From positions 921 to 64,920 of the forward strand of contig JBDTMN010000005.1 in assembly GCA_039934295.1 (NCBI GenBank): a stretch of 64,000 nt of DNA, written 5' to 3'. The stretch is from Candidatus Tayloriibacteriota bacterium (GTDB lineage: Bacteria > Patescibacteriota > Minisyncoccia > Phycocordibacterales > HO2-43-120). This document shows positions 1 through 64,000 of the stretch, piece by piece; the stretch's first letter is position 1; every line of letters starts with the position of its first letter. A program made the position numbers and the translations under genes. The notes under the pieces were generated by a model. The model was not told where the DNA came from, did not search any database, and saw only the letters and a list, made by a program, of their open reading frames with translations.

Positions 1-193
1 CAGCAGCGACATCCGCAACCTTATCGTCACACGCTACAATCATAGCAGGATGAGCACCTGTCGCTTCTGATTTGAAGGCAGCGACTCTTGCCTTATCTCG
101 AGCTCCATTCAACGACACCAACACAATTGACGCCAAGATACCAATAATTGCAATAACGACCAAGAGTTCGATAAGGGTAAACCCTTTTTTCAT
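1..193 (-). CDS. type IV pilin/pseudopilin, N-terminal part (gene runs off the window start)
   Basis: Minus-strand ATG at 191-193. Translation [24 protein letters not shown]... is a class III prepilin leader plus the G|FTLIELL N-methylation/hydrophobic-helix motif. Confidence 0.7.
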
Positions 194-575
194 AGATGAA
201 TACATAATTTTATGGTTAATTAATATTAAATGAAATTTATATTTTGGGAGTCAAGGAACGACCTTTTTTAAGATGGTCATACGACCATTGCTCCTTAGTA
301 AGAACTAAGGGTTACCTAAGGTCGCACCTTGACTCGAAGACGTTTATTTTTCTTCGACCACTCCCATAAGAGGGAGTCGTTATATACCAATGCGTGTATT
401 ATACATCAAAGAAATGCGCAATGGAAAGGGGATGTGGATAACCCGAGATTATGTAACATGTAACATATAACATGTAACATGAGAAAGAGGGGAAATTTCT
501 TTTTCAGACGCTTCGAAAGAGAAGATCAAGGCCCGACCTTTTTTGGGACTTAAGGTCGGGCCTAAAAGAGGAAGA

Positions 576-1778
576 CTACGCGGAGGAAATATTGTAAATA
601 GGGAGAAGGACGGAAGCGAGAAGAATTGCGACGCCCACTCCGAGTCCTACAATCATCACCGGCTCAATCAGGCCCACCATGGTGTCCACCGCAGTCGTAA
701 CTTCTCGACGGTAAAATTTGGCGAGATTTTCCAATATGCTCCCAAGCTCTCCGGACTCCTCTCCCACTTTCATCATTTGAATCAAGATACTCGGCATCTC
801 TTTGTATTTGCCCATTGAGACCGAAAGGGGGCTTCCACCTTTGACATCTTCATTCACCGCTAACAAAATCTTCTGGTAGTACTTGTTTCCCACCACGTCT
901 GCCGTAATCTCGAGCGCGTGGACGATTGGAATAGCGGACATGAGCATCGTGTTCAGGTTGTCGGCAATTCTTGAAAGGTAGAGCTTCTGATAAAGCGAGC
1001 CCAAATAGGGAACAGAAATTTTGAAACGGTCAAAAGCAAGCCCTCCTTCCTGAGTGCGAATGTATCGAATGAAGAAAAAGACGCCCACAATCAAAAAGAC
1101 GACAATAATAATGCCGTAATTGACGAAAAAATTGCTCAAGCCAATAACAATCTGGGTATAGATAGGAATCTGCTGACCCGACTCTACAATAATCGCGGTG
1201 ATTTTGGGAATGACGACCGTGAGCATCAAAATCATGACCGTCACAAAGGTAAAGATGACGAACCCCGGGTATATCAAAGCGCCTTTCACTTTTGAGGTTA
1301 CCTCGTAGGTGCGGTCGAGATAGTCGGCAAGGTAGCTGAATATCTGATTCAACTTGCCCGATTCCTCTCCGGAACGAATCATGCTGATGTAGAATGTGGA
1401 GAAGATTTTCGGGTGCTTTGCCATGGCGGCGGAGATAGAGCTCCCGCCCTGTATATCATCGGCAACCTTGCTCAATGTTTCCGACAAAAGATGGCTGTGC
1501 GCGTCCCCCGCGAGCAGTCTGAAGATGCGGAGCGCGGAGATTTGCGCTTCAAAAAGGGTCGCGAGCTGTCTTGAAAGGATGACGATGTCTTTGTTTGAAA
1601 CACGGTCAAGAAAAGCGATGTTTGTGCCCAAAGAAAATCCCTTTTCTTCCGGCTTGATGGAAGACACGGCAAGTCCCCGCCTCTGAAGCGAGCTTATTGC
1701 CACATCAATGTTGATGGCCTCGATCGCCCCGTCTCGCGGAACGCCTGTTGTATCGACTGATTTGTAGTTAAAAAGCAT
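576..1778 (-). CDS. pilC: type IV pilus assembly platform protein PilC (GspF family)
   Basis: ORF track 576..1826. Two GspF-type repeats, three TM segments, and a conserved ...GEESGKL... block in the second repeat. The start is moved to the internal ATG at 1776-1778 because the first 16 codons of the ORF translate the upstream repeat element. Confidence 0.85.
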   Translation of the reverse strand: MLFNYKSVDTTGVPRDGAIEAINIDVAISSLQRRGLAVSSIKPEEKGFSLGTNIAFLDRVSNKDIVILSRQLATLFEAQISALRIFRLLAGDAHSHLLSETLSKVADDIQGGSSISAAMAKHPKIFSTFYISMIRSGEESGKLNQIFSYLADYLDRTYEVTSKVKGALIYPGFVIFTFVTVMILMLTVVIPKITAIIVESGQQIPIYTQIVIGLSNFFVNYGIIIVVFLIVGVFFFIRYIRTQEGGLAFDRFKISVPYLGSLYQKLYLSRIADNLNTMLMSAIPIVHALEITADVVGNKYYQKILLAVNEDVKGGSPLSVSMGKYKEMPSILIQMMKVGEESGELGSILENLAKFYRREVTTAVDTMVGLIEPVMIVGLGVGVAILLASVLLPIYNISSA

Positions 1779-1780
1779 AA

Positions 1781-1876
1781 TTTCTATATCACTGAACTGA
1801 CTCGGACTAAGAACTCGGAACGACACGGAAAGGTTCCGATTCTGTTCCGTGCTCGAAGTCCGTGTTACTTCCGTGG
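1781..1876 (-). repeat. ~95-nt intercistronic repeat element, copy 1 (pilT stop to pilC start)
   Basis: Near-identical to 2942..3036, 3429..3525 and 7100..7195. Begins TCACTGAACTGACTCGGACTAAGAACTCGGAACGACACGGAAAGGTTCCG... on the plus strand. Confidence 0.8.
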
Positions 1877-2941
1877 TTATATCATTCTTTCAAGTGTCTT
1901 CGTGTTTAACGAATGCTGATAGGCGCTCTCGATGGTAATCTCGCCCGCTCGGACCAGATCCGCCAAGCTCCGGTTCATGTCTATCATTCCCAGCTCCAAG
2001 CCGGTTTCGATAACGGTATTCAGCTCGTGAGTCCTGTTTTCGCGAATGAGGTTCGAGACGGCGTTGTTCGCTATCAAAAGCTCGTAGGCAGGAATGAGGC
2101 CTCCAGAGATTCGCGGAATAAGTCTTTGGGAAAAAATGCCGGTCAAGCTCGATGCAAGCTGAATTCTAATCTGGCCCTGCTGTTCGGCAGGAAAAGAATC
2201 TATGATTCGGTTTATTGTTTGGGCGGCATTGTTGGTGTGAAGGGTAGAGAATACCAAATGCCCGGTTTCAGCGGCCGTAACGGCTGTAGCAATCGTTTCA
2301 ATCCCCCGCATCTCACCTATCAAAATCACATCCATGTCCTCCCTGAAGACGGAGAGAAGCGCGCTCTCAAAGTCTTTGGTGTCAAGCCTAACTTCCCTCT
2401 GGTCGATAATTGCTTTTTTCTGCTCGTAGATGTACTCGATGGGGTCTTCAATCGTGATGATGTGCTCCGCGCTCTCCTGATTGATCATCTCAATCATAGC
2501 GGCGAGAGTAGTGGACTTGCCGTGCCCCACCGGACCCACCACGAGAAAGAATCCCTGCTGTTTTCGGGTAAAATCTTCGAGTATCGGAGGAAGATTGAGC
2601 TCGGCTATGGTTTTTATTTTCCTTGGCACCAGCCGAAGAGCAAAGGCGATAGAACCTTGTTGGAAATACCCGTTTCCCCTAAAACGCCCGATATCTTTAT
2701 AGGAAAAAGAAAAATCAATCTCCTTGGTTTTCAAGAAAAGGTCTCGGTTTTCCGGAGTGAGAAGCTCGCGGACAAATCCGTCGGTATCCGCTTTGGTCAA
2801 GACCGATTTTTTGACGAGGGGAATCAGGAAGCTTGCCACGCGAATAGTCGGATGCCTGCCTTCGGAGAGGTGGATATCCGACGCCCCTTCCTTAATAACT
2901 ATGGATAATAAATCGTCTAATTCTGCTTTGAAGTCTGTCAT
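1877..2941 (-). CDS. pilT: twitching-motility ATPase PilT
   Basis: Walker A GPVGHGKSTT, Asp box, His box TLHTNNAAQTINRIID; length 354 aa typical of PilT. Confidence 0.9.
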   Translation of the reverse strand: MTDFKAELDDLLSIVIKEGASDIHLSEGRHPTIRVASFLIPLVKKSVLTKADTDGFVRELLTPENRDLFLKTKEIDFSFSYKDIGRFRGNGYFQQGSIAFALRLVPRKIKTIAELNLPPILEDFTRKQQGFFLVVGPVGHGKSTTLAAMIEMINQESAEHIITIEDPIEYIYEQKKAIIDQREVRLDTKDFESALLSVFREDMDVILIGEMRGIETIATAVTAAETGHLVFSTLHTNNAAQTINRIIDSFPAEQQGQIRIQLASSLTGIFSQRLIPRISGGLIPAYELLIANNAVSNLIRENRTHELNTVIETGLELGMIDMNRSLADLVRAGEITIESAYQHSLNTKTLERMI

Positions 2942-3036
2942 AATATTTCACTGAACTGACTCGGACTAAGAACTCGGAACGACACGGAAAGGTTCCGATT
3001 CTGTTCCGTGTTCGAAGTCCGTGTTACTTCCGTGGT
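2942..3036 (-). repeat. ~95-nt intercistronic repeat element, copy 2 (response-regulator stop to pilT start)
   Basis: Ends about 8 nt before the pilT ATG; same sequence family as copy 1. Confidence 0.8.
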
Positions 3037-3428
3037 TACTTTTTCTTTTCCTGAATAATTTTTTCGACTTCTGTTACCACTTCTGAAGGAATGGTGGTCG
3101 CTTTGACAATGTAGCCGTCGATGCCATATTTCTTCGCATTTTCGATGTCCTCCGATTGGCTCTGGTTGGAAAGAACGATAATGGCGGCGAGAGGTGCAAG
3201 ATGCAGTCTCCTCATCTCCTGCAGAAATTGAATGCCGTCAAGGTCAGGCATTACAATATCCACCGTAATCGCATCCGGCAAAAGTCCTTCTCGAAGTTTT
3301 CTTAAAGCATCATTGCCACCTGCCGATACAATCACGTTGAATCCTGCCTTCTTGAATTTTATGTCGTACATGCTTAAAAGAAATGCATCGTCGTCGATTA
3401 CTAAAATTGTTTTTTGTTTTGAGTCCAT
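3036..3428 (-). CDS. CheY-like response regulator receiver protein (PilH-like, receiver domain only)
   Basis: ILVIDDD...DIVMPDLDG with conserved phospho-acceptor Asp context; 130 aa, no output domain. Confidence 0.8.
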   Translation of the reverse strand: MDSKQKTILVIDDDAFLLSMYDIKFKKAGFNVIVSAGGNDALRKLREGLLPDAITVDIVMPDLDGIQFLQEMRRLHLAPLAAIIVLSNQSQSEDIENAKKYGIDGYIVKATTIPSEVVTEVEKIIQEKKK

Positions 3429-3525
3429 ATATATATTTCACTGAACTGACTCGGACTAAGAACTCGGAACGACACGGAAAGGTTCCGATTCTTCTGTGTT
3501 CAGAGTCCGTGTTACTTCCGCGTTT
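3429..3525 (-). repeat. ~95-nt intercistronic repeat element, copy 3 (pilB stop to response-regulator start)
   Basis: Same family; slightly diverged 3' part. Confidence 0.8.
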
Positions 3526-5239
3526 ATAACCTGTTCACTTCTTCAAACGGTATTTCTCTCTTGAATGCTTTAATAATAGCATCTTCTTTCATTGTAAGCA
3601 TCCCCTGCTCACGGCCGATTCTCTTGACTTCGCTTGCAGAAGGATTTTTCAGAATGACCGCCTCGAGCTCTTTACTCATTTGGAGGACTTCAACGACCGC
3701 CACTCGCCCGCTCGTGCCCTTCGGGTGTTCCGGTGTGGCGACTGCTTCGAATACATTGGCACCCATGGGAATTTCTTTCTTGAATATCTCCGGCAAGTCC
3801 TCAAATTCTTTCTCTATGAGAAGCTTGATACTCCCTTCGACAGGAATTTCTTTCCCAGCGCCTTCCGGCAACACTCGCGCCAATCTCTGGGCAATTGCGA
3901 GAATTAATGTCGGCGCAATCAAGAACGGGTCAACTCCAAAATCGAGCAGTCTGGGGATAACTCCTACGGCATTGTTGGTGTGAATGGTGGAGAGCACCAA
4001 GTGCCCAGTCAAGGCCGCCTGAACCGCAAGACCGGCCGTTTCTTTATCGCGAATCTCTCCCACCATGATGACATCTGGGTCCTGCCTCAAAGTCGTGCGA
4101 AGACCGGTGGCAAACGTGTAGCCGATTTCCGGAAGAACCTGCGACTGACTCATGCCCGGGATATTGTATTCCACAGGGTCCTCGAGGGAGAGCACGTTTT
4201 TGGTCTCTTTGTCCACCTCATTTAACATTGAGTAGAGTGTTGTAGACTTGCCCGAGCCCGTGGGGCCAGAAATTAAAATAAGGCCGTAGGGGCGCTTGAT
4301 GGCGTCAATGATGAGATTCAAATTGCGCGGAGTGAGCCCGAGCGCGTCCAGACGCTTCACTCCCTTTTCCGAATCGAGAATTCTCATCACCACCTTTTCT
4401 CCGTAATAAGAAGGGAAGGTCGAGACGCGAAAATCAATTTTCCTGTCCTCGATTTTCGCGCTGAAGCGACCGTCCTGCGGCTTCCTTTTTTCATCAAGCT
4501 TCATATTGGAAAGAATTTTGATTCTCGCCACCACCGCGGAATGGACTTTGACAGGTAGAACAATTGAGGTGTTGAGAATCCCGTCCACTCGGAAACGCAC
4601 ACGAATGTTTTCCGCCATATGCTCGATGTGAATGTCCGAAGCGTTGCCGGCAGTCGCGTAGTGGAGAATGGTGGCGACGATTTTGGTGACCGGAGCATCT
4701 TCGATAATGGTCGTCTTTCCTTTGGTCACTATAATATCTTCCTTCGGACTTTCCGGTTTTCCCTCCGTTGCAAGTTCTGTGTCAAGCTCAGTCAAAGCTT
4801 CCGTTACCTCTCCCGAGAGACCCTTGTACATTTCAATCACCCGGTCAAAATCTTGAGCCGAGACTAAAAAAAGTTTGAAAGGCAAGCTGACTTTTGAAGA
4901 GATGAAGGAAATGGCGTCCCGCGCTTCTATACTGTCTGGGTCAACGAGACCCACCTCCAAGACACCATCCGAAAGTCCTATCGGAACAAAACGATAGTAA
5001 GCGGCCGACTCCTCCGGCACGTATTTTAAAATCTCAAAAGGAATAACCAGATTTTTGAGGCTTCTTGACGGAATTCCCAAAGCTTCGCCCTTGTTCGTCA
5101 AAATGACCTCAGGGCTGACTCCCTTCGCAATCAAAATCTCCTCAATCGGTTTTCCTTTTTTTTCGGCCTGCTCCTTGATGGAAGAAATATCCTTCCGTTC
5201 AATGATTTTTTTTTCAGCCAAAACTTCTAATATACCCAT
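3524..5239 (-). CDS. pilB: type IV pilus assembly ATPase PilB (GspE family)
   Basis: N-terminal GSPII domain. Walker A SGPTGSGKSTTLYS, Asp/His boxes, 571 aa. Confidence 0.9.
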   Translation of the reverse strand: MGILEVLAEKKIIERKDISSIKEQAEKKGKPIEEILIAKGVSPEVILTNKGEALGIPSRSLKNLVIPFEILKYVPEESAAYYRFVPIGLSDGVLEVGLVDPDSIEARDAISFISSKVSLPFKLFLVSAQDFDRVIEMYKGLSGEVTEALTELDTELATEGKPESPKEDIIVTKGKTTIIEDAPVTKIVATILHYATAGNASDIHIEHMAENIRVRFRVDGILNTSIVLPVKVHSAVVARIKILSNMKLDEKRKPQDGRFSAKIEDRKIDFRVSTFPSYYGEKVVMRILDSEKGVKRLDALGLTPRNLNLIIDAIKRPYGLILISGPTGSGKSTTLYSMLNEVDKETKNVLSLEDPVEYNIPGMSQSQVLPEIGYTFATGLRTTLRQDPDVIMVGEIRDKETAGLAVQAALTGHLVLSTIHTNNAVGVIPRLLDFGVDPFLIAPTLILAIAQRLARVLPEGAGKEIPVEGSIKLLIEKEFEDLPEIFKKEIPMGANVFEAVATPEHPKGTSGRVAVVEVLQMSKELEAVILKNPSASEVKRIGREQGMLTMKEDAIIKAFKREIPFEEVNRL

Positions 5240-5346
5240 AGTGTATGACCTATAACTAATAACTGAATAACCGATAACAGAGTAAAATCATCGCGTTCTT
5301 TTCTGGTCATTCAGTTATTCAGTTATTCAGTTATGAGTTATCTGAC

Positions 5347-5688
5347 TCACCTCGTTTGTGTCGACGTCGATATCGGTTGGGAAAGGTTTCCAACTCCTAT
5401 TGGCGCGAAAGGATTACTTCTGCCTTGAGGCTCTGCGGTCACTTTTCGAGAAAAATCCTGGAGAGATAGAAAGGTCTTGGTTCGAAAAATTGTGTCGCTC
5501 ATCGTAATCGAGTTTACGGTCTGGAGCTCCGCAATAATATCCTTGCCCACAAGCGTCTGGGGCTGTCCCGATTGCTCTAAAGCATCCGAAGTGGAAGGAG
5601 TTCCCTTGTTCAAATACTTATAGCCGATAAAAACCAGAAGCAGGGCTATGAGGACTCCTATAATGATGGTTATTTTTTTAGTTGACAT
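5347..5688 (-). CDS. hypothetical small protein with an N-terminal TM anchor, inside the pilus operon
   Basis: 113-aa ORF with a hydrophobic N-terminus (IIIGVLIALLLVFIGY); no recognisable motif. Confidence 0.45.
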   Translation of the reverse strand: MSTKKITIIIGVLIALLLVFIGYKYLNKGTPSTSDALEQSGQPQTLVGKDIIAELQTVNSITMSDTIFRTKTFLSLQDFSRKVTAEPQGRSNPFAPIGVGNLSQPISTSTQTR

Positions 5689-5744
5689 CCGGTTAGAAGT
5701 TTATGCCTTAATAATTTTCTCTCATTTCTTGCTTTATTTCAATA

Positions 5745-5850
5745 TCCTGGATCCCTCCCCACTTTTGGAACAAACGATGTTCAAAAAATCAAAAGTGGGG
5801 AGGGATGACAAAATAAGAATTTTGTCACTTTTCACTTTCAACTTTTACTT
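5745..5850. repeat. two-hairpin repeat module (TGGATCCC-stem/loop-GGGATGAC-GACAAAATAAGAATTTTGTC-CACTTTTCACTTTCAACTTTT)
   Basis: Related copies at 40033..40105 and 41596..41668, and a partly related one at 26906..26975. The first stem differs between copies through compensatory changes. Confidence 0.7.
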
Positions 5851-6417
5851 AAGCCAGTACGTGCTCGCATTTACGGTAAAATCATACAGGGTGGAATCTT
5901 TCTCGACTGGCTTCAAGATGATGCTCGTCACATCAAGAATACGCAGACTTCTCTCTAAATCCGTAAGAAAATTGGAAAACTTATCGTATGAAGTCGTGAG
6001 AGTGAAAGACAGGCTCGCCTTGTCAAAATCGGTTTGCGCCTGACCCGTCGTACCCGTGGTGTCTGCAACCCCAGCAACTTTAGCGTCCTGCGGATTGGCC
6101 AATTTAACCGTTTTCACAAGAATACCGTGATTGTCAGCTATGCCGTTTAAATCCGATACCATTCGGACTGTGTCTACGTTGTCCGGCATGAGTTTCCCGA
6201 GTTTTTCCAGATTATCTTTCCCTATCGCCTCCTTCTTTTTCACCAGCCCATCACGGAGCGTTGTCAACTGTTTTGCTTTTTCGAGCGCATCCTGGTACAC
6301 GAGCACTTCTTTTTTCAAATCCAGATTTTTGGCGTACTGCCCGCGAATAAATCCGAAAAACAATCCAGCGGAGGCTAGTAAAAGGATAATTGGAGTTATG
6401 AGGCGGTTTGAGTACAT
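5845..6417 (-). CDS. PilO-like type IV pilus inner-membrane component
   Basis: N-terminal TM followed by a coiled-coil, 190 aa, in the pilM-N-O context; the family call rests on position and architecture. Confidence 0.55.
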   Translation of the reverse strand: MYSNRLITPIILLLASAGLFFGFIRGQYAKNLDLKKEVLVYQDALEKAKQLTTLRDGLVKKKEAIGKDNLEKLGKLMPDNVDTVRMVSDLNGIADNHGILVKTVKLANPQDAKVAGVADTTGTTGQAQTDFDKASLSFTLTTSYDKFSNFLTDLERSLRILDVTSIILKPVEKDSTLYDFTVNASTYWLK

Positions 6418-6421
6418 ATTA

Positions 6422-7099
6422 TTATCGTAAATTTGTTGTTGTCGCGGAAGAGGTCGTTGCTGTCCGCGTGGTGGAAGCTGTCGGGGAGACGATTGGGGAG
6501 ACTACCGGTGTTACTCCGGCCGAGCTAATCTTATACAGAAGCAAAGAAGGGTCAACGCTCATCTTAACTTTAAAGGAGACATTCCGGTTCTCGTCGAGGG
6601 CTAAGTCATAAAAAGAAGGGTTCTTGAACGCCTTTTGTTTTCTGAATATGTCTGACTGGAGAGTGACCGCATTAAAGCCTCTCCCTATGCCTTCCATGGA
6701 CACGTCGAAAGAACCCAATTTTTCATCGCCAAATTGAAATGTCTTGAACTGAACTGTCTGAAGGGTGAGACTTTGAAGGGCCTGAAAAAGCGAGGAAATT
6801 CCCGTATGACTTCCCAGAATTTTTTCAGCGATTTGAATTCTTTTGTCATCGCGCGCCAAATCGGCGATCAAAGCAGATTGAATGTTCTTTTGCTCCACGG
6901 CAAGCTTCTCGTCCATAACTTTAATATTATTTTTGAGATAGTAGTTGTACCCAAAGATTCCGATTGACCCAAGAAAGACTATGACGAAGAGAATTATCGA
7001 GATAAGCGAAAATAAGCCGACACTACTGCCACGGCTTCCTCCCCCGCTGTCCACAACAGGTTTTTTCGGGATAAATGATGCTTGTCCTCTTGGTTCCAT
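6422..7099 (-). CDS. PilN-like type IV pilus inner-membrane component
   Basis: Single TM after a short cytoplasmic N-terminus, then a periplasmic domain; immediately downstream of pilM. Confidence 0.55.
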   Translation of the reverse strand: MEPRGQASFIPKKPVVDSGGGSRGSSVGLFSLISIILFVIVFLGSIGIFGYNYYLKNNIKVMDEKLAVEQKNIQSALIADLARDDKRIQIAEKILGSHTGISSLFQALQSLTLQTVQFKTFQFGDEKLGSFDVSMEGIGRGFNAVTLQSDIFRKQKAFKNPSFYDLALDENRNVSFKVKMSVDPSLLLYKISSAGVTPVVSPIVSPTASTTRTATTSSATTTNLR

Positions 7100-7195
7100 A
7101 TATATTTCACTGAACTGACTCGGACTAAGAACTCGGAACGACGCTGAAGGGTTCCGATTCAGTTCCGTGTTCAGAGTCCTTGTTACTTCCGTGTT
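7100..7195 (-). repeat. ~95-nt intercistronic repeat element, copy 4 (pilM stop to pilN-like start)
   Basis: Same family as 1781..1876, with substitutions in the central hairpin region. Confidence 0.8.
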
Positions 7196-8327
7196 AATCT
7201 ACTTCCTGCAACTTTCGAAGCGCCAATCCAACCGCAACGGCAAACTCGGGACCAGCGGATTTCAAAATGTTCGCGAGAAACGCAGGTGCTTCCACTTTTG
7301 AAAAAGGGTCCGCCGAAATTACCTGTACTTGAAAAGCCTGCTCGGCCATTTTGAGAAATCCCTGCAACCCCGACCCTCCTCCCGTAAGAACGACCTTGCC
7401 AACATTTTTATTATACTTTTTCTGATAGCTTAATAATAATCTATTCGACTCGGAAAATATATAGTCAAGTGTTGATAACATTATGCCCTGCATATCCTTG
7501 TTTCCGCCACCAAGGTCGAGCCCCTTTGTTCGTTTCAGATTTTCGGCCTCTTCCACGCTTACCGACATCGCCCTGGCAATGCCCAATGTGAGGTCTTGGG
7601 AACCCCGGTCAATAATATGTGATGTCTTCAAAATGCCACGCTCGACAACATAGAGCTTGGTCGAACTTGCTCCCATGTCAAAAATCATAACCGGACTAAC
7701 CTCGGCATCGAGCACGGCTCGGATGGTGCTGAAAATCTCAATTTCAAAAAAGCTCGAATCAAGTTGCGAAAGACGAACGATTTCTCGCATGTCATTCAAA
7801 GCATCGTTGTGGATAACTACAAGAAGGACCTGGGTTTTCTCAAGTTTTTTTTGAAGCACCGGAGCGTTGTTTCCCTTGTCTCCCTGAATCTCTTCTTCCT
7901 CATTCCAGATTTTGTCCTCTCTCGGCAATATCCACCAATCGAGCGTAACTTCGGAGATAGAAACGGGAATATATTTTCTGGCCTCCAAGGGAATCATATC
8001 CGCTATCTGCTTTTGATCCGTAGTCGGCACCTCAATCAAACTAATTAAGCTCGAAGACATCGAAATAGAAATGCCGCACTTTTTTGTCGTCGCATTCGCC
8101 TCCTTTAATATATCGTTCAGAGCTTCAGCAACTTTCCCAGGCGGAAGGTGAGTCGCCCGTCCCACTTCGAGCCCGGCATAGGGACCAAGGGCAAGAGCGC
8201 CGTATGTTTCCAAAACGGCTTTTCCTTTCTCTTTTCGAAGCTGGACGAGCTTGATTGAGGAAGGTCCGATGTCCACCCCGAGGACGCTTCGGTCATTTTT
8301 TTTAAATAATTTCGATAAAAATGACAT
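7194..8327 (-). CDS. pilM: type IV pilus assembly protein PilM (actin-like ATPase fold)
   Basis: LGVDIGPSSIKLV... and MIFDMGASSTKLYVV blocks typical of PilM/FtsA-like proteins; 377 aa. Confidence 0.85.
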   Translation of the reverse strand: MSFLSKLFKKNDRSVLGVDIGPSSIKLVQLRKEKGKAVLETYGALALGPYAGLEVGRATHLPPGKVAEALNDILKEANATTKKCGISISMSSSLISLIEVPTTDQKQIADMIPLEARKYIPVSISEVTLDWWILPREDKIWNEEEEIQGDKGNNAPVLQKKLEKTQVLLVVIHNDALNDMREIVRLSQLDSSFFEIEIFSTIRAVLDAEVSPVMIFDMGASSTKLYVVERGILKTSHIIDRGSQDLTLGIARAMSVSVEEAENLKRTKGLDLGGGNKDMQGIMLSTLDYIFSESNRLLLSYQKKYNKNVGKVVLTGGGSGLQGFLKMAEQAFQVQVISADPFSKVEAPAFLANILKSAGPEFAVAVGLALRKLQEVD

Positions 8328-8475
8328 GAGTATTGGTAGGTGCTAGGTTTAAGCTGTTAGGTGTAAGTATGAACAAAAAAGAAAGTGAGAATCTTTATCA
8401 AATTTTCTTAAGCTAACACCTTACACCTCGCACCTCAAACCTGCTGACTATACATGATATGATTATAGCACTATT

Positions 8476-9144
8476 TTGGACTATATGAAAAAAATAAGCG
8501 AGTTTTTGCTTGACTTTCTTTTTCCTGCTTCAAAAAAAGCGGCAAGAATCGAGAAAATGACCGCCAGCGATTTTCGAAAGGAAATCGGGGTGGGAGACGC
8601 TATGGGAGCGCGCGGAGATAAGGATATTCACCCGCTTTTTGAATATCGACATCCCCTTGTTCGCGAGGCAATCTGGCAAATAAAATATAAAGGAAACAGA
8701 AAAATAACGAAACTCCTTTCGGAAATTCTCTACGAGGAAATCGTTGCCGAAATCGAAGATCGCGCCCTCTTTGAAAACTTTAAAAACCCGCTTTTAATTC
8801 CGGTGCCAACAAGCAAAAAGCGACTCCAAAAAAGGGGATTCAATCAGATGGAACTTTTGGGCGGGGAGCTCAAGAGTCTCGACGAAAATAGAACATTTGA
8901 ATTTAGTCCTGGCATTTTGATTAAAATAAAAGACACTCTGCCACAGACGCTTCTTAAAGATCGTCGTCTCCGCCTCGGAAATCTCGTCGGCTGTTTCGCC
9001 GTAACAGACGCGCAAAAAATTAAAAATAGAAACATCATTTTGATTGACGATGTGTTGACGACCGGCGCAACTCTCGCCGAAGCAAAACGCGCGCTTATAA
9101 ATGCAGGGGCGAGGAGAGTGATTGCGTTTACACTGGCACATTAG
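8476..9144 (+). CDS. comFC: ComF family protein (phosphoribosyltransferase domain, ComFC-like)
   Basis: C-terminal PRTase motif IILIDDVLTTGATL; 222 aa. Confidence 0.75.
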   Translation: MDYMKKISEFLLDFLFPASKKAARIEKMTASDFRKEIGVGDAMGARGDKDIHPLFEYRHPLVREAIWQIKYKGNRKITKLLSEILYEEIVAEIEDRALFENFKNPLLIPVPTSKKRLQKRGFNQMELLGGELKSLDENRTFEFSPGILIKIKDTLPQTLLKDRRLRLGNLVGCFAVTDAQKIKNRNIILIDDVLTTGATLAEAKRALINAGARRVIAFTLAH

Positions 9145-9239
9145 GGAAAGGTGTTAGGTGTTAGCTATTAGCTGTTAGCTTTTCGAAAGAGAAGAAAAAA
9201 TGGAGAGAAAAAGAAAAATGTGATACATTACGTTCAAAT

Positions 9240-9326
9240 GGAAGGGTGTCAGAGAGGCCTATTGAGCAGCTTTGCTAAAGCTGTAAGGGGTAATTCCCTT
9301 CGAGGGTTCGAATCCCTCCCCTTCCG
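9240..9326 (+). tRNA. tRNA-Ser (anticodon GCU)
   Basis: Hand-folded: 7-bp acceptor GGAAGGG/CCCTTCC, anticodon loop TTGCTAA, long variable arm, T-loop GGGTTCGAATCCC, discriminator G. Confidence 0.75.
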
Positions 9327-9384
9327 CAGCGAAAAATTGTTGCAATTTTGAGCAAGGAAGGGAGAGATGTGCCTACGCACATCT

Positions 9385-9700
9385 CGTGAGGGATTCGAAG
9401 ACCTTCTCCCTTATCCCCCACCACTTTGTTGCAATGTGGTGGGGGATGGGAAAGGTGTACTGGTCGAGTAGCGACCGTTAATCCCTCCCCTTCCGCCAAT
9501 GATTCGCAAGGACAGCCCTGATGCTGTCCGAGCGAATCATCATTGCGTGATTGGGGAGGGATTCGAAGCCCGATTGAGCATTTTTTCGAGCTTCTTAACG
9601 TAGAAAAAATCCAATCGGGGTACTGAAACTGTAAGTTTCGAATCCCTCCACTTTCTTAACCCCGCAGCGTTGCCGAGAATCGTCCCCTTCCGCAATTTTA
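9385..9700. repeat. cluster of degenerate tRNA-Ser 3'-end fragments (TTCGAATCCCTCC(CCTTCCGC)) in both orientations
   Basis: Five or more partial copies at 9385-9407, 9476-9496, 9563-9585, 9638-9655 and 9683-9697. Confidence 0.6.
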
Positions 9701-9784
9701 AAAAATTCTAATCTGACATTTTCAACAATTGCAAAATGGAGGAGAGTGGTCAAAATTTCAATTGATAAACTTTTGAAATAAACT

Positions 9785-10447
9785 ATGCCCAAAATTAAGG
9801 ATATACCAAAATTTGATAGACCTAGAGAGAAACTGGAAAAATATGGTTCAGGAAAATTATCTGATGCTGAACTTTTAGCAATTCTACTTCGAACAGGTAC
9901 GAGAGATTTAAATGTTTTAAAATTAGCTCACAAGATTTTGCAAAAATTTGAAAAAGAAAAATTTGTCAATATAACAATTGATGAATTGAAGACCATTCAT
10001 GGATTAGGTCCAGTAAAGGCTTGTGAGATTATTGCTTGTTTCGAGTTAGGAAAACGTATGTTGAAAGGCAAAAAATCATCAATTTTACTTTCTTCTAAAG
10101 ATGTTTGGGAACGGATGGAAGATATTAGAGGGAGCAAAAAAGAGCATTTTGTAGTTTTTTATTTGGATAGTAGAAACCAAGAAATACAGAGAGAAATTAT
10201 CTCAGTAGGGACTCTCAATGAGAGTTTGGTTCATCCCCGAGAGGTTTTTGAGGGTGCAATCAAAAATAACGCTTCCTCGATTATTATTGCTCATAATCAC
10301 CCTTCAGGAGATTTGGGGCCATCTGAAGCTGATATTGAGATAACAAAAAAATTAATCCATGCTGGAAAAATTCTAGATATCAAGGTTGCTGATCATGTAA
10401 TTGTCTCCAGCTCATCTTTTATGGGTTTTATTGCAAATATCGTATGA
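9785..10447 (+). CDS. radC: RadC-like JAB/MPN domain protein
   Basis: C-terminal JAMM motif HNHPSGD...SEAD plus an N-terminal helix-hairpin-helix region; 220 aa. Confidence 0.8.
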   Translation: MPKIKDIPKFDRPREKLEKYGSGKLSDAELLAILLRTGTRDLNVLKLAHKILQKFEKEKFVNITIDELKTIHGLGPVKACEIIACFELGKRMLKGKKSSILLSSKDVWERMEDIRGSKKEHFVVFYLDSRNQEIQREIISVGTLNESLVHPREVFEGAIKNNASSIIIAHNHPSGDLGPSEADIEITKKLIHAGKILDIKVADHVIVSSSSFMGFIANIV

Positions 10448-10896
10448 AAATAAAAAGTGACAAAAAAGCTAAAGAAGAATTTGCAGAAATTCTTAAAACT
10501 AGAGGTTATTCTGATGTGCGGATAGTAAAGCAACCAGCTGATATTACTGCTATAAAAAATGATACAACATATTTTTTTGAGATTAAAAAAACTTCTGCGA
10601 AGAAGGAGTATTTTGGTGCAGCGACACTTACGGAATGGAGAGCTGCATATGAAAATCCCAATAGTTATTTTTTTGTTATAGCACAAGAGATACCAGAAGG
10701 TTTTAATTTTATTGAGTATACTCCTGATGAATTTGAGAAATTCTCATCTATTCCTCCTTTTAAAATATTTTTCAACATACCTTTAAATGGAAATAACAAA
10801 GTTGAAACAAGAAGGAAAAATAGGTCTGCAATTCAATTTATGAGAGAAAAATTGATAAAATTGGACGAGATATTTTCAACTTTTAAAAATGGCTAA
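10444..10896 (+). CDS. hypothetical protein with a possible PD-(D/E)xK nuclease-like core
   Basis: ADITAIKNDTTYFFEIKKT fits a D...ExK arrangement. Overlaps its neighbours by 4 and 8 bp, which suggests one operon with radC and the endonuclease. Confidence 0.4.
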   Translation: MKIKSDKKAKEEFAEILKTRGYSDVRIVKQPADITAIKNDTTYFFEIKKTSAKKEYFGAATLTEWRAAYENPNSYFFVIAQEIPEGFNFIEYTPDEFEKFSSIPPFKIFFNIPLNGNNKVETRRKNRSAIQFMREKLIKLDEIFSTFKNG

Positions 10897-12286
10897 AATA
10901 TATCAAACAAAAGAACAAGTCTTGGAAAAAGCAGAAACAATTTTGCATAAATCTTTGCGTGAGGTTATTTCCTTAGAATCACTTGGAATTATTGAGACCC
11001 AAATTGGAGAATATGGAATGAAGCGCAAAGGATTTTTGGGTGATTTGATAGAAAAATACTTTTTTGATATTAACCCCGGAAATATTAGTGAGCCAGATTT
11101 TAAAATTGCAGAGGTTGAACTTAAAACTACTCCACTAAAGAAACATGGCAATAAAAAATTAGTTTCGAAGGAAAGATTAGTTTTCTCAATGATTAACTAC
11201 GACACTGTCGTGAATGAAACATGGAAGCTAAGCTCTTTCTTAAAAAAGAACAGGTCATTATTATTGATGTTCTACTTATGGATGGAAAATAGGAGTATTC
11301 TTGATTATGAATTTAAATTTGTTCATCTATTGAATTTGCTAGAAGATATTTCTAGTGAAGATTTTTTTCAAATTCAAAAGGATTGGGAGTATATTGTTTC
11401 AAAAATAAAACGAGGAGAAGCACATCTTTTATCTGAAGGCGACACTTACTATCTCGGTGCTTGTACGAAGGCGGCGAATAGTCGAGTTGTAAGAGATCAA
11501 CCAATGAATCGTATGCCCGCAAAACCCCGTGCATTTTCTTTCAAACAACAATATATAAATTATCTGATCCAAACAAAGCTACTTGGCGAAAAAACAAACA
11601 CAGACTCAATTTTTAAGAAACAGAGACGAATTGAGACTATAGAAGATTTAATTAAGGAAAAGTTTTCTGCGTTTATAGGAAAAACTGACAAAGAAATACT
11701 TAATAAACTTGGCTCAAATCTCGGCACAAAAGCAAAAAGCTATAAGAGATTGATTGTTAATAGGATTCTTGATGTTAATTCAAATAACATCGAAGAGCTA
11801 GAAAAAGCCAATATAACTCTTAAGGTAATAACACTTGAACATAGTGGGACACTTAAAGAATCTATGTCATTCCCTGCATTTGATTACAAAGATTTAGTAA
11901 CTCAAATTTGGAATGATGACGAAGAAGAATCAATGGCTGATTTTCACCTACAACTTGAAACTAAAAAATTCTTGTTTGTTGTGTTTCAAAAACAGAAAGG
12001 AAGTGACGACATAATACTCAAAAAAACTATGTTCTGGAATTTTCCAATGAAAGATATTTCTGAGGCGGAGAACGTTTGGCAAAAAACAATTGATTGTATT
12101 AATGATGGTAGGTACGATAAATTACCAAAACTCAAAGATAGTCATGTGGCACATGTTCGTCCTCATGGAAAAGACTCGACCGATACAATTGCAACACCTC
12201 AAAATACACAGGAAATGAAGCGCTGTTTTTGGCTTAATGCTAAATATATACAACAAGCCATAGAAAACAAAAAAGATCAAGGTTGA
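10889..12286 (+). CDS. Sau3AI/MutH-family restriction endonuclease (candidate GATC-specific type II REase)
   Basis: N-terminal region matches the MutH/Sau3AI catalytic signature, including the EVELKT block that resembles MutH. Length 465 aa is similar to the two-domain Sau3AI; it sits next to a C5 methyltransferase. Confidence 0.55.
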   Translation: MAKIYQTKEQVLEKAETILHKSLREVISLESLGIIETQIGEYGMKRKGFLGDLIEKYFFDINPGNISEPDFKIAEVELKTTPLKKHGNKKLVSKERLVFSMINYDTVVNETWKLSSFLKKNRSLLLMFYLWMENRSILDYEFKFVHLLNLLEDISSEDFFQIQKDWEYIVSKIKRGEAHLLSEGDTYYLGACTKAANSRVVRDQPMNRMPAKPRAFSFKQQYINYLIQTKLLGEKTNTDSIFKKQRRIETIEDLIKEKFSAFIGKTDKEILNKLGSNLGTKAKSYKRLIVNRILDVNSNNIEELEKANITLKVITLEHSGTLKESMSFPAFDYKDLVTQIWNDDEEESMADFHLQLETKKFLFVVFQKQKGSDDIILKKTMFWNFPMKDISEAENVWQKTIDCINDGRYDKLPKLKDSHVAHVRPHGKDSTDTIATPQNTQEMKRCFWLNAKYIQQAIENKKDQG

Positions 12287-12317
12287 TCAATTTGTTGCTA
12301 TTTGCTATAATTACCTC

Positions 12318-13595
12318 ATGAAGAAAATACGAGTTGCTGAATTATTTGCAGGTGTGGGTGGGTTTAGAATTGGCCTGGAATCTGCTGCAAAAAAACAAAA
12401 AAACCTTAAATATGAGGTTGTCTGGAGTAGTCAGTGGGAACCGGGTGCAACCACTCAACACGCATCAGAAATATATGAGTTAAATTTTGGTAAAGATGGA
12501 CATTCAAATGAGGATATCCAAGAGGTCATCGCAAATAAATTTCACGAGATTCAAGATCACGATTTGCTCGTTGGCGGATTCCCTTGTCAGGATTATTCCG
12601 TCGCAAGAACACTAAGCCAAGCTAAAGGATTAGAGGGAAAAAAGGGGGTACTCTGGTGGTCAATTTATAATATCCTCAAAAAAAAAGGGAAAAATGCTCC
12701 CGGTTTTCTTATGTTGGAAAATGTTGACCGTCTTTTAAAATCACCATCTGGCCAGAGAGGTCGTGATTTTGCAGTTATGCTCTCATCTCTTAATAATTTA
12801 GGATACATCGTCGAATGGCGAGTAATAAATGCGGCCGAGTATGGAATGCCTCAAAGAAGAAGAAGAGTCTATATCCTAGGATATAAGAAAGGAACAAATA
12901 TTTACAAAAAAATTAAAGCCGAAAAAAATAAGGAAAAATGGATAAATAATGACGGAGTCATTGCAAAAGTTTTTCCTGTAAAAAATACAATTACCAGCAA
13001 TAACAGATTTTTCTTAGAGAAAGATTTAGTGAGACTATCTAAAAATTTTTCACTGGGTAAATCAACGAAAAGTCCTTTTGAAATCGCAGGCATTATGATT
13101 GACGGAGATGTTTACACACACAGAGTTACTCCTGAGTACAACGGCAACCTTACTACCTTAAGAGACCTTGTTGAGTCTGATGAGAAAAAGATTCCAAAAG
13201 AATTTTTTATTGATACTAAAGATATGCCTATGTGGAAATATCTTAAAGGAGGGAAAAAAGAAGCCCGAAAAAGTAAAAATGGATTCACCTATGATTATTC
13301 TGAGGGTGCTATGGTTTTCCCCGACTCATTAGAAAAACCATCTAGAACTATAGTGACTGGAGAAGGCGGTTCTTCACCTTCAAGATTTAAGCATGTAATA
13401 AAGACAAAATCAGGAAGTCTCCGCAGGTTAATACCGAAGGAGCTTGAAAAATTAAATATGTTTCCAGAGGGTCACACAGAAAAAATGCTCAATGGGAAAC
13501 TGACTCCTGACATAAAACGTGCTTTCATCATGGGTAATGCCCTTGTCGTCGGCGTAATAGAAAAATTGGGAAAATCTTTGGCTATGTTTCTGTAG
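12318..13595 (+). CDS. DNA (cytosine-5)-methyltransferase
   Basis: Motif I FAGVGGFRIG, motif IV GFPCQDYS, motif VI ENV, motif X GNALVV. Confidence 0.85.
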   Translation: MKKIRVAELFAGVGGFRIGLESAAKKQKNLKYEVVWSSQWEPGATTQHASEIYELNFGKDGHSNEDIQEVIANKFHEIQDHDLLVGGFPCQDYSVARTLSQAKGLEGKKGVLWWSIYNILKKKGKNAPGFLMLENVDRLLKSPSGQRGRDFAVMLSSLNNLGYIVEWRVINAAEYGMPQRRRRVYILGYKKGTNIYKKIKAEKNKEKWINNDGVIAKVFPVKNTITSNNRFFLEKDLVRLSKNFSLGKSTKSPFEIAGIMIDGDVYTHRVTPEYNGNLTTLRDLVESDEKKIPKEFFIDTKDMPMWKYLKGGKKEARKSKNGFTYDYSEGAMVFPDSLEKPSRTIVTGEGGSSPSRFKHVIKTKSGSLRRLIPKELEKLNMFPEGHTEKMLNGKLTPDIKRAFIMGNALVVGVIEKLGKSLAMFL

Positions 13596-13959
13596 GAGAT
13601 GAATTTTAAAATAATCTTGATGCTTTGTATAATCTGACAGAGAAGTCCGCCTTCGGCAAGGACCGTCCTTGACATAGATTTGTCGAGCTTGATACTTCTG
13701 ACAACTTTCTCAGCCTATACTCGGCACCTTCAATCATGGAAGAGTAAGCAAAATTAGACCACACTTTTCAAAATAGAAAGGGCACCTTTCTATTACCTTT
13801 CTATTACTGAACGTGCGGTTCAGAATCTTCGTTGGGATTTCGTTCCATATCTACTAACAAAAGTCAGTAAACTTAGGAACGTTTCTTATTAAGTTGTAAG
13901 GTAACTATAGCAAAATACACCTAAAAGAACAGGTTTTTTAGCTTCCGTGAATATAGAAA

Positions 13960-15240
13960 CTAAAGTGATTTTAACCAATCAATGACCTTAATATTAGTTT
14001 CAAGCATTTCGATCACTTCTCTTTGTTTTGGTTCTTTTCCTTTATGCACAATCTCATTTCTTGTCTGATCGTAGAGCGTACACCACTTATTCCAAAGAGG
14101 TTCATCGGCTTCGTATAGAGATGTACTTTTTAGTTCTCTTAAACATTCTTTTAACCTTTCTTTTGTACGCCAATGCTGATCAAGATATTTTACCGCATCA
14201 GGTTCAGAATCTCCTCGTAATAGTAATATTTTGAATAAAAAGTTTTCCAAAAAAATCTCAAGTGCCTGAAATGATTGCACTACTGCAAGAGTGAAATCTT
14301 TGTTATCCAAAGACGTTTGAGCATCTAGTAACAGAAGATCGAAAATCTCAGGTTTTTCTCCCTTTTCAAGCATCTCTTTAATTTTTGTGATCTCATTCTT
14401 AGATCGATTCATTGTGGCAGTCTCAATACCAAAACCTGATCCCAATATGTAAAATCCTTTATTATGTTCTATGAAATAGATTGTATTTATCTCAAGCGTA
14501 CCCAATCTTTGGACAAAGCCATTTCTAGTTACCCCACGATAGCTATCTATCAATTTATTCACTACTGTAAGAGCAGTCTCTTTAACGTCGTCGATAACTT
14601 TTTCTAATTGGTTTCGATTAGCCAATTCTTGTACAGAAGTTGTTTTGTCGAATTGAATATAAAGAGCTGAATATCGGAACGTGCCATTTTGATCTTTCAT
14701 TCTCTCGATATTTCTACCTGTAAAGTCCTGTTCCCATCCATCATCAAAATCAACAGGTACTTTTGGAGTTAAAATTACACTGTTATTAAAATATGTTGTT
14801 TTATCTTCTGAAAAGAAATCAATCTCACTCGATTTTACCGCACCCTCCTGAGCTTTTTTAGTCCATATTTTTCTATGTATCAACAAAGCCTTGATTCCTA
14901 GTTCTGGTAGATCAACCTCTAGTTCATAGTGATTTGGTATATGTAAGCAGTACGGTAGGTGTGCCTCAACAAAAATATTACCGTAATCACAGTCTTTGAG
15001 GGCATCAGGATTATCATACTGAAAAGCCATTTGTGTCGTGTATATCGCGCTTAAAGGAGTAAGTCTTACAATCTGTAAATCTTGTTTGATCTTTTCTCTT
15101 AGATTTTCTTCTGGTGTCTCTGTAAGTTTATCTTTATTTGCGATTAGTGAGAGTTCTTCTTCTGAGGAAGTTTCTCCTACGGTAAAGACACCTTTGATGT
15201 TAATTTCAGTCTTGTTTTTGATTCTAAGCGGGTCTGCCAT
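13960..15240 (-). CDS. hypothetical protein with a C-terminal HEPN-like Rx4-6H motif (candidate abortive-infection or toxin effector)
   Basis: 426 aa. C-terminal helical region contains TRNEIVHKG (R-x4-H). No other recognisable domain; sits in the AT-rich island. Confidence 0.4.
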   Translation of the reverse strand: MADPLRIKNKTEINIKGVFTVGETSSEEELSLIANKDKLTETPEENLREKIKQDLQIVRLTPLSAIYTTQMAFQYDNPDALKDCDYGNIFVEAHLPYCLHIPNHYELEVDLPELGIKALLIHRKIWTKKAQEGAVKSSEIDFFSEDKTTYFNNSVILTPKVPVDFDDGWEQDFTGRNIERMKDQNGTFRYSALYIQFDKTTSVQELANRNQLEKVIDDVKETALTVVNKLIDSYRGVTRNGFVQRLGTLEINTIYFIEHNKGFYILGSGFGIETATMNRSKNEITKIKEMLEKGEKPEIFDLLLLDAQTSLDNKDFTLAVVQSFQALEIFLENFLFKILLLRGDSEPDAVKYLDQHWRTKERLKECLRELKSTSLYEADEPLWNKWCTLYDQTRNEIVHKGKEPKQREVIEMLETNIKVIDWLKSL

Positions 15241-15275
15241 ATAGTTGTATGCCTATTTTAGCAAATATAGGTATT

Positions 15276-15746
15276 TTATATAGGGTCTATATTGTTCTCC
15301 CTCAGTAACCTTTCTAAGTGCTCGATCCGTTGTTCTTGTTGGGTTAGTTGAAAAGCAACCACAGCGCTAGATGAAAACTCGTGAGGGCGTTTTAGCTCCA
15401 AGTATCGCCACGATGATTTTACATCTCCATTCAATAACGCTTGGAAGATTGCTTTGCGAGCAAGCAGTATTGGAGTGGCTTGTAAAAGCTCGATTTTGTT
15501 GCGAAACTCGGGATTATTTTTACAGTATCGATAGAACGAATCTGTCGAAATACCCGCCAAATTACAGGCTTCTTGAGCTGTACCACCTATTGAAGAAACA
15601 TACTGTAATTTCGCAACAACCTCATTTTCGTCTTTCCCGTCAAAGACAGGTCTACCAACGTATCTATTTTTGATCCTTGCTCGATAAGGAGAGAAAGTTA
15701 ATACAACATCACGGACTTTGAGTTTTTGCTTCTGAAATGTAATCAT
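15276..15746 (-). CDS. helix-turn-helix protein (terminase-small-subunit-like or regulator HTH)
   Basis: GGTAQEACNLAGISTDSFYRYCKNN is a typical HTH; 156 aa, immediately upstream of the HEPN-motif gene on the same strand. Confidence 0.45.
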   Translation of the reverse strand: MITFQKQKLKVRDVVLTFSPYRARIKNRYVGRPVFDGKDENEVVAKLQYVSSIGGTAQEACNLAGISTDSFYRYCKNNPEFRNKIELLQATPILLARKAIFQALLNGDVKSSWRYLELKRPHEFSSSAVVAFQLTQQEQRIEHLERLLRENNIDPI

Positions 15747-15847
15747 AGAGATTAAGCAGTTATATCAGCGGTTTCCTTAGATAGTTTAGGTATATAAAAA
15801 TAATTTGATGGCACTACCCAATAGGTTCTAATGTCATCTACTACCCT

Positions 15848-15900
15848 CCGCCCATACAAAAAACGAGCACTCTGGAGGTGCTCGTTTTTTGTATGGGCGG
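15848..15900. terminator. bidirectional intrinsic terminator
   Basis: CCGCCCATACAAAAAACGAGCAC-tctggag-GTGCTCGTTTTTTGTATGGGCGG. A 23-bp stem with A and T runs on both sides, downstream of the large minus-strand gene. Confidence 0.7.
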
Positions 15901-15963
15901 AAGTTTTTAACCGAAGTTCGAACGTTTTTTTAAAAAAATTCGCAACAGAACTATGTAGTCCAC

Positions 15964-18900
15964 TTAAATCCTAAAACTCTCTTTGATAATCCCCTTCTTG
16001 TTAGTCGACACATCCTTGCTCATTATCACAGTATAACTACCATCTGCGTTTTTCTTTTGAATTTCAACGCGAAATTCACCAGGTGGCACCAGACAATAGT
16101 ATCTTCCATACGCATCAGATACGACCGATTTTATTACGGCAAATTTATCCGGAGTATATACCTTTATGATTGCGTACGAGAGAGGTTGACCCGTCCGCGA
16201 ATCAATCACTGTGCCATACTGACGACCCCTAATTCCAAACATATACATCACACACAGAATGATGTAAGCGAATGAGAGAATGAGGTTTAGAGTGGAGAAG
16301 TTGAAAATATTTTCGACAATAGTAAACACCAAACCTGCTCCAAAAAGTATTTCACGTACCAGAGCAAATATTCGCTCATTTTTAGAGTGAAAAATCATCA
16401 GATCTTTGTCATGCTTTGCGAATTCGTTCCAATCAAACCCAACAGGATCTAAAGGAATATTTTTCTTCACAATTTCACCTGAAGAGATGTCAATCATTCC
16501 TCCAAAATACAAATCACCGTAGATTTCATCAAAACCTTTTCCCGACATTCGTTCCGAAGGAAATACACAGTGGGTCTTTTGAGCTTTCAACGTATACTTT
16601 CCGGGAGATAAGAGAAAACCGTATCTCCCGTCAAGGTCGGTGATTGACTCCGCTACTACGTTGCCCGAGATATCGAGTGCCGAAACAATCGCGGGATCAA
16701 GTGGCTGTTTGGTAACACTGTCGTATACCGTCCCCCATGGAGTTATTCTCTTTTTTATTCCAAAAAATATGAGGAGCAATCCCCAAAATCTTCTTAGTTG
16801 CAAAAGTAGTTCCGCAAGTGAATTGAACGACAGAGAACTTGAAACGACAGCGAGAAAAGGCACAATGAGACCGAGTGCTTTGACAACCGTTGCCTCTTTC
16901 GAATTTACAATAGTTTTGGATATACTTGTAGCGTCATCTATGATCCTTCCGACAACTGAAGTAAGACCTGAGACAATCGATACGAAAGACGTATTGCTTC
17001 CTGAAGTCGATATGCCATTGTTACCAGACGTGTTTTTTGTGTTGTCAATATTGTCAACATTATTGTCCACACTAGAATCGAAAGGTCCTGGGTTATTGTC
17101 GTTGGGATTAGTCTGCGTGTCGTTCATATTTGAATCAAGAAGAGGGTCATTCACCGGTAATTTATTTGGCGGTGGCGTCGGAATAATCGGTGGTCTAACT
17201 ACACGAGTAGTATAGTTCTTCTGGAATTCGAGTGGTATAGGTGTGCGGCGCGAAGACGAGCCTCCGGAAGAACCGCTCCCAGTAGAGCTAGGTGGCACAA
17301 CTGGAGGAACCGGACAACTTTCTGTCGCAAACATCACATCCTCTCCATAGGAAAGTCCCACGGTACTTCCGGCATATGCCGCCATGTGATAGGTGGTATC
17401 GCAAATTAAATCAGTAATCGGGGCAGTGAAAGTTCCGGCCGAGAAATCTCCCGATTCAGTTGTGGTTGAGGTGTAGGAAGCAGTAAGACCATATACGATA
17501 CCTCTCACATCTGGAATGACATCTCCTGTTGCCGTAATCGTTCCATTACCCGTAGCGGTAGTTTGGGTAATAGATGAAACTGCTTGAGTTGTAACGGTAG
17601 GGGCGAAAACGGCAATAGTGGTGGTCGAGAGTATGGCTCCAGTTGACGTGCCAGTAGAATTAACAGCATACGCTCGGAAGTAGTAGAGGGTGTTCGGAGT
17701 AAGACCGGTGAGATTTTCGGAGAATGATGCAGTTCCGATTTGAGCGCCCAAGGTTGAGGTGGCAATTACCGTCGAGAGGTCTGCTGACGTGCCATATGCA
17801 AAACCGCTTTCAGTTGCATCCTCTCCGCCGGTATCGGTGATGACTCCGTTTAAGGTCGCAGTAGTTTGAGTGACGGAAGAAGCAGCTTGGGTAGTGAGGA
17901 AGGAACCAGAAGGAGCGAGCGTGGCAGTCGAAAGAATGGAACCATACGAAGTTCCAGAAGGGTTTATGGCATACGCGCGAAAGTAGTAGGTGGTGTTCTG
18001 TTGTAGACCGGTTATATTTTGAAGGAATGAGGCTGTGCCAGTTTGAGAGCCCAAGGTTGAGGTGGCAATCACCGTCGAGAGGTCTGCTGACGTGCCATAT
18101 GCAAAACCGCTTTCAGTTGCATCGCCACCACTACCAGTAGCGGTTATTGTTCCGTTAAAGGTTATTGAAGATATAGTTATTGCAGTGGGGGGAGAAGTCG
18201 TAACATGCATCAAATCAACAAAAGTTACAGCCCCTAAAGAATCAGTGTAATTTAGTACGTCTGAAGCTGTGGCCGTACTCGTGAATGCTCCATTCAAAAA
18301 TGTGATACCTAAATTGGATATACTATTAGCCACAGCGTGACTTGAAGCAGTACCGGTAAATGTAAGAGTTGCCGTAGTACCAGCGCCGTTTACCGTCATG
18401 AGAGGAGTGAGACCGGCCGGAGCATTGCTGAGAGAGTAATCAGTATTTAAAGTGAGCGTTGAACCAGCATGAGTAAATAGGTCATTTGTAAGAGTAGCTA
18501 TGCGACTTCCAGAGACGATACCGTCATCAGCGCCGGTTTCGGTGAAAGAACCGGAGTATGAGGTAATTTTAGGTTCCGCAAATTTGTATACAATAGGTGG
18601 GTGATTGCTGTTGATACCAGCATCATTAAATATTACAAATGGAGTGTCATTGTGATCTATAGCCAAAGCAATAAAGGTTACGGCTCCAACGGAAAAACCT
18701 GAAGTGCCGACAGTGTCCCACGAGGAACCACTCCATTTTTTTACCACAATTTTGTCAGCAGGAATTGTGGTAGAATCAGCATATGCTATATATGGAGTAC
18801 CTAATGAATCCGTAGCGATATTCACACTAGATGCTACTCCATCAGAAAAACCGCGTGTCCCGATAAGATTCCAGGTTGCTCCATTATATTTATATACGGT

Positions 18901-19818
18901 AGCTTTTCCGCTATAAGGCGCTGGGAGATCAGAGTACCCTACATATGGCAATATACCCGTAGAATCAAGAGCTAATATTTTTTGAGCCTGTACACCGAAA
19001 CCTGAAATACCAGTACTTCCAATGGGGACATATTCCCAATTTAGCCCATTTAATTTTTTTACTACAGCTCTATTTCCTCCACCCACACCGGTATCTTCAT
19101 ATGCAAGATAGGGAACATTAGAAGAATTTATTTTAATTGCTATTTTGAATGCTGAATCAACCGAAATTGTAAATGGAGCCGTAAAAGGACTAGCACCACC
19201 GACATACAGCCAAGCAGAACCGTTCCATTTTCGAACTACAGTCTTATAGTTAGATGCGTCAACAAGATCACTATATGCTATATATACAAGACCTGTTGAA
19301 TCAATGGCGATAGATGGCTCACTTTGTAGATACCACTGACTTAAGCAAGCGGTGCCTTCATATACCCAATTTACTCCATCGAATTTTTTAACGCTTATGC
19401 CAAATTGTCCTTGAGTAGGACAATGTTGATCTCTAAACGCAACATATGGAACGCCAGAAGGACTGAGAGCCAGACGTGAGTAAAGAGCGCCAACGCCACC
19501 ATTGATATCTGCACTGCCCACTAAAGTCCACGACGAACCATTCCATTTTTTTAAATAACTTTTGCCGGTATCATAATATACGACATATGGTATATTTTGG
19601 GAATCAAAGACTATATCCTCCCAGGCTCCTCCATGTGGAGGAGTAAATTCTGATATTGAACCACTACCAACGATAGTCCATTGAGTAACGGCTAGTGCAT
19701 TCTGGGCAATAGAAAAACTTACAATAACTGTAAAAAGCGCAAGGGCATATTTAAAGTTTTTACTATTTCGTATTTTTGACATAAAACAATTAATGGTAAC
19801 TACCTGTATTATTGCCAT
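15964..19818 (-). CDS. giant secreted surface protein (beta-propeller-like repeats, FN3-like domains, low-complexity linker, multi-TM region, two carboxypeptidase-regulatory-like domains)
   Basis: ORF track 15964..19830 with a TTG start; the ATG MAIIQ... lies at 19816-19818 and MSKIRN... is another possible start. A signal peptide is present. Repeated ~50-aa units contain PYVAY...KW/KYNGSSW. Three or more ...TYYFRAYA...G.S.G modules are present. The C-terminus has GTVYDS...DGRYGF and GTVIDS...YGRYY blocks. Confidence 0.7.
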   Translation of the reverse strand: MAIIQVVTINCFMSKIRNSKNFKYALALFTVIVSFSIAQNALAVTQWTIVGSGSISEFTPPHGGAWEDIVFDSQNIPYVVYYDTGKSYLKKWNGSSWTLVGSADINGGVGALYSRLALSPSGVPYVAFRDQHCPTQGQFGISVKKFDGVNWVYEGTACLSQWYLQSEPSIAIDSTGLVYIAYSDLVDASNYKTVVRKWNGSAWLYVGGASPFTAPFTISVDSAFKIAIKINSSNVPYLAYEDTGVGGGNRAVVKKLNGLNWEYVPIGSTGISGFGVQAQKILALDSTGILPYVGYSDLPAPYSGKATVYKYNGATWNLIGTRGFSDGVASSVNIATDSLGTPYIAYADSTTIPADKIVVKKWSGSSWDTVGTSGFSVGAVTFIALAIDHNDTPFVIFNDAGINSNHPPIVYKFAEPKITSYSGSFTETGADDGIVSGSRIATLTNDLFTHAGSTLTLNTDYSLSNAPAGLTPLMTVNGAGTTATLTFTGTASSHAVANSISNLGITFLNGAFTSTATASDVLNYTDSLGAVTFVDLMHVTTSPPTAITISSITFNGTITATGSGGDATESGFAYGTSADLSTVIATSTLGSQTGTASFLQNITGLQQNTTYYFRAYAINPSGTSYGSILSTATLAPSGSFLTTQAASSVTQTTATLNGVITDTGGEDATESGFAYGTSADLSTVIATSTLGAQIGTASFSENLTGLTPNTLYYFRAYAVNSTGTSTGAILSTTTIAVFAPTVTTQAVSSITQTTATGNGTITATGDVIPDVRGIVYGLTASYTSTTTESGDFSAGTFTAPITDLICDTTYHMAAYAGSTVGLSYGEDVMFATESCPVPPVVPPSSTGSGSSGGSSSRRTPIPLEFQKNYTTRVVRPPIIPTPPPNKLPVNDPLLDSNMNDTQTNPNDNNPGPFDSSVDNNVDNIDNTKNTSGNNGISTSGSNTSFVSIVSGLTSVVGRIIDDATSISKTIVNSKEATVVKALGLIVPFLAVVSSSLSFNSLAELLLQLRRFWGLLLIFFGIKKRITPWGTVYDSVTKQPLDPAIVSALDISGNVVAESITDLDGRYGFLLSPGKYTLKAQKTHCVFPSERMSGKGFDEIYGDLYFGGMIDISSGEIVKKNIPLDPVGFDWNEFAKHDKDLMIFHSKNERIFALVREILFGAGLVFTIVENIFNFSTLNLILSFAYIILCVMYMFGIRGRQYGTVIDSRTGQPLSYAIIKVYTPDKFAVIKSVVSDAYGRYYCLVPPGEFRVEIQKKNADGSYTVIMSKDVSTNKKGIIKESFRI

Positions 19819-20357
19819 AGAATACCACAAGCTCGCAACTCACGCACACTACTCTAATAACAAAATTTAAACTAGGATCAAACTCATGAGGTGCTATTTT
19901 CTGGAATTTCAAGAATATGCAGATTGCCTCTATAAATTTTTTCTCAAGTGTCACACAAGACCGCCCCCACCAAAGCGCACTAGGCGCTAGGAAACTAGGC
20001 AGTAGGCTCTAGCAGAAATGCTAATGCCTAAAGCCTAATGAATTTCGGTGGGGAAGGAAGGAGAGGATGACGCCAGGTCAGCATGTCCCTCTGATATCCT
20101 ATGCTGGCGGCGAAGCAAAACCAAAAATTTCCTTTCCATTTTTTGTCGGCCCCCCACACTCACCCGCCGAGGAAAATAAGAAAGGTAAGGAAAATTTTTG
20201 GGTTTTGCATTGCGACCGTAGGGGCAGACGAGGCGCGCAGATTAATAGCAATCATCAGGATTTAGTTCGAAATACATTCGAACTTCGTTCAGTAGATACC
20301 GCCCAATTTTGAAATTGAAAATTGGGACGGGAGATGGAAGAAAATAATTTTTATATT

Positions 20358-23000
20358 CTAGATATCCGACAAGATAAACGTCCTCGTTATCGGTCCGAAG
20401 AATCCTACGGGAGGCGTGATGCCATGAGCTAACTGGAACTTGGAGAGAGCGGAGCGGGTAAGAGCTCCGAAGTAGGTGGTCTCATTGCCTGGAGAACCAA
20501 AGCCCGAAAGAGCAAGAGTGAATCCTTTGGAATTTAAGTATTGCTGAAGGAGTTTTACATCGCTTCCCACTGATCCCGAACCAAGATTACGGGTGAAGGA
20601 AAGCGGGGTGAGAACAGGCGGGAGTCCTATTCCCGGAGTAATTTCCACAACTGGAGCGATTCCCGACGTATTTGGACTACACATGTATCCTGAAGGATTC
20701 TCCGGAAACGGAATCAGGGTATATCCTTCGGCGCAGACTGGAAGAGCAGATGATGGTGAAGGTAATTGAGAAATGAAGTTCGCACTGCGACCGCCACTTG
20801 AGCTTCTCCTTCTTGAGGGGGTGGGAGTGGGGGAAGGTTCTTCTGTAGGACAAGCAGTTGTAGAAAATGAGATGATAGAGCCATAAGCGGTGGCTACAGG
20901 ATTTGTAGCATAAGCTCTCACGAAATATTCTGTATCACAGGTGAGGCCGGTCATGGTGCTAGTCCAGGGGCCACCGATGGCGAAACCATCTGTGGTTTTA
21001 GTGGAAAGAGCAGTGGTGGGATTTATTACTGTATCCCAGACGAGACCACTAACTGTCACTGTTGCTCCACCATTTGAAGATATAGTACCGCCACCAACTG
21101 CAGTGGTTTGAGTGATGGAAGTGACTGGGATTGTAGTGGTTACAGTGGGGACAACCACGCTACTAACCGTAACTGTAATTGGTGAAGATGTTGTGGTATT
21201 TCCAACATTGTCTCTTGCAACTGCAGTCAAAACATGGTCTCCGTCTGAAACAGAAGTCGCGTCCCAAATGATTCCATATGTAGAAGTAGTGTCTTCTATA
21301 TCCAGATTTATACTATCTAGCTTGAATTGAACACCCACAACACCAAAATCATCAGAAGCATCGGCCGTAATGGAGACAGATGCACCAGAAACAACTGCTA
21401 GATCAAGTGGAGCTGTGATTGAAATACTCGGCGCCGTTGTATCAATCACAATCGCCTTGTTGGCGGCTAAGTTGGTAGCTGGAATGAAGCTCGACATTGC
21501 ATTACCAGAGAGGTCGGCAATAGTGCCAGAGATTGAGTTGGTGTCTAAGTCGAGAGATGTGTCTCCAGCTTGTACGGTGTAATTACAAGTGCCGGTAGTA
21601 GAACCAGAGACCGTGAAGGTACATGTCCGGTCAGTGGCGCCAGTTTCGAGAGTGACTGTGACGCTACCAGTGGAAGTAACCGTCTCGGAGAAAGTGACGT
21701 CAATATCGATCACCTCTCCTGTCTTGTAGGTACCGTTTGCTTTGTCAGAGGAAACGTTGGTGATGGTGGGAATAGTTGGATCAATGGTTGAAACTGAAGC
21801 TTTGTTAGGGCCGTTTGCGGCATCCCAATATCCTAAATATGGATTATTATTTGAATCTAAATCTAAAGATGTGAAAGTACCTATAGATGATGTAAAACCG
21901 GCACTACCCACAGCTTCCCAAGATGAACCGTTATATTTCATGACAGTTGTCCTTAAACCATTTGCTCCATCGGAAAATCCTACATAAGGTACATCTAAAG
22001 AATCGAAGGCGAGAGATGGCCACTCTGATCCAGTGGCTCCTCCATTAAAACCAGCGCTACCAACGTTACTCCACGAACCACTGGTAAATTTCATGACAGT
22101 AATTCTATTGCTGGTTCCAACATCTTTATATGCTACATATGGAATGTTAGTGGAATCTAACTTGATTGAAGTGCTAAATACCTGTCCAGCCGAAAATGCA
22201 GGACTACCTACGACTACCCAAGATGAGCCATTATATTTCATGACTGTAGCTTTATTACCCCTGCCTGAAAAATGGTCACTGAAGGCAACATACGGTACAC
22301 CAGTAGAATCAAGAGCAAGAGAAACTTGGTCACCTTGCCCATCTGAAAAACCATTTCCAGATGAAGCACCTACTGTGGACCAGGAAGTACCATTAAATTT
22401 CTCAAGGGCAACCTTACCGCCGTCTGGAAAATAATCCATATGCGCTACATATATATTATTTGAAGAATCAATGGCAATAGAGGGGTAGTCCGCTTGTTGG
22501 CTGGTGGCAGCCACAGAGCCCACAGTTACCCACGATGAACCGTCAAATTTTTTAACCACAGCTTTATAGCTATTTCCACCAGTTCCGCCATCTTGCATTG
22601 CAACGTATGGGTTACCGCTAGAATCAAATGCCATAGTAGGAGTATATGAATCATTTCCTGAAATCCCAGTGCTACCCGAAGGCAGGGTTACCCAAGATGA
22701 ACCATTATATTTCAAAACCATTATTTTATTACTATTTCCGCTATCCCTATATGCAACATAAGGAGTATTAGTAGAGTTTAAAACAAGGTTAAGATAACTG
22801 GGTGTACCAGCTGAGAAGCCGAGACTCCCCACATTTGTCCATCCTATCGCTAGAACGTTCTGAACGTTTTGAACGTAGACCCCCGCAACTACCAAAAAAG
22901 CAAATGTCGGAAACAAAACAAAACTGTACCTGCGTTTTTTTAGCATATTTCGCATTTTGGACACAAAACAATTCATGGTAACTACCTGTATTATTGCCAT
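20358..23000 (-). CDS. giant secreted surface protein, paralog 2 (beta-propeller-like repeats, Ig/FN3-like domains, C-terminal peptidoglycan-binding domain)
   Basis: Same conserved N-terminus MAIIQVVTMNCF... Repeated PYVAY.D...K(Y/F)NGSSW units. The C-terminus VKLLQQYLNSKGF...GALTRSALSKFQLAHGITPPVGFFGPITR matches a PG_binding_1-type module. Confidence 0.7.
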   Translation of the reverse strand: MAIIQVVTMNCFVSKMRNMLKKRRYSFVLFPTFAFLVVAGVYVQNVQNVLAIGWTNVGSLGFSAGTPSYLNLVLNSTNTPYVAYRDSGNSNKIMVLKYNGSSWVTLPSGSTGISGNDSYTPTMAFDSSGNPYVAMQDGGTGGNSYKAVVKKFDGSSWVTVGSVAATSQQADYPSIAIDSSNNIYVAHMDYFPDGGKVALEKFNGTSWSTVGASSGNGFSDGQGDQVSLALDSTGVPYVAFSDHFSGRGNKATVMKYNGSSWVVVGSPAFSAGQVFSTSIKLDSTNIPYVAYKDVGTSNRITVMKFTSGSWSNVGSAGFNGGATGSEWPSLAFDSLDVPYVGFSDGANGLRTTVMKYNGSSWEAVGSAGFTSSIGTFTSLDLDSNNNPYLGYWDAANGPNKASVSTIDPTIPTITNVSSDKANGTYKTGEVIDIDVTFSETVTSTGSVTVTLETGATDRTCTFTVSGSTTGTCNYTVQAGDTSLDLDTNSISGTIADLSGNAMSSFIPATNLAANKAIVIDTTAPSISITAPLDLAVVSGASVSITADASDDFGVVGVQFKLDSINLDIEDTTSTYGIIWDATSVSDGDHVLTAVARDNVGNTTTSSPITVTVSSVVVPTVTTTIPVTSITQTTAVGGGTISSNGGATVTVSGLVWDTVINPTTALSTKTTDGFAIGGPWTSTMTGLTCDTEYFVRAYATNPVATAYGSIISFSTTACPTEEPSPTPTPSRRRSSSGGRSANFISQLPSPSSALPVCAEGYTLIPFPENPSGYMCSPNTSGIAPVVEITPGIGLPPVLTPLSFTRNLGSGSVGSDVKLLQQYLNSKGFTLALSGFGSPGNETTYFGALTRSALSKFQLAHGITPPVGFFGPITRTFILSDI

Positions 23001-23186
23001 AGAATACCACAAGCTAGCAACTCACGCACACTACTCTAATAAAGTTTGGCCTCGCCTAATACCCCGCCGAGGTACTCCAAGGGGACAGCTTGCTCTCGGG
23101 ATAGGACGAGACAAACCTTTATTTCGCAGTTGTATTTGCAATGAGTAGTCTGGTATTATATAAATCTATAAGCTATTTAAAATGCC

Positions 23187-23528
23187 ATGGAAACACAATC
23201 ATATTCACAATCAGAAGTTCCGGAATTATCACTTGAAGCATTTCAGCAAGAGATTGCAAAAATGAAAGAGGAAGAAGAGAAAGGAAAAAAAACGGGGAAA
23301 CCGTCCCACTTTGCGAATGGCCCAGAAGGGGAAGAAATGAAAGCTTCAGAACTTACTTCCGCAGATCTAGCAATGTGGCAAAGGATAAAAGAGTTTCCAA
23401 AGCAAGGAATCATCACTCAAGATGATTTCAAAACCTATAGCGAAGAAGCTATGAAAGATGGAAATTTTTCACGGGGACGATTTGTCGGTTTTCTTGCAAA
23501 TCAAGTTCAGAAAATTTGGTTCGAGTAG
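23187..23528 (+). CDS. hypothetical protein
   Basis: 113-aa ORF with no recognisable motif. Its 5' end, including the upstream 7 nt, is duplicated at 23651..23730. Confidence 0.4.
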   Translation: METQSYSQSEVPELSLEAFQQEIAKMKEEEEKGKKTGKPSHFANGPEGEEMKASELTSADLAMWQRIKEFPKQGIITQDDFKTYSEEAMKDGNFSRGRFVGFLANQVQKIWFE

Positions 23529-23650
23529 TAAAATAAAAAATCGAATCACTCCTCTTCCGCAATTCACTGTGGTAAAAAAGATTGCTTTCTTTTTTAAAGC
23601 TACATAGTAATGATTCGCTTTATATACTATATATCCATTTACTATATTAA

Positions 23651-23730
23651 AAGCCATGGAAACACAAACATATTCACAATCAGAAGTTCCGGAATTATCA
23701 CTTGAAGCATTTCAGAAAGAGATTGCCGTC
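23651..23730 (+). pseudogene. truncated duplicate of the 5' end of the 23187..23528 gene
   Basis: About 75 nt are near-identical to 23181..23262; the reading frame stops after 28 codons. Confidence 0.6.
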
Positions 23731-23789
23731 GGAATGATTTGAAAGTGCAGCCAAGAGGTCTCTCTCAAATCCAAAAATAAAAACTTTTT

Positions 23790-24707
23790 ATGAACTCATA
23801 CAAAACTGGTCCATGGCTGGTCGCGCTTGCGGCATTTTTGTGGGCAATTGACGCGCCGTTTCGCAAATATGTAACCGGAGACCTCTCCTCGACGACGATC
23901 GTTTTCATGGAGCATCTTTTGATAGCTCTTCTGGTTCTTCCGATTTTTTTCAGAAGATTTTCGGAGTTAAAAAAAATATCTCCCCTTGAATGGCTCGCGA
24001 TACTGGGAATTGCCCTCGGGGGTTCAGCTTTGGCCACCGTCTTTTTTACGGAGAGTTTCAGCTACGTGAATCCTTCGGTTGCGATACTGCTTCAGAAAAT
24101 TCAGCCCTTCGTCGCGATTCTTTTGGCTACCATTCTTCTCAAAGAGAAGCTGACTAAAAAATTCTGGCTTTTTGCGGTTCTCGGAATCTATGGGGCTTAC
24201 CTTGTGTCGTTTCCCTCGCTTAACCCCGGCGCAATCGAAGTGCGAGCGATGACCGGAGTTCTTCTCGCCCTTGCCGCCGCCGTGCTTTGGGCGGCGGGGA
24301 CAGTCTTCGGTAGATTTGCGTTGCGAAGAGTAGCGTTTCAAACCCTGACCGCACTGCGATTTTTGGGCGCGCTTGTATTTCTCTTTTTCATTGAAATATA
24401 TTTCCACAGGCTCCCCGAAGTCACTCTCGCTTCACGAACCGACTGGCTTTTCATATTTATAATCGCAATTATCGCCGGCTTTTTATCTCTCTTCATTTAT
24501 TACAAGGGGCTTCTCACCACTAAAGCGAGCGTCGCAACGATAATGGAGCTTATTTTCCCCGTCTCTGCCGTCGTAATAAACTGGATTTTCCTCGGCTCCA
24601 CGCTCGTGTTCGGTCAAATTGTGGGAGGAGTCATCCTGCTATGCGCCGTTGCTGGGCTTTCGCTCGTAAATAGCCAAACAGAATCACCGACTCCCCCGAC
24701 CCAGTAA
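23790..24707 (+). CDS. EamA/DMT-family transporter
   Basis: About 10 predicted TM helices with an internal duplication; 305 aa. Confidence 0.6.
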   Translation: MNSYKTGPWLVALAAFLWAIDAPFRKYVTGDLSSTTIVFMEHLLIALLVLPIFFRRFSELKKISPLEWLAILGIALGGSALATVFFTESFSYVNPSVAILLQKIQPFVAILLATILLKEKLTKKFWLFAVLGIYGAYLVSFPSLNPGAIEVRAMTGVLLALAAAVLWAAGTVFGRFALRRVAFQTLTALRFLGALVFLFFIEIYFHRLPEVTLASRTDWLFIFIIAIIAGFLSLFIYYKGLLTTKASVATIMELIFPVSAVVINWIFLGSTLVFGQIVGGVILLCAVAGLSLVNSQTESPTPPTQ

Positions 24708-24751
24708 AATCTTATTTCTTATTAAAAAAACTCTCAAAACTCTCAAAAAGT

Positions 24752-24799
24752 GCCCGATTCTATTCTAGTATTTTGCAAAATACTAGAATAGAATCGGGC
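24752..24799 (+). terminator. intrinsic terminator (perfect 21-bp stem)
   Basis: GCCCGATTCTATTCTAGTATTTT-gcaa-AATACTAGAATAGAATCGGGC, placed after the EamA gene. Confidence 0.7.
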
Positions 24800-24844
24800 G
24801 GGAATATTTTCTACCCGACTCACATTATAGCCCTGAAGCAAAAG

Positions 24845-26263
24845 ATGCGTAACCTAAAAGAGCATGCTCAAATTATCGCTTTGTCGATTGGAAGCATCAT
24901 CTCCCATTTTATTTTTTTCAGCTATCCCAGTGAGACTGTGTTCGACGAAGTGCATTTCGGCAAATTCATCTCGGGATATTTTTCCCATCAGTACTTTTTT
25001 GACATCCATCCTCCGCTCGCAAAACTCTTTATCACTGGCGTCGGCCTCTTAGGAGGGTATAAGCCGGAGATAGATTTTAGCGTAATCGGAGAAAGTTTTA
25101 CGAGTACTGATTTTATCTGGCTTCGCCTCCTTCCCACCCTTGCTGGCGCGATTCTTCCGCTCGTCATCTACTATCTCTCTCGCGCACTCAATTTTTCTAA
25201 GACGGCATCATTTGCCGCTGGCGCACTAATTATTTTCGAAAATTCCCTTTTGGTTCAGTCACGATTCATCCTTTTAGACAGCTTGCTTCTGCTTTTCGGA
25301 TTTGGGAGCCTCCTTTTCTATTTTCTTTACCGAAAAAAAGAAGGAACTGGAGTCGTCCCATATCTTTTTTTGGGCGCAATCGTATTTTCTTCTTTTGCAT
25401 TCAGCATTAAATGGACAGGGCTCTCTTTCCTCGCCCTAATAGTCGCTCTCGAATGCGCGCGTCTTTTCCATGCGAAATCATCCCTCAAAAAATGGCTTCT
25501 CACGTTAGGGAGCGTCTTCGGCCTCGCGTTCGTCATTTATTTCTCTACTTTCGCCGTTCATTTCGCACTTCTTTCAAAAAACGGCCCGGGAAAAGACTTC
25601 ATGTCCCCCGAGTTCCAGAAAACACTTGAGGGCAACAGCTATCAAAATGACGAAACTATTCACGCGCTTCCCATGTCTAAAAAATTTGTTGAATTAAACC
25701 TCGAAATGTATCGCGCAAACAAAAGATTGGACGCGACCCATCCTTACGGAAGCGCTTGGTACACATGGCCCTTCATGGAGCGACCAATATACTTCTGGAA
25801 GCATGAACAAATTGAGGCGCCAGCTGGAGCGCAAGACGGGCAAAGCAAAGTTGCCAACATTTATTCTCTCGGCAATCCCTTCATCTACTGGCTCGGAAGC
25901 GCGTCAGTTCTTTTCCTCTTGCTCAATTTTCTTTCGCAGGCAGTTTCGAAAAATAAGGATTTCAGGAAAAAGAGCGCGCTTGCGGTATTTCTTCTTTCGG
26001 GATTTTTCTTGAATTTTCTGCCTTTTATTTTTATAGGCCGAGTGATGTTCCTCTACCACTACTGTGTCGCCCTCATATTTTCTATTCTCATCCTCTGCTT
26101 TCTTCTGGATGGGATACAATTGGAAAAGAAGAAAAAAGCTTATGCTTTCGCACTGATTTTGATTTCTCTCTCCTTGTTCTTGTATTTCAGCCCCCTTACG
26201 TATGGAATCCCATTAAGAGAGAGTGCGGAGAATGCCCGATTTTGGTTTAAAAGCTGGCGGTAA
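24845..26263 (+). CDS. GT39-family (PMT/ArnT-like) integral-membrane glycosyltransferase
   Basis: N-terminal loop motif FDEVHFGKF...HPPL and multiple TM helices. The start is moved to the ATG after the terminator hairpin; the ORF track begins at 24773. Confidence 0.6.
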   Translation: MRNLKEHAQIIALSIGSIISHFIFFSYPSETVFDEVHFGKFISGYFSHQYFFDIHPPLAKLFITGVGLLGGYKPEIDFSVIGESFTSTDFIWLRLLPTLAGAILPLVIYYLSRALNFSKTASFAAGALIIFENSLLVQSRFILLDSLLLLFGFGSLLFYFLYRKKEGTGVVPYLFLGAIVFSSFAFSIKWTGLSFLALIVALECARLFHAKSSLKKWLLTLGSVFGLAFVIYFSTFAVHFALLSKNGPGKDFMSPEFQKTLEGNSYQNDETIHALPMSKKFVELNLEMYRANKRLDATHPYGSAWYTWPFMERPIYFWKHEQIEAPAGAQDGQSKVANIYSLGNPFIYWLGSASVLFLLLNFLSQAVSKNKDFRKKSALAVFLLSGFFLNFLPFIFIGRVMFLYHYCVALIFSILILCFLLDGIQLEKKKKAYAFALILISLSLFLYFSPLTYGIPLRESAENARFWFKSWR

Positions 26264-26413
26264 AATATTTCACAGCCTCTCACCGCTCCAGAATCAACTT
26301 TTATTTGCTCCAGCAAATAAAAGTCGGATACGGATAATCTCGAAATAATTGCAATTTGCGACTGAAGTGTATTAAAATAGACTCATTAGCAGATAGTATT
26401 TAACGTTACATCC

Positions 26414-26881
26414 ATGAATAAAAATTATGTCATCGGCGGGATTGTCGTCATAGTGGTAATCGCGGTTATCGCATTAGCAATGAACAAGGGAAACACAGCC
26501 CTTGCGCCATCAGAAATTTCTCCATCACCAAGCGTAACTGAGAGCGTCACACCCACCCCAACCCCAAATCCGACAGTGAGCACAAACCCGGGAACGAGTA
26601 CGGTGGCAAAGGTCATCGTAATCTATACTAATTCCGGATTCTCTCCAAAAACGGTTACAGTAAAAAAGGGTTCGACAGTGGAATTCGTCAACCAGTCCGA
26701 TGGAGGCATGTCGGTCGCTTCCGACCCACATCCTACTCATGTAATTTATCCCGAATTTGACCAATACAAGACGAGTGCTCGGGGACTAAAGGTGTTTGAT
26801 TTCGTCTTCGACAAAGTCGGCACGTGGGGATACCACAATCATATGCAAGCATCGAACACGGGAACAGTTATAGTTCAATAA
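26414..26881 (+). CDS. hypothetical membrane-anchored secreted protein (possible cupredoxin-like fold)
   Basis: N-terminal TM, Thr/Pro-rich linker, beta-rich C-terminus with His residues; no motif recognised. Confidence 0.35.
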   Translation: MNKNYVIGGIVVIVVIAVIALAMNKGNTALAPSEISPSPSVTESVTPTPTPNPTVSTNPGTSTVAKVIVIYTNSGFSPKTVTVKKGSTVEFVNQSDGGMSVASDPHPTHVIYPEFDQYKTSARGLKVFDFVFDKVGTWGYHNHMQASNTGTVIVQ

Positions 26882-26905
26882 ACTACAGAATTCCTATTCT
26901 GTCGT

Positions 26906-26975
26906 CCCCGCGAAAGCGGGGTCCAGATTAATCTAGATTCCCGCGTCCGCGGGACTGACATTCGGAAATGTCATT
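26906..26975. terminator. tandem hairpins (CCCCGCGAAAGCGGGG; CCCGCGTCCGCGGG; TGACATTCGGAAATGTCA), terminator-like
   Basis: Three GC-rich stem-loops between two plus-strand genes; resembles the two-hairpin repeat family. Confidence 0.5.
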
Positions 26976-26987
26976 TTCAACACAGGC

Positions 26988-27371
26988 ATGCCTACCTCTC
27001 CATCTCAAAAAAATAAAACTGTCTGGCTTCTTATTCGTGTAGCAATCGCGTTCGCTTTCTTCTACCCGGCGATTAAAATCCACATTGACCCAGACTCGTG
27101 GCTTAGCTATTTTCCTCCATTTATTAAGACTGTGGGGATTCCGCAAATTGTTATTCTCTATCTTTTCACCGCAGTCCATCTTGCTATCGGCATTTGGATC
27201 CTCTCCGGTAAACGCATCTTCATCCCCTGCCTCCTCGCAACACTTTTTCTTGCCGGTCTCATCCTTACAAACCTAAGCCAGATGGACATTCTTTTTCGGG
27301 ATGTTTCCCTTCTCCTTATCACTCTCGCTCTGGCGATACAAAGCAAAAACTCATCACCTCAAATTCGGTAA
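26988..27371 (+). CDS. hypothetical membrane protein (4 TM)
   Basis: ORF with hydrophobic segments. Confidence 0.4.
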   Translation: MPTSPSQKNKTVWLLIRVAIAFAFFYPAIKIHIDPDSWLSYFPPFIKTVGIPQIVILYLFTAVHLAIGIWILSGKRIFIPCLLATLFLAGLILTNLSQMDILFRDVSLLLITLALAIQSKNSSPQIR

Positions 27372-27413
27372 AAAAAAGCAATGGGTGTAAATCCATTGCT
27401 CCTGTCAAGAAAC

Positions 27414-27914
27414 TTAATCGCCTCCAGAGAAAGCCGCGAGCACTGCGCTAAAAAAGGAGTAGAATTTTTGCCACGCCCATTTGAGCATTCGCCAGACAAG
27501 CGAGAAGAAGTTCCATCGCTTCATCATCTCCCAATGCGCGAGAGAGAACGCTGCACGTTCGAACAGGTTTATGTTCGAAACGCCGAGGGGCGAATTTAGA
27601 ACACCGCTCACAAACAGACAGAACACGATGGCTCCGGGAAGAGCGGAAAGAATCTGAAAAAAATTCGAGACCAGAGTTCCGGATTGAAAACAGACCATAC
27701 AAAGAATTGCGAAAAGCAAAGCGTACGACCCGAAAAGTACAAAGGCGATGAGCGCATCTACGAGCCACAGGACAATCCGGCTCGGATAGGTTGAGGTCTT
27801 TCTAGGTCTCCTCCTCCAGAATGTTCTCATAATGATGATGGACTGAAGAACGCACCGCTCGATTGCGATGTTGTTTTCCGCTGTATTTATACAATAAAAT
27901 GAAAAAAATATCAA
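27414..27914 (-). CDS. hypothetical membrane protein
   Basis: ORF with TM segments. The true start may be the internal Met (MRTFW...) near 27830. Confidence 0.35.
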   Translation of the reverse strand: MIFFSFYCINTAENNIAIERCVLQSIIIMRTFWRRRPRKTSTYPSRIVLWLVDALIAFVLFGSYALLFAILCMVCFQSGTLVSNFFQILSALPGAIVFCLFVSGVLNSPLGVSNINLFERAAFSLAHWEMMKRWNFFSLVWRMLKWAWQKFYSFFSAVLAAFSGGD

Positions 27915-27950
27915 TCAGACCCCAGCTTCGGACTCTTATATAATAGCCAG

Positions 27951-30158
27951 ATGCAATTACCGGACCTTTTGGAAAATCACTTTCGCCTTCACGACCTCCA
28001 CCGTGTAGCGCTTAAAAAGCTGGGGTTGAAAACAGTCGAGGACATTCTCTACCACTTCCCTGCTCGATATGGGGATACGTCGGAGATGCGCACCATAGAC
28101 AAACTAGAGAAAGGCGATACCGCGGTGATTTTCGGTAAAATAAAAAACCTGAAAACCGAGAAGGCTTTCCGCAAAAAAATCTCGATGGCGAAAGCAACAA
28201 TAGAGGACGATACCGGAAGTGTGCAGGTCGTCTGGTTCAACCAGCCCTATCTCGCAAAGATGATTGCTCCGGACTCACTCGTCCGAGCGGAAGGGAAAGT
28301 ATCGCAGAAGAAAACTGGAGAGCTGTACCTTTCCAATCCAAAAATCGAAACGGTGACAAAATTGCCCTTCGGAGTTGGAGATTCTTTGTTTGGTGAACCC
28401 TCGGCACACACGCTCTACCCGGTCTATCCCGAATCCCGAGGTATCACCTCAAACTGGTTTTATCACGCCTTGAATCGAATATTCAAGTCGGGAATTCTCG
28501 ACTCTTTAACCGATCCTGTTCCGGAGGCGATTCGGGAAAAATATCATCTTCCTTCTTTGAAAACCGCGCTCATCTGGATTCACGCTCCAAAAAGTAACGA
28601 TGACGCGCTTTCGGCTAGAAAACGTTTCGCTTTCGAGGAAGTCTTTTTCATTCAGCTTGAGAAGCAGAAGCAAAGAATGCTCGCGGGGCGAGAGCCGTCT
28701 TTTGTCATCCCCGTAAAAAATGAAAACATGCACTCATTCTTAAGCCGTTTCCCTTTCGCTCCCACTCACGCTCAAGAGCAGGCGATTGAAACTATTCTTG
28801 CTGATTTCAAAGCGGGACACCCAATGTCTCGGCTTCTTGAGGGAGACGTGGGTTCTGGAAAAACGTTGGTCGCGGCCGCCTCCGCCTATGCCACGGTCAC
28901 CACGAAGCCCAACAACCAATCTTTCGGCAATCTTCAAGTGGCGTACATGTGCCCGACGGAAATTCTCGCCGGACAGCATTTTGATTCTTTCATTCAATAT
29001 TTTAAACACCCGCCCGAACGTGCCAAAGACGACAGTTCGGTACGGGCGGGCCTCCCAATTAACATCGGACTCATCACTTCCTCCGGTTGCAAAAAATTCC
29101 CGTCAAAGGTCGACCCCTCCGGCGCGACTGAAATTTCGAGAAGCCAGCTTTTGAAATGGCTCGCAAACGGAGAAATCCCCATTCTCATTGGCACACACTC
29201 CCTCATCCAAAAAGCAGTCAAGTTCAAGCATCTTGCCTTAATAATTATTGACGAGCAACACCGCTTTGGAGTAAACCAGCGCAAGGCACTTGTGCATGGA
29301 AAAAATGGGGTGTCGGTGCCACATCTCTTGTCAATGACGGCAACGCCGATTCCCCGAACTCTCGCTCTCACGATTTATGGCGACCTCGATCTCAGTCTAC
29401 TTGACCAAATGCCTTTAGGAAGAAAACCCATCATCACGGAAGTTGTTCTCCCGACGACCCGAGAAAAAATGAACGAAAAAATCCGCCAAGAGCTTGAAGC
29501 AGGGAGGCAGGCATATGTAATCTGTCCCCGCATTGATGAACCAGATCCTGAGAAAACGCTTGCGGTACAGGCAAAATCGGTAAAGGAAGAAGCAAATCGA
29601 CTAAAGAAAACGGTCTTCCAGGAATATTCCATTGGAGTGCTCCATGGAAAAATGAAGCCGTCCCTAAAAGAAAAAGTGATGAAAGATTTTAAAGCTGGAA
29701 AAATCCATATTCTCTGCGCCACCTCCGTCGTCGAAGTGGGAGTAAATGTCGAGAACGCGACGGTCATCGTGATTGAGGGCGCGGAGCGATTCGGCCTCGC
29801 CCAGCTTCATCAGCTTCGCGGACGAGTCATCCGAAGCAACCATCAAGCTTACTGTTTTGTGTACGCTGAAACGGCTTCGAAAAAGACATTCAACCGGTTG
29901 AACGCCCTTACCACATCAAAAAACGGCTTTGAGCTCGCCGAATTTGACTTGCAAGCGAGGGGACCCGGCGAGCTCTATGGGGGCCATCAATGGGGCATTT
30001 CCGACGTCGCCATGGAAGCCCTCAAAAATTTGAAAATGGTGGAAGCCGCTCGCGCCGAAGCAAGAGCACTTCTCGAAAAAGATTTTGAACTCCAAAAATA
30101 CCCCGAAGTAAAAAAGCACCTAGATGTTCGAAATTCGGACAAAATTCACTTTGAATAG
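27951..30158 (+). CDS. recG: ATP-dependent DNA helicase RecG
   Basis: Wedge domain followed by helicase motifs GDVGSGKT, DEQH, MTATPIPRT; 735 aa. Confidence 0.9.
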   Translation: MQLPDLLENHFRLHDLHRVALKKLGLKTVEDILYHFPARYGDTSEMRTIDKLEKGDTAVIFGKIKNLKTEKAFRKKISMAKATIEDDTGSVQVVWFNQPYLAKMIAPDSLVRAEGKVSQKKTGELYLSNPKIETVTKLPFGVGDSLFGEPSAHTLYPVYPESRGITSNWFYHALNRIFKSGILDSLTDPVPEAIREKYHLPSLKTALIWIHAPKSNDDALSARKRFAFEEVFFIQLEKQKQRMLAGREPSFVIPVKNENMHSFLSRFPFAPTHAQEQAIETILADFKAGHPMSRLLEGDVGSGKTLVAAASAYATVTTKPNNQSFGNLQVAYMCPTEILAGQHFDSFIQYFKHPPERAKDDSSVRAGLPINIGLITSSGCKKFPSKVDPSGATEISRSQLLKWLANGEIPILIGTHSLIQKAVKFKHLALIIIDEQHRFGVNQRKALVHGKNGVSVPHLLSMTATPIPRTLALTIYGDLDLSLLDQMPLGRKPIITEVVLPTTREKMNEKIRQELEAGRQAYVICPRIDEPDPEKTLAVQAKSVKEEANRLKKTVFQEYSIGVLHGKMKPSLKEKVMKDFKAGKIHILCATSVVEVGVNVENATVIVIEGAERFGLAQLHQLRGRVIRSNHQAYCFVYAETASKKTFNRLNALTTSKNGFELAEFDLQARGPGELYGGHQWGISDVAMEALKNLKMVEAARAEARALLEKDFELQKYPEVKKHLDVRNSDKIHFE

Positions 30159-30226
30159 ACAGCGCTTGCTTGTTGATTTGTATTCTTTCGACAGAAGGTC
30201 GATTTTAGTGAAAACATATTTTAGAG

Positions 30227-30246
30227 GTGCGCGCGGAGGGACTCGG
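30227..30246 (-). repeat. 20-nt duplicate of the tRNA-Ile 3' end (att-like remnant)
   Basis: GGTGCGCGCGGAGGGACTCG is identical to 30342..30361. Confidence 0.6.
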
Positions 30247-30343
30247 CCACCACGTAGCCAGGTACTTTTCAATCTCGCAGACTCGATAATGAAAAGTCTT
30301 TCGAGTCCCTCACAGAAGCCAAGCAGTTGGCTTCTTCTTGCGG

Positions 30344-30416
30344 TGCGCGCGGAGGGACTCGAACCCCCGACCGATCGAGTATAAGTCGACTGCTCTACCA
30401 ACTGAGCTACGCGCGC
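30344..30416 (-). tRNA. tRNA-Ile (anticodon UAU)
   Basis: Hand-folded cloverleaf: acceptor GCGCGCG/CGCGCGC, D-stem GCTC/GAGC, anticodon loop CTTATAC, T-loop TTCGAGT, discriminator A. No encoded CCA. Confidence 0.65.
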
Positions 30417-30518
30417 TGTAAAATCATACCTTATATCCTATGACTTACAAAGTTTTTGAAAACTCTGCTCCGTAAGGGGCAGAGTTTCTGAATTCTTCTC
30501 GCGCTTTATTTTTTAGTT

Positions 30519-32465
30519 CTACACCTGATGCTCAATATCCTGCTTCTTTTTTGGAATAATTCCGAAAGCGATAATAATCTTTTCGTACTCGTCTTTTTCG
30601 ATCGTTTCTACTTCAATCAACTTCGAGGCAATAGCATCGAGCGCTATTTTGTTGGTATTTAAAATATCCTGCGCCTTCGTTAAAGCTTCGCTCATGATTC
30701 GCGATACTTCGGAATCAATTTCCGCTCCCACCCTCTCCGAATATTCCTTTTCCTCAACGCCACGCCCGAAGAGCACTCTTCCGCCCTCTCCTTCGAGCGC
30801 GACAGGCCCGATTTTGTCGGACATGCCGTACCTGGTGACCATATTGCGAGCAAGCGCAGTCGAGACTTGCAAATCATTCGAAGGACCCGTTGTAATGTCC
30901 CCAAAAATCATTTTCTCTGCCACGTATCCTCCGAGGCTCATTGCAATATCGTCCAGAAATTCTCTTCGCGACTGGAGTTTTCGGTCTTCGAGAGGCAACT
31001 TCAACGTATACCCGGCCGCGCGGCCCCGAGCAATAATCGAAATTTTGTGCACTGGGTCTGCAAAGGGAAGGACCGAAGCGACCAGCGCGTGTCCAGCTTC
31101 GTGATAGGCAGTAATCTCTTTTTCTTTTTTGGAAAGTAAGTGGCTTTTACGCTCGGGGCCGAGCATCACTTTTTCAATCGCCCGAATCAAATCGAATTGC
31201 GCGACTTTTTTTCTGTCTTCCCTCGCCGCAAGGATTGCTCCTTCATTCATCAGAGAATACAAATCCGCTCCGGAAAACCCCGGTGTTCGCTCTCCAATGA
31301 GTTTCAAGTCCACGTCTTCGGCAAAAGGCTTGCCCTTCGCATGAACTTCTAGAATCGCCTCTCGGTCTTTGCGGTCCGGCAAATCAATCGTAACCCTCCG
31401 GTCAAAACGGCCCGGACGAACTAACGCCGGATCCAAAACGTCAGGACGGTTCGTCGCGGCCATCACGATCACTTTCTCATTTTGTTCAAAGCCGTCCATT
31501 TCAACGAGAATTTGGTTCAAGGTTTGTTCGCGCTCGTCGTTGCCTCCGCCCATTCCCGCACCGCGCACCCGTCCGACCGCATCAATTTCATCCATAAAAA
31601 TAATCGCCGGCGCCGCTTTTTTTGCCAGCTGGAAAAGGTCGCGCACTCGCGAAGCCCCCACACCGACAAACATTTCCACAAACTCGGAGCCAGAAATCGA
31701 GAAAAAAGCCACTCCTGCCTCCCCCGCCACGGCTCTCGCTAAAAGAGTTTTTCCTACCCCAGATGGTCCCATCAAAAGCACCCCCTTGGGTATCTTTGCC
31801 CCGATTTCCAAGAATTTTTTCGGATTTTTGAGGAAGTCCACGATTTCCGACAATTCTTCTTTGGCTTCCTTCGTCCCCGCAATATCTTTAAAAGTGACCC
31901 TCTGTTTTTTGTCATGCGGAGAAATAATTCTGGCTTTCGACTGGCCGAAAGAAAGCGCCTGCATGCCTGCGCCTTTCACCTGTCTCGAGAGAAACCAGAC
32001 GATAAAAATGATGAAGAAAATCGGCAAAAGGAACGGCGCGAGATTCACCACCCAGTAGATAAAACCTGACGGAGATTTGATTTCAATTTGGACGCCGGAA
32101 AGCGCGAGGGGAGTGGTGCCATAATTGGAGAGCGTAGCGGTAAGCGAGGCATCAGCTTCTTTTTTGCTTTCCTTTTTCTCCCCTCCTTTGTACACGATGT
32201 TCAATATATCGCCTTCAACAATAATTTTTTCGATTTTTCCCGCGCCGATATCAGTTGCGAGCTCCGAGATAGGAATCGTCGGAACCTTATTCCTCAAATC
32301 TCCAATGAACGAAGAAAAAAGCACTATAATAAAAAGAACCAGCACGGCAGTCGTAATATTGCCCGCAAAGTTATTTTTTGGAGGAAAGGGAATCAGGGGC
32401 TTTTTCCCCTTATTTTTCCTTGCGTCTTTTGATTTTTGCTTATCGTTATTGTTGAAAATATCCAT
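30519..32465 (-). CDS. ftsH: ATP-dependent zinc metalloprotease FtsH
   Basis: AAA+ Walker A GPSGVGKT, second region of homology, HEAGHA zinc motif. The start is placed at MDIFNNN... (ATG at 32463-32465); the ORF track extends to 32558. Confidence 0.9.
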
Positions 32466-32554
32466 AGTTATTGGATTGTAACACAAAAGCTTACACGTGT
32501 AACGCTTCCGGAAAAAAGAAAAAGCAGGGTGATTAGGCCTGCTTGTTTTTTTCG

Positions 32555-33445
32555 TCACAGCAACTTGAGCACAACCAATTGGCGTTGGATGTGTCGCGCC
32601 GTTTCCTCGCTTGCTTCAAACATCGGCAAGCGAAGAGTTCCTCTGTCCCACCCTAGCTGTTTCATGGCGCATTTCACTCCAACCGGATTGCCTTCCAAGA
32701 ATAGCGATTTTGTGAATGGAAAGAGCTTCATGTGAATCGCCCTCGCCGAGACGAAGTCTCCTTTTGCTCCGGCCAGCACGAGTTCGCTTACTGCTTCAGG
32801 CACGACATTCGAAACCACACTCACCACTCCGTCCGCTCCGACCGATAGAAATGGTAGGGCAAGCGAGTCGTCGCCACAAAGAATAACGAAATCTTTCCCG
32901 AGCTTCAATCGTAGTTCCGTCACTCGATCGGTGCTCCCACCCGCTTCCTTGATACCCATAATGTTTGGATTGGCTTCGTGAAGCTTGCACACAGTGTCAA
33001 CCAAAATATCCACTCCGCACCTACCGGGAATATTGTAGAGAAAAATCGGCAGTCTGGTCGCCTTTGCCACCGCGTCAAAGTGGGCAAACAGTCCCGCCTG
33101 ACTCGGCTTGTTGTAATAGGGAGCCACCTGGAGCAAAGCGTCTGCGCCTGCCTGTTCTCCCGATTGAGCAAGAAAGATTGCTTCCTTTGTGCAATTTCCT
33201 CCTGTGCCAGCAATTACCTTGACCTTGCGTCCCGCGAATTCTACCGCAGCTTTGATTACATCAATGTGCTCATCAAAATCCAATGTCGGAGATTCCCCTG
33301 TAGTTCCGACCGGGACAATACCCGTGACTCCCCCTGCGATTTGCCGGGAAATTTGTTCGGCAAACCGTCCCCGGTCAAATTGATTTCGATTGTCAAAGGG
33401 CGTAATAAGCGCCGTATAAACACCAGCGAATGTTTCAGGGTACAT
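32555..33445 (-). CDS. dapA: 4-hydroxy-tetrahydrodipicolinate synthase (DHDPS family)
   Basis: GVYTALITPF..., GTTGE and a GIKEAGG active-site Lys context. The start is placed at MYPETFAG (ATG at 33443-33445). Confidence 0.8.
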   Translation of the reverse strand: MYPETFAGVYTALITPFDNRNQFDRGRFAEQISRQIAGGVTGIVPVGTTGESPTLDFDEHIDVIKAAVEFAGRKVKVIAGTGGNCTKEAIFLAQSGEQAGADALLQVAPYYNKPSQAGLFAHFDAVAKATRLPIFLYNIPGRCGVDILVDTVCKLHEANPNIMGIKEAGGSTDRVTELRLKLGKDFVILCGDDSLALPFLSVGADGVVSVVSNVVPEAVSELVLAGAKGDFVSARAIHMKLFPFTKSLFLEGNPVGVKCAMKQLGWDRGTLRLPMFEASEETARHIQRQLVVLKLL

Positions 33446-33793
33446 GAGTGACCTTTCTATTTGTACTATTTTCGAACAGTCTCGCGACTCAAACGAAACA
33501 AGCCCCGCTTTAGGGCTTGTTTTTATCATCATTATGAGTCGGCGTGGGAAATTAATAACAAAAACAAACCCTAAAGTGAGTTGAGATTTTCTTGTCCTTC
33601 TTTACATTTTGTACCTGTATTCGATTCATTGCGTATACTCTATATGAACTCAATAAAATAATCAAGGAGCAATGAGTGTAACGCGCAGCGTGTAACGTGT
33701 AACGTCTGAGAAAAACAATTACCTTTCCTCTCATGTTGCACTTCTGATTCCATGCATTTTGCGCTACACTTCAGATACTGTTATGATTTTTCC

Positions 33794-34240
33794 ATGCAAA
33801 GTCTTATCGAAAACAAACGAATACACCTCGATTACGAAATCCTGGAAAAATTCGATGCGGGCATCGAGCTTTTTGGCTTTGAAGTAAAATCTCTCAAAAA
33901 CAGACTTGGGTCTCTCTTGGGCGCCCATGTAACGATACGAGGCGGCGAAGCATATGTTATTAATTCTTTTATCCCAGCATACCAAGAAAAAAATGCTCCA
34001 AAAGAGTATGACCCAAGGCGCAATCGCAGGCTTTTGCTTACCCGAAATGAGATCGAGCGCCTCGCCGAGATTGAAGGAAAAAAGGGGTTGACAATAGTAC
34101 CAGTTTCGGTATATAATAAAGAGCGTAAGATAAAGGTAAGTATAGCCGTCGTAAGAGGCAAGAAGAAATACGACAAACGGGAGGATTTGAAAAAGAAGCA
34201 GTCAGAGAGAGACATACGCAGAGAACATAAAGAACGTTGA
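33794..34240 (+). CDS. smpB: SsrA-binding protein SmpB
   Basis: IENKRIHLDYEILEKFDAGIELFGFEVKS... with the typical SmpB N-terminus and basic C-terminal tail. Confidence 0.9.
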   Translation: MQSLIENKRIHLDYEILEKFDAGIELFGFEVKSLKNRLGSLLGAHVTIRGGEAYVINSFIPAYQEKNAPKEYDPRRNRRLLLTRNEIERLAEIEGKKGLTIVPVSVYNKERKIKVSIAVVRGKKKYDKREDLKKKQSERDIRREHKER

Positions 34241-34245
34241 AAAAT

Positions 34246-34650
34246 GGGGATGATCGGTCTAGACAGCTGATTTACTCTCAAATATGCAAAGTAGAGCACC
34301 GTTACCTCTTAAATCTGACGGAAATTCTAAGCGCAAAAAACTTAGTTACAAGAGCAAAATTAGCCGTTTCTCCCTATTTTAGGGCAAACGACTTTGCTTT
34401 CGCTTACGCTTTAGCCTAAGCGACGCTTCATATCCCAACTTCCGATAGGGATACGTAAGTGTAATATATTCGGAATGGGATAGATGGTCGTCTCGCTCTC
34501 TATCCGAAACTAAGAGACTCGATCACTACATATTTTGTTTGCTTTAAGCGCAGTGATTTAAATCTGCTTCGGCAGGAAAAAACAGACTACACTTTGTAGA
34601 AATATTAGAGAGCGTCAGTTGCACCCGAGTTCGATTCTCGGCATCTCCAC
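34246..34650 (+). ncRNA. ssrA: tmRNA (ssrA), tag peptide ANDFAFAYALA
   Basis: 5' GGGGATG pairs with 3' CATCTCC+A. T-arm GAGTTCGATTCTC. Internal reading frame GCAAACGACTTTGCTTTCGCTTACGCTTTAGCCTAA. Directly follows smpB. Confidence 0.8.
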
Positions 34651-34669
34651 AAAAATAACGAGCTCTCTT

Positions 34670-34786
34670 AGAGCGACTATATTTTTGTAGGACTCAGTTT
34701 TCGTTTCGAAAACGGAGTATCACAAAAGAGCGACTATATTTTTGTAGGACTCAGTTTTTGTCTTCAAAAACTGAATATCACAAAAT
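34670..34786 (+). repeat. two tandem ~57-nt repeats, each with a hairpin
   Basis: AGAGCGACTATATTTTTGTAGGACTCAGTTTT(c/t)G...CACAAA occurs twice. Confidence 0.7.
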
Positions 34787-34818
34787 AAAATCACCCCTGC
34801 AGGGGTGATTTTATTTTG
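34787..34818. terminator. intrinsic terminator (AAAATCACCCCTGCAGGGGTGATTTTATTTT)
   Basis: Perfect GC-rich stem flanked by A and T runs between convergent transcription units. Confidence 0.75.
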
Positions 34819-34953
34819 TGATAGACGTTTCTCCCCTTGCAATAAATCGGTCTGAATTTAACCCTCGAATCTAAATTTACAATCACAATCTATTTCTTCC
34901 GATTCTGCCATCCCAGTAGTAGAGCGAAGCTCACTACGGAGCAAGCTTTTAAA

Positions 34954-35907
34954 CTATTTATTTTTTCGGTTTTGCCAACGTTCAACTGTAACTAACAAGG
35001 GACTCCCTAAGAAAATCGACGAATAGGTTCCGACGGCAATACCAACAATTAAGACAAGAGAAAAATGTTGAGTAACTTCCGCGCCAACAAAATAGAGGAC
35101 AATGAGTGCCAAGAGAGTCGTCAAAGATGTGTTGATTGAACGGGTAAATGTCTGGCTTATGCTTTCCCCAACAACGGTTTCAAATGCTTTCTTCTGCTTA
35201 TGCTCATGATTTAATCTCAAATTTTCTCGAACTCGGTCAAACACGACAATCGTATCGTGAATGGAAAAACCTAAGACGACCAGGAGCGCGGTCACAAACA
35301 GCGTATCAACCTCGTAACCCAAAAAATGCCCGAGAACAACGAACACGCCGGTAGGAATCGCCACATCGTGGAAGAGAGCGAGAATAGCGATGATTCCGTA
35401 CTTCCATGAAGAAACCCGTCCGACCGTGTCATCCGGGCGGACCGGCTCCGATACCTTCCTGAAAGCAAAAGTGATAAAAAGAACAATACAGAGAAGGACG
35501 AACACAATCGACACGAGAGCCTTATTGGCCGCTTCACGGCCGAGGAGAGGTCCGATAGTGTTAAAACGCTTTTCGATAAATGGCTTGGTGTTCCCAAAAG
35601 AGAGAGTTTTGATTATTGAGACATGCTCTTTTTCCTCAATGGTTTTCATGCGCATAATGTAGCCCTTATCACCGGTGGGACGGATGTTTTCATTCAAAGA
35701 CATCGGAGCAAGCGCTGTATGAATTTCGTCCACAGATGGCCGGTTCTCCCTGTATTCAACTTCGAGAATCGTCCCCCCTTTGAAATCCACACCCAAGGTA
35801 AGCCCCCACGAAAAAAGCAAAACGATGGAGGCCAAAACCAAAAGCCCGGAGATGGTGTAAAATATTTTTCTGTATTTAACTATGAACATGATTATTAGAG
35901 ATACCAA
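34954..35907 (-). CDS. secF: protein translocase subunit SecF
   Basis: SecD/SecF C-terminal 6-TM domain with FSIHDTIVVFDRVRE. Confidence 0.9.
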   Translation of the reverse strand: MVSLIIMFIVKYRKIFYTISGLLVLASIVLLFSWGLTLGVDFKGGTILEVEYRENRPSVDEIHTALAPMSLNENIRPTGDKGYIMRMKTIEEKEHVSIIKTLSFGNTKPFIEKRFNTIGPLLGREAANKALVSIVFVLLCIVLFITFAFRKVSEPVRPDDTVGRVSSWKYGIIAILALFHDVAIPTGVFVVLGHFLGYEVDTLFVTALLVVLGFSIHDTIVVFDRVRENLRLNHEHKQKKAFETVVGESISQTFTRSINTSLTTLLALIVLYFVGAEVTQHFSLVLIVGIAVGTYSSIFLGSPLLVTVERWQNRKNK

Positions 35908-36009
35908 TATACGAATAAATACCTAATATACAAATGGTTACGAATAAGAAATTAGATTTAGATTATTAGTATTCATTGGTATATCGCATTCATTAGTATA
36001 TTTGTATGT

Positions 36010-37338
36010 TTACCTTCGAAATCCATTCCCGAATAAAAATCTCGCTGCCCTGCCGTCTTTCCATTGGATGGCCTTCAGGAATGTGCGGGAGACGGTGATT
36101 GCGGTGAACATGGAGACCAGGACGCCAATTCCGAAAACCAAGGCAAATCCTTTAATAATGGAAGTGGATGCAAACATAAAAAGAATGGTGGCAGTAATAA
36201 TGCTCGAAAGGTTGCTGTCACGGATGGAAAGCCACGCTCTTTTGAATCCTTCGTCAATCGCATCGTGGAGATTTTTCCCCCGCTTCAATTCTTCCTTCAT
36301 TCTTTCGAATATGAGAATGTTCGCGTCCACCGCCATACCGATGGAAAGAATAAATCCGGCAATTCCGGCGGCGGTTAAGGTTACCGGAATCAGCTTGAAA
36401 AGCGCAAGGTTCAAAATCGTGTAAATAATGAGTGCGCACGAGGCAATCACTCCCGGCAAACGATACCAAATAATCAAGAAAAGTACGATGACCAAAAAGG
36501 CGATAATTCCCGCTCGCACGCCCGCCGTCTTTGCTTCTTCACCGAGCGAGGCGCCGATGGTTTGCGTAGAAATAAGCTCAATCGGCACCGGCAGTGCTCC
36601 ATAATTTAAGTCGCGAACAAGAAGTTTTGCTTCTTCTGGCGTGAAGCTACCGGTAATCTGGGCTTTACCCGAGACGATTTCATCTCGAATGACTGGGCTT
36701 GAAATTATTTTTCCATCAAGAAATATCGCCAGGACCTTTCCAATATTTTCTTTAGTGATTTTAGCGAACAACGTTGACCCTTCATCATTGAAGACCAGAG
36801 ATACTATGGGCTCGTTGGTTCGGGGCTCGAATTCCAATTGAGATCTCTCAAGGAGTCTTCCGGTAAGACCGGTACTCGTAAAAAGATCGGCAGGTGTGGT
36901 AGAAGAATTTGATTTGCTTGCTGCTTTCGCCACTTCTTCATTCAAAAGTTTAAATTCCAAAACGGGCGTCTTCCCGATGAGTTCAATCGCCTTCCCGACA
37001 TCGGAAATTCCAGGCAACTCAACGATGAGTTTGTGCTCTTCCTTTCCGCTAAAAGACCCCCCTTCAACCTCCACTAGTGGCTCGGATACGCCGAACAAAT
37101 TGACCCTCGTTTCAATCACGTCCCGAAGGGCTTCCATAGAACTCCCCACGTCGCCTGCGCCAATTTCTGATACATCAGCACGATACACCAGATGGCTTCC
37201 GCCGGAGAGGTCGAGGCCCAGTTTAAAAGGAAATCCTGAAACAACCGATTGCGTGTTCACTTCAGATGAGTACACAAAAAAGCCGAGAAACGCTCCCGCC
37301 AAAAGAAGAACTAGAGCCATGATTCTGATTCGCGCCAT
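36010..37338 (-). CDS. secD: protein translocase subunit SecD
   Basis: LGLDLSGGSHLVY and the 6-TM C-terminal domain. Confidence 0.9.
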   Translation of the reverse strand: MARIRIMALVLLLAGAFLGFFVYSSEVNTQSVVSGFPFKLGLDLSGGSHLVYRADVSEIGAGDVGSSMEALRDVIETRVNLFGVSEPLVEVEGGSFSGKEEHKLIVELPGISDVGKAIELIGKTPVLEFKLLNEEVAKAASKSNSSTTPADLFTSTGLTGRLLERSQLEFEPRTNEPIVSLVFNDEGSTLFAKITKENIGKVLAIFLDGKIISSPVIRDEIVSGKAQITGSFTPEEAKLLVRDLNYGALPVPIELISTQTIGASLGEEAKTAGVRAGIIAFLVIVLFLIIWYRLPGVIASCALIIYTILNLALFKLIPVTLTAAGIAGFILSIGMAVDANILIFERMKEELKRGKNLHDAIDEGFKRAWLSIRDSNLSSIITATILFMFASTSIIKGFALVFGIGVLVSMFTAITVSRTFLKAIQWKDGRAARFLFGNGFRR

Positions 37339-37573
37339 AAAATTAAATCATCTGACTTGCCATATTGATATCGGAATTATAGGGATTTTAGGAGAAAAAG
37401 CAACCGCATTCGTGTAATGTAAAACGTGTGAAGCGACGCACTTTAAGTTGGCTAATTCCAGAAATAACCCCACTTGCTGTTCACGAGCTCAGCGCCTTTT
37501 TGATGACCTTTCCGGGTTTCATCTGGACTCGTCCCTAATCACATTATACTATTTTTTCCGGATTTCCCACTTC

Positions 37574-38905
37574 TTATTTCTTGTAGCGACTTACCGAAGA
37601 ATCTTCAGGAAGAGGTAGCGAAGACTTTATAGTATCAATAAGCTGTTCTTTTTTCATGTTCATTTCATTGTTGAGCGCATGGGCTCTTTTATCTAGTCCC
37701 ATAACAAGACCGGTCATTCTTTGCTTTCTTTCATTGCTCTGATAAATCCAGGTGACAATATTTTTTTGATGTCCAACAAGATTATATTTACTTCCGTCAC
37801 CCTCGAATTGAGAGGGTAGTTCAACTGGTGTTCCGTACCAGGCAAAATTTAAGGCGTCCCTAAAACGCATTTCTGCACGATCTAGATCGGTTAGTCCATG
37901 GATAAGAGCTTCCCCACCTTGAGACGGATTCCAGATTTTAGAATGAACAATCTTCATTTCATTTAACAGTCTTCGCTGTTCTTCTCGATCCCGATTTTGC
38001 TTTTCTTCTTTTTTAATCCAATATGTTTTCCCCATGAGATCGTCGAACTGCTGATGCAACAGGGAGTAGTTTTTAAGAAATTCTTTTCCTTGAGGTGTGT
38101 CCCCCTTTAACATCGAAGTCCATTTGTCGTATTCGCGTATAAGTGATGAAGCGGCGTCCTCTAATCTCTTTGATTCTTCTTCTACAGCTTTTTTCTGAAT
38201 TAACTCGATTTGTTGCTCGTATTTTTCTTGGCTTTCAGCGTTCCGTCTCACTCTCTCCTCGGTTACCGCCTGTCTCAATTCTGGTTCCGCCACCCCCAGA
38301 GTCGTGTCAGGACGTTCGGGTAGTTTTTTGGACTCAAGAACTTGTTTTGTCCCAAACTCATAGGCGTCTTGAGCCGCCATATCTTGCTCTGATGCGAAAC
38401 CTTTCCACTTTTTAGCCGATTCCTCGTCTTTCTGATAAAGCTGGCTTTTTTGAGATTGCAATTCTATTTTTTTTGTTTCGATATCTTCTTTTATTTTAAC
38501 AAGTGCCCCCTTTGCTTCCACGAGTATTTCTTTCGACGCAAACTCTCCCAGTTCTACCATAGTTTTTTCTAATTGAATCGCCTCTTTTTCTTTTTCTCTG
38601 ATGGAATTACTCAATTCCCATAATGCGCCTTCATCGCGATGTTTTCTGAGCTCCTTTTCATATGCATCGGGCATTTTGCCTACTTGCGAAGACCCATGCA
38701 TCATTTTACCCGTCGCTCTTGAAAGTTTTTCATTCCCTTCAGCCATTGTGACTGCTTCTAGTGCCATGCGTTTTAGATGAGCTCGATGCGTTTCATCTTT
38801 TGTTTCTTTTGTTTGCCGTGCCCCCTCCGCCGACTCTTTAAGCTTTTGTATGAGCTCCGCTACATTTGGAGTCTCCGAAGGAAAATTTTTTTCAATATTC
38901 GACAT
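37574..38905 (-). CDS. hypothetical charged coiled-coil protein
   Basis: 443 aa, E/K/Q-rich with heptad-like character, no catalytic motif. Confidence 0.4.
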   Translation of the reverse strand: MSNIEKNFPSETPNVAELIQKLKESAEGARQTKETKDETHRAHLKRMALEAVTMAEGNEKLSRATGKMMHGSSQVGKMPDAYEKELRKHRDEGALWELSNSIREKEKEAIQLEKTMVELGEFASKEILVEAKGALVKIKEDIETKKIELQSQKSQLYQKDEESAKKWKGFASEQDMAAQDAYEFGTKQVLESKKLPERPDTTLGVAEPELRQAVTEERVRRNAESQEKYEQQIELIQKKAVEEESKRLEDAASSLIREYDKWTSMLKGDTPQGKEFLKNYSLLHQQFDDLMGKTYWIKKEEKQNRDREEQRRLLNEMKIVHSKIWNPSQGGEALIHGLTDLDRAEMRFRDALNFAWYGTPVELPSQFEGDGSKYNLVGHQKNIVTWIYQSNERKQRMTGLVMGLDKRAHALNNEMNMKKEQLIDTIKSSLPLPEDSSVSRYKK

Positions 38906-39108
38906 AATAGTTTTTTATTCTGATAATGACTAATTAATTTCTTTTTTTAGGCGTTACTGATACAAGTAGTGCATTGCGCTCTATCGTCAGTACTTCGCGA
39001 GAGAATGGGCCGTTTTCAAAACTTTTTTTCATACATTGTGATTCGTGTTTTCTAGTAATGAATCCTAATTATAATGTAATGTATCTGCGTTTCCTAACTG
39101 CTGAACCC

Positions 39109-40029
39109 CTACATTTTCTTCAACTCCTCAATTCCCTCCTCAAACTTTATTTCGGGCGTCCAGCCAAGAAGTTTCTTCGCCAGCGCTGTGTCCGCAAGTG
39201 TGTTTTTTGGCTCGAGGCGGGCGGGAATAAACTTTACCGCACCTCCGATAATCTCGGCAACTTGGAGCACCGATCGGTTTTTTCCCCCACCCACATTGAT
39301 TACTTCCCCTCTCCCTACTCGGGTACTTTCCATCGAAAGCAAGTTCGCCCGAACCACATCACGAACATGAGTGAAATCTCGCGTCTGCTTGCCATCTCCT
39401 GTTATGGTCATCGGTTTCCCTTCGCTTTTCAGTTTCAAAAACTTGGCAACCACTAAAGCATACGCTCCCTCATGGCTCTGTCTCGGACCATAGACGTTGA
39501 AATAGCGGAGTGACACAGTTGGCAGTTTGTAGACCTCGCTCCAGAGCTTCATATACAACTCGCCAATATATTTCTGAAGACCGTACGGACTTTTGGGGTT
39601 GGCAATCATCTTCTCCTTCAAGGGCAAAGTTTTCTGGTCTCCGTATGCCGAGCTCGAAGCGGAATAGATAACTCTTTTTATCTTGTGCTTATGCGAAGCG
39701 ATAAGGACATTCAAAGTCCCTCCGACATTTGCTTCATTGGTCTCGCTCGGATGCTCGATCGAAAACTGAACGCGGGGAAGTGCGGCAAGATGAAAAACGT
39801 ATTCCGCATTCTTGAAAATCGGGTCAATGCCCGCCAAATCAGTGATATTTTTGTTGTGAAAAATAGCTTCCGAATTTACATTTACTTTTTTTCCTTGAGA
39901 AAGATCGTCAATGACATGAACTTCAAAACCGCGCTCGAGAAGCGCGTCCGAGAGATGCGACCCGATGAATCCGGCTCCGCCGGTGACTATTACTTTTACT
40001 TTTTTCATATTTTTAGTACGAAATATCAA
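39109..40029 (-). CDS. NAD-dependent epimerase/dehydratase (SDR family)
   Basis: Rossmann motif TGGAGFIGSHL and a YxxxK context; the start may be the Met of MKKVKVIV. Confidence 0.8.
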   Translation of the reverse strand: MIFRTKNMKKVKVIVTGGAGFIGSHLSDALLERGFEVHVIDDLSQGKKVNVNSEAIFHNKNITDLAGIDPIFKNAEYVFHLAALPRVQFSIEHPSETNEANVGGTLNVLIASHKHKIKRVIYSASSSAYGDQKTLPLKEKMIANPKSPYGLQKYIGELYMKLWSEVYKLPTVSLRYFNVYGPRQSHEGAYALVVAKFLKLKSEGKPMTITGDGKQTRDFTHVRDVVRANLLSMESTRVGRGEVINVGGGKNRSVLQVAEIIGGAVKFIPARLEPKNTLADTALAKKLLGWTPEIKFEEGIEELKKM

Positions 40030-40032
40030 TTA

Positions 40033-40105
40033 TTCCTGGATCCCTCGATTAATCTGGATCCCCGTCTTCACGGGGATGACGAAATAAGAATTTCGTCACT
40101 TCCCT
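40033..40105. repeat. two-hairpin repeat module, copy 2
   Basis: CTGGATCCCCGTCTTCACGGGGATGACGAAATAAGAATTTCGTCACTT. Confidence 0.7.
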
Positions 40106-41438
40106 ACAAACGATAACAAAATTTTTACTGTTCGCAAAGCAATCTTGAGGTCAAGCAAGAAAGAGCGATTTTTTATGTAGTACAAATCATAGGCAAGTTT
40201 GTTGCGCGTCTCCTCTCTGCCAATCTCATGGTGGGCATGAAGACTGTCATTTATCTGCGCCCACCCTGAAAGTCCCGGCTTTATGAGATGGCGAATACGG
40301 TAGTAGGAAATTTCCTTCTCATACAGCCTCACTCCCGACAGAAGTTCGGGGCGAGGACCAATGAGAGACAGGTAGCCCGCAATGACGTTTGCAAGCTGGG
40401 GAAGTTCATCCAAACGGGTTCTGCGCAAGAATAAGCCAACTCGAGTGACCCTGTTATCACTTGCCTTTCCCAGATCGGTTTCATTTCGTGACATTGTTCG
40501 AAATTTATACACACGTATTACACGGTCATTCTGTCCGACGCGATCTTGAACGATAAAAGCCGGCCCTCTTGTATCCAGCTTAATCGCGATAATAATAAAC
40601 GGATAAAACGGCACGGAGAGAACGAGAGCAACAGCACCCAAGACAATGTCCAAAATTCTCTTCAAAAAGTCGTAAGTCTTCCTCGGTAAAAGAGAAATAT
40701 TCTCGAGAATCCACTGATCGCGTATTAGTGAAAGGGGCAGGCGGTCAAATATGTTCTCATAGAGAACGTCCATTTCCAGAAATTGCACGCCTCCAAAAAG
40801 GAGCGGGTACAAATGAGGGAGAATGGGAGTGATTTTTTCGTTTTTGAAATCAATGATAATGTAAGAAACTTGGGTAAAAGAAACTTTCTTCATTATTGCA
40901 TCTTTCAAGTCCGGTCCTAGAATCTTTTCGAGATCAATGAAAGAAGAAATATGCATACCGTATCTTGGATTAGCATTTATTTCCTTTTGAAGCTCTCGCG
41001 CCTCTTTACCCGAGGAGATGAGCATAGTATTCTGCTTTTTCCGATAGCTCGCCAATCGATACCCGTACCGTCTCCAGAAAAAAACAAGAAAAAAGGATAT
41101 GAAGAGAGTGCCAAATAGATTCGTCTTCGGAGTAATCCCGAACGAAGGAATGAGATAGAAAAAAAGAACGGCGATTATGCTGTTCACTACCTCCGAGTGA
41201 AATACGATGGAGGGCAATTTTCCTTTAAGAAGCGTTGTGTGGCGGTCGTAGAGCCCGGCGATGAAGAAAACGAGTACCCAGACAAGAAAGAGAATGGAAA
41301 AGGGTCGCAAGTGCGACTCAAAAATGTGCAAAAATTCTCCCTGATAGCGCACTAGAAGTGTAATCAAAAGCGATAAGAAAAAAATGAAAATATCGCCAAC
41401 AAAAAGAATGACGGCTTCTTTTTTATTGAGAATAGGCA
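40096..41438 (-). CDS. polyprenyl-phosphate sugar phosphotransferase (bacterial sugar transferase, WbaP/CpsE-like)
   Basis: C-terminal catalytic domain ...GPRPELLSGV...KPGLSGWAQIN... with an N-terminal multi-TM region. The start is moved to MPILNKK...; the ORF track extends to 41592 across a repeat module. Confidence 0.8.
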
Positions 41439-41595
41439 TATCGATAAGTATAAAGTTGAACGTGTAAAGTATAAAGTAGAGAGATAGAGGTAAAACAAAT
41501 GTACAACTAAAAGCGGACCGAGTCAATGCTTTATGGATTAGTGCCGGATTGCTATCATGTGTAGTAAGACTCCTTTGCCTTTTTTTATTCAAATG

Positions 41596-41668
41596 ACTGG
41601 ATCCCCGCTAAGCGGGGATGACAGAATGAGAATTCTGACACTTTACACTTTTTACTTTCAACTAAATT
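41596..41668. repeat. two-hairpin repeat module, copy 3
   Basis: CTGGATCCCCGCTAAGCGGGGATGACAGAATGAGAATTCTGACACTTTACACTTTTTACTTTCAACT. Confidence 0.7.
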
Positions 41669-41679
41669 ACATGCCTCCC

Positions 41680-41727
41680 AAAAAAAAACTTCTCTACATA
41701 ATCACCAAAAGCAACTGGGGCGAGGCG
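41680..41727 (+). pseudogene. duplicated fragment of the GT4 gene 5' end
   Basis: About 44 nt (AAAAAAAAACTTCTCTACATAATCACCAAAAGCAACTGGGG) are identical to the start of 41958..43181. Confidence 0.55.
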
Positions 41728-41957
41728 TCGCAGCAAAGCCTGCTCCTTAGAAACCCACGGTTTCTAAACCCTGTTTTTCGAAACTCAAAACAGGTCTTCC
41801 TTACAGGAACAGTACACCTTTTGGACAATTCAGAAATTGTCTCAAAAGGTCTTGCGAAGCTCCATGTGTTCGCTTCTCACCGCCACGGGAAAACTACAGT
41901 TTTCCCGACCCCTTTCGCCCGCCCCTCCCCAGTTGTATATTCAACTTAAATTATCCA

Positions 41958-43181
41958 ATGGACACTGGAAACAAAAAAAAACTTCTCTACATAATCACCA
42001 AAAGCAACTGGGGAGGGGCTCAAAGATATGTGTTCGACCTCGCTTCTGCTTTCAAAGAAGAATATGACATAGTAGTCGCTTTTGGAGGCGCGGGAGTTCT
42101 CAAAACCAAATTGGAAGCCGTGGGAATTCAGACGGTCAGTATTCCCTTCTTAGAAAGAGACACGAATCTTTCGGGGGACGCCAAAGTTTTCATCGAACTT
42201 TTTAAACTTGTTTTTTCACTTCGCCCTAACATCGTCCATCTCAACAGTTCAAAAATCGGTGGCCTCGGAGTTCTCGCTGCCCGTCTCTGCAATTTTATAA
42301 TTTATCTTCTTAAGACGTTACACGTTACACGTTACACGTTACACCCTATTCGTATCATCTTCACCGCCCACGGGTTCGCCTTCAATGAAAATCGGGGGCA
42401 GGTATCGAAACATGTCATGAAAATTCTGTACTGGATTATCATCTTCTTTTCACATAAAACAATTGCCGTTTCAGAATCTTTGGCGCACCAGATGAAAAAC
42501 ATGTTTTTCACCCGCGACAAAATAGTCATTATCCACAATGGGATTTCCAAAATTCGTTTTATCGCAAAGGGGCAGGCACAGAAATTTTTTATCGAAAAAA
42601 GTCAGATAGTGAGGGAATTTTTCGGTTTGGATGAGAAAAAAATAAAAAAGACTCTGTGGATTGGAACCATTTCTGAACTCCACAAAAGCAAGGGACTCGA
42701 ATACTGCATTGAGGCTCTCTCACTATTTAAAAATCACTACCCCTCATTTGTTTTTCTTATTATCGGAGATGGGGAAGAGAAAGAGAACCTCGAGAAGCTC
42801 ATTAAAAGTAAGGGCCTAGAAAATCACGTGGTCCTTCTAGGAACAATCGAAAATGCGGCGCTCTATCTCAAGGCATTCGACATTTTTACCCTCACTTCTA
42901 CTACCGAGGGACTGCCGTATGCGATTCTTGAAGCGGGACAGACAGAACTTGCGGTCATTGCAAGCAACGTGGGAGGGATTCCAGAAATTATTGAACAACT
43001 GCAGTCCGGAATATTGGTTCGGTCAAAACATGTCAAAGAAATACAAGATGCTCTCCTATTTTTGCTGGAGAATAAAGACAAAAAGAGAGAGATGAAACAA
43101 AATCTTAAAGCTAGAATTGAAAGCAAATTTATCCTTCAAAAAATGATTGATGCGACAAAAAGAGTATACGAAAACAAATAA
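41958..43181 (+). CDS. glycosyltransferase family 4
   Basis: GT-B fold, 407 aa. N-terminal block ITKSNWGGAQRYVFDLA, a C-terminal glycosyltransferase region, and the conserved E...E context. Confidence 0.75.
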   Translation: MDTGNKKKLLYIITKSNWGGAQRYVFDLASAFKEEYDIVVAFGGAGVLKTKLEAVGIQTVSIPFLERDTNLSGDAKVFIELFKLVFSLRPNIVHLNSSKIGGLGVLAARLCNFIIYLLKTLHVTRYTLHPIRIIFTAHGFAFNENRGQVSKHVMKILYWIIIFFSHKTIAVSESLAHQMKNMFFTRDKIVIIHNGISKIRFIAKGQAQKFFIEKSQIVREFFGLDEKKIKKTLWIGTISELHKSKGLEYCIEALSLFKNHYPSFVFLIIGDGEEKENLEKLIKSKGLENHVVLLGTIENAALYLKAFDIFTLTSTTEGLPYAILEAGQTELAVIASNVGGIPEIIEQLQSGILVRSKHVKEIQDALLFLLENKDKKREMKQNLKARIESKFILQKMIDATKRVYENK

Positions 43182-43250
43182 CTGAAATACGTATAACAAA
43201 AAAGCGTTTCTTACATCTTCAATTGTAATTCAGTTGTCAGTTATTTGTCT

Positions 43251-44387
43251 CTAGATTCCCAGGAATTCATTCTTCACATCATCTTTGTGCGCGACTCTTT
43301 GATATCGGCGCATGCCCATAAGAATCCCTAGGCCCGTAAATTCCGCGAGCAGGTGAGAGCCTCCATAACTCATGAAAGGCATCACAAGCCCCGTCACGGG
43401 AAGAATTCCGATATTCATGCCGACATTTATCACAAAATGACTCATGAAATAAATCGAAAGCCCTATTCCATACAAGATTTCGAAATTTGTGGGTCCCCTA
43501 ATCGCATTCACGAGAATTCTGTAGACGATAATCCCGAAGAGCAGGAACAGCAAGAGTATTCCGATAAACCCCCATTCTTCGGCAAAAGCCGCAAAAATAA
43601 AATCAGTTTGGTATTCGGGCAAAAATTTTAGCCGCGATTGCGTTCCATATCCCACACCTTTTCCCAGAAATCCTCCCGAACCCACAGCAATAGTGGACTG
43701 ATATGCGTTATACCCGCTACCTTTCAAATCGGCCAAGGGATGGATAAAACTTATTATCCTCTCTTTCTGGTATTCTTTGAATCCAAAAAACCACAGACCG
43801 GAAAAAACGAGAACTCCAATGGTGCATACAGCGAGCAAGTGCTTCTTCGAAATACCTGAGACCAGAACCATTCCGAACCAAATGATAAAAATAATGATCG
43901 AAGAGCCGAAATCTGGTTGGAGCAGTATCAGAAGAAAAAGAATGAAAGCATAAAATCCGGAAACTAAAATGTGGCGGATATGGGCTATTTCGATGTGGCG
44001 TCTCGTGAAATATTTTGCAAGAACCAGAATAATCACGAGCTTGGCAAGATCAGAGGGCTGAAAAGCGACAGACCCCAAATGAAACCAGCTCTGCGCTCCC
44101 CGAACCACCGTTCCCAAGACGAAAAGAGCGGTGAGAACAAAACAGGAAAAAATAAAAATAGAAACGATGATGCCTTTTTTTCGTAAAAAACGAAAATCAA
44201 TAAAACTGAGCGTAAAAAAAACAAGAAGAGAAACAATGATCCAGAGGAGCTGACGGCGAAAAAAAATGCTTTCGCCCAAAAAGACGTTCATCGTCACCAA
44301 TCCTCCGAATAGAAGTGGCAGAGTCGCCGAGATTAATATCCAGTCTATTTTTTGTCTCTTGAAGAAACCCATAAAGGCCCGCCTCAA
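43251..44387 (-). CDS. SEDS-family peptidoglycan glycosyltransferase (FtsW/RodA)
   Basis: About 10 TM helices; 378 aa. Confidence 0.8.
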   Translation of the reverse strand: MRRAFMGFFKRQKIDWILISATLPLLFGGLVTMNVFLGESIFFRRQLLWIIVSLLVFFTLSFIDFRFLRKKGIIVSIFIFSCFVLTALFVLGTVVRGAQSWFHLGSVAFQPSDLAKLVIILVLAKYFTRRHIEIAHIRHILVSGFYAFILFLLILLQPDFGSSIIIFIIWFGMVLVSGISKKHLLAVCTIGVLVFSGLWFFGFKEYQKERIISFIHPLADLKGSGYNAYQSTIAVGSGGFLGKGVGYGTQSRLKFLPEYQTDFIFAAFAEEWGFIGILLLFLLFGIIVYRILVNAIRGPTNFEILYGIGLSIYFMSHFVINVGMNIGILPVTGLVMPFMSYGGSHLLAEFTGLGILMGMRRYQRVAHKDDVKNEFLGI

Positions 44388-45751
44388 TGCGTAAGCGGAA
44401 TTACCTGAATCTTCGTGGGACCTTTCTTGCAGATTGAGGTGGCTATATTTTGGTAAATTTTTGCCAATTGTTCTTTCTGCGTCGCTTCAAAATACAATTC
44501 GGGGCGCGACGCCAATGTCTTAAGATATGCGCTGTCGACATTTTTTCCTAGACCGATAATGTAGAGCTCGATATTCTCGGCTTTTGCCTCCTCCGCACGG
44601 GAAAGAGCATATTCTTTTGGATATTCAGGATCATCAAGCTTTTGCGGATGGGAAGGAATGCCGTCGGTAAGGAGCACAACCGAAGATTTGGCTTCAATTC
44701 TATGTCGAGGAGAGAGAAGTTCGACAAGCGCGCTTTGTATCCCCTCCCCAATATTGGTGCTTTGCGGACTATCAGTCGCTATCGAAATCTCGCTTATTGT
44801 CTTTTTGAGCCCGACAAAATCCGGAGAGAGAATCGAGTCAATGGGATCTCGGACGCCAGTGGCAAAAGATACAGCCCCCGCTCTGTCGTTCTCCTGCAAA
44901 TTATCGACAAATAATCCTGCGGCAGTCTTTACCGAAGTCAGAGGCTCTGGAGGAGAAAGGCCGTCATCATCCATGCTTCCCGACCGATCGAGAACGATCA
45001 TAACATCGGATGGCTTTTCGCAGATACCTTCCCCAAAATCAATCGAACTCGGCCATGTAAAGACTACGTCCTGCGAAGAATTTTTGTCCAATGTGTCAAT
45101 AAAGGTTCTTGAAACAGCTTGGGCATTACCATTGCTGTCGTATACCAGAGCAACAACCTCGACACCTTGAAGTGTGGTGCTCGAGCGATTTTCGATTGTC
45201 GCTTTGAGCTGGGGAAATTGACCACTTTCATCCAAAGTTTGGCTTGCCACCTTAACCTGTGGCGGTTCATTCGTATCGATTTCCCATACCGGGAGGCGAC
45301 TAAACTCAAAAGTTACCCGAGAAGGGATTTGTGTTCCGGTTGCAATTCTGCTTTCAAAAATGGGGAAAATCTTATTTTGAGGAATGTCTGTCTTCCCTTT
45401 CCTTTCATAGATGAGAATTCCTTTGTCATCATACAATTTAAAAACATAAGGAAGGTCATTGGTGGAAGAATCGAGGTTTGGATTTTCAATAAAAGCCACT
45501 GCATTATAGACGCCCGGAGTAACTTTGAAAGCCCTCTGCCAAAGAATAATCGGCGAGAGCGCCTGATTTATGCAAAGAATAGAGCAAGGTCCCCCGCAAT
45601 CCACCCCGAGCTCTTTCTGGTTCTGCTTGAGGTCGAAACACGTCGGAGCTTCATACACGGTAAAAAAAATGGGAAGGGCAATTCCAATAAATACCAGAAC
45701 AAAGAATGCGCCGATATAAGATAACTTTCTGTTTGAGGCCCAGTGGGACAT
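44384..45751 (-). CDS. von Willebrand factor type A domain protein, membrane-anchored
   Basis: MIDAS-like DVMIVLDRSGSM and VVLLTDG; N-terminal TM; 4-bp overlap with ftsW/rodA. Confidence 0.7.
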   Translation of the reverse strand: MSHWASNRKLSYIGAFFVLVFIGIALPIFFTVYEAPTCFDLKQNQKELGVDCGGPCSILCINQALSPIILWQRAFKVTPGVYNAVAFIENPNLDSSTNDLPYVFKLYDDKGILIYERKGKTDIPQNKIFPIFESRIATGTQIPSRVTFEFSRLPVWEIDTNEPPQVKVASQTLDESGQFPQLKATIENRSSTTLQGVEVVALVYDSNGNAQAVSRTFIDTLDKNSSQDVVFTWPSSIDFGEGICEKPSDVMIVLDRSGSMDDDGLSPPEPLTSVKTAAGLFVDNLQENDRAGAVSFATGVRDPIDSILSPDFVGLKKTISEISIATDSPQSTNIGEGIQSALVELLSPRHRIEAKSSVVLLTDGIPSHPQKLDDPEYPKEYALSRAEEAKAENIELYIIGLGKNVDSAYLKTLASRPELYFEATQKEQLAKIYQNIATSICKKGPTKIQVIPLTH

Positions 45752-45916
45752 GGATAGCTTTTAGCTACTAGCTATTAGCTGTCAGCTTCTTGGGATTTTT
45801 TCCTAAAAGCTAACACCTAATAGCTAACAGCTATTTAATAATTGTAACAAAAAAACACCCCCGTTAAAAGAGAGTGTTTTTGGCAATTGATATTAAGGAG
45901 AAATCTTATTGGCAAT

Positions 45917-46771
45917 TTATGTCTTGAGCCCGATTTTCTTTGTATTGAGAAACATCAGGAGAAGAAAAATGACGCTATCGATAAACCAAAAAGAGGGGAC
46001 ACCGAGAAGAAAATATAAGACGCGTAACATGACAACGACCGTCACTCCATAGAGGCCGAGCTTGTAGATCTGGCTGTAAGAAAAATTCTGCTTGCGAATA
46101 AGAGCGACAATCCAGATAATTACGGAAAGAATGAGTATCATGAACAGGCTCAGGACAATGTTCGCTAAGTAAATCGCGACAAATAATCCGACAATGAAAA
46201 GCGGGATGATGCATACGAGCCAAGGCCGTATTTTTTCGACCCAAGTGGAAAGTTGCGCTCTGTTAATTGTTACATTTAAGGACGGGGGCAGTTTTTGGAT
46301 AGACAATTCTTGACCCTCATTTTTTGCGGAAACAAAATAATCTTTTGTAAGAAATAACGACGTATCGTAGGTTGAAAATGTGTCAATTGCAAAAACGCCC
46401 TTTGTGTCTATGACCAAAAGATTTTTAGGCAGATGAGATGTACCTGCATTCGGATTTGATGACGCTTGAACAAATTCGCTCGGCCACAACAGGAAATACG
46501 GCTCCTTCACGTTTGTTGACGCATGACCATCCTTAATCGTGACCTCTAATTCTTGAGGGTAATAGCTCAATACTTTATTAATACTTTCTTCTGAAAGCCC
46601 CACGACAAGGCTGGGAATCATTTTGGCACTCAAAATAAGAGTGAGACAGAGTGCCGAAAGCAATGTAAGCTTGAAAAAATACCCGAACGCTTTCTTGAAG
46701 GAAGCATTTTTTTCGGCGCGATAAAATTCCGGATTATTGATGCTATCTTTGATGGTTTGAAATAGTTTCAT
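45917..46771 (-). CDS. hypothetical membrane protein
   Basis: 284-aa ORF with 5 or more TM segments. Confidence 0.45.
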   Translation of the reverse strand: MKLFQTIKDSINNPEFYRAEKNASFKKAFGYFFKLTLLSALCLTLILSAKMIPSLVVGLSEESINKVLSYYPQELEVTIKDGHASTNVKEPYFLLWPSEFVQASSNPNAGTSHLPKNLLVIDTKGVFAIDTFSTYDTSLFLTKDYFVSAKNEGQELSIQKLPPSLNVTINRAQLSTWVEKIRPWLVCIIPLFIVGLFVAIYLANIVLSLFMILILSVIIWIVALIRKQNFSYSQIYKLGLYGVTVVVMLRVLYFLLGVPSFWFIDSVIFLLLMFLNTKKIGLKT

Positions 46772-46965
46772 GATGCTGATTATATTTAGTTTAATAGGAT
46801 AGTATCATAACACACATCTTTAGTCTTGCATAACTCAATTCTTTGCACGCTTTTCCCTGCCCATTTTTAGCTTCGCTACTGGTATCACCGAAAGAAAATT
46901 GATTTGTAAACAGCAAGCCCGCAAAGCTTCTGGAGCGGGAGAAAGAGGTGGATCGTTAAGATTAA

Positions 46966-47078
<113 letters not shown>

Positions 47079-47744
47079 AAAACAAAATTTTTAATTCGAA
47101 CTCCGACGCGCTTCGCTGTCGGAGCCCCGACCTTTCAGAGCGTCGGGGTTGAAAAACTAAGCTTTAGGCTCCAGCGTTGAAATAGCTGGAGACCGTGTTT
47201 GCTTCTCTTTGAGAATCATCTCAATTTGAAAGCGAGGGGACGTTGCAGGAAACTGGATGGGATCGCATGTGTACGTGCGCCCCATGGAGGGAGTTCCTCT
47301 GCAACGCCCCGAAAGAGCAAACCGTCGATGGCCGGATCACCTCATTTCTCATTTAAGACAACTGCAGTTGCGAGAATGACCCAGCCACCGAGGTCTGGAA
47401 GCAGGGTAACCTATTGGTCACCCGCATTTGCGGCTCCCGGCCGCGGTTTAATTTTAATGACGTGCTCCCAAAACTTAGTTTTTCAATTCCGACCGAAGTC
47501 GGAGCTCAAGATTCGACAAGTAAAATAATAAGTTTGCAAAGTGGAAAGGTATCAAGTTATAAAGCAAGAATTTTCTTAACTTTAAAACCTTATAACTTTC
47601 CACTTTATAACTTACTTTGTGGTTTACAAATTTCCTAATAGGAATTCGACGAATTAGTACTTCTCGGCTCAACACATTACTGTGCGTACACCTGAAGCCT
47701 ATCAACGTAATAATCTCTTACGGGTCTGTCCCGCGCGAAGCGCG

Positions 47745-47870
47745 CAAGATACGAGTTTGTAAAGTAGAAAGTTATAAAGTTATAAAGTCAGAGAAGAATT
47801 CTCTTAACTTTATAACTTTATAAACCTTATAACTTTATAACTTATACTCTGTGTGCTTCGCACGGATCGA
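47745..47870 (-). repeat. long AT-rich hairpin insertion (GTTTGTAAAGTAGAAAGTTATAAAGTTATAAAG...CTTTATAACTTTATAAAC) in the 23S 3' domain
   Basis: Near-identical copies at 57225..57355 and 55625..55745; a shorter copy at 47520..47610. Confidence 0.75.
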
Positions 47871-48150
47871 TTCCTCATCTTGAAGTAGGCTTCCCTCTTA
47901 GATGCTTTCAGAGGTTATCCCTTCCGAACATAGCTACCCAGCGTTCCACCTGGCGGCAGAGCTGGTACACCAGAGGTTCGTTCACTCCGGTCCTCTCGTC
48001 ATGTTTTTACCCCCTATTTCTAGGAGCATAGACTATATCTTCACCCTCTCTTTCGAGGAGGGGTTGGCATGTTACCTACATATGCCTGCCCTGAATTTCA
48101 TTGAAAGGCTTTCCAGCGATACATAAGTCTCTCCGTTTAAGGATCAGTCG

Positions 48151-48633
48151 TTACGGGGTCAAACCTAAAATAGTTAACAACTCATCACGCGTCTTCTTTT
48201 TCTTAGTTACATAGTTTTCACTCTGAATAACTAAAATAAAGTCAACGAGCTCTATTAATTGCTTGCGAGTTAGTTTTTTAAATTTTGTAGAGGAAAGAAT
48301 TCTGCATGCGCTAAAAAGTGCAATGCTTTGAAGTTTTTTAAATCGCATATAAGGCATAAGCTTTTTTAGAATTTCTTCTATTTGCTTGTAGCCATTTATT
48401 CGAAGTTCGGTCATTCCATCATTTCTTCTAGAAATATAACCGATATCAAAAACTTCTCTTATCCAATACAAAGATTTCTCATGCCGAGTATCTTGATAGA
48501 AACAGATGACGGGCATAAATCGTATTCCGATGTTACCGTCTTTCCGTTTCTTGATCTGAAGCATTAAGCTTCCATCACCATCAAGAAAACCAGCAATATA
48601 TGCTAACTCTACTTTTTTAGATCGACTTCCCAC
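48151..48633 (-). CDS. LAGLIDADG homing endonuclease (single-motif type)
   Basis: LAYIAGFLDGDGSL motif; 160 aa; inside the 23S intron. Confidence 0.8.
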   Translation of the reverse strand: MGSRSKKVELAYIAGFLDGDGSLMLQIKKRKDGNIGIRFMPVICFYQDTRHEKSLYWIREVFDIGYISRRNDGMTELRINGYKQIEEILKKLMPYMRFKKLQSIALFSACRILSSTKFKKLTRKQLIELVDFILVIQSENYVTKKKKTRDELLTILGLTP

Positions 48634-48988
48634 GGTATTATCTTATCATTTCTGGTCCTCAAGTAAATTAGCCAACGGACCGTTAAAGCTTAATCTACCT
48701 TGATAGAAAACCTAAATGATGAAGACTCCACCGTTATAAGCCAAATTGTCATCGCAAATTTCTTCGCGAAGTAGCATGGACCCATTCGGGTCTACTAGGA
48801 GCAAATCTTCTCAAGAATCAACGCCTGCAGTAGATAGGAGACCAACCTGTCTCACGCAATAGTAGCTGTTAGCTTCTAGCTATAAGCTATTAGCTTAACA
48901 ACGCCGCCGTTACCGGCGGGATCGGACTGGAACTTAATCCCTCGCTTGCGCTTGGGACTGTTGACGTTCAGTCTCTACGGGGATAAAT

Positions 48989-49213
48989 CTAATCCTCTCG
49001 GACATAATCTAACTTTGCCAGTTTTTCATCGACAACTTTAATCTGTCCTTCAAGGACTCTCCTTTGTTCAAGGAGTCCGCTGATTTCATCAGATTTTTTT
49101 CTTTGTTCTTCAGCCTCAATAGCATCTGCATTTCGGTATTCAGCTGCCTTTACTTGCATTCTTGCAATTTCTTGTGCTAATTCTTCAGGAGAAAGTGAAA
49201 ATTTTTCTGGCAT
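48989..49213 (-). CDS. hypothetical small coiled-coil ORF within the 23S intron
   Basis: 74 aa, charged and helical; no homing-endonuclease motif. Confidence 0.3.
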   Translation of the reverse strand: MPEKFSLSPEELAQEIARMQVKAAEYRNADAIEAEEQRKKSDEISGLLEQRRVLEGQIKVVDEKLAKLDYVRED

Positions 49214-50398
49214 AAATCTTTATTTTGGATAAATCTTCCCTCGGTATTACCCTAATAATATTTAAATTATAGAGGGTTCCACCGATATAGTCAACTTGCT
49301 GGCATAGAAATTGCTTTCTATGACCGCCGTGGTTGGTTGGTTTCTATAACCCTCGCAACAAAAAGTTGCATAGGATTTTTCTATACTTTTTCATAAACGA
49401 AAATCTCGATATTATTCACTGAGTGGATTCAGACTGTCGAATAGCTGAACTTTTTACTTTCAACTTTACACTTTTTACTTGTCGAGAAGCTCCGCTTCTC
49501 GACGGTCTGAACCCAGCTCACGTAACATTTTAATTGGCGAACAGCCAAACCCTTGGGAGCTCTGATTTGTTATCTCGCGTTTCCGCGAGGATCAGACTAT
49601 TCCATCACCGTTGCTTTTCTTGTCGCCAAGAGCGCTTTAGGTGCAAGCCGTGTGATACCGCTCTTTCGAGCGCATATCTCATGATATGACCAAAATCATA
49701 TCAATCAGTCGTTAGAGGCCGAACATCTTTTTCGGGACAACTCACGATAAAAATCTTGAGTCCTTGCGAAAAAGTTTTTTAGCACTCTCAGTTGTACACT
49801 GAAAGATGCTCGGTTCCTACGGCACTAGCATTCATATATGGTTATTATACCACCTGGGACCTCCGAAACCAGAGATCATATGAAGAAGCCTCTACCGTAT
49901 TGAGCTTGTTTAATTACCTTGAGATTTCTCTCAAGGAGAGAAGGTGTGTTTTCTCCACCCCCAGGATATGTTGCATATTGATCACGTATTACTACGTGTA
50001 TAGACTATACCTTCATCCTTCAAAATTTTGAGAATTTTAAAGGAGACCAGCGTCTTATGAAAGTGTGATCTTAGTGTCTAGCACTAAGGCATCTCTCATC
50101 TTGTCCTTGCGGACTCAGTCGTTACGGGGTCAATCCGCCTGAGGCGGACGACTTCCCACGGGGTTGTCCTTATTATATCAAAATAATAGTAGGAGTTCTC
50201 CGTTATTAGCCAGTTTTTTGCATTCCGATTTACATCGGAAGCGACCCTAATTTAAGCCGACATCGAGGTGCCGAACTCCGCCGTCGATTTGGCACTTCAT
50301 GATTACTCATGAGGTAGACTATACCTTCACCCTTTTCAGGGTGGCAACGTGTTACCATCCGCCTTAGGCGGATAGTCCTGCGCAAAAGCGCAAAGTCG

Positions 50399-50998
50399 TT
50401 ACAGGGAAAACTTGTATTGCATGCTGGAAATAATATGTGGCAAAACATTTTGCTTTAAAAGCAGCATGCTTTGATCACGTATTCTCAACCGAAATCGATT
50501 CTTGTCTCGATTTATAGTTGCTGAAATTCCCAGAGTAGCCTCTAATATTTTAATCAAGCGGATATTCTCATCTAACGAAAAGGACTGGGTGTTAAGTCGA
50601 AGTTGGTTTCCCTCTTTCGAACCATCATCCATTATCCAAACAGCTAGAGCAAGCGGTGTTAAAAGCTTGCCAATCTCATTCGGAAGAATCTTCTTCCTAT
50701 CAAGATAAAATTTCTTACGCATCTCATCAAAATATGAATGAGAAACGCATTTGAAATAATAGCTGTTTTCTTTTTCGTAGACTGCAGGAGAGGAATTCGT
50801 AAATATTTTAAGTTCACGGTATTTCCAATCCACATATTCTTTTTGCTTGATACTATGATTCACTCGAAATGCATATCCGCATGTGGTTTTCACCAAATGC
50901 CCATCTCCCAATAGCGAACCAACAATAATTTCTTGTTGTCGTTTCGTAAATGAAAGACTTTTTGCAATTCTCGATCGAATCGTAATCATTAGAGACAA
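50399..50998 (-). CDS. LAGLIDADG homing endonuclease
   Basis: IIVGSLLGDGHL and AVWIMDDGS motifs; 199 aa; inside a 23S intron. Confidence 0.8.
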   Translation of the reverse strand: MSLMITIRSRIAKSLSFTKRQQEIIVGSLLGDGHLVKTTCGYAFRVNHSIKQKEYVDWKYRELKIFTNSSPAVYEKENSYYFKCVSHSYFDEMRKKFYLDRKKILPNEIGKLLTPLALAVWIMDDGSKEGNQLRLNTQSFSLDENIRLIKILEATLGISATINRDKNRFRLRIRDQSMLLLKQNVLPHIISSMQYKFSL

Positions 50999-51271
50999 GT
51001 TATCTTACCCTCGGGATTGCCCAACGATATTTGATAATTATACCAAAAATTATTGGGTTTCACCGATTTGAGTTGCTGTTTACTTTTGCGTTACCGCAAA
51101 AGGGAGCCTCTTGACTCTTAGGCGGAACTAGCCTGTTCAATACTTTTAGTACTAGACTATATCTTCATCCGTCCCATGAGACGAAGTCTCGTCTGGGATT
51201 AGGAGATGGCGTGTTAGCTCTGCGTATTAAACAGAACTCCGTCCGCAAAAAGCGGACAAGTCGTTACGGGG

Positions 51272-51877
51272 TCAAAGAGAATATAGTTTATAATTGAAGA
51301 TAGGATGCACATACGGCCGTATTAGGTCATGTAGTTTCTTCGTTTCCGTCACCGGAAAAAAGAGTGCGTATCCTTTATTTTTTTTGTCATACACTTTCGG
51401 GTGAAGATTGAAGTTTTGGGAAATTGCCTCCGAGGCAAAGTTTGCTTCATTCAATGATACCCGTCCAAGATATATCATGCTATAGCGATTGTGATTATTT
51501 TGATAGAAACTTCCATCATCCATATACCACACCGCAAGTGCTAACGGCTGGCGAAGCATTTCAACTAAACTCGCGGGAAGACATTTCTTGCCATTTATAT
51601 AGAACAAGCTATGCCATTTTCCAAGAATCGGCGTTGAATTTGACTGCCAGCGACAATATTTGTAAACATGGTTTGTTTTTGGATGTAAACGTTCCAGACA
51701 TATTGGTTTTCCAAGAAACAGTTTAGGAAACTGTTTAGCCTTCCAAATAAGATACTCTTTTTGAGCATCACCATGTTCCAACCTCAACCGAGCGTTTTTC
51801 AGCCCTGTTTTTTGCAAGTAGCCATCTCCGAGAATTGTTCCCAGAAGAATTGACTCCTGCCTTTCTGTTAATTTCAC
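51272..51877 (-). CDS. LAGLIDADG homing endonuclease (paralog of 50399..50998)
   Basis: ILLGTILGDGYL and AVWYMDDGS motifs; 201 aa. Confidence 0.8.
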   Translation of the reverse strand: MKLTERQESILLGTILGDGYLQKTGLKNARLRLEHGDAQKEYLIWKAKQFPKLFLGKPICLERLHPKTNHVYKYCRWQSNSTPILGKWHSLFYINGKKCLPASLVEMLRQPLALAVWYMDDGSFYQNNHNRYSMIYLGRVSLNEANFASEAISQNFNLHPKVYDKKNKGYALFFPVTETKKLHDLIRPYVHPIFNYKLYSL

Positions 51878-52613
51878 TATATTTTTTAATTAATTCTCTC
51901 GACTTCCCACGGTGTTCCAAAAACTCTAAAACCCTTTCGGGCTAAATCAATTTGCAAAGCAAATTGATCGCCCAAGGGAAAGACCAGGTTTTCGGTTCTC
52001 CGTTATAAGCCATACTTCCCGCCTGCCTAAGCCTCTCAATCTTTAATTGCTAAAGGCATAAACAAGACAGGACCCTGCCTAAGTTCCTATTTACCGAATA
52101 CGGCAATAGGCGGGCAGGTCTCCGCATCACTGCGGAGTAGGACAACAAGACACTTTTTCCCGCCCGTACCGAATGGTACATTCGGGCGAGGCAGTGTCCA
52201 TCCCCAGAGTAGCTTTTGTCCGATAATCTTCCACCGCGTCTAATGCGTATGGTCGGTTCACTATGTTCTGCTTTCGCATCTGTTTGACAAGTACGTCTCA
52301 CAGTTAAGCCAGCTTGTGCCATTACACTATCGGCACGGTTTCCATTCGCGCCTAGCTGACCTTAATAAACTCCTCCGTTACTTTTTAGGCATGTTGTTAC
52401 GAATTAGCTTTTAGCTTTCAGGTGTTAGCTGTTAGCTTAAAGATAATTAGGACAAGACATTTCTGCTTGTCTCTCTATGTCGCCATAGAGGTCGGACTAT
52501 ATCATCATCCGACATTAGTTTTCCAAGGTTCGACCTTGGATCAGGAAAAAGGTCGAACCTTAATCCAAAAATTAATGTTGGAGATCAGCGTGTAGTCTCT
52601 GAGGGAATTAAAA

Positions 52614-52913
52614 TTATTTATTACTATCGTCTGGATTTATTCCAAGAGATTTAAGCTCGCTCTCATTCAGATACAAGCATTCTTTTTGGAGTTTTAAGTC
52701 ATATAATTTTTCTTTCATTACATGCTCTAAACTTTGAAGTTTCGCCTTTTCACTTTCTTTGGGTTCCACCTGCTTATTGATTTGCTCTTTTTGTTTTTCC
52801 AAATCTTTAATTTCCTGTTCTAGACGAACAATAGCACTCTTATTAATTCCAGCACCTTTTTTGGCTGCTTCAATCACTTGGTGTTTATCTTCAGATGATC
52901 TAAATCCTTCCAT
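52614..52913 (-). CDS. hypothetical coiled-coil ORF within a 23S intron
   Basis: 99 aa, K/E-rich. Confidence 0.3.
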   Translation of the reverse strand: MEGFRSSEDKHQVIEAAKKGAGINKSAIVRLEQEIKDLEKQKEQINKQVEPKESEKAKLQSLEHVMKEKLYDLKLQKECLYLNESELKSLGINPDDSNK

Positions 52914-53455
52914 AATTTTTTAATTCCCTGCTGATTGTCCGCAGGTAAACATTGTTACTTGTAATATAAGTAGTTTACCATACTCCCTAAACTTTTGCCT
53001 TTGCAAAAGTCGGGCGAAAATTTTGCTTTCAAAATGTTCTAGCCGGATTTCCCAGCATATTGCTGATTTTTCGATCGCGATTATTCGCGAAAGTCCCCCT
53101 ATAAATTTGTTTGTTTTGGTGTGAACCACCTAGGAGGCGCCACGGATTGAAGACACAAAATTTTGCGTCCTCAAGGATAGCGCCCCACTAAAACTGCCCG
53201 CCAGGTACTGTCTCTCGCCGTTTTTTCCGTCGAAGTTAGAAAATACATTTTTAAAGAGTGGTATTTCACTTTCGGATCCACGCACCCCGAAAGGTACGCT
53301 TCAAATCCTCCCACCTACGCTACGCATCAAAAACGTATCCTCAATACCAAGTTGCAGTAAAGCTTCTGGGGTCTTTTCGTCTAACTGCAGGTAACCGGCA
53401 TCTTCACCGGTATTGTATTTTCACCGAGCTATTCCCCGAGACAGTTCTCCAGTCA

Positions 53456-53977
53456 TTACACTATTCGTGCGCGTCGGAACTTCATGTTCCATCCACTATT
53501 TCTAGTAGCACTGACTATATCTTCATCTAATGAATCAATCATCATTGTTTCAGTATATTTTCGTTTGCCTCCAGGATTCATTTTGAAAGCAATCCTCATG
53601 ATTCCTTTCAATCCTTCGGGTTGTTTATGCTTTTCTTTTTTCATCATCATGCAGATTTTTCTAAATTTTAGAAAATCAGCCTGTTTGGAAGAAAGAAGCG
53701 GGTGTTTCAGAAAATGAGGAACAATCTTTTTTATAAGATCGTCCAAACTTCTTACTTCATATTTGAGAGTTTTATCACTATAGTCTCTTCTTATAAATCC
53801 GCAACCAAATTTTTTCTGAATCATATAGAGCACTTCAGCTCTTTCTTGGTTTTGGCTTACAGAGAAACTAGGTTTGGTCTCCCACCCGATAAGCATTTTA
53901 CTTCTTCGAGAAAATGAAATGGAAAAGCACCCTTCTCCATCTACATATCCCGAAATATACTCTTCAATATTCCTCAT
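53456..53977 (-). CDS. LAGLIDADG homing endonuclease
   Basis: YISGYVDGEGCFSI motif; 173 aa; inside a 23S intron. Confidence 0.75.
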   Translation of the reverse strand: MRNIEEYISGYVDGEGCFSISFSRRSKMLIGWETKPSFSVSQNQERAEVLYMIQKKFGCGFIRRDYSDKTLKYEVRSLDDLIKKIVPHFLKHPLLSSKQADFLKFRKICMMMKKEKHKQPEGLKGIMRIAFKMNPGGKRKYTETMMIDSLDEDIVSATRNSGWNMKFRRARIV

Positions 53978-54194
53978 TAGAGCTAGCGTGTTATAGAAAT
54001 GATTATATCATTTACTATCTCAGTCGCCAACAATTGGTGGCGACTTCAGTCGATACGGGGTCAATCCTTCGATAAACTCAGGACGACTTCCCACGGTATT
54101 CTCCTGCTTTCATAGACCTCCTTAAGTCTCCAGCTAGGACTCCACCGTTATAAGCTAGTTTTATCTTGATATCACTATCAAGTTGGGCAGTTCC

Positions 54195-54560
<366 letters not shown>

Positions 54561-54835
54561 CGGTCAAGTTTATAGTTACGGCCGACATTCACCCGGGCTT
54601 ATATCAATCACCACCCACATCGTGCTGGGCACGATGTGGAGATTCAAGAATCATGATTCATGATTCAAGATTCTCCACATCACGTTCAACGTGATGTGGA
54701 CGACGTCGATATTTGACCTTCGGGCATTGGTCAAGTGTCACCCCCTATACATCCTCTTGCGAGTTCGCAGGGAGCTGTGTTTTTGATAAACAGTTGCCAG
54801 AGATACTTTAGCTGCGTCCTCGCGCGGAACGCGCG

Positions 54836-54955
54836 AACACTGAACTGAAGCAGAATCGAACACAGAACTGACACTGAACCCTATGGTTCTGCGTCTGTTC
54901 CGTGTCCCACCGTTTCTGGCGGGATTCCGTCTTGTTCCGTGCTCTTGTGCTCCGC
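54836..54955 (-). repeat. diverged copy of the pilus-operon ~95-nt element inside the 23S rRNA gene
   Basis: CACTGAACTGAAGCAGAATCGAACACAGAACTGACACTGAACC...GTTCCGTGTCCC...GTTCCGTGCTCTTGTG shares the CACTGAACTGA / CGGAAC / GTTCCGTG blocks with the 1781..1876 family. Confidence 0.5.
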
Positions 54956-55141
54956 ACAAGGAAAGCCTTATTCCGAAGTTACGGCTGCTTTTTTGCCGAG
55001 TTCCTTGGGGAAATTTCACTCGTTCGCCTTGCTCTACTCGAGCTGACTACCTGTGTCGGTTTACGGTACGGTTCTAGCATGTATAAATTTAGAGACTTTT
55101 CTTGGAAGCGTGCTTTGTCCTGTTTCGCGCGCAGCGCACGA

Positions 55142-55260
55142 CCACTGAACTGACTCGGAATATAAACACGGAACGATACTGAACCTGTAGCGGTTCCGCG
55201 TTTTTTCCGTGTTCCGCCTCGTGAGGCGGAGTTCCGTCTTGTTCCGTGCTCTTGTGCCAC
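55142..55260 (-). repeat. second diverged copy of the ~95-nt element inside the 23S rRNA gene
   Basis: CCACTGAACTGACTCGGAATATAAACACGGAACGATACTGAACC...GGTTCCG...TTCCGTGTTCC...GTTCCGTGCTCTTGTG. Confidence 0.55.
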
Positions 55261-55838
55261 GCACGATTCTCGCCCTGCTTAAAGTCGCCATTGAAGGCAG
55301 ACTTCCGGATTTTCCAGGAAATCCATCTTGCAGTACGAACGTCAAATCCGATAATGCGCAAGACATACTACACTCCGTCATCCCATCATTACATGCTAAA
55401 GTCATGGAATATTAACCATGTGTCCGTCGGGTGCGGTTTTCACCATTCCCTTAGGGCCGACTCACCCTTGGCTGATTGACATCGCCAAGGAAACCTTAGT
55501 CTTTCGGCGTGGAGGGTTCTCACCTCCATTGCGGTTACTTGTGCCAACATTCTTACTTCGCAACGCTCCACCATGGGTCACCCCTTTGGCTTCATCGCAG
55601 ATGCGAATACTCTCCTACCACGCACGCGCAAAGCGCGTAAGATACAAGTTTGTAAAGTAGAAAGTTATAAAGTTATAAAGCAAGAGGAATCCTCTTAACT
55701 TGATAACTTTATGAACCTTATAACCTTATAACTTCTTGTCCTACGTGCCCTGCACGTACATCCTCAGTTTCGGTACTACACTTGAGCCCCGATTATCTTC
55801 GGCGCAGAATCTCTCGATGAGTGAGCTGTTACGCTTTC

Positions 55839-55870
<32 letters not shown>

Positions 55871-56554
55871 TCATTGTCGGAGAAATTCCACCACCTTACT
55901 TGCACTTAGTGTAGATTTAGGGACCTTAAATAGAGATCTAGGCTGTTTCCTTTTTGACCAGTGGAGCTTAGCCCCCACGGTCTAACTGCCGAGTAGTAAC
56001 TTTCCGTATTCGGAGTTTGATAGGATTCGCGATCTTTCGACCTGTCGAATCCTTCCAGTGCTCTACCCCGGAAAGGTTCACTCGACGCTAGCCCAAAAGC
56101 TATTTCGGAGAGAACCAGCTATTACCAAGTTCGATTAGCTTTTCACTTCTTACCCCAGGTCATCCGATAGTATTGCACGGCTAACCAGTTCGGGCCTTCC
56201 TTTTGATTTCTCAAAAGTTCACCCTGCCCAGGGCAAGCTCACTTTGGCTTCGGGTCTGATGTAATGTACTTATTCGCGCTATTAACACTCGGTTTCCCTA
56301 TGGCTCCACCCTTTTAAGGCTTAGCCTTGCACATTAAATCAACTCGTTGGCTCATTCTTCAATAGGCACGCCATGACGGACAGGATTCAGTTTGTAAGTT
56401 TGCTCGCAGACTCGCTTTAAGTTTGTAAGTTTGTAAGTTTTTGAATTCAACTTACCAACTTATAACTTAAGCGAAGCGTAACTTATAAACTAAGTCCTGC
56501 CCGCTCTGACTCCTTGTAAGCATATAGTTTCAGGTCTATTTCACTCCCCTCTCC

Positions 56555-56597
<43 letters not shown>

Positions 56598-58061
56598 ATC
56601 TAGAAGTGTATTTAGCCTTACCGGTTAGTTCCGGCAAATTCCTCCGAGCCATTCGTGTCTCGAAGTACTCAAGAACAGTAACAAAGAAGATTCTACATTT
56701 TCACCTACAGGGCCATTACCTTCTTGGGCTTAGCTTTCCAGCTAATTCGGTTAATATAGAATTTTGTAACTTCTCTGGTATAAATACCACGCTACTGCCT
56801 TATAACACCGCGCACCGCACGAAAGCGCGGTGCAGAATCTTGATTCAGGATTCAAGATTCAGGAGCGCGCAAAGCGCGCAATTCTTGAATCGTGAATCAT
56901 GTCTCTTGAATCTGCATCGAACCTTTGTGAGATGCACGGTTTGGGCTCTTTCCTTTTCGCTCGCCGCTATTCAGGAAATAACAATTGTTCTTTTTTCCTC
57001 CAGGTACTGAAATGTTTTACTTCCCTGGGTATGCTTTCAGCACTAACGTGCTGAATCTCGTGCAAGCACGAGGGGTTTCCCCATTCGGAGATCTCCGGAT
57101 CAAAGGTTGCTTGGCACCTCCCCGAAGCGTATCGCCGCCAGACTGCGTCCTTCATCGCCTCTTCTAGTCAAGGCATCCACCATATGCTCTTTATTTCCTA
57201 TTAGGAAATTTATAAACCACACTTGCGCAAAGCGCACAAGATACGAGTTTGTAAAGTAGAAAGTTATAACGTTATAAAGTCAGAGAAGACTTCTCTTAAC
57301 TTTATAACTTTATAAACTTTATAACTTTATAACTTATATTCTGCGTGCTTTGCACAAGCTTCACGCTCCCGCACACACCGCATGTGGCGCGAGAACACGA
57401 AATTACTTATTTTACCTGTTGTTATTTCCTCCTCTTGAAAGAAGAAATAACCTTCCGTAACACTTTCGCGTCACGGGATTGCCTCCAAACGATCTAACGT
57501 TTAAAAAGCTATTCCACCTCCGACAAATAAAGACCCCTTCTCTCGCCTGTTGGCGGAGAAAAAGCTTGCCGGGAATGGTTTGAAGTTGTCAATGAATCAT
57601 GCGTTCTGTTTGACACTCTTTCTGTACCCTCGAAATCTTTCAAACCTTTGAAAAATTTCGAGGATAAGGATTACGATTCGGCCTAAATTTTAAACAAAAA
57701 AACCGCTCTATTCGCGCGGTTGAGTAAGACAACACAAAAAGTGGGCCGTTACTTTTTCCGCTTAAATTTAATGGTGTTTAACATACGTCTTTATGTGAAA
57801 AATAGTATAGCGCCACGGCGTTTTTTTGTCAATAAAAAAATCAATCGAGTAAACCGTGTAAAACTATCCGATATGGATATGGTGAAAAACCTTGAAAAAC
57901 TGGGGCTAATTAGGGGGAAAAGGTAAAATCGGCCTTTCTTTATGCACATCTTTTCCCCAGATTTTCCCCAGATTTGCTCTATTATTACGACTATTGAAAG
58001 ATCGCCAAATGCAAAATCCCGCTTGCGCGGGATTTTGCATAACGAAACTTTCATAGAAACC

Positions 58062-58775
58062 CTATCTTCCCTTGTGCGAAATATCATCCCGCACCTTTTC
58101 GATAATTTCAGAAGCCGCCTTTTGACCTCCAAGTCCAAATGCCAACCCAACGGCCAATGCAAGACCCGCGACAATTGCGGTGAAAAGTATGTTGACGAGA
58201 CTATCAGCAATTCTCAACTGATTAAGCGCCGCCAAAATAGTAAAAAACCAAATCGCCCACTTTGTGACTACGCCCAAAAAATTCGCGGAAGTCATGTCTC
58301 CCGCTCGGGCGCTCGATGAGACAAGTTTGCTTAAGGCATCGGCTATAATCACTCCCGCAACTAAGATAATGACAGCGACAATCACGTCAGGGATATACTG
58401 GAGCACTGCTTGTTGCAGGAACATTGTCACCTGTTTAAGCCCCAACGTCTCGAGAGACGCAACGATGAATGCAATAATGATGAACCATTTCACTAATGCC
58501 CCAATAAACTTTCCGGTATTCAATTTCAAACCTGCCCGAGTGAAATATTCTTCCGCGTTCGCCTTTCGCAAAAGAACATCGACTTTAATCGCGCGAACCA
58601 ACTCTTCTACCAGTCTCCCCACAAGACTGCCGACAAGACAGCCGAGTATAAAAAGAAGAAGGGCGATTATTAATGACGGCACAACATTGACAATACCCTG
58701 ACCAATCGATGTAAATGAGTTGCCGAGAGTATCGTCCCACATTTTTAACCATTCTCTTAACATAGTTGTAAGCAC
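58062..58775 (-). CDS. hypothetical membrane protein with conserved TM-helix repeats
   Basis: 237 aa, 4-5 TM segments, repeated LV..A...I helices. Confidence 0.4.
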   Translation of the reverse strand: MLTTMLREWLKMWDDTLGNSFTSIGQGIVNVVPSLIIALLLFILGCLVGSLVGRLVEELVRAIKVDVLLRKANAEEYFTRAGLKLNTGKFIGALVKWFIIIAFIVASLETLGLKQVTMFLQQAVLQYIPDVIVAVIILVAGVIIADALSKLVSSSARAGDMTSANFLGVVTKWAIWFFTILAALNQLRIADSLVNILFTAIVAGLALAVGLAFGLGGQKAASEIIEKVRDDISHKGR

Positions 58776-58866
58776 TTATGGTGCTCAAAATTAACGAATA
58801 ATTAATAATAGCATGGAGAAAAGCACGACCTTTTCTTTGTCTATTAATTATACCACGCCCGATTCA

Positions 58867-58975
58867 GAGAGGCTGTTGATAACCCGAAGTCATGCGACAT
58901 GACTTCGGAGCAATAGTCGTATGACTATAACCCGAAGTCATGTTCCGTGACTTCGGAGCAATAGTCGTATGACTA
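58867..58975 (+). repeat. two tandem ~54-nt repeats, each forming a CCGAAGTCATG...CATGACTTCGG hairpin
   Basis: ATAACCCGAAGTCATG(cgaca/ttccgtga)TGACTTCGGAGCAATAGTCGTATGACTATAAC occurs twice. Confidence 0.7.
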
Positions 58976-59204
58976 TAACTTTTGAGAAAATTCGAGACAA
59001 GAAGGGCTTACGCGTTTGGATGCTATTCGAGGCGCGAGTGAGGTGAGGAGCGAATACTTGGAGCTCCGCAAGACTCTGAACGTTTCGTCTGCGAAATGTG
59101 AAGAGTGTACTGCTCCTGTAAGGAGGGTGACCAAGCTGTAGTTTGATACTACTGCGCGGGAACAAGGAGGAAGCAACGAAGAAGAGCGCCAAACGCGTAA
59201 GCCC

Positions 59205-59867
59205 TTAAAAACTCAATTTAATGCCGGTTCGGTCAAAGAGAACCTCATGAGGGTAGTCCAGGATATCGCGCACAAGCTTGTCGTAGATACTCATTCGGTA
59301 TTTGAAGTCTTGAGTTTCAAGATAGGTATATTGGAGTTCCTTGCCTATTTCGGCTTCTATGCTTTTTATTGCTTGAGTGAGCTTTTTTTTCTGAATTTTA
59401 TCTCCAACAACGAGAATATCCACCCGGGAATCCCAATTCTGAATGAACACTCCCGCTATGATGACGAGCTTTACTTTTCCTATCGCCGAAAATCGTTGGA
59501 GAATTTCATTCTCCTTCACCAATATGGTGTTTATGAGGAGATTCTGAAGCTCTCTCAAATAGGTAAATCGGCTGTTAAGCGTCCAACCATGCACCTTCCT
59601 TTTGGTGTGAACAATCATCATCTTTCTCTTCTTGCCTCTTTTCTTCTTACCGACAAAAACAGCGCGGGCAAATGATTTCACAAAGCTTTTTCTCGAGAAC
59701 AGGCCGATGCCTTCGAGAGCAGACAATTCCTTCTTCGCCACATCTTTTTCCACCCGAGCCCTCTTTGACACGTCAAAGATGTCGTACGCCGACTTGGCGT
59801 TAAAAAGAAAAAGTCGCATGATTCTCACCTTTGCTTCGGACCCAAAAATTTTTCCTAGAGTGTCCAT
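59205..59867 (-). CDS. hypothetical protein
   Basis: 220-aa ORF with a basic linker (KKKRGKKRK); no motif recognised. Confidence 0.4.
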   Translation of the reverse strand: MDTLGKIFGSEAKVRIMRLFLFNAKSAYDIFDVSKRARVEKDVAKKELSALEGIGLFSRKSFVKSFARAVFVGKKKRGKKRKMMIVHTKRKVHGWTLNSRFTYLRELQNLLINTILVKENEILQRFSAIGKVKLVIIAGVFIQNWDSRVDILVVGDKIQKKKLTQAIKSIEAEIGKELQYTYLETQDFKYRMSIYDKLVRDILDYPHEVLFDRTGIKLSF

Positions 59868-60018
59868 GGGGTAGGTGTTAGCTGTTAGGTGTTAGGTGTC
59901 AGGTGTCAGTTACAGATTGATTAGGCAATTCTATCTCATCTAGCTGTGGGATAGCTAGTATTGACATTATGAGTAGCTATTGTAATATCTGCAAAGCAGA
60001 AAACACGCGGTACAAGAT

Positions 60019-60348
60019 ATGGAAAATCTAAACGTTCAGTTAACCACTCACGAGACAATCATTTTGGCGAGCCTCGTTCAACTCCTGCGAGATCAAGTCT
60101 ACAATCTTGCAGAGCAGACAGTACGAGCCTTAATGTCTTCGAAATCGCCGGACACGTCAACCGAGGAAGAGCCCCCTAAAGCTTCTCCGGAAAAGGTTAT
60201 CAATATTCCACTGCCCTTAATCTGTGCTTTGGAGCAGTTGATGAAGGATAAGGAGAAAAGCATCCAGGCGCCAAATTTCCCCATTCTTCTGGAAAGGTTC
60301 AAGGAGGCTCGTCTCTCTGCGAGGCATTCGCCCAATGGCGGTTCGTAA
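60019..60348 (+). CDS. hypothetical protein
   Basis: 109-aa ORF followed by a strong terminator. Confidence 0.35.
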   Translation: MENLNVQLTTHETIILASLVQLLRDQVYNLAEQTVRALMSSKSPDTSTEEEPPKASPEKVINIPLPLICALEQLMKDKEKSIQAPNFPILLERFKEARLSARHSPNGGS

Positions 60349-60369
60349 GAACCGCCTTTTTTATTGCAA

Positions 60370-60402
60370 AAGTCCCAAAGGTTGAACCTTTGGGACTTTT
60401 TT
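60370..60402 (+). terminator. intrinsic terminator (AAGTCCCAAAGGTTGAACCTTTGGGACTTTTTT)
   Basis: 10-bp GC-containing stem followed by a T-run. Confidence 0.75.
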
Positions 60403-60460
60403 CATGAATCCTGAATCTTGCCCGTCCGCCGAAGCCTGAGCGGAGGCGGGAATCGTGAAT

Positions 60461-60880
60461 CTATTTGAGTTCGACTTTTGCCCCCGCGGTCTCCAGTTTC
60501 TTCTTCATTTCTTCCGCATCCGCAATCTTCACTCCTTCTTTGAGAACTGAAGGAGCCGCATCTACAAGATCTTTAGCTTCTTTAAGTCCGAGTCCGAGAA
60601 CATCTTTTACAACCTTGATAACCGCAATCTTGGTCGCGCCCGATTCTTTCAAATGCACGGTCACAGTACTCTTCTCCTCTGCTACAGGAGCACCTGCGCC
60701 ACCTGCCGGAGCCGCCGCAACTGCCGCCGCAGAGACTCCCCACTTCGCCTCAAGGAGCTTGACGAGCTCGTTGAGGTCCACAATCGTGAGTTTCTCAATT
60801 TCATGAACGATTCCCTTAAATTTTTCGGGAACCTGCCCGACTGCGTCATGCGGGCGGGCCTCAATTTTTGTTTCTTCCAT
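60461..60880 (-). CDS. rplL: 50S ribosomal protein L7/L12
   Basis: Ala-rich hinge [14 protein letters not shown] and the C-terminal domain [24 protein letters not shown]...; start placed at MEETKIE. Confidence 0.9.
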
Positions 60881-60996
60881 AATGTTTACCACGATACAAA
60901 TCTACAAATGCATTCGAATGATACGAATGACAGCGGGCTCATTCCCATTCGTTGCATTCGCATACATTCGTATATTGGCATCGATTTTATTAGTAA

Positions 60997-61482
60997 TTAA
61001 CTTTTCTTCGCCTTCTCACTCAACACCATCGCAAACCTCTGTCGCGGTGAATTAATGAGATTCACGAACATTCCCCGAAGTGCCTGCAAGGAAGGGATGA
61101 GAGCGATTGCCCGTATTTCTTCCTTATTTTTGAACACCCCTTCAAACACTCCGCCCAAAAGAGAGAACTTGTTTTCAAACTTCTTTGCGAATTCAAACAC
61201 TTCCCTTGCTGGAGCAGTGGGCTCGACGCTGTAGGCAACCCCGACTTCTCCTAGAAGTTCGGGCATCTCACCTTCTATTTTTGCATCGGTGAGCGCCCTC
61301 TTCACAAGCGTTTTCTTGGCCACGTAGTAACCGACATTTTTCGACTTTAAGACACGTCTTGCTTCGCTTATGTCTTTCACCGTCATCGTGTGGAAATTTA
61401 CAAAGGCCACGCCCTTGTTTTCTCGGGCAAGTTCAGCCAGTTTGGCATATATTTCTTTCTTTTTTTCTTTTGATATTGGCAT
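60997..61482 (-). CDS. rplJ: 50S ribosomal protein L10
   Basis: MPISKEKKKEIYAKLAELARENKGVAFVNFHTMTVKD...; the typical L10 N-terminus. Confidence 0.9.
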   Translation of the reverse strand: MPISKEKKKEIYAKLAELARENKGVAFVNFHTMTVKDISEARRVLKSKNVGYYVAKKTLVKRALTDAKIEGEMPELLGEVGVAYSVEPTAPAREVFEFAKKFENKFSLLGGVFEGVFKNKEEIRAIALIPSLQALRGMFVNLINSPRQRFAMVLSEKAKKS

Positions 61483-62031
61483 GCTGATTAGCTTTTAGCT
61501 ATTAGCTATTAGCTTCTAGCGTAAATAAAAACGACCTTTACCCGGTAGTGAATTTTGGCGATGCGCAAAGCGCTGGACAAAGTCCCTCGCCAAAATCTAC
61601 TACGGGGTTTGATAAAAGGCAAAGAGGAAAAGCAAAATGCTTTTGAGATAAACCTCGGCAGGTCTTGGGGGAAGGTGTTAGGTTTGAGGTGTTAGGTGTT
61701 AGTTGAGAAGATAGGAAAAATCCAATCTAATCCTGCTTACACCTTTCACCTTTCACCTGTAACCTACCCTGCCCGCTGTCTCTGGCCTTATTTCGACATC
61801 TTATTAAATTCCTCTATTTTGTCAACATGACAAGCGACGTCCCTTCCTGCGGTACTTAGTCGATTTTAATCAATTCCACAGCGGCGGCTTGATCCATTTT
61901 TTGCCGTTCATAGCTTGCGACGAGAAAAATAATTATGCTTACGAAAATTATAGCAAGAAACCCTCCTGCAAATCTAAAAAAAGTCTTGTCGAAATATCGA
62001 AACATGCATAAAGTATAACGCATCAAGTGAC

Positions 62032-62048
62032 AAGTATAAAGACAAAAA
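62032..62048. repeat. REP-like perfect palindrome CCAAGGGTTACCCTTGG
   Basis: 17-nt perfect palindrome just 3' of the transposase gene; copies at 62771, 62813, 63840, 63906 and 63966. Confidence 0.7.
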
Positions 62049-62083
62049 TCTCCAAGGGTTACCCTTGGAAATTTTTCCCTCAC

Positions 62084-62743
62084 TTATATAGCATCGGGAT
62101 CAAAATTGATCCACTCAAAAAGATTCGTCTTGAAATCGTTTGTGCTTCTAAAGTAGGCGGGAAAAGCCGAAGAATTGATTATCAGACTATTCTCTCTTTT
62201 CTCTCCAATATAATCTAAATAACTAGAATCAGAGTAACTATGCAAAAAAGTTTTTGCGATATCTTTTTCGATTTTCTTCTCTCTCCACAATGGATCAAAA
62301 ATTTTAAGGGGGTTGAGATGAATGTATGAAAAAATATATTTCAAATACTCATCTGAATCTAGGTGAGAGGATTGAAATTCACCTTCAAAAAGTATCCCGG
62401 TTCTAGCATATTTTTTATTAAAATACATGGAGTAGCTCGTCTTCAATTTTGACATAAACTTCACAATACCTCCTTCCTTTATTTCTCTCACTAAGATATG
62501 AAAATGATTCGGCATCAAGCAGTAAGCTCCAATCGCGACCAATTTTTCTCCAACATTAGTTGATGAAAGTGGCGTATTTCCGATATCTTTATAAACTAAT
62601 GACTGACTTCCGTTACAAAGAAATAACAGCCTTACAAATCTTTTTTTATCATTTTTGTCCAAATAAATAATACGCTTATCAACACCCCTATTATAAAGAT
62701 GATAGTGCTCATGAAGAGCAAATGGAGTTTTTCTAGTACTCAT
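62084..62743 (-). CDS. tnpA: IS200/IS605-family Y1 (HUH) transposase, RAYT-like
   Basis: HUH motif region IGAYCLMPNHFHILV and the conserved Y...YFN context; 219 aa; flanked on both sides by the palindromes. Confidence 0.75.
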   Translation of the reverse strand: MSTRKTPFALHEHYHLYNRGVDKRIIYLDKNDKKRFVRLLFLCNGSQSLVYKDIGNTPLSSTNVGEKLVAIGAYCLMPNHFHILVREIKEGGIVKFMSKLKTSYSMYFNKKYARTGILFEGEFQSSHLDSDEYLKYIFSYIHLNPLKIFDPLWREKKIEKDIAKTFLHSYSDSSYLDYIGEKRENSLIINSSAFPAYFRSTNDFKTNLFEWINFDPDAI

Positions 62744-62760
62744 TGTTATTAGTTATTAGG

Positions 62761-62830
62761 ACTTTAATCTCCAAGGGTTACCCTTGGAACGTAGGAATAT
62801 GGGTAGATTGCGCCAAGGGTAACCCTTGGA
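62761..62830. repeat. REP-like palindrome pair with conserved linker (…CCAAGGGTTACCCTTGGAACGTAGGAATATGGGTAGATTGCGCCAAGGGTAACCCTTGG)
   Basis: Two palindromes 25 nt apart; the same composite unit recurs at 63816..63856 and 63940..63983. Confidence 0.7.
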
Positions 62831-62836
62831 GGGAGC

Positions 62837-63730
62837 TTACTTCGACTTAACGGCGTTTTGAATCAACTCGGGAGAAAACCCTTGAGGAATGTTTCCGGTC
62901 GAAGCGTATTCATAGAGTGCCAGTTTAAAAATCGCCCCTAGGCAGGAAGAGACGATAGAAAGAAGGATGACGGCCAATAAAAGAAAGATTCCGATTGCTA
63001 TCCCCATTTTAATCGTTGGAAAAAGAATAAATAGTGTAACACCGACACCGAACACCGCGAAAAAGAGAAGTCCGAAGACTAATCCCACTCCGAGATTTAT
63101 AATAATCGTTTCACCCCAAGTTTTTCGAATAATCGCCGCAGACTCGTGGAACGAATCTTTGATTGATTTTTTTCCGATAATAAGCGAGGGTAGACTGAAA
63201 TAGGTAAGGATATTCCAAGCAGCGCCAAAAATCATCGCCACGATTTTGCCGATGATTTTCGAATTGTCGGCAATGATCCGGAGGACAAGGCCTACCGTTG
63301 AAGAAATCAGTGACCAAAGAGCAATCTTCGGAGCATTTTCGAAGGCGGCTTTTATACCATCTCCCAAACTCAAGTTTCCTCCTTTAAACCGAGCATCAAC
63401 AATCAGATACATTCCCGCCTGAAAAAAATTTGTGATAAAGAATACGATAAAGTACCAGACAAAAAGGACTGCGTAGGAAGTCACGTTCATTTGGTTCTCA
63501 TTCTCTAAAGTTGCCAAACTTCCTCCTAAAATGACAAAAAAATAAATTGAAGCTACAACCGCAAGCGCGAGAATGCTGAAAATCGAGGAGAGCACGGGAA
63601 ACAAGAGGAGCTCTTTATCCTGATTCAAGACACTCCAAGATTCACGGACAATCATTCGGCTAGCTTTAAACTTTCCGATAGTAAGCGGAACGCGAGGAGG
63701 CAATGACGAAACTTCATTTTGAGTGGGCAT
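62837..63730 (-). CDS. hypothetical polytopic membrane protein
   Basis: 297 aa, 6 or more TM helices. Confidence 0.45.
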   Translation of the reverse strand: MPTQNEVSSLPPRVPLTIGKFKASRMIVRESWSVLNQDKELLLFPVLSSIFSILALAVVASIYFFVILGGSLATLENENQMNVTSYAVLFVWYFIVFFITNFFQAGMYLIVDARFKGGNLSLGDGIKAAFENAPKIALWSLISSTVGLVLRIIADNSKIIGKIVAMIFGAAWNILTYFSLPSLIIGKKSIKDSFHESAAIIRKTWGETIIINLGVGLVFGLLFFAVFGVGVTLFILFPTIKMGIAIGIFLLLAVILLSIVSSCLGAIFKLALYEYASTGNIPQGFSPELIQNAVKSK

Positions 63731-63799
63731 AGCTATTTTGAATCATAATGATAATGAGAAAAGTATACCATATATGGATTTTTACCCAAGGAGACTCCT

Positions 63800-64000
63800 A
63801 GGAGTACATTTTGGAACGTAGGAATATGGTTAGATTTCGCCAAGGGTAACCCTTGGAAACTCTTGGAGGGTTCTTGGAGGGTTTTGGTGGCAAAAAAGTG
63901 GAGAAGGGTTACCCTTGGAGGGTTTTTAGAGAAAAGGTCGACGTAGGAATATGGGTAGATTGCGCCAAGGGTAACCCTTGGAAACTCTTGGAGGGTTCTT
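63800..64000. repeat. array of REP-like palindromes and GGAGGGTT short repeats
   Basis: CCAAGGGTAACCCTTGG at 63840 and 63966, a partial copy at 63906, and repeated CTTGGAGGGTTCTTGGAGGGTTTTGG between them. Confidence 0.7.

Follow-up and report, generated by a model that had tools for sequence, protein, structure and literature searches.

What made two neighbouring genes for large surface proteins, which differ almost throughout their length, begin with nearly the same stretch of DNA? The question arises in a 64 kb window, the whole stretch of DNA analysed here, from an uncultivated member of Candidatus Taylorbacteria (CPR) that presumably lives on other cells. A repeat search and self-blastn delimited a 97-nt direct repeat on the minus strand, with copy A at 19764-19860 and copy B at 22946-23042, in which 92 of the 97 bases are the same (94.8% identity over 97 nt, E = 4e-37). 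Copy A forms the 5' end of a 1288-aa open reading frame (15964-19830) and copy B that of an 884-aa one (20358-23012). The initial annotation had described near-identity between 19741-19860 and 22921-23045; the repeat is real, but it spans 97 nt and not 120-125 nt. With the identity of the gene bodies as background, 92/97 matches would be expected by chance with a probability of about 1e-20. The 5' edge of the repeat is abrupt, the flanks upstream of the two copies being unrelated, and at the 3' edge the similarity fades shortly after coding begins, within the n-region of the signal peptide. The copies differ at repeat positions 27, 69, 79, 84, and 90, hence by a single base within the first 68 nt. 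Sub-patterns of 26 and 39 nt taken from the repeat were found at two sites only in the window with up to three mismatches allowed (expected 0), and no copy or relative of this cassette was found in genome, metagenome or viral collections.

How much of the shared stretch is coding depends on the start codons. The MAIIQVVT... codons, first taken as the beginning of the proteins, are probably untranslated, since both NCBI starts lie downstream of them. Gene A (MEO8637674.1, ABI430_02105; 15964-19782, minus strand) starts with MSKIRN at the ATG at 19782 and encodes 1272 aa. Gene B (MEO8637675.1; 20358-22964, minus strand) is annotated from the ATG at 22946 (22944-22946), starts with MLKKRRY and encodes 862 aa. 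The codon of copy B that aligns with the ATG of copy A is a GTG (22962-22964), and both are valid starts. In copy A, 19783-19860 is non-coding and 19764-19782 holds the ATG and five further codons (MSKIRN). Because the starts lie downstream of those earlier assumed, about 78 nt of the cassette, with two differences between the copies, are non-coding and about six codons are coding. Relocating the starts to the better-supported ones thus leaves more of the shared segment non-coding, the opposite of what would be expected if the identity reflected just a conserved signal peptide, and the original suggestion that the segment is more than coding sequence gains from it. The first codons of the cassette (M/V-S-K-I/M-R-N) represent the positively charged n-region of a Sec signal peptide. 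Textbook signal peptides follow the aligned start (MSKIRNSKNFKYALALFTVIVSFSIAQNALA in copy A and its equivalent in copy B) and end ...SIAQNALA/VT and ...QNVLA/IG in the two proteins; neither contains a lipobox, as there is no cysteine at the cleavage site.

Outside the cassette, genes A and B share 40-59% nucleotide identity, third codon positions are near saturation (19-58%) and blastn at E < 1e-3 links the two genes nowhere else. The propeller domains of the two proteins are 37.7% identical (38% over 431 aa), while they reach up to 48% identity to proteins of other phyla, and they rank 30th of 39 and 12th of 39 by identity among each other's aligned homologues. Judged by these sequence comparisons, the two propeller domains are not mutual closest relatives, and the idea of a cassette duplicated in a recent tandem gene duplication is not supported. 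Since the bodies are saturated and each propeller has closer relatives elsewhere, the 95% identity seen in the cassette is no remnant of a duplication; the cassette is no passive relic and was therefore presumably transferred or homogenised later.

Concerted evolution of 5' ends by gene conversion is known from tufA/tufB, Neisseria opa and the Campylobacter fetus sapA homologues with their conserved 5' region, where the tracts are as a rule longer or the genes more alike. As in such paralogues, a short near-identical tract lies here in diverged genes and has one sharp edge at the end of the homology, with 95% identity in the cassette against 40-59% in the surrounding paralogous sequence. Unlike in the known cases, the tract measures only 97 nt, consists largely of non-coding sequence and connects genes whose silent sites are saturated, and conversion is the presumed process. 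We consider the chances about even that one cassette for expression and initiation heads each gene in a separate copy and that the copies are alike through later gene conversion or recombination. The 5' end would have moved between the genes by such a conversion or a recombinational transfer. On present evidence, the arrangement is of a familiar kind, an ordinary shared 5' region between paralogues that involves no new mechanism.

Most likely, the cassette is a module of promoter and translation start that has been copied, its promoter part being putative. The module would contain a core promoter and a short 5' untranslated region that is rich in A/U and has no Shine-Dalgarno sequence. Candidate elements, found in both copies, are TGGTATTCT, an extended -10-like motif at repeat positions 34-42, and AATAAT at positions 48-53; the latter also occurs as part of TTGCGA-N19-AATAAT. 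Against the reading as an expression cassette it counts that both -10-like motifs are weak, that inside the cassette no canonical sigma-70 pair of -35 and -10 was matched, and that a promoter alone would not need 97 nt at 95% identity. If transcription started after TGGTATTCT or AATAAT, the shared stretch would reach from about -50/-60 to about +40/+50. Beyond the repeat, some 110 nt upstream of copy B, there is a perfect TATAAT; for gene B the cassette could thus serve purely as 5' untranslated region. Between the stop codon of gene B and cassette copy A lies an unannotated spacer of 497 nt (19861-20357, minus strand), which contains several hairpins, among them a long one at 20104-20219, so that gene A plausibly needs a promoter of its own. 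Moreover, none of the 29 genes in the window has a Shine-Dalgarno-like 4-mer within 20 nt of its start, which implies that the initiation signals must reside in other 5' features. Under the preferred reading of a copied expression cassette, both genes would be transcribed and translated under the same control. To our knowledge, next to nothing has been established about promoters and translation-initiation signals in CPR/Patescibacteria, and 97 nt that are nearly identical before two otherwise saturated genes constitute a candidate minimal expression module.

The same repeat might also be an unselected by-product. Unequal crossing-over or a single-crossover (Campbell-type) insertion could have placed a second surface-protein gene behind a copied resident 5' end; the repeat would then be young and free of selection, and the shared 5' end of the two genes a side effect. 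The order cassette, gene B, spacer, cassette, gene A is the one that a single crossover within the cassette would yield, and the lack of closest kinship between the propellers fits this account. Two further 5'-end duplications that flank extra DNA occur in the window, one at 41679-41726 and 41972-42019 (48 nt, 96%) and one at 23140-23257 and 23609-23726 (118 nt, 85-90%), whose second copy heads a truncated ORF of 28 codons. However, the donor must already have borne the cassette before a different gene, which would make the cassette conserved in the population; four of the five mismatches cluster in the last 29 nt of the repeat instead of being evenly spread, and no donor or related sequence was found in the collections searched. 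We regard this account as possible but rather unlikely. It is quite improbable, in our view, that the repeats serve as substrates of RecA-dependent or site-specific recombination, which would delete or amplify the 3182-bp unit of gene B and spacer and thereby vary the surface proteins. The combination of propeller and anchor that follows the upstream promoter region would switch, by analogy with the vpma/vsp systems of Mycoplasma or sap of Campylobacter fetus. Such variation could plausibly target surface proteins whose anchors differ, and the cassette resembles in shape the vpma recombination sites, which cover 72 nt upstream of each start (-1 to -72), show at most five differences and precede a conserved N-terminus and unrelated bodies (PMC2268961); the corresponding part here comprises 78 nt with two differences and is followed by the conserved n-region. 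The loci vpma of M. agalactiae and vsp of M. bovis, driven by Xer1/Mbr, likewise share a 5' untranslated stretch and an N-terminal signal sequence before the genes diverge. Those loci, however, contain many genes in both orientations, a single promoter and an adjacent tyrosine recombinase, and their products are lipoproteins. In contrast, only two genes are present here, their cassettes are direct minus-strand copies, so that recombination could delete but not invert, and the signal peptides lack a lipobox. The upstream stretch is complete in front of both genes, and neither gene is obviously silent. Pfam scans of all ORFs of at least 110 aa in the 64 kb detected no tyrosine or serine recombinase, integrase, resolvase or reverse transcriptase, but some ORFs (13960-15240, 37574-38905) are without any Pfam match and might encode a novel enzyme. 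The sole transposase-like gene of the window encodes a RAYT-like Y1 enzyme, lies 39 kb away and has its own palindromic repeats. A bolder proposal, to which we attach very little likelihood, is that the cassette is a dedicated site of both expression and recombination, behind which surface-protein bodies are swapped, stacked or deleted in the population. If so, this would be an exchange of attachment proteins in an uncultivated episymbiont without an adjacent recombinase, and the other 5'-end duplications in the window would be footprints of the same process. Should the repeat also mediate gene deletion or stacking, it would be an initial indication that surfaces vary through cassette recombination in the CPR radiation.

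Two further explanations assign the shared stretch a role in RNA or treat it as a dispersed repeat. The initial annotation had considered a shared regulatory RNA structure, and a cis-acting leader common to both mRNAs (a riboswitch, a thermosensor, an sRNA target or a translational-repressor site) would agree with an identity that crosses the start codon into the first codons, where translational operators lie; in a genome without Shine-Dalgarno sequences, unusual control of initiation is conceivable. The minimum free energies of the cassette copies, however, are indistinguishable from those of shuffled sequences (z = +0.72, -0.77, +0.12, and +0.29). Rfam 15 gave no match in either leader at gathering scores, and at E <= 5 there was none in or around copy B and only generic hairpin models near copy A, in the spacer and not in the leader. 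The suggestion of a regulatory RNA structure is thus not borne out, and we hold a leader of this type to be highly unlikely. That the cassette is a dispersed intergenic repeat, REP/REPIN- or MITE-like, which landed before both genes, appears scarcely credible to us, even though the window holds several repeat families against gene starts, for instance a 92-nt hairpin element present four times in a pilus operon, and a palindromic element flanks the RAYT-like gene. The hairpin families of the window fold with z = -5.1 and -6.3, whereas the cassette has z near 0 and no terminal inverted repeats. It shows no sequence similarity to the other families of the window, is present in just two copies in 64 kb and supplies the start codon and first codons in frame.

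The proteins behind the cassette share one kind of ectodomain. Gene B encodes, after its signal peptide, a seven-bladed propeller, Ig-like modules (Big_7), one FN3-like module and a peptidoglycan-binding domain. An AlphaFold model of its propeller (residues 55-415 of the ORF; 21768-22850, minus strand) has a pLDDT of 92.2, a pTM of 0.92 and 27 strands in seven blades, which agrees with the earlier description of the repeats as beta-propeller-like; each of the two proteins has seven PYVAY.D-type units. In the PDB, the folds that match it best are those of the Photorhabdus PLL/PHL lectins and of BT3686 (TM 0.6-0.69), with a Foldseek probability of 1.0 to the PLL/PHL lectins. The N-terminal domain thus resembles lectin propellers of the PLL/PHL and BT3686 type, with seven blades of four strands, in predicted fold, on which the likeness rests, the sequence identity being 12-14%; at the sequence level the propeller matched no PDB chain. 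In contrast to the PLL/PHL lectins, the propeller is here one module of a large anchored multi-domain protein. Such propeller proteins are widespread in Bacteroidota, Paenibacillus and CPR.

Gene A comprises a signal peptide, a seven-bladed propeller (residues 50-415 of the ORF; 18586-19683), three FN3-like modules (17320-18249), a P/N/T-rich linker and a C-terminal membrane module (15967-16953), all on the minus strand. The Ig/FN3-like modules noted at first could be confirmed, with fn3 at 30.5 bits against a Pfam cut-off of 25 in gene A and Big_7 in the 884-aa protein; at the DNA level, two of the three FN3-like modules in gene A share 81% identity. The anchors differ as had been proposed. 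The 884-aa protein carries PG_binding_1 (PF01471) at residues 816-867 (20412-20567, minus strand; E = 1.4e-9, 38.5 bits against a cut-off of 23), and the 1288-aa one ends in three to four hydrophobic segments (residues about 985-1003, 1153-1173, and 1180-1202, and a weaker one at about 1012-1027) and two CarboxypepD_reg domains (PF13620). The latter scored 35.7 and 34.0 bits against a cut-off of 32.3 when each segment was scanned alone; scanning at full length gave a match to the related model PF13715 alone, which at 25.7 bits stayed below its cut-off of 32.2. The same lectin-like propeller would accordingly be displayed in two layers, at the wall via PG_binding_1 and at the membrane via the multi-TM and CarboxypepD_reg module, a placement that makes the two products reasonable candidates for attachment proteins.

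The membrane module has relatives of its own. By homology, it belongs to a widespread Patescibacteria family: the last 329 residues of gene A align, over 84-100% of this segment and with 42-50% identity, to 283 Patescibacteria homologues of about 450-575 aa that are annotated as carboxypeptidase-like regulatory domain-containing. In gene A, by contrast, a propeller and three FN3 modules precede the module, giving a fusion protein of 1272 aa. In another Taylorbacteria genome, a member of the carboxypeptidase-like regulatory family is encoded divergently to a PMT-type glycosyltransferase, and a PMT gene is also found nearby in the present window, at 24773-26263.

The two large surface-protein genes, gene A (maximal ORF 15964-19830, minus strand, 1288 aa if read from the earliest start codon) and gene B (maximal ORF 20358-23012, minus strand, 884 aa), begin with a near-identical 5' stretch. 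This confirms what the initial annotation had proposed, with limits corrected to one direct repeat of 97 nt, copy A at 19764-19860 and copy B at 22946-23042, on which pairwise alignment, the repeat finder (family D8) and self-blastn agree (92/97 identical, E = 4e-37). The copies differ at repeat positions 27, 69, 79, 84 and 90, with a single mismatch in the first 68 nt. In the pairwise alignment, the flanks 5' of TTATTAGAG are unrelated between the two copies, and similarity is lost within about 10 nt 3' of the repeat. Pieces of 26 and 39 nt (3 mismatches allowed) matched these two places alone in the window, against 0 expected; self-blastn found no third copy either and no other matching tract between the two genes at E < 1e-3. 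Codon alignment of the first ~430 residues showed 40-59% nucleotide identity of the gene bodies in every alignment window outside the first, with 19-58% identity at third codon positions, so that silent sites have reached or nearly reached saturation; against this gene-body background, 92 matches in 97 nt have p ~1e-20. Misassembly at the repeat is unlikely, since the longest exact shared runs (41 and 26 nt) fall below usual assembler k-mers.

The database records of both genes stem from a 68,171-nt contig of a Candidatus Taylorbacteria MAG. Gene A (MEO8637674.1, ABI430_02105, 1272 aa) is recorded to begin with MSKIRN at ATG 19782 and gene B (MEO8637675.1, 862 aa) with MLKKRRY at ATG 22946, 16 and 22 codons, respectively, inside the maximal ORFs. 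Opposite the copy A ATG, copy B has GTG, likewise a valid start codon. Read from these aligned starts, each protein opens with a classical Sec signal peptide that has a basic n-region and an A/V-L-A cleavage motif; its hydrophobic core occupies residues 28-49 and 29-50 of the maximal ORFs. Translation from MAIIQVVT(I/M)NCF, as initially read, is implausible, because it would set a hydrophobic stretch ahead of the basic n-region. The aligned ATG/GTG starts leave 78 of the 97 nt non-coding (2 differences) and 19 nt coding (3 differences), and with the NCBI start for gene B copy B is entirely non-coding, so that the identity is not purely coding once the start codons are corrected. A small antisense ORF in the cassette (MVTTCIIAIEYHKLATHAHYSN) is unsupported: it occurs in both copies only through DNA identity, and was rejected because a single synonymous difference is no evidence.

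The 97 nt most likely represent an expression and initiation cassette placed before both genes, a reading to which we give about an even chance. Such a cassette would provide the two genes with one transcriptional and translational start and one signal-peptide n-region, and its copies would have been kept or made alike via gene conversion or recent recombinational transfer. In an alignment of 40 sequences, the propeller domains of gene A and gene B share 37.7% identity, and that of gene B reaches up to 48% to proteins from such organisms as Cohnella and Syntrophomonas. In order of identity, gene A comes 30th among the 39 sequences compared with gene B, and gene B 12th among the 39 compared with gene A, identity ranks being no phylogeny. 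These comparisons argue against a recent local duplication of the two genes, and the identity of the cassettes would consequently have to derive from a later event or from continuing homogenisation. The initial interpretation of a duplicated expression cassette with a shared leader stands as to a mostly non-coding 5' stretch common to both genes, but neither as to an RNA structure nor as to a recent local duplication.

A promoter scan revealed no canonical sigma-70 -35/-10 pair inside the cassette, and promoter-like sites across the whole scanned region were fewer than in shuffles (10 versus 16.6). Both copies contain TGGTATTCT, an extended -10-like motif at repeat positions 34-42, as well as AATAAT (48-53) and TACCAT (63-68), and on direct reading TTGCGA/TTGCTA is found 19 nt ahead of AATAAT in the two copies. 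A start site after TGGTATTCT or AATAAT would result in a 5' UTR of ~18-30 nt; the repeat would then begin at about -50 to -60 and cover approximately one complete promoter plus the initiation region. Shine-Dalgarno-like 4-mers (GGAG, GAGG, AGGA, AAGG) were present within 20 nt upstream of 0 of 29 well-supported gene starts in the window. The organism apparently works without Shine-Dalgarno pairing, which implies that initiation must be guided by other 5' features. The arrangement as such, paralogous surface-protein genes with a common 5' region, is of a known kind; what makes it notable is chiefly the setting, a CPR genome lacking Shine-Dalgarno signals, in which the shared stretch is a candidate for a minimal promoter and initiation module. 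TATAAT-like boxes were also observed only 6-8 nt upstream of several starts (12318, 27951, 45917), which hints at some leaderless mRNAs. Since the TATAAT-to-ATG distances at gene starts in the window show no clear peak, this idea is not claimed.

The likeness of the copies could also be the neutral footprint of a single recent recombination, a possible though doubtful explanation, which agrees with the succession cassette, gene B, spacer, cassette, gene A as well as with two further 5'-end duplications in the window. It seems rather unlikely that the copies are a recombination substrate for deleting or stacking genes by analogy with the vpma/vsp systems. The likeness to these consists in a near-identical stretch before the start codons followed by a conserved N-terminus; in vpma, 72 nt with at most 5 differing positions lie ahead of each start codon, and a conserved N-terminus follows (PMC2268961). 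The present repeats, by contrast, are direct and belong to just two genes, both of which retain the whole cassette. Pfam scans of ORFs of at least 110 aa in the 64-kb window moreover found no recombinase, integrase, resolvase or reverse transcriptase. The same scans identified a type IV pilus operon, a restriction-modification pair, RecG, FtsH, SecDF, cell-envelope enzymes and LAGLIDADG endonucleases, and the sole IS200-like Y1 transposase lies 39 kb from the cassette.

A cis-acting RNA element is very unlikely: neither copy forms a stable fold at the two lengths considered (z = +0.72, -0.77, +0.12 and +0.29 against dinucleotide shuffles), and no Rfam family matched the leaders at gathering scores or at E <= 5. 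With z-scores near 0 in both copies, the shared regulatory RNA structure envisaged in the initial annotation was rejected. That the 97 nt are a dispersed repeat element is hardly credible, as the cassette has no hairpin, in which it differs from the frequent hairpin repeats of the window (z = -5.1 and -6.3), and provides codons in frame. A 24-mer of the cassette had 0 matches in genome and metagenome contig collections; a 19-mer from its other half had one match in public contig collections, with unrelated flanks, which was taken as chance, and neither matched viral contigs. When 82 homologous loci, drawn from 77 other genomes plus a few metagenomic contigs, were compared with themselves, no comparable 5' repeats emerged. 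L001, a locus with two homologues, has coding repeats only, and upstream of the Taylorbacteria relative of the gene A C-terminal module the sequence is unrelated. Judging from these loci, members of the protein family do not generally share a 5' stretch.

The proposed PYVAY.D...K(Y/W)NGSSW-type units were recovered, seven in the N-terminal domain of each protein. An AlphaFold model of gene B residues 55-415, based on a 40-sequence alignment, has seven four-stranded blades (pLDDT 92.2, pTM 0.92). No PDB match was found at the sequence level; the best PDB folds are the Photorhabdus seven-bladed lectins PLL and PHL and BT3686-type propellers (TM 0.6-0.69, 12-14% identity). This domain is common across Bacteroidota, where it is combined with T9SS sorting domains, across Paenibacillus and Cohnella, where SLH domains accompany it, and across CPR. 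In gene B it is followed by Ig-like modules (Big_7, E = 6e-14), one FN3-like module and PG_binding_1 (E = 1.4e-9). Gene A continues with three FN3-like modules (fn3, 30.5 bits versus 25) and a P/N/T-rich linker, after which two CarboxypepD_reg domains (35.7 and 34.0 bits versus 32.3) are interspersed with hydrophobic segments (residues ~985-1003, 1153-1173, 1180-1202 and a weaker one). Its last 329 residues (15967-16953; 3-4 TM and both CarboxypepD_reg domains) belong to a conserved Patescibacteria family (283 matches, 42-50% identity, near full length, mostly proteins of ~450-575 aa). Given that this module is a family of its own, gene A resembles the product of joining a propeller-FN3 ectodomain to a resident membrane module. 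In another Taylorbacteria genome, a family member (L084, 8001-9338) is divergent to a PMT-type (PMT_2) glycosyltransferase gene, a neighbourhood echoed by the PMT gene at 24773-26263, 1.8 kb past gene B.

Several other repeats were detected. A ~92-nt hairpin element (32 predicted pairs, -39 kcal/mol, z = -5.1) has four minus-strand copies with 85-98% identity (1785-1879, 2944-3038, 3433-3526, 7098-7198) in gaps of the type IV pilus operon, each ending 2-6 nt ahead of the next start codon (PilC, PilT, a response regulator and a PilN-like gene). In appearance the element is REPIN- or Correia-like; it could have a role in mRNA processing or stability, or contain a promoter. The Y1 transposase gene (62084-62743, minus strand; Pfam Y1_Tnp, E = 1.6e-9) has TTCCAAGGGTAACCCTTGGAGAT on both sides, and more palindromic copies occur nearby (hairpin z = -6.3); the intervals involved are 62047-62070, 62766-62830, 63811-63875 and 63941-64000. 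Its top NCBIfam match is 'REP-associated tyrosine transposase' at 39.7 bits, under the cut-off of 80, and the whole resembles a RAYT/REP system, here in a CPR bacterium. Codons ~4-18 of a glycosyltransferase gene (41958-43181) are copied 293 nt upstream (41679-41726 and 41972-42019; 48 nt, 96%), with ~245 nt of hairpin-rich sequence in between, and an ORF beginning in the upstream copy continues into unrelated sequence. Likewise, the upstream region and first ~24 codons of a 113-aa ORF (23187-23528), divergent to gene B and without a Pfam or PHROG match, recur 469 nt downstream, heading a truncated 28-codon ORF (23140-23257 and 23609-23726; 85-90% identity). A near-perfect 23-bp stem hairpin lies just downstream of gene A (15820-15928) and a long hairpin with 28-nt arms (20104-20219) in the 497-nt spacer downstream of gene B. 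The 46-nt stretches after each gene (15894-15939, 20260-20305) are 72% complementary, possibly by chance.

Gene A is followed immediately by two minus-strand ORFs in 13960-15746, one similar to a phage terminase small subunit (15276-15746; phrog_4102, E = 9e-11), the other coding for 426 aa and matching the PHROG family phrog_28299 weakly. Next to them are a restriction pair made up of a C5-methylase and a MutH/Sau3AI-like gene (10889-13595), and a RadC gene; this region may be a phage or defence remnant. In the region 46974-57355, the heavily interrupted 23S rRNA gene (minus strand) contains a group I intron (54311-54588) and four LAGLIDADG endonuclease ORFs (48151-48633, 50399-50998, 51272-51877, 53456-53977), and a ~110-130-nt repeat with 84-94% identity is present three times (47733-47863, 55625-55734, 57225-57355). 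The 5S gene is situated ~6 kb past the last 23S segment that was recognised; a 16S gene was not found in the window. Finally, the locus L001 (JGI Ga0558720_01399, 1-24398) holds a cluster of giant proteins built from ~120-aa repeats, and some repeat copies appear to hold a putative in-frame TGA; this would point to an organism in which a stop codon has been reassigned.

Follow-up and report, generated by a model that had tools for sequence, protein, structure and literature searches.

The 64-kb window, by which we mean the whole stretch of 64,000 nucleotides analysed here, contains a locus that is most probably a REPtron/TIRtron-like module, in which a resident class-2 Y1 (HUH) enzyme of the RAYT/TIRYT type is accompanied by its cognate palindromic hairpins. 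The standard example of a domesticated bacterial transposase is the RAYT/REP system, whose host role is still unsettled and which, to our knowledge, has hardly been studied outside Proteobacteria and Cyanobacteria. The locus represents a new lineage and a new flavour of a known system, and neither a new kind of system nor a new mechanism; thousands of related CPR genes share the same gene-plus-hairpin layout, hence the system as such is not new. An initial annotation of this DNA had proposed a RAYT-like transposase amid REP-type palindromes in a CPR-like genome, and the core of this proposal is borne out by the RAYT-like fold of the protein, the lack of an IS200 match and the variation of the flanking hairpins together with the gene among homologues. 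NCBI assigns an identical protein to Candidatus Taylorbacteria, which likewise fits a CPR genome. The features of the locus are listed in Table 1.

Table 1. Gene, palindrome and repeat features of the Y1 locus (positions in the 64-kb window).
Feature	Position	Strand	Remarks
RAYT-like Y1 (HUH) tyrosine transposase homologue	62084-62743	-	219 aa
Exact palindrome CCAAGGGTTACCCTTGG	62052-62068 and 62771-62787
Exact palindrome CCAAGGGTAACCCTTGG	62813-62829, 63840-63856 and 63965-63981
Degenerate palindrome AGAAGGGTTACCCTTGG	63902-63918		2 mismatches; T centre, opposite orientation to both neighbours
Near-perfect 33-nt palindrome AAAAATCTCCAAGGGT-T-ACCCTTGGAAATTTTT	62044-62076		includes 17-mer 62052-62068; 8-40 nt after Y1 stop
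Upstream flank repeat	62754-62789		holds 17-mer 62771-62787
REPIN-like inverted doublet	62769-62831		17-mers 62771 (T centre) and 62813 (A centre)
Composite unit copy A	62789-62831	+	ACGTAGGAATATGGGTAGATTGCG, then palindrome
Composite unit copy B	63816-63875	+	palindrome 63840-63856, then CTTGGAGGGTT half-site repeats
Composite unit copy C	63941-64000	+	palindrome 63965-63981; cut by the window end
DUF6159 membrane-protein gene	62837-63730	-	Pfam DUF6159, E 1.6e-33; between repeat clusters

The 219-aa reading frame with an HUH motif that had been pointed out by the initial annotation is real; it lies on the minus strand, and its HUH motif is H80-F81-H82 within NHFHIL. The conserved tyrosine context noted at the same time is that of the catalytic Y140 in YIHLNP. 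Both H80-F81-H82 and Y140, as well as the whole of Y140-I-H-L-N144-P145, are invariant among 32 homologues, which are 215-250 aa long and share the motifs PNHFH, F123-Q/K, YIHLNP and S173-S174, the conserved SS motif of the protein being located in its C-terminal extension, which spans about 70 aa. The Pfam family Y1_Tnp (PF01797) matches 32/32 members and scores 38.4 bits with the window protein (gathering cut-off 23), and the structural model of this protein displays the Y1 transposase fold. The 32 family members gave no match to Bac_DnaA_C or to an HTH domain. On its motifs, the protein is a class-2 (Y---NP) Y1/HUH enzyme. The subclass 2.1 signature (NH[YF]H, FQ or W[EQ], Y[IV]HLNP, proximal SS tail) is present by motif inspection only, and in this sense the protein agrees with subclass 2.1 (Bertels group 1, TIRYT), and not with the classical proteobacterial RAYT groups.

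Foldseek analysis of the structural model returned 4er8_A as top match (E 3.9e-6), before all IS608, ISDra2 and IS200 TnpA structures. Alignment by hhalign with E. coli RayT extends from HUH to YIxxNP, and with IS200 TnpA it covers HUH alone. The NCBIfam RAYT equivalog NF047646 yields 39.7 bits, which is under its cut-off of 80, as compared with 179 bits for E. coli RayT itself. The NCBIfam IS200 model NF033573 gave no match at E <= 0.01, and a control IS200 TnpA, confirmed as such by the scan, scored 148.6 bits on the IS200 model. Searching PDB chains by sequence with the Y1 protein and a 32-sequence profile retrieved no Y1 transposase; only the fold comparison worked, because the family is too divergent for sequence searches.

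The gene is surrounded by a 17-nt palindrome, also written CCAAGGGTWACCCTTGG, that occurs six times as against 0.00 copies expected by chance (100 dinucleotide-preserving shuffles). The six palindromes within 2 kb reported by the initial annotation are thus the right number (five exact, one with two mismatches), but some of the positions given needed correction: the copy placed at 62032 starts at 62052, and those placed at 63906 and 63966 were 1-4 bases off (63902 and 63965). This palindrome field is local, as all copies lie in 2 kb and none in the remaining 62 kb; no further match was found in the 64 kb, even with a 13-nt core and 1 mismatch. One palindrome lies on each side of the transposase gene, as described previously, 16 nt after the stop codon and 27 nt before the ATG. 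The 33-nt palindrome behind the gene folds as ssDNA with -10 kcal/mol (z -3.6) and has a terminator-like score on both strands. The flank repeat before the gene is a direct repeat of 62035-62070 across the Y1 gene (86% over 36 nt). Additional palindromes, which form one perfect inverted doublet and one cluster with a spacing of 125 nt, are found within 1.3 kb of the Y1 gene. The doublet has perfect arms of 19 nt and a spacer of 25 nt (AACGTAGGAATATGGGTAGATTGCG, containing two GTAG), and folds as ssDNA with -22.8 kcal/mol (z -6.8); in the cluster, doublets overlap at 63840/63902/63965. The composite unit ACGTAGGAATATGG(G/T)TAGATT(G/T)CGCCAAGGGTAACCCTTGGA is indeed present in the three copies counted initially, and copies B and C are 97% identical across 60 nt. 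GT[AG]G, the mark of canonical REPs, is absent directly at the hairpin foot at the window locus, where GTAG occurs near hairpins in the composite unit only (6 nt 5′ and 3 nt 3′); it also stands 3′ of the hairpins at two homologue loci (L118 and L036).

The neighbours of the Y1 gene are the DUF6159 gene, a small ORF and rplJ/rplL. The membrane-protein gene is situated between REP clusters as had been stated, and is a bystander outside the module. A tandem-repeat or CRISPR-like nature of 63816-64000 was considered and rejected: TRF shows only 10-11-nt half-site repeats, and the 125-nt spacing arises from two units of the same orientation with an opposite copy between them. A known structured RNA was rejected as well (Rfam, 0 matches at E <= 1 in 60000-64000). 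Logan contigs of the locus, 3.7 and 1.1 kb in length, end at the repeats.

Protein homologues number more than 7,900, in 285 clusters at 50% identity (E <= 1e-30). Among 5.8 billion proteins the best non-self relative of the Y1 protein is 65% identical, most homologue clusters are found on 1-4 contigs, and the window itself holds one copy of the gene. Under a strict test, the same hairpin core is present on both sides of the gene in 43 of the 75 usable metagenomic homologue loci. This core differs from locus to locus, and across 84 homologue loci the flanking hairpins vary together with the Y1 gene. They are short perfect palindromes with loops of 1-5 nt, those upstream being located just before TATAAT-like boxes, and 11 extra copies were found in the 153 kb surrounding homologues. 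The exact 17-mer adjoins homologues at four loci (L103, L060, L036 and L114), and at another (L099) a compensatory variant, CCGAGGGTTACCCTCGG, forms doublets on either side of the Y1 gene and is found in three more places. In three related genomes (loci P0002, P0016 and P0043), the Y1 gene occupies one common slot (FtsK / PG-binding / [Y1] / PKD / beta-helix), outside of which the window gene lies; RecA is 83-87% identical among these three, Y1 is 50-53% identical, and the hairpin is different in each. At about one third of family loci the hairpins by the gene have a perfect DnaA-box AAGTTATCCACAG as outer foot. The box was not found at the window locus, and it was rejected as part of the dispersed 17-mer element described below (5/96 copies near one, 4.3 expected). 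That the gene is mobile in the manner of a phage-borne or plasmid-like gene is improbable: the Y1 family is essentially absent from viral contigs, in which only 8 singletons of the 17-mer and a single relative (26% identical) turned up.

Confinement of the palindrome to this locus, which the initial annotation had named as a point against its proposal, applies within the 64-kb window; in other CPR genomes the palindrome is dispersed without the gene. The 17-mer was found in 115 genome stretches, about 83 of them CPR, and individual CPR MAGs carry 3-12 exact copies on separate contigs, compared with about 1e-4 expected per Mb. Hairpins without a gene are more numerous than Y1 genes. Matches outside CPR were 32 singletons, 25 of them within ORFs, and were set aside since their count is at or below the approximately 70 chance matches in 596 Gb given by a rough estimate. 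Copies in CPR are intergenic in 59/93 cases, as against 7/32 for the non-CPR chance matches, and favour gene 3′ ends (adjacent genes co-directional in 30 cases, convergent in 13, divergent in 1). The palindrome is longer than the 17-mer by at least 1 bp in 76/93 and by at least 3 bp in 37/93; its 5′ flank is A-rich and its 3′ flank T-rich, with T at -1 in 67%. Several CPR classes share the 17-mer in identical form. A REPIN (Bertels and Rainey 2011) is reportedly a replicating unit in which two REPs in inverted orientation fold into one long hairpin, and exists as a population of such doublets. Of the RAYT/REPIN system proposed initially, the RAYT-like gene, the cognate palindromes and one perfect doublet stand, but elsewhere in CPR genomes singlets account for 73 of the 96 exact copies.

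The 36-nt direct repeats (86% identical) that bracket the gene together with a hairpin, as at IS200/IS605 ends, and a unit of about 755 bp, near IS200 size, would suit an ordinary, possibly decaying IS200/IS605-type insertion sequence at approximately 62035-62789, with the palindromes as left and right subterminal hairpins and the neighbouring palindromes as solo ends or MITE-like derivatives. We regard such an element as improbable. The IS200/IS605 elements IS200, IS608 and ISDra2 resemble the locus in their HUH/Tyr core, in subterminal hairpins recognised by the enzyme and in a unit of about 0.75 kb, but their Y---Q motif, TnpA of about 150 aa, several near-identical copies and frequent tnpB were not seen in the 64-kb window. 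The Pfam name of the protein is ‘Transposase IS200 like’, and group 1 belongs to those RAYT groups that are more similar to insertion sequences (Bertels et al., PMC5581495), yet its tyrosine motif is Y---NP and not the Y---Q of class 1.1 (a criterion of Quentin et al. 2018, PMC6006769), it lacks an NCBIfam IS200 match, and it is too long at 219 aa with a conserved C-terminal extension. The breaking of short-read contigs at repeats would also be expected of an insertion sequence. However, the nearest relative is just 65% identical and most homologue clusters occur on 1-4 contigs, three relatives are syntenic while their hairpins have diverged, hairpins without a gene outnumber genes, and the window holds no tnpB. 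As regards the IS200-type ends considered by the initial annotation, the two hairpins nearest to the gene ends lie in direct repeats, as they would at IS200/IS605 ends; hairpin orientation across the family is mixed (23 inverted, 18 direct).

Alternatively, the palindromes may primarily be host elements that act either as intrinsic terminators in both directions or as the site bound by another CPR DNA-binding protein; selection would keep them, Y1 would neither move nor process them, and the copies flanking the gene would serve only its regulation. Several observations are in line with this: the A-rich 5′ and T-rich 3′ flanks and the palindromes reaching beyond the 17-mer, the strong bias to gene 3′ ends (13 convergent, 1 divergent), the terminator score of 62044-62076 on both strands, the identity of the 17-mer across several CPR classes (unusual for REPs), and upstream hairpins that directly precede TATAAT-like boxes. 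Still, we hold this to be rather unlikely. The hairpin changes with the adjacent Y1 gene, on both sides at most loci, which neither a general terminator nor the site of an unrelated factor would do; a conserved sequence is unnecessary for terminators; and the closest structural relative of the enzyme was crystallised on exactly such a hairpin.

For the preferred reading, a Y1 enzyme with its own hairpins, a mechanism may be outlined by analogy with E. coli TnpA-REP (4ER8) and IS608 TnpA. The protein would bind the hairpin extruded in ssDNA, for example at the replication fork, and the DNA beside the hairpin would be cut and rejoined through a 5′-phosphotyrosine intermediate. Such cleavage and rejoining may copy, move or maintain the hairpins. 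Likewise by analogy, the hairpin just after the Y1 stop codon probably doubles as bidirectional terminator, and the hairpin before the gene is probably an operator by which the protein controls its own expression. A 17-nt palindrome that is constant base for base across several CPR classes, and an A-tract/hairpin/T-tract element that occurs almost only at gene 3′ ends, leave room for a further, rather speculative idea: in CPR/Paceibacteria the Y1-hairpin module could be lineage-wide, vertically inherited and co-opted for a host function, and not mere selfish DNA. On this view, the dispersed element would resemble a portable bidirectional terminator maintained by a transposase in genomes with little spare DNA, and the DnaA-box beside the gene at about one third of family loci would hint at a coupling of enzyme expression or action to DnaA and replication. 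If so, this would also be the first clear case in which subclass 2.1 (group 1) enzymes go with hairpins of the REP type.

The module differs from the E. coli REP system in several respects. Identity to E. coli RayT (TnpA-REP, YafM; PDB 4ER8; Bertels group 2, Quentin subclass 2.2) is 9-12%; the CPR hairpins are short and perfect, with loops of 1-5 nt and no GTAG at the foot; a CPR genome of about 1 Mb carries a few to a dozen copies, and not hundreds as for REP/BIME; and the copies are mostly singlets. Moreover, one 17-mer is common to several CPR classes, in contrast to species-specific REPs. Closer similarity exists with the TIRtron/TIRYT group (Di Nocera et al. 2013, PMC3733652), which equals subclass 2.1 (PMC6006769) and RAYT group 1 (PMC5581495). 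Both share the motifs NH[YF]H, FQ, Y[IV]HLNP and SS tail as well as their size (about 220-240 aa), the median length of subclass 2.1 being about 238 aa (Quentin et al. 2018, Table 1, PMC6006769), and both have flanking repeats in low to moderate numbers (16-mers flanking group 1 genes: mean of about 12 per replicon; Bertels et al. 2017, PMC5581495). Some TIRs of the TIRtron group are self-complementary and occur in dimers or clusters. Genes of subclass 2.1 were described as lacking REP-like structures in their vicinity, and their TIRs as containing GGGGWSAS (Quentin et al. 2018, PMC6006769), whereas in CPR clear hairpins stand on either side of the gene in nearly all members, and GGGGWSAS is absent. 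CPR was outside these surveys (PMC3733652, PMC6006769, PMC5581495), and our literature search on RAYT/REP in Patescibacteria/CPR found nothing relevant.

The data thus point to a very large Y1 family (more than 7,900 proteins) in ultra-small, streamlined CPR genomes, each gene being bracketed by its own hairpin. Retention of the module in genomes under strong reduction argues for a benefit to the host. The association with hairpins now includes enzymes that bear the signature of group 1 (subclass 2.1), and the short perfect hairpins offer a compact system for biochemistry. The repeats also explain recurrent short-read assembly breaks in CPR MAGs. Existing database entries already call the gene ‘transposase’, and one homologue is named ‘RayT’ by IMG.

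The ORF around which the palindromes lie is on the minus strand and carries PNHFHIL, which contains the HUH motif read in the initial annotation. Its product matches Pfam Y1_Tnp with 38.4 bits (cut-off 23) and belongs to both the Y1 HUH superfamily and the Y---NP class. Across an alignment of 32 homologues, H80-F-H82, F123, Y140-I-H-x-N-P and S173 are invariant, and S174 is near-invariant. The protein reaches 39.7 bits on the NCBIfam RAYT equivalog model, below its threshold of 80, and has no match to the NCBIfam IS200 model; on the former, E. coli RayT reaches 179 bits, and on the latter a reference sequence which we take to be IS200 TnpA (validated only by this score) reaches 148.6 bits. With hhalign, the family aligned with RayT from HUH to YIxxNP, and with IS200 TnpA around HUH only. 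Sequence and profile searches of PDB chains with the family gave no match. The motifs NH[YF]H / FQ / Y[IV]HLNP / SS and the protein length fit subclass 2.1 (Quentin et al., 2018, Table 1, PMC6006769), which equals group 1 of Bertels and for the most part coincides with the TIRYTs described by Di Nocera et al. (PMC6006769, PMC3733652); we assign the protein to this subclass by motif inspection only.

The six palindrome sites around the gene had been recognized before, with small errors in their coordinates, and are listed in the table.

Features of the Y1 transposase locus (positions in the window)
Feature	Position	Remark
Y1 gene	62084-62743 (-)	219 aa
Exact CCAAGGGTTACCCTTGG	62052 and 62771	sequence match
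Exact CCAAGGGTAACCCTTGG	62813, 63840, 63965	sequence match
AGAAGGGTTACCCTTGG	63902	near-match of the palindrome
33-nt near-perfect palindrome	62044-62076	encloses the 17-mer past the stop codon of the Y1 gene
Enclosed gene	62837-63730	DUF6159 membrane protein

As originally described, one palindrome lies on each side of the gene, and the membrane-protein gene sits between repeat clusters. The distances measured here are 16 nt after the stop codon and 27 nt before the ATG. The longer palindrome past the stop codon folds with -10 kcal/mol and has a terminator-like score on both strands. The palindrome before the ATG and the copy at 62813 make up an inverted doublet whose 19-nt arms match perfectly (-22.8 kcal/mol, z -6.8). 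Of 96 copies in other CPR genomes, 73 are singlets. The composite unit of ACGTAGGAATATGGKTAGATTKCG plus palindrome was found in the three copies reported, two of them 97% identical over 60 nt, and 36-nt direct repeats embed the two hairpins closest to the gene ends. Shuffled window sequence gave 0 palindrome matches.

Other repeats were observed in the same stretch. A second palindrome class, CCAAGGTTCGACCTTGG, occupies 52523-52561, followed 10 nt on by a partial inverted copy, AGGTCGAACCTT, in the intergenic gap between two ORFs that end at 52322 and 52614; possibly this is what remains of another or earlier family of cognate hairpins in the same genome. At 61673-61765, between rplJ and a small ORF that follows the Y1 gene on its downstream side, lie intergenic 7-nt tandem repeats (AGGTGTT four times, CTTTCAC three times), roughly reverse-complementary to one another. 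Two short-read contigs of the same organism (Logan SRR26386571, L001 and L002) correspond to window positions ~59114-62800 and ~62800-63870; they begin and stop within palindromes, and the repeats therefore break CPR genome assemblies.

The protein has more than 7,900 matches. The identical one is named 'MAG: transposase [Candidatus Taylorbacteria bacterium]' at NCBI, the next best shares 65% identity, and all named matches are from CPR bacteria, one bearing the IMG name 'REP element-mobilizing transposase RayT'. Clustered at 50%, the matches with E <= 1e-30 fall into 285 clusters and those with E <= 1e-10 into 4,551. Three homologues (P0002, P0016, P0043) occupy a common slot (FtsK / 260-290-aa gene / ~640-aa PG-binding protein / [Y1] / PKD / beta-helix-LCAT) in genomes whose RecA proteins are 83-87% identical, and their Y1 proteins share 50-53%. 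The window gene differs in context and adjoins rplJ/rplL. The 64-kb window holds one Y1 gene copy, and viral contigs yielded practically no relatives. The single copy in the window, the distant relatives, the shared slot and the near-absence from viral contigs fit the pattern of a resident gene rather than a spreading IS. In one of the three homologues that share the slot, the Y1 gene is inverted with respect to its neighbours. At locus L122 the Y1 gene is inverted relative to L118 and L123 while the neighbours are unchanged (PG-binding, PKD/beta-helix; near FtsK-RecA-EFP), which is consistent with a flip by recombination between the inverted hairpins on its two sides.

Hairpins vary together with the gene. 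At locus L099 the hairpin is CCGAGGGTTACCCTCGG, with compensatory changes in both arms, and occurs as doublets on both gene sides; three more sites with it lie within 8 kb. At L114 it is CCAAGGGTAGCCCTTGG, and the syntenic relatives carry CCAAGCCCTCCCCTTGG with outer GTAG/CTAC, TCCAAGGACCCGCCTTGGA or TACCAAGGAGACTCCTTGGTA. Of 600 scanned stretches, 552 encode relatives. In nearly all of 80 metagenomic homologue loci, one hairpin precedes the start by 35-70 nt, with a TATAAT-like box after it, and another lies 0-40 nt past the stop. The same core stands on both gene sides at 43 of 75 usable loci (strict test; inverted in 23, direct in 18) and cores vary between loci; each gene therefore comes with a cognate hairpin of its own, the relationship by which REPtrons and TIRtrons are defined. 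Copies more than 300 nt from the gene number 11 in 153 kb of flanks, with less than 1 expected.

The palindrome also occurs within Y1 coding sequences (L103:2396-2412, L036:1431-1447), where it codes for QG(L)PLD, a motif conserved in the family that is placed between helix A and strand 2, and many homologues (e.g. P0100, L103, L060) read through the downstream palindrome into C-terminal tails (...YPRVTLG or ...QGLPLD). For subclass 2.4, in-frame REP insertions have been reported, of which this is reminiscent.

In the other 62 kb of the window nothing similar to the palindrome was found, even when one mismatch was allowed in its 13-nt core. When one genome per species was scanned (596 Gb), 115 stretches contained the exact 17-mer, ~83 of them from CPR MAGs that span many classes (Paceibacteria, Kaiser-, Zambryski-, Adler-, Nomura-, Ryanbacteria and others), with up to 12 copies on separate contigs per MAG (Modern_marine.mb.145, 12; UBA910, 8; C4_bin-407, 7; H41-bin017_1, 7). 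The 32 non-CPR matches are singletons, mostly within ORFs, at about chance level. By the crude gene calls in the fetched loci, 63% of CPR copies are intergenic; the adjoining genes run in the same direction in 30 cases, converge in 13 and diverge in 1. CPR copies usually extend to longer palindromes (67% have T at -1, and 37 of 93 gain at least 3 extra pairs) with A-rich 5' and T-rich 3' flanks. Eight stretches also encode a homologue, which the palindrome directly flanks in five or six. In some genomes the palindrome is accompanied on one or both sides, at a distance of 8-25 nt, by AAATTACACCAC / GTGGTGTAATTT (UBA910 and BMS9Abin13 loci L010, L013, L034, L085; also downstream in L143 and L190), possibly a lineage-specific equivalent of the TTATCCACA foot.

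The locus is probably a REPtron/TIRtron-like module, of which enzyme class, arrangement, co-variation and dispersal in related genomes are shown; hairpin binding, cleavage and mobility we infer by analogy with E. coli TnpA-REP and IS608. The resident class-2 Y1 enzyme would recognize its cognate hairpin in single-stranded DNA and cut and rejoin the DNA beside it, by which hairpins would be maintained and occasionally spread; gene-adjacent hairpins plausibly terminate and regulate the Y1 gene. An ordinary IS200-type IS would account for the size of the unit and for its 36-nt direct repeats, but appears unlikely in view of the motif class, the synteny, the gene-less hairpin copies and the lack of a near-identical copy in the window and among the other protein matches. 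We consider it similarly improbable that the hairpins serve the host as terminators or operators independently of what the enzyme does: their terminator-like context and the conservation of the 17-mer across classes would suit such a role, while their co-variation with the gene speaks against it.

The proposed REPtron/TIRtron-like module would represent a known kind of system with some unusual traits, namely perfect short hairpins, a 17-mer conserved across classes and a DnaA-box-like foot in one third of family loci. The RAYT/REPIN system originally proposed stands as far as cognate hairpins around a class-2 Y1 gene are concerned; since the protein scores below the NCBI RAYT cut-off and the canonical GTAG foot is missing from the hairpins, we do not count it among the canonical RAYT/REP pairs of groups 2 or 3. 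By analogy, it would work like such a pair. Earlier surveys reported no REP-like structures for subclass 2.1 (Quentin et al., 2018, PMC6006769). The low copy numbers of the 17-mer agree with the ~12 flanking 16-mer copies per replicon of RAYT group 1 (Bertels et al., 2017, PMC5581495). A literature search for RAYT or REP with CPR found no paper linking them.

A perfect DnaA-box sequence (consensus AAGTTATCCACAG) was observed beside Y1-flanking hairpins, often as the outer foot of a longer hairpin. It is absent at window positions 62000-64000 and not enriched at dispersed 17-mers (5 of 96, 4.3 expected); a DnaA-like domain was looked for in the protein and not found. The exact 9-mer reaches 0.91/kb within 150 nt of gene ends versus 0.059/kb elsewhere, and 27 of 84 family loci hold a copy when up to 1 mismatch is allowed. 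Those upstream of the gene concentrate at positions -62 to -70 relative to the start. Examples are L122:9870-9925, L118:9925-9990 and 10652-10700, L162 upstream of 428, and L206 on both sides of 346-990.
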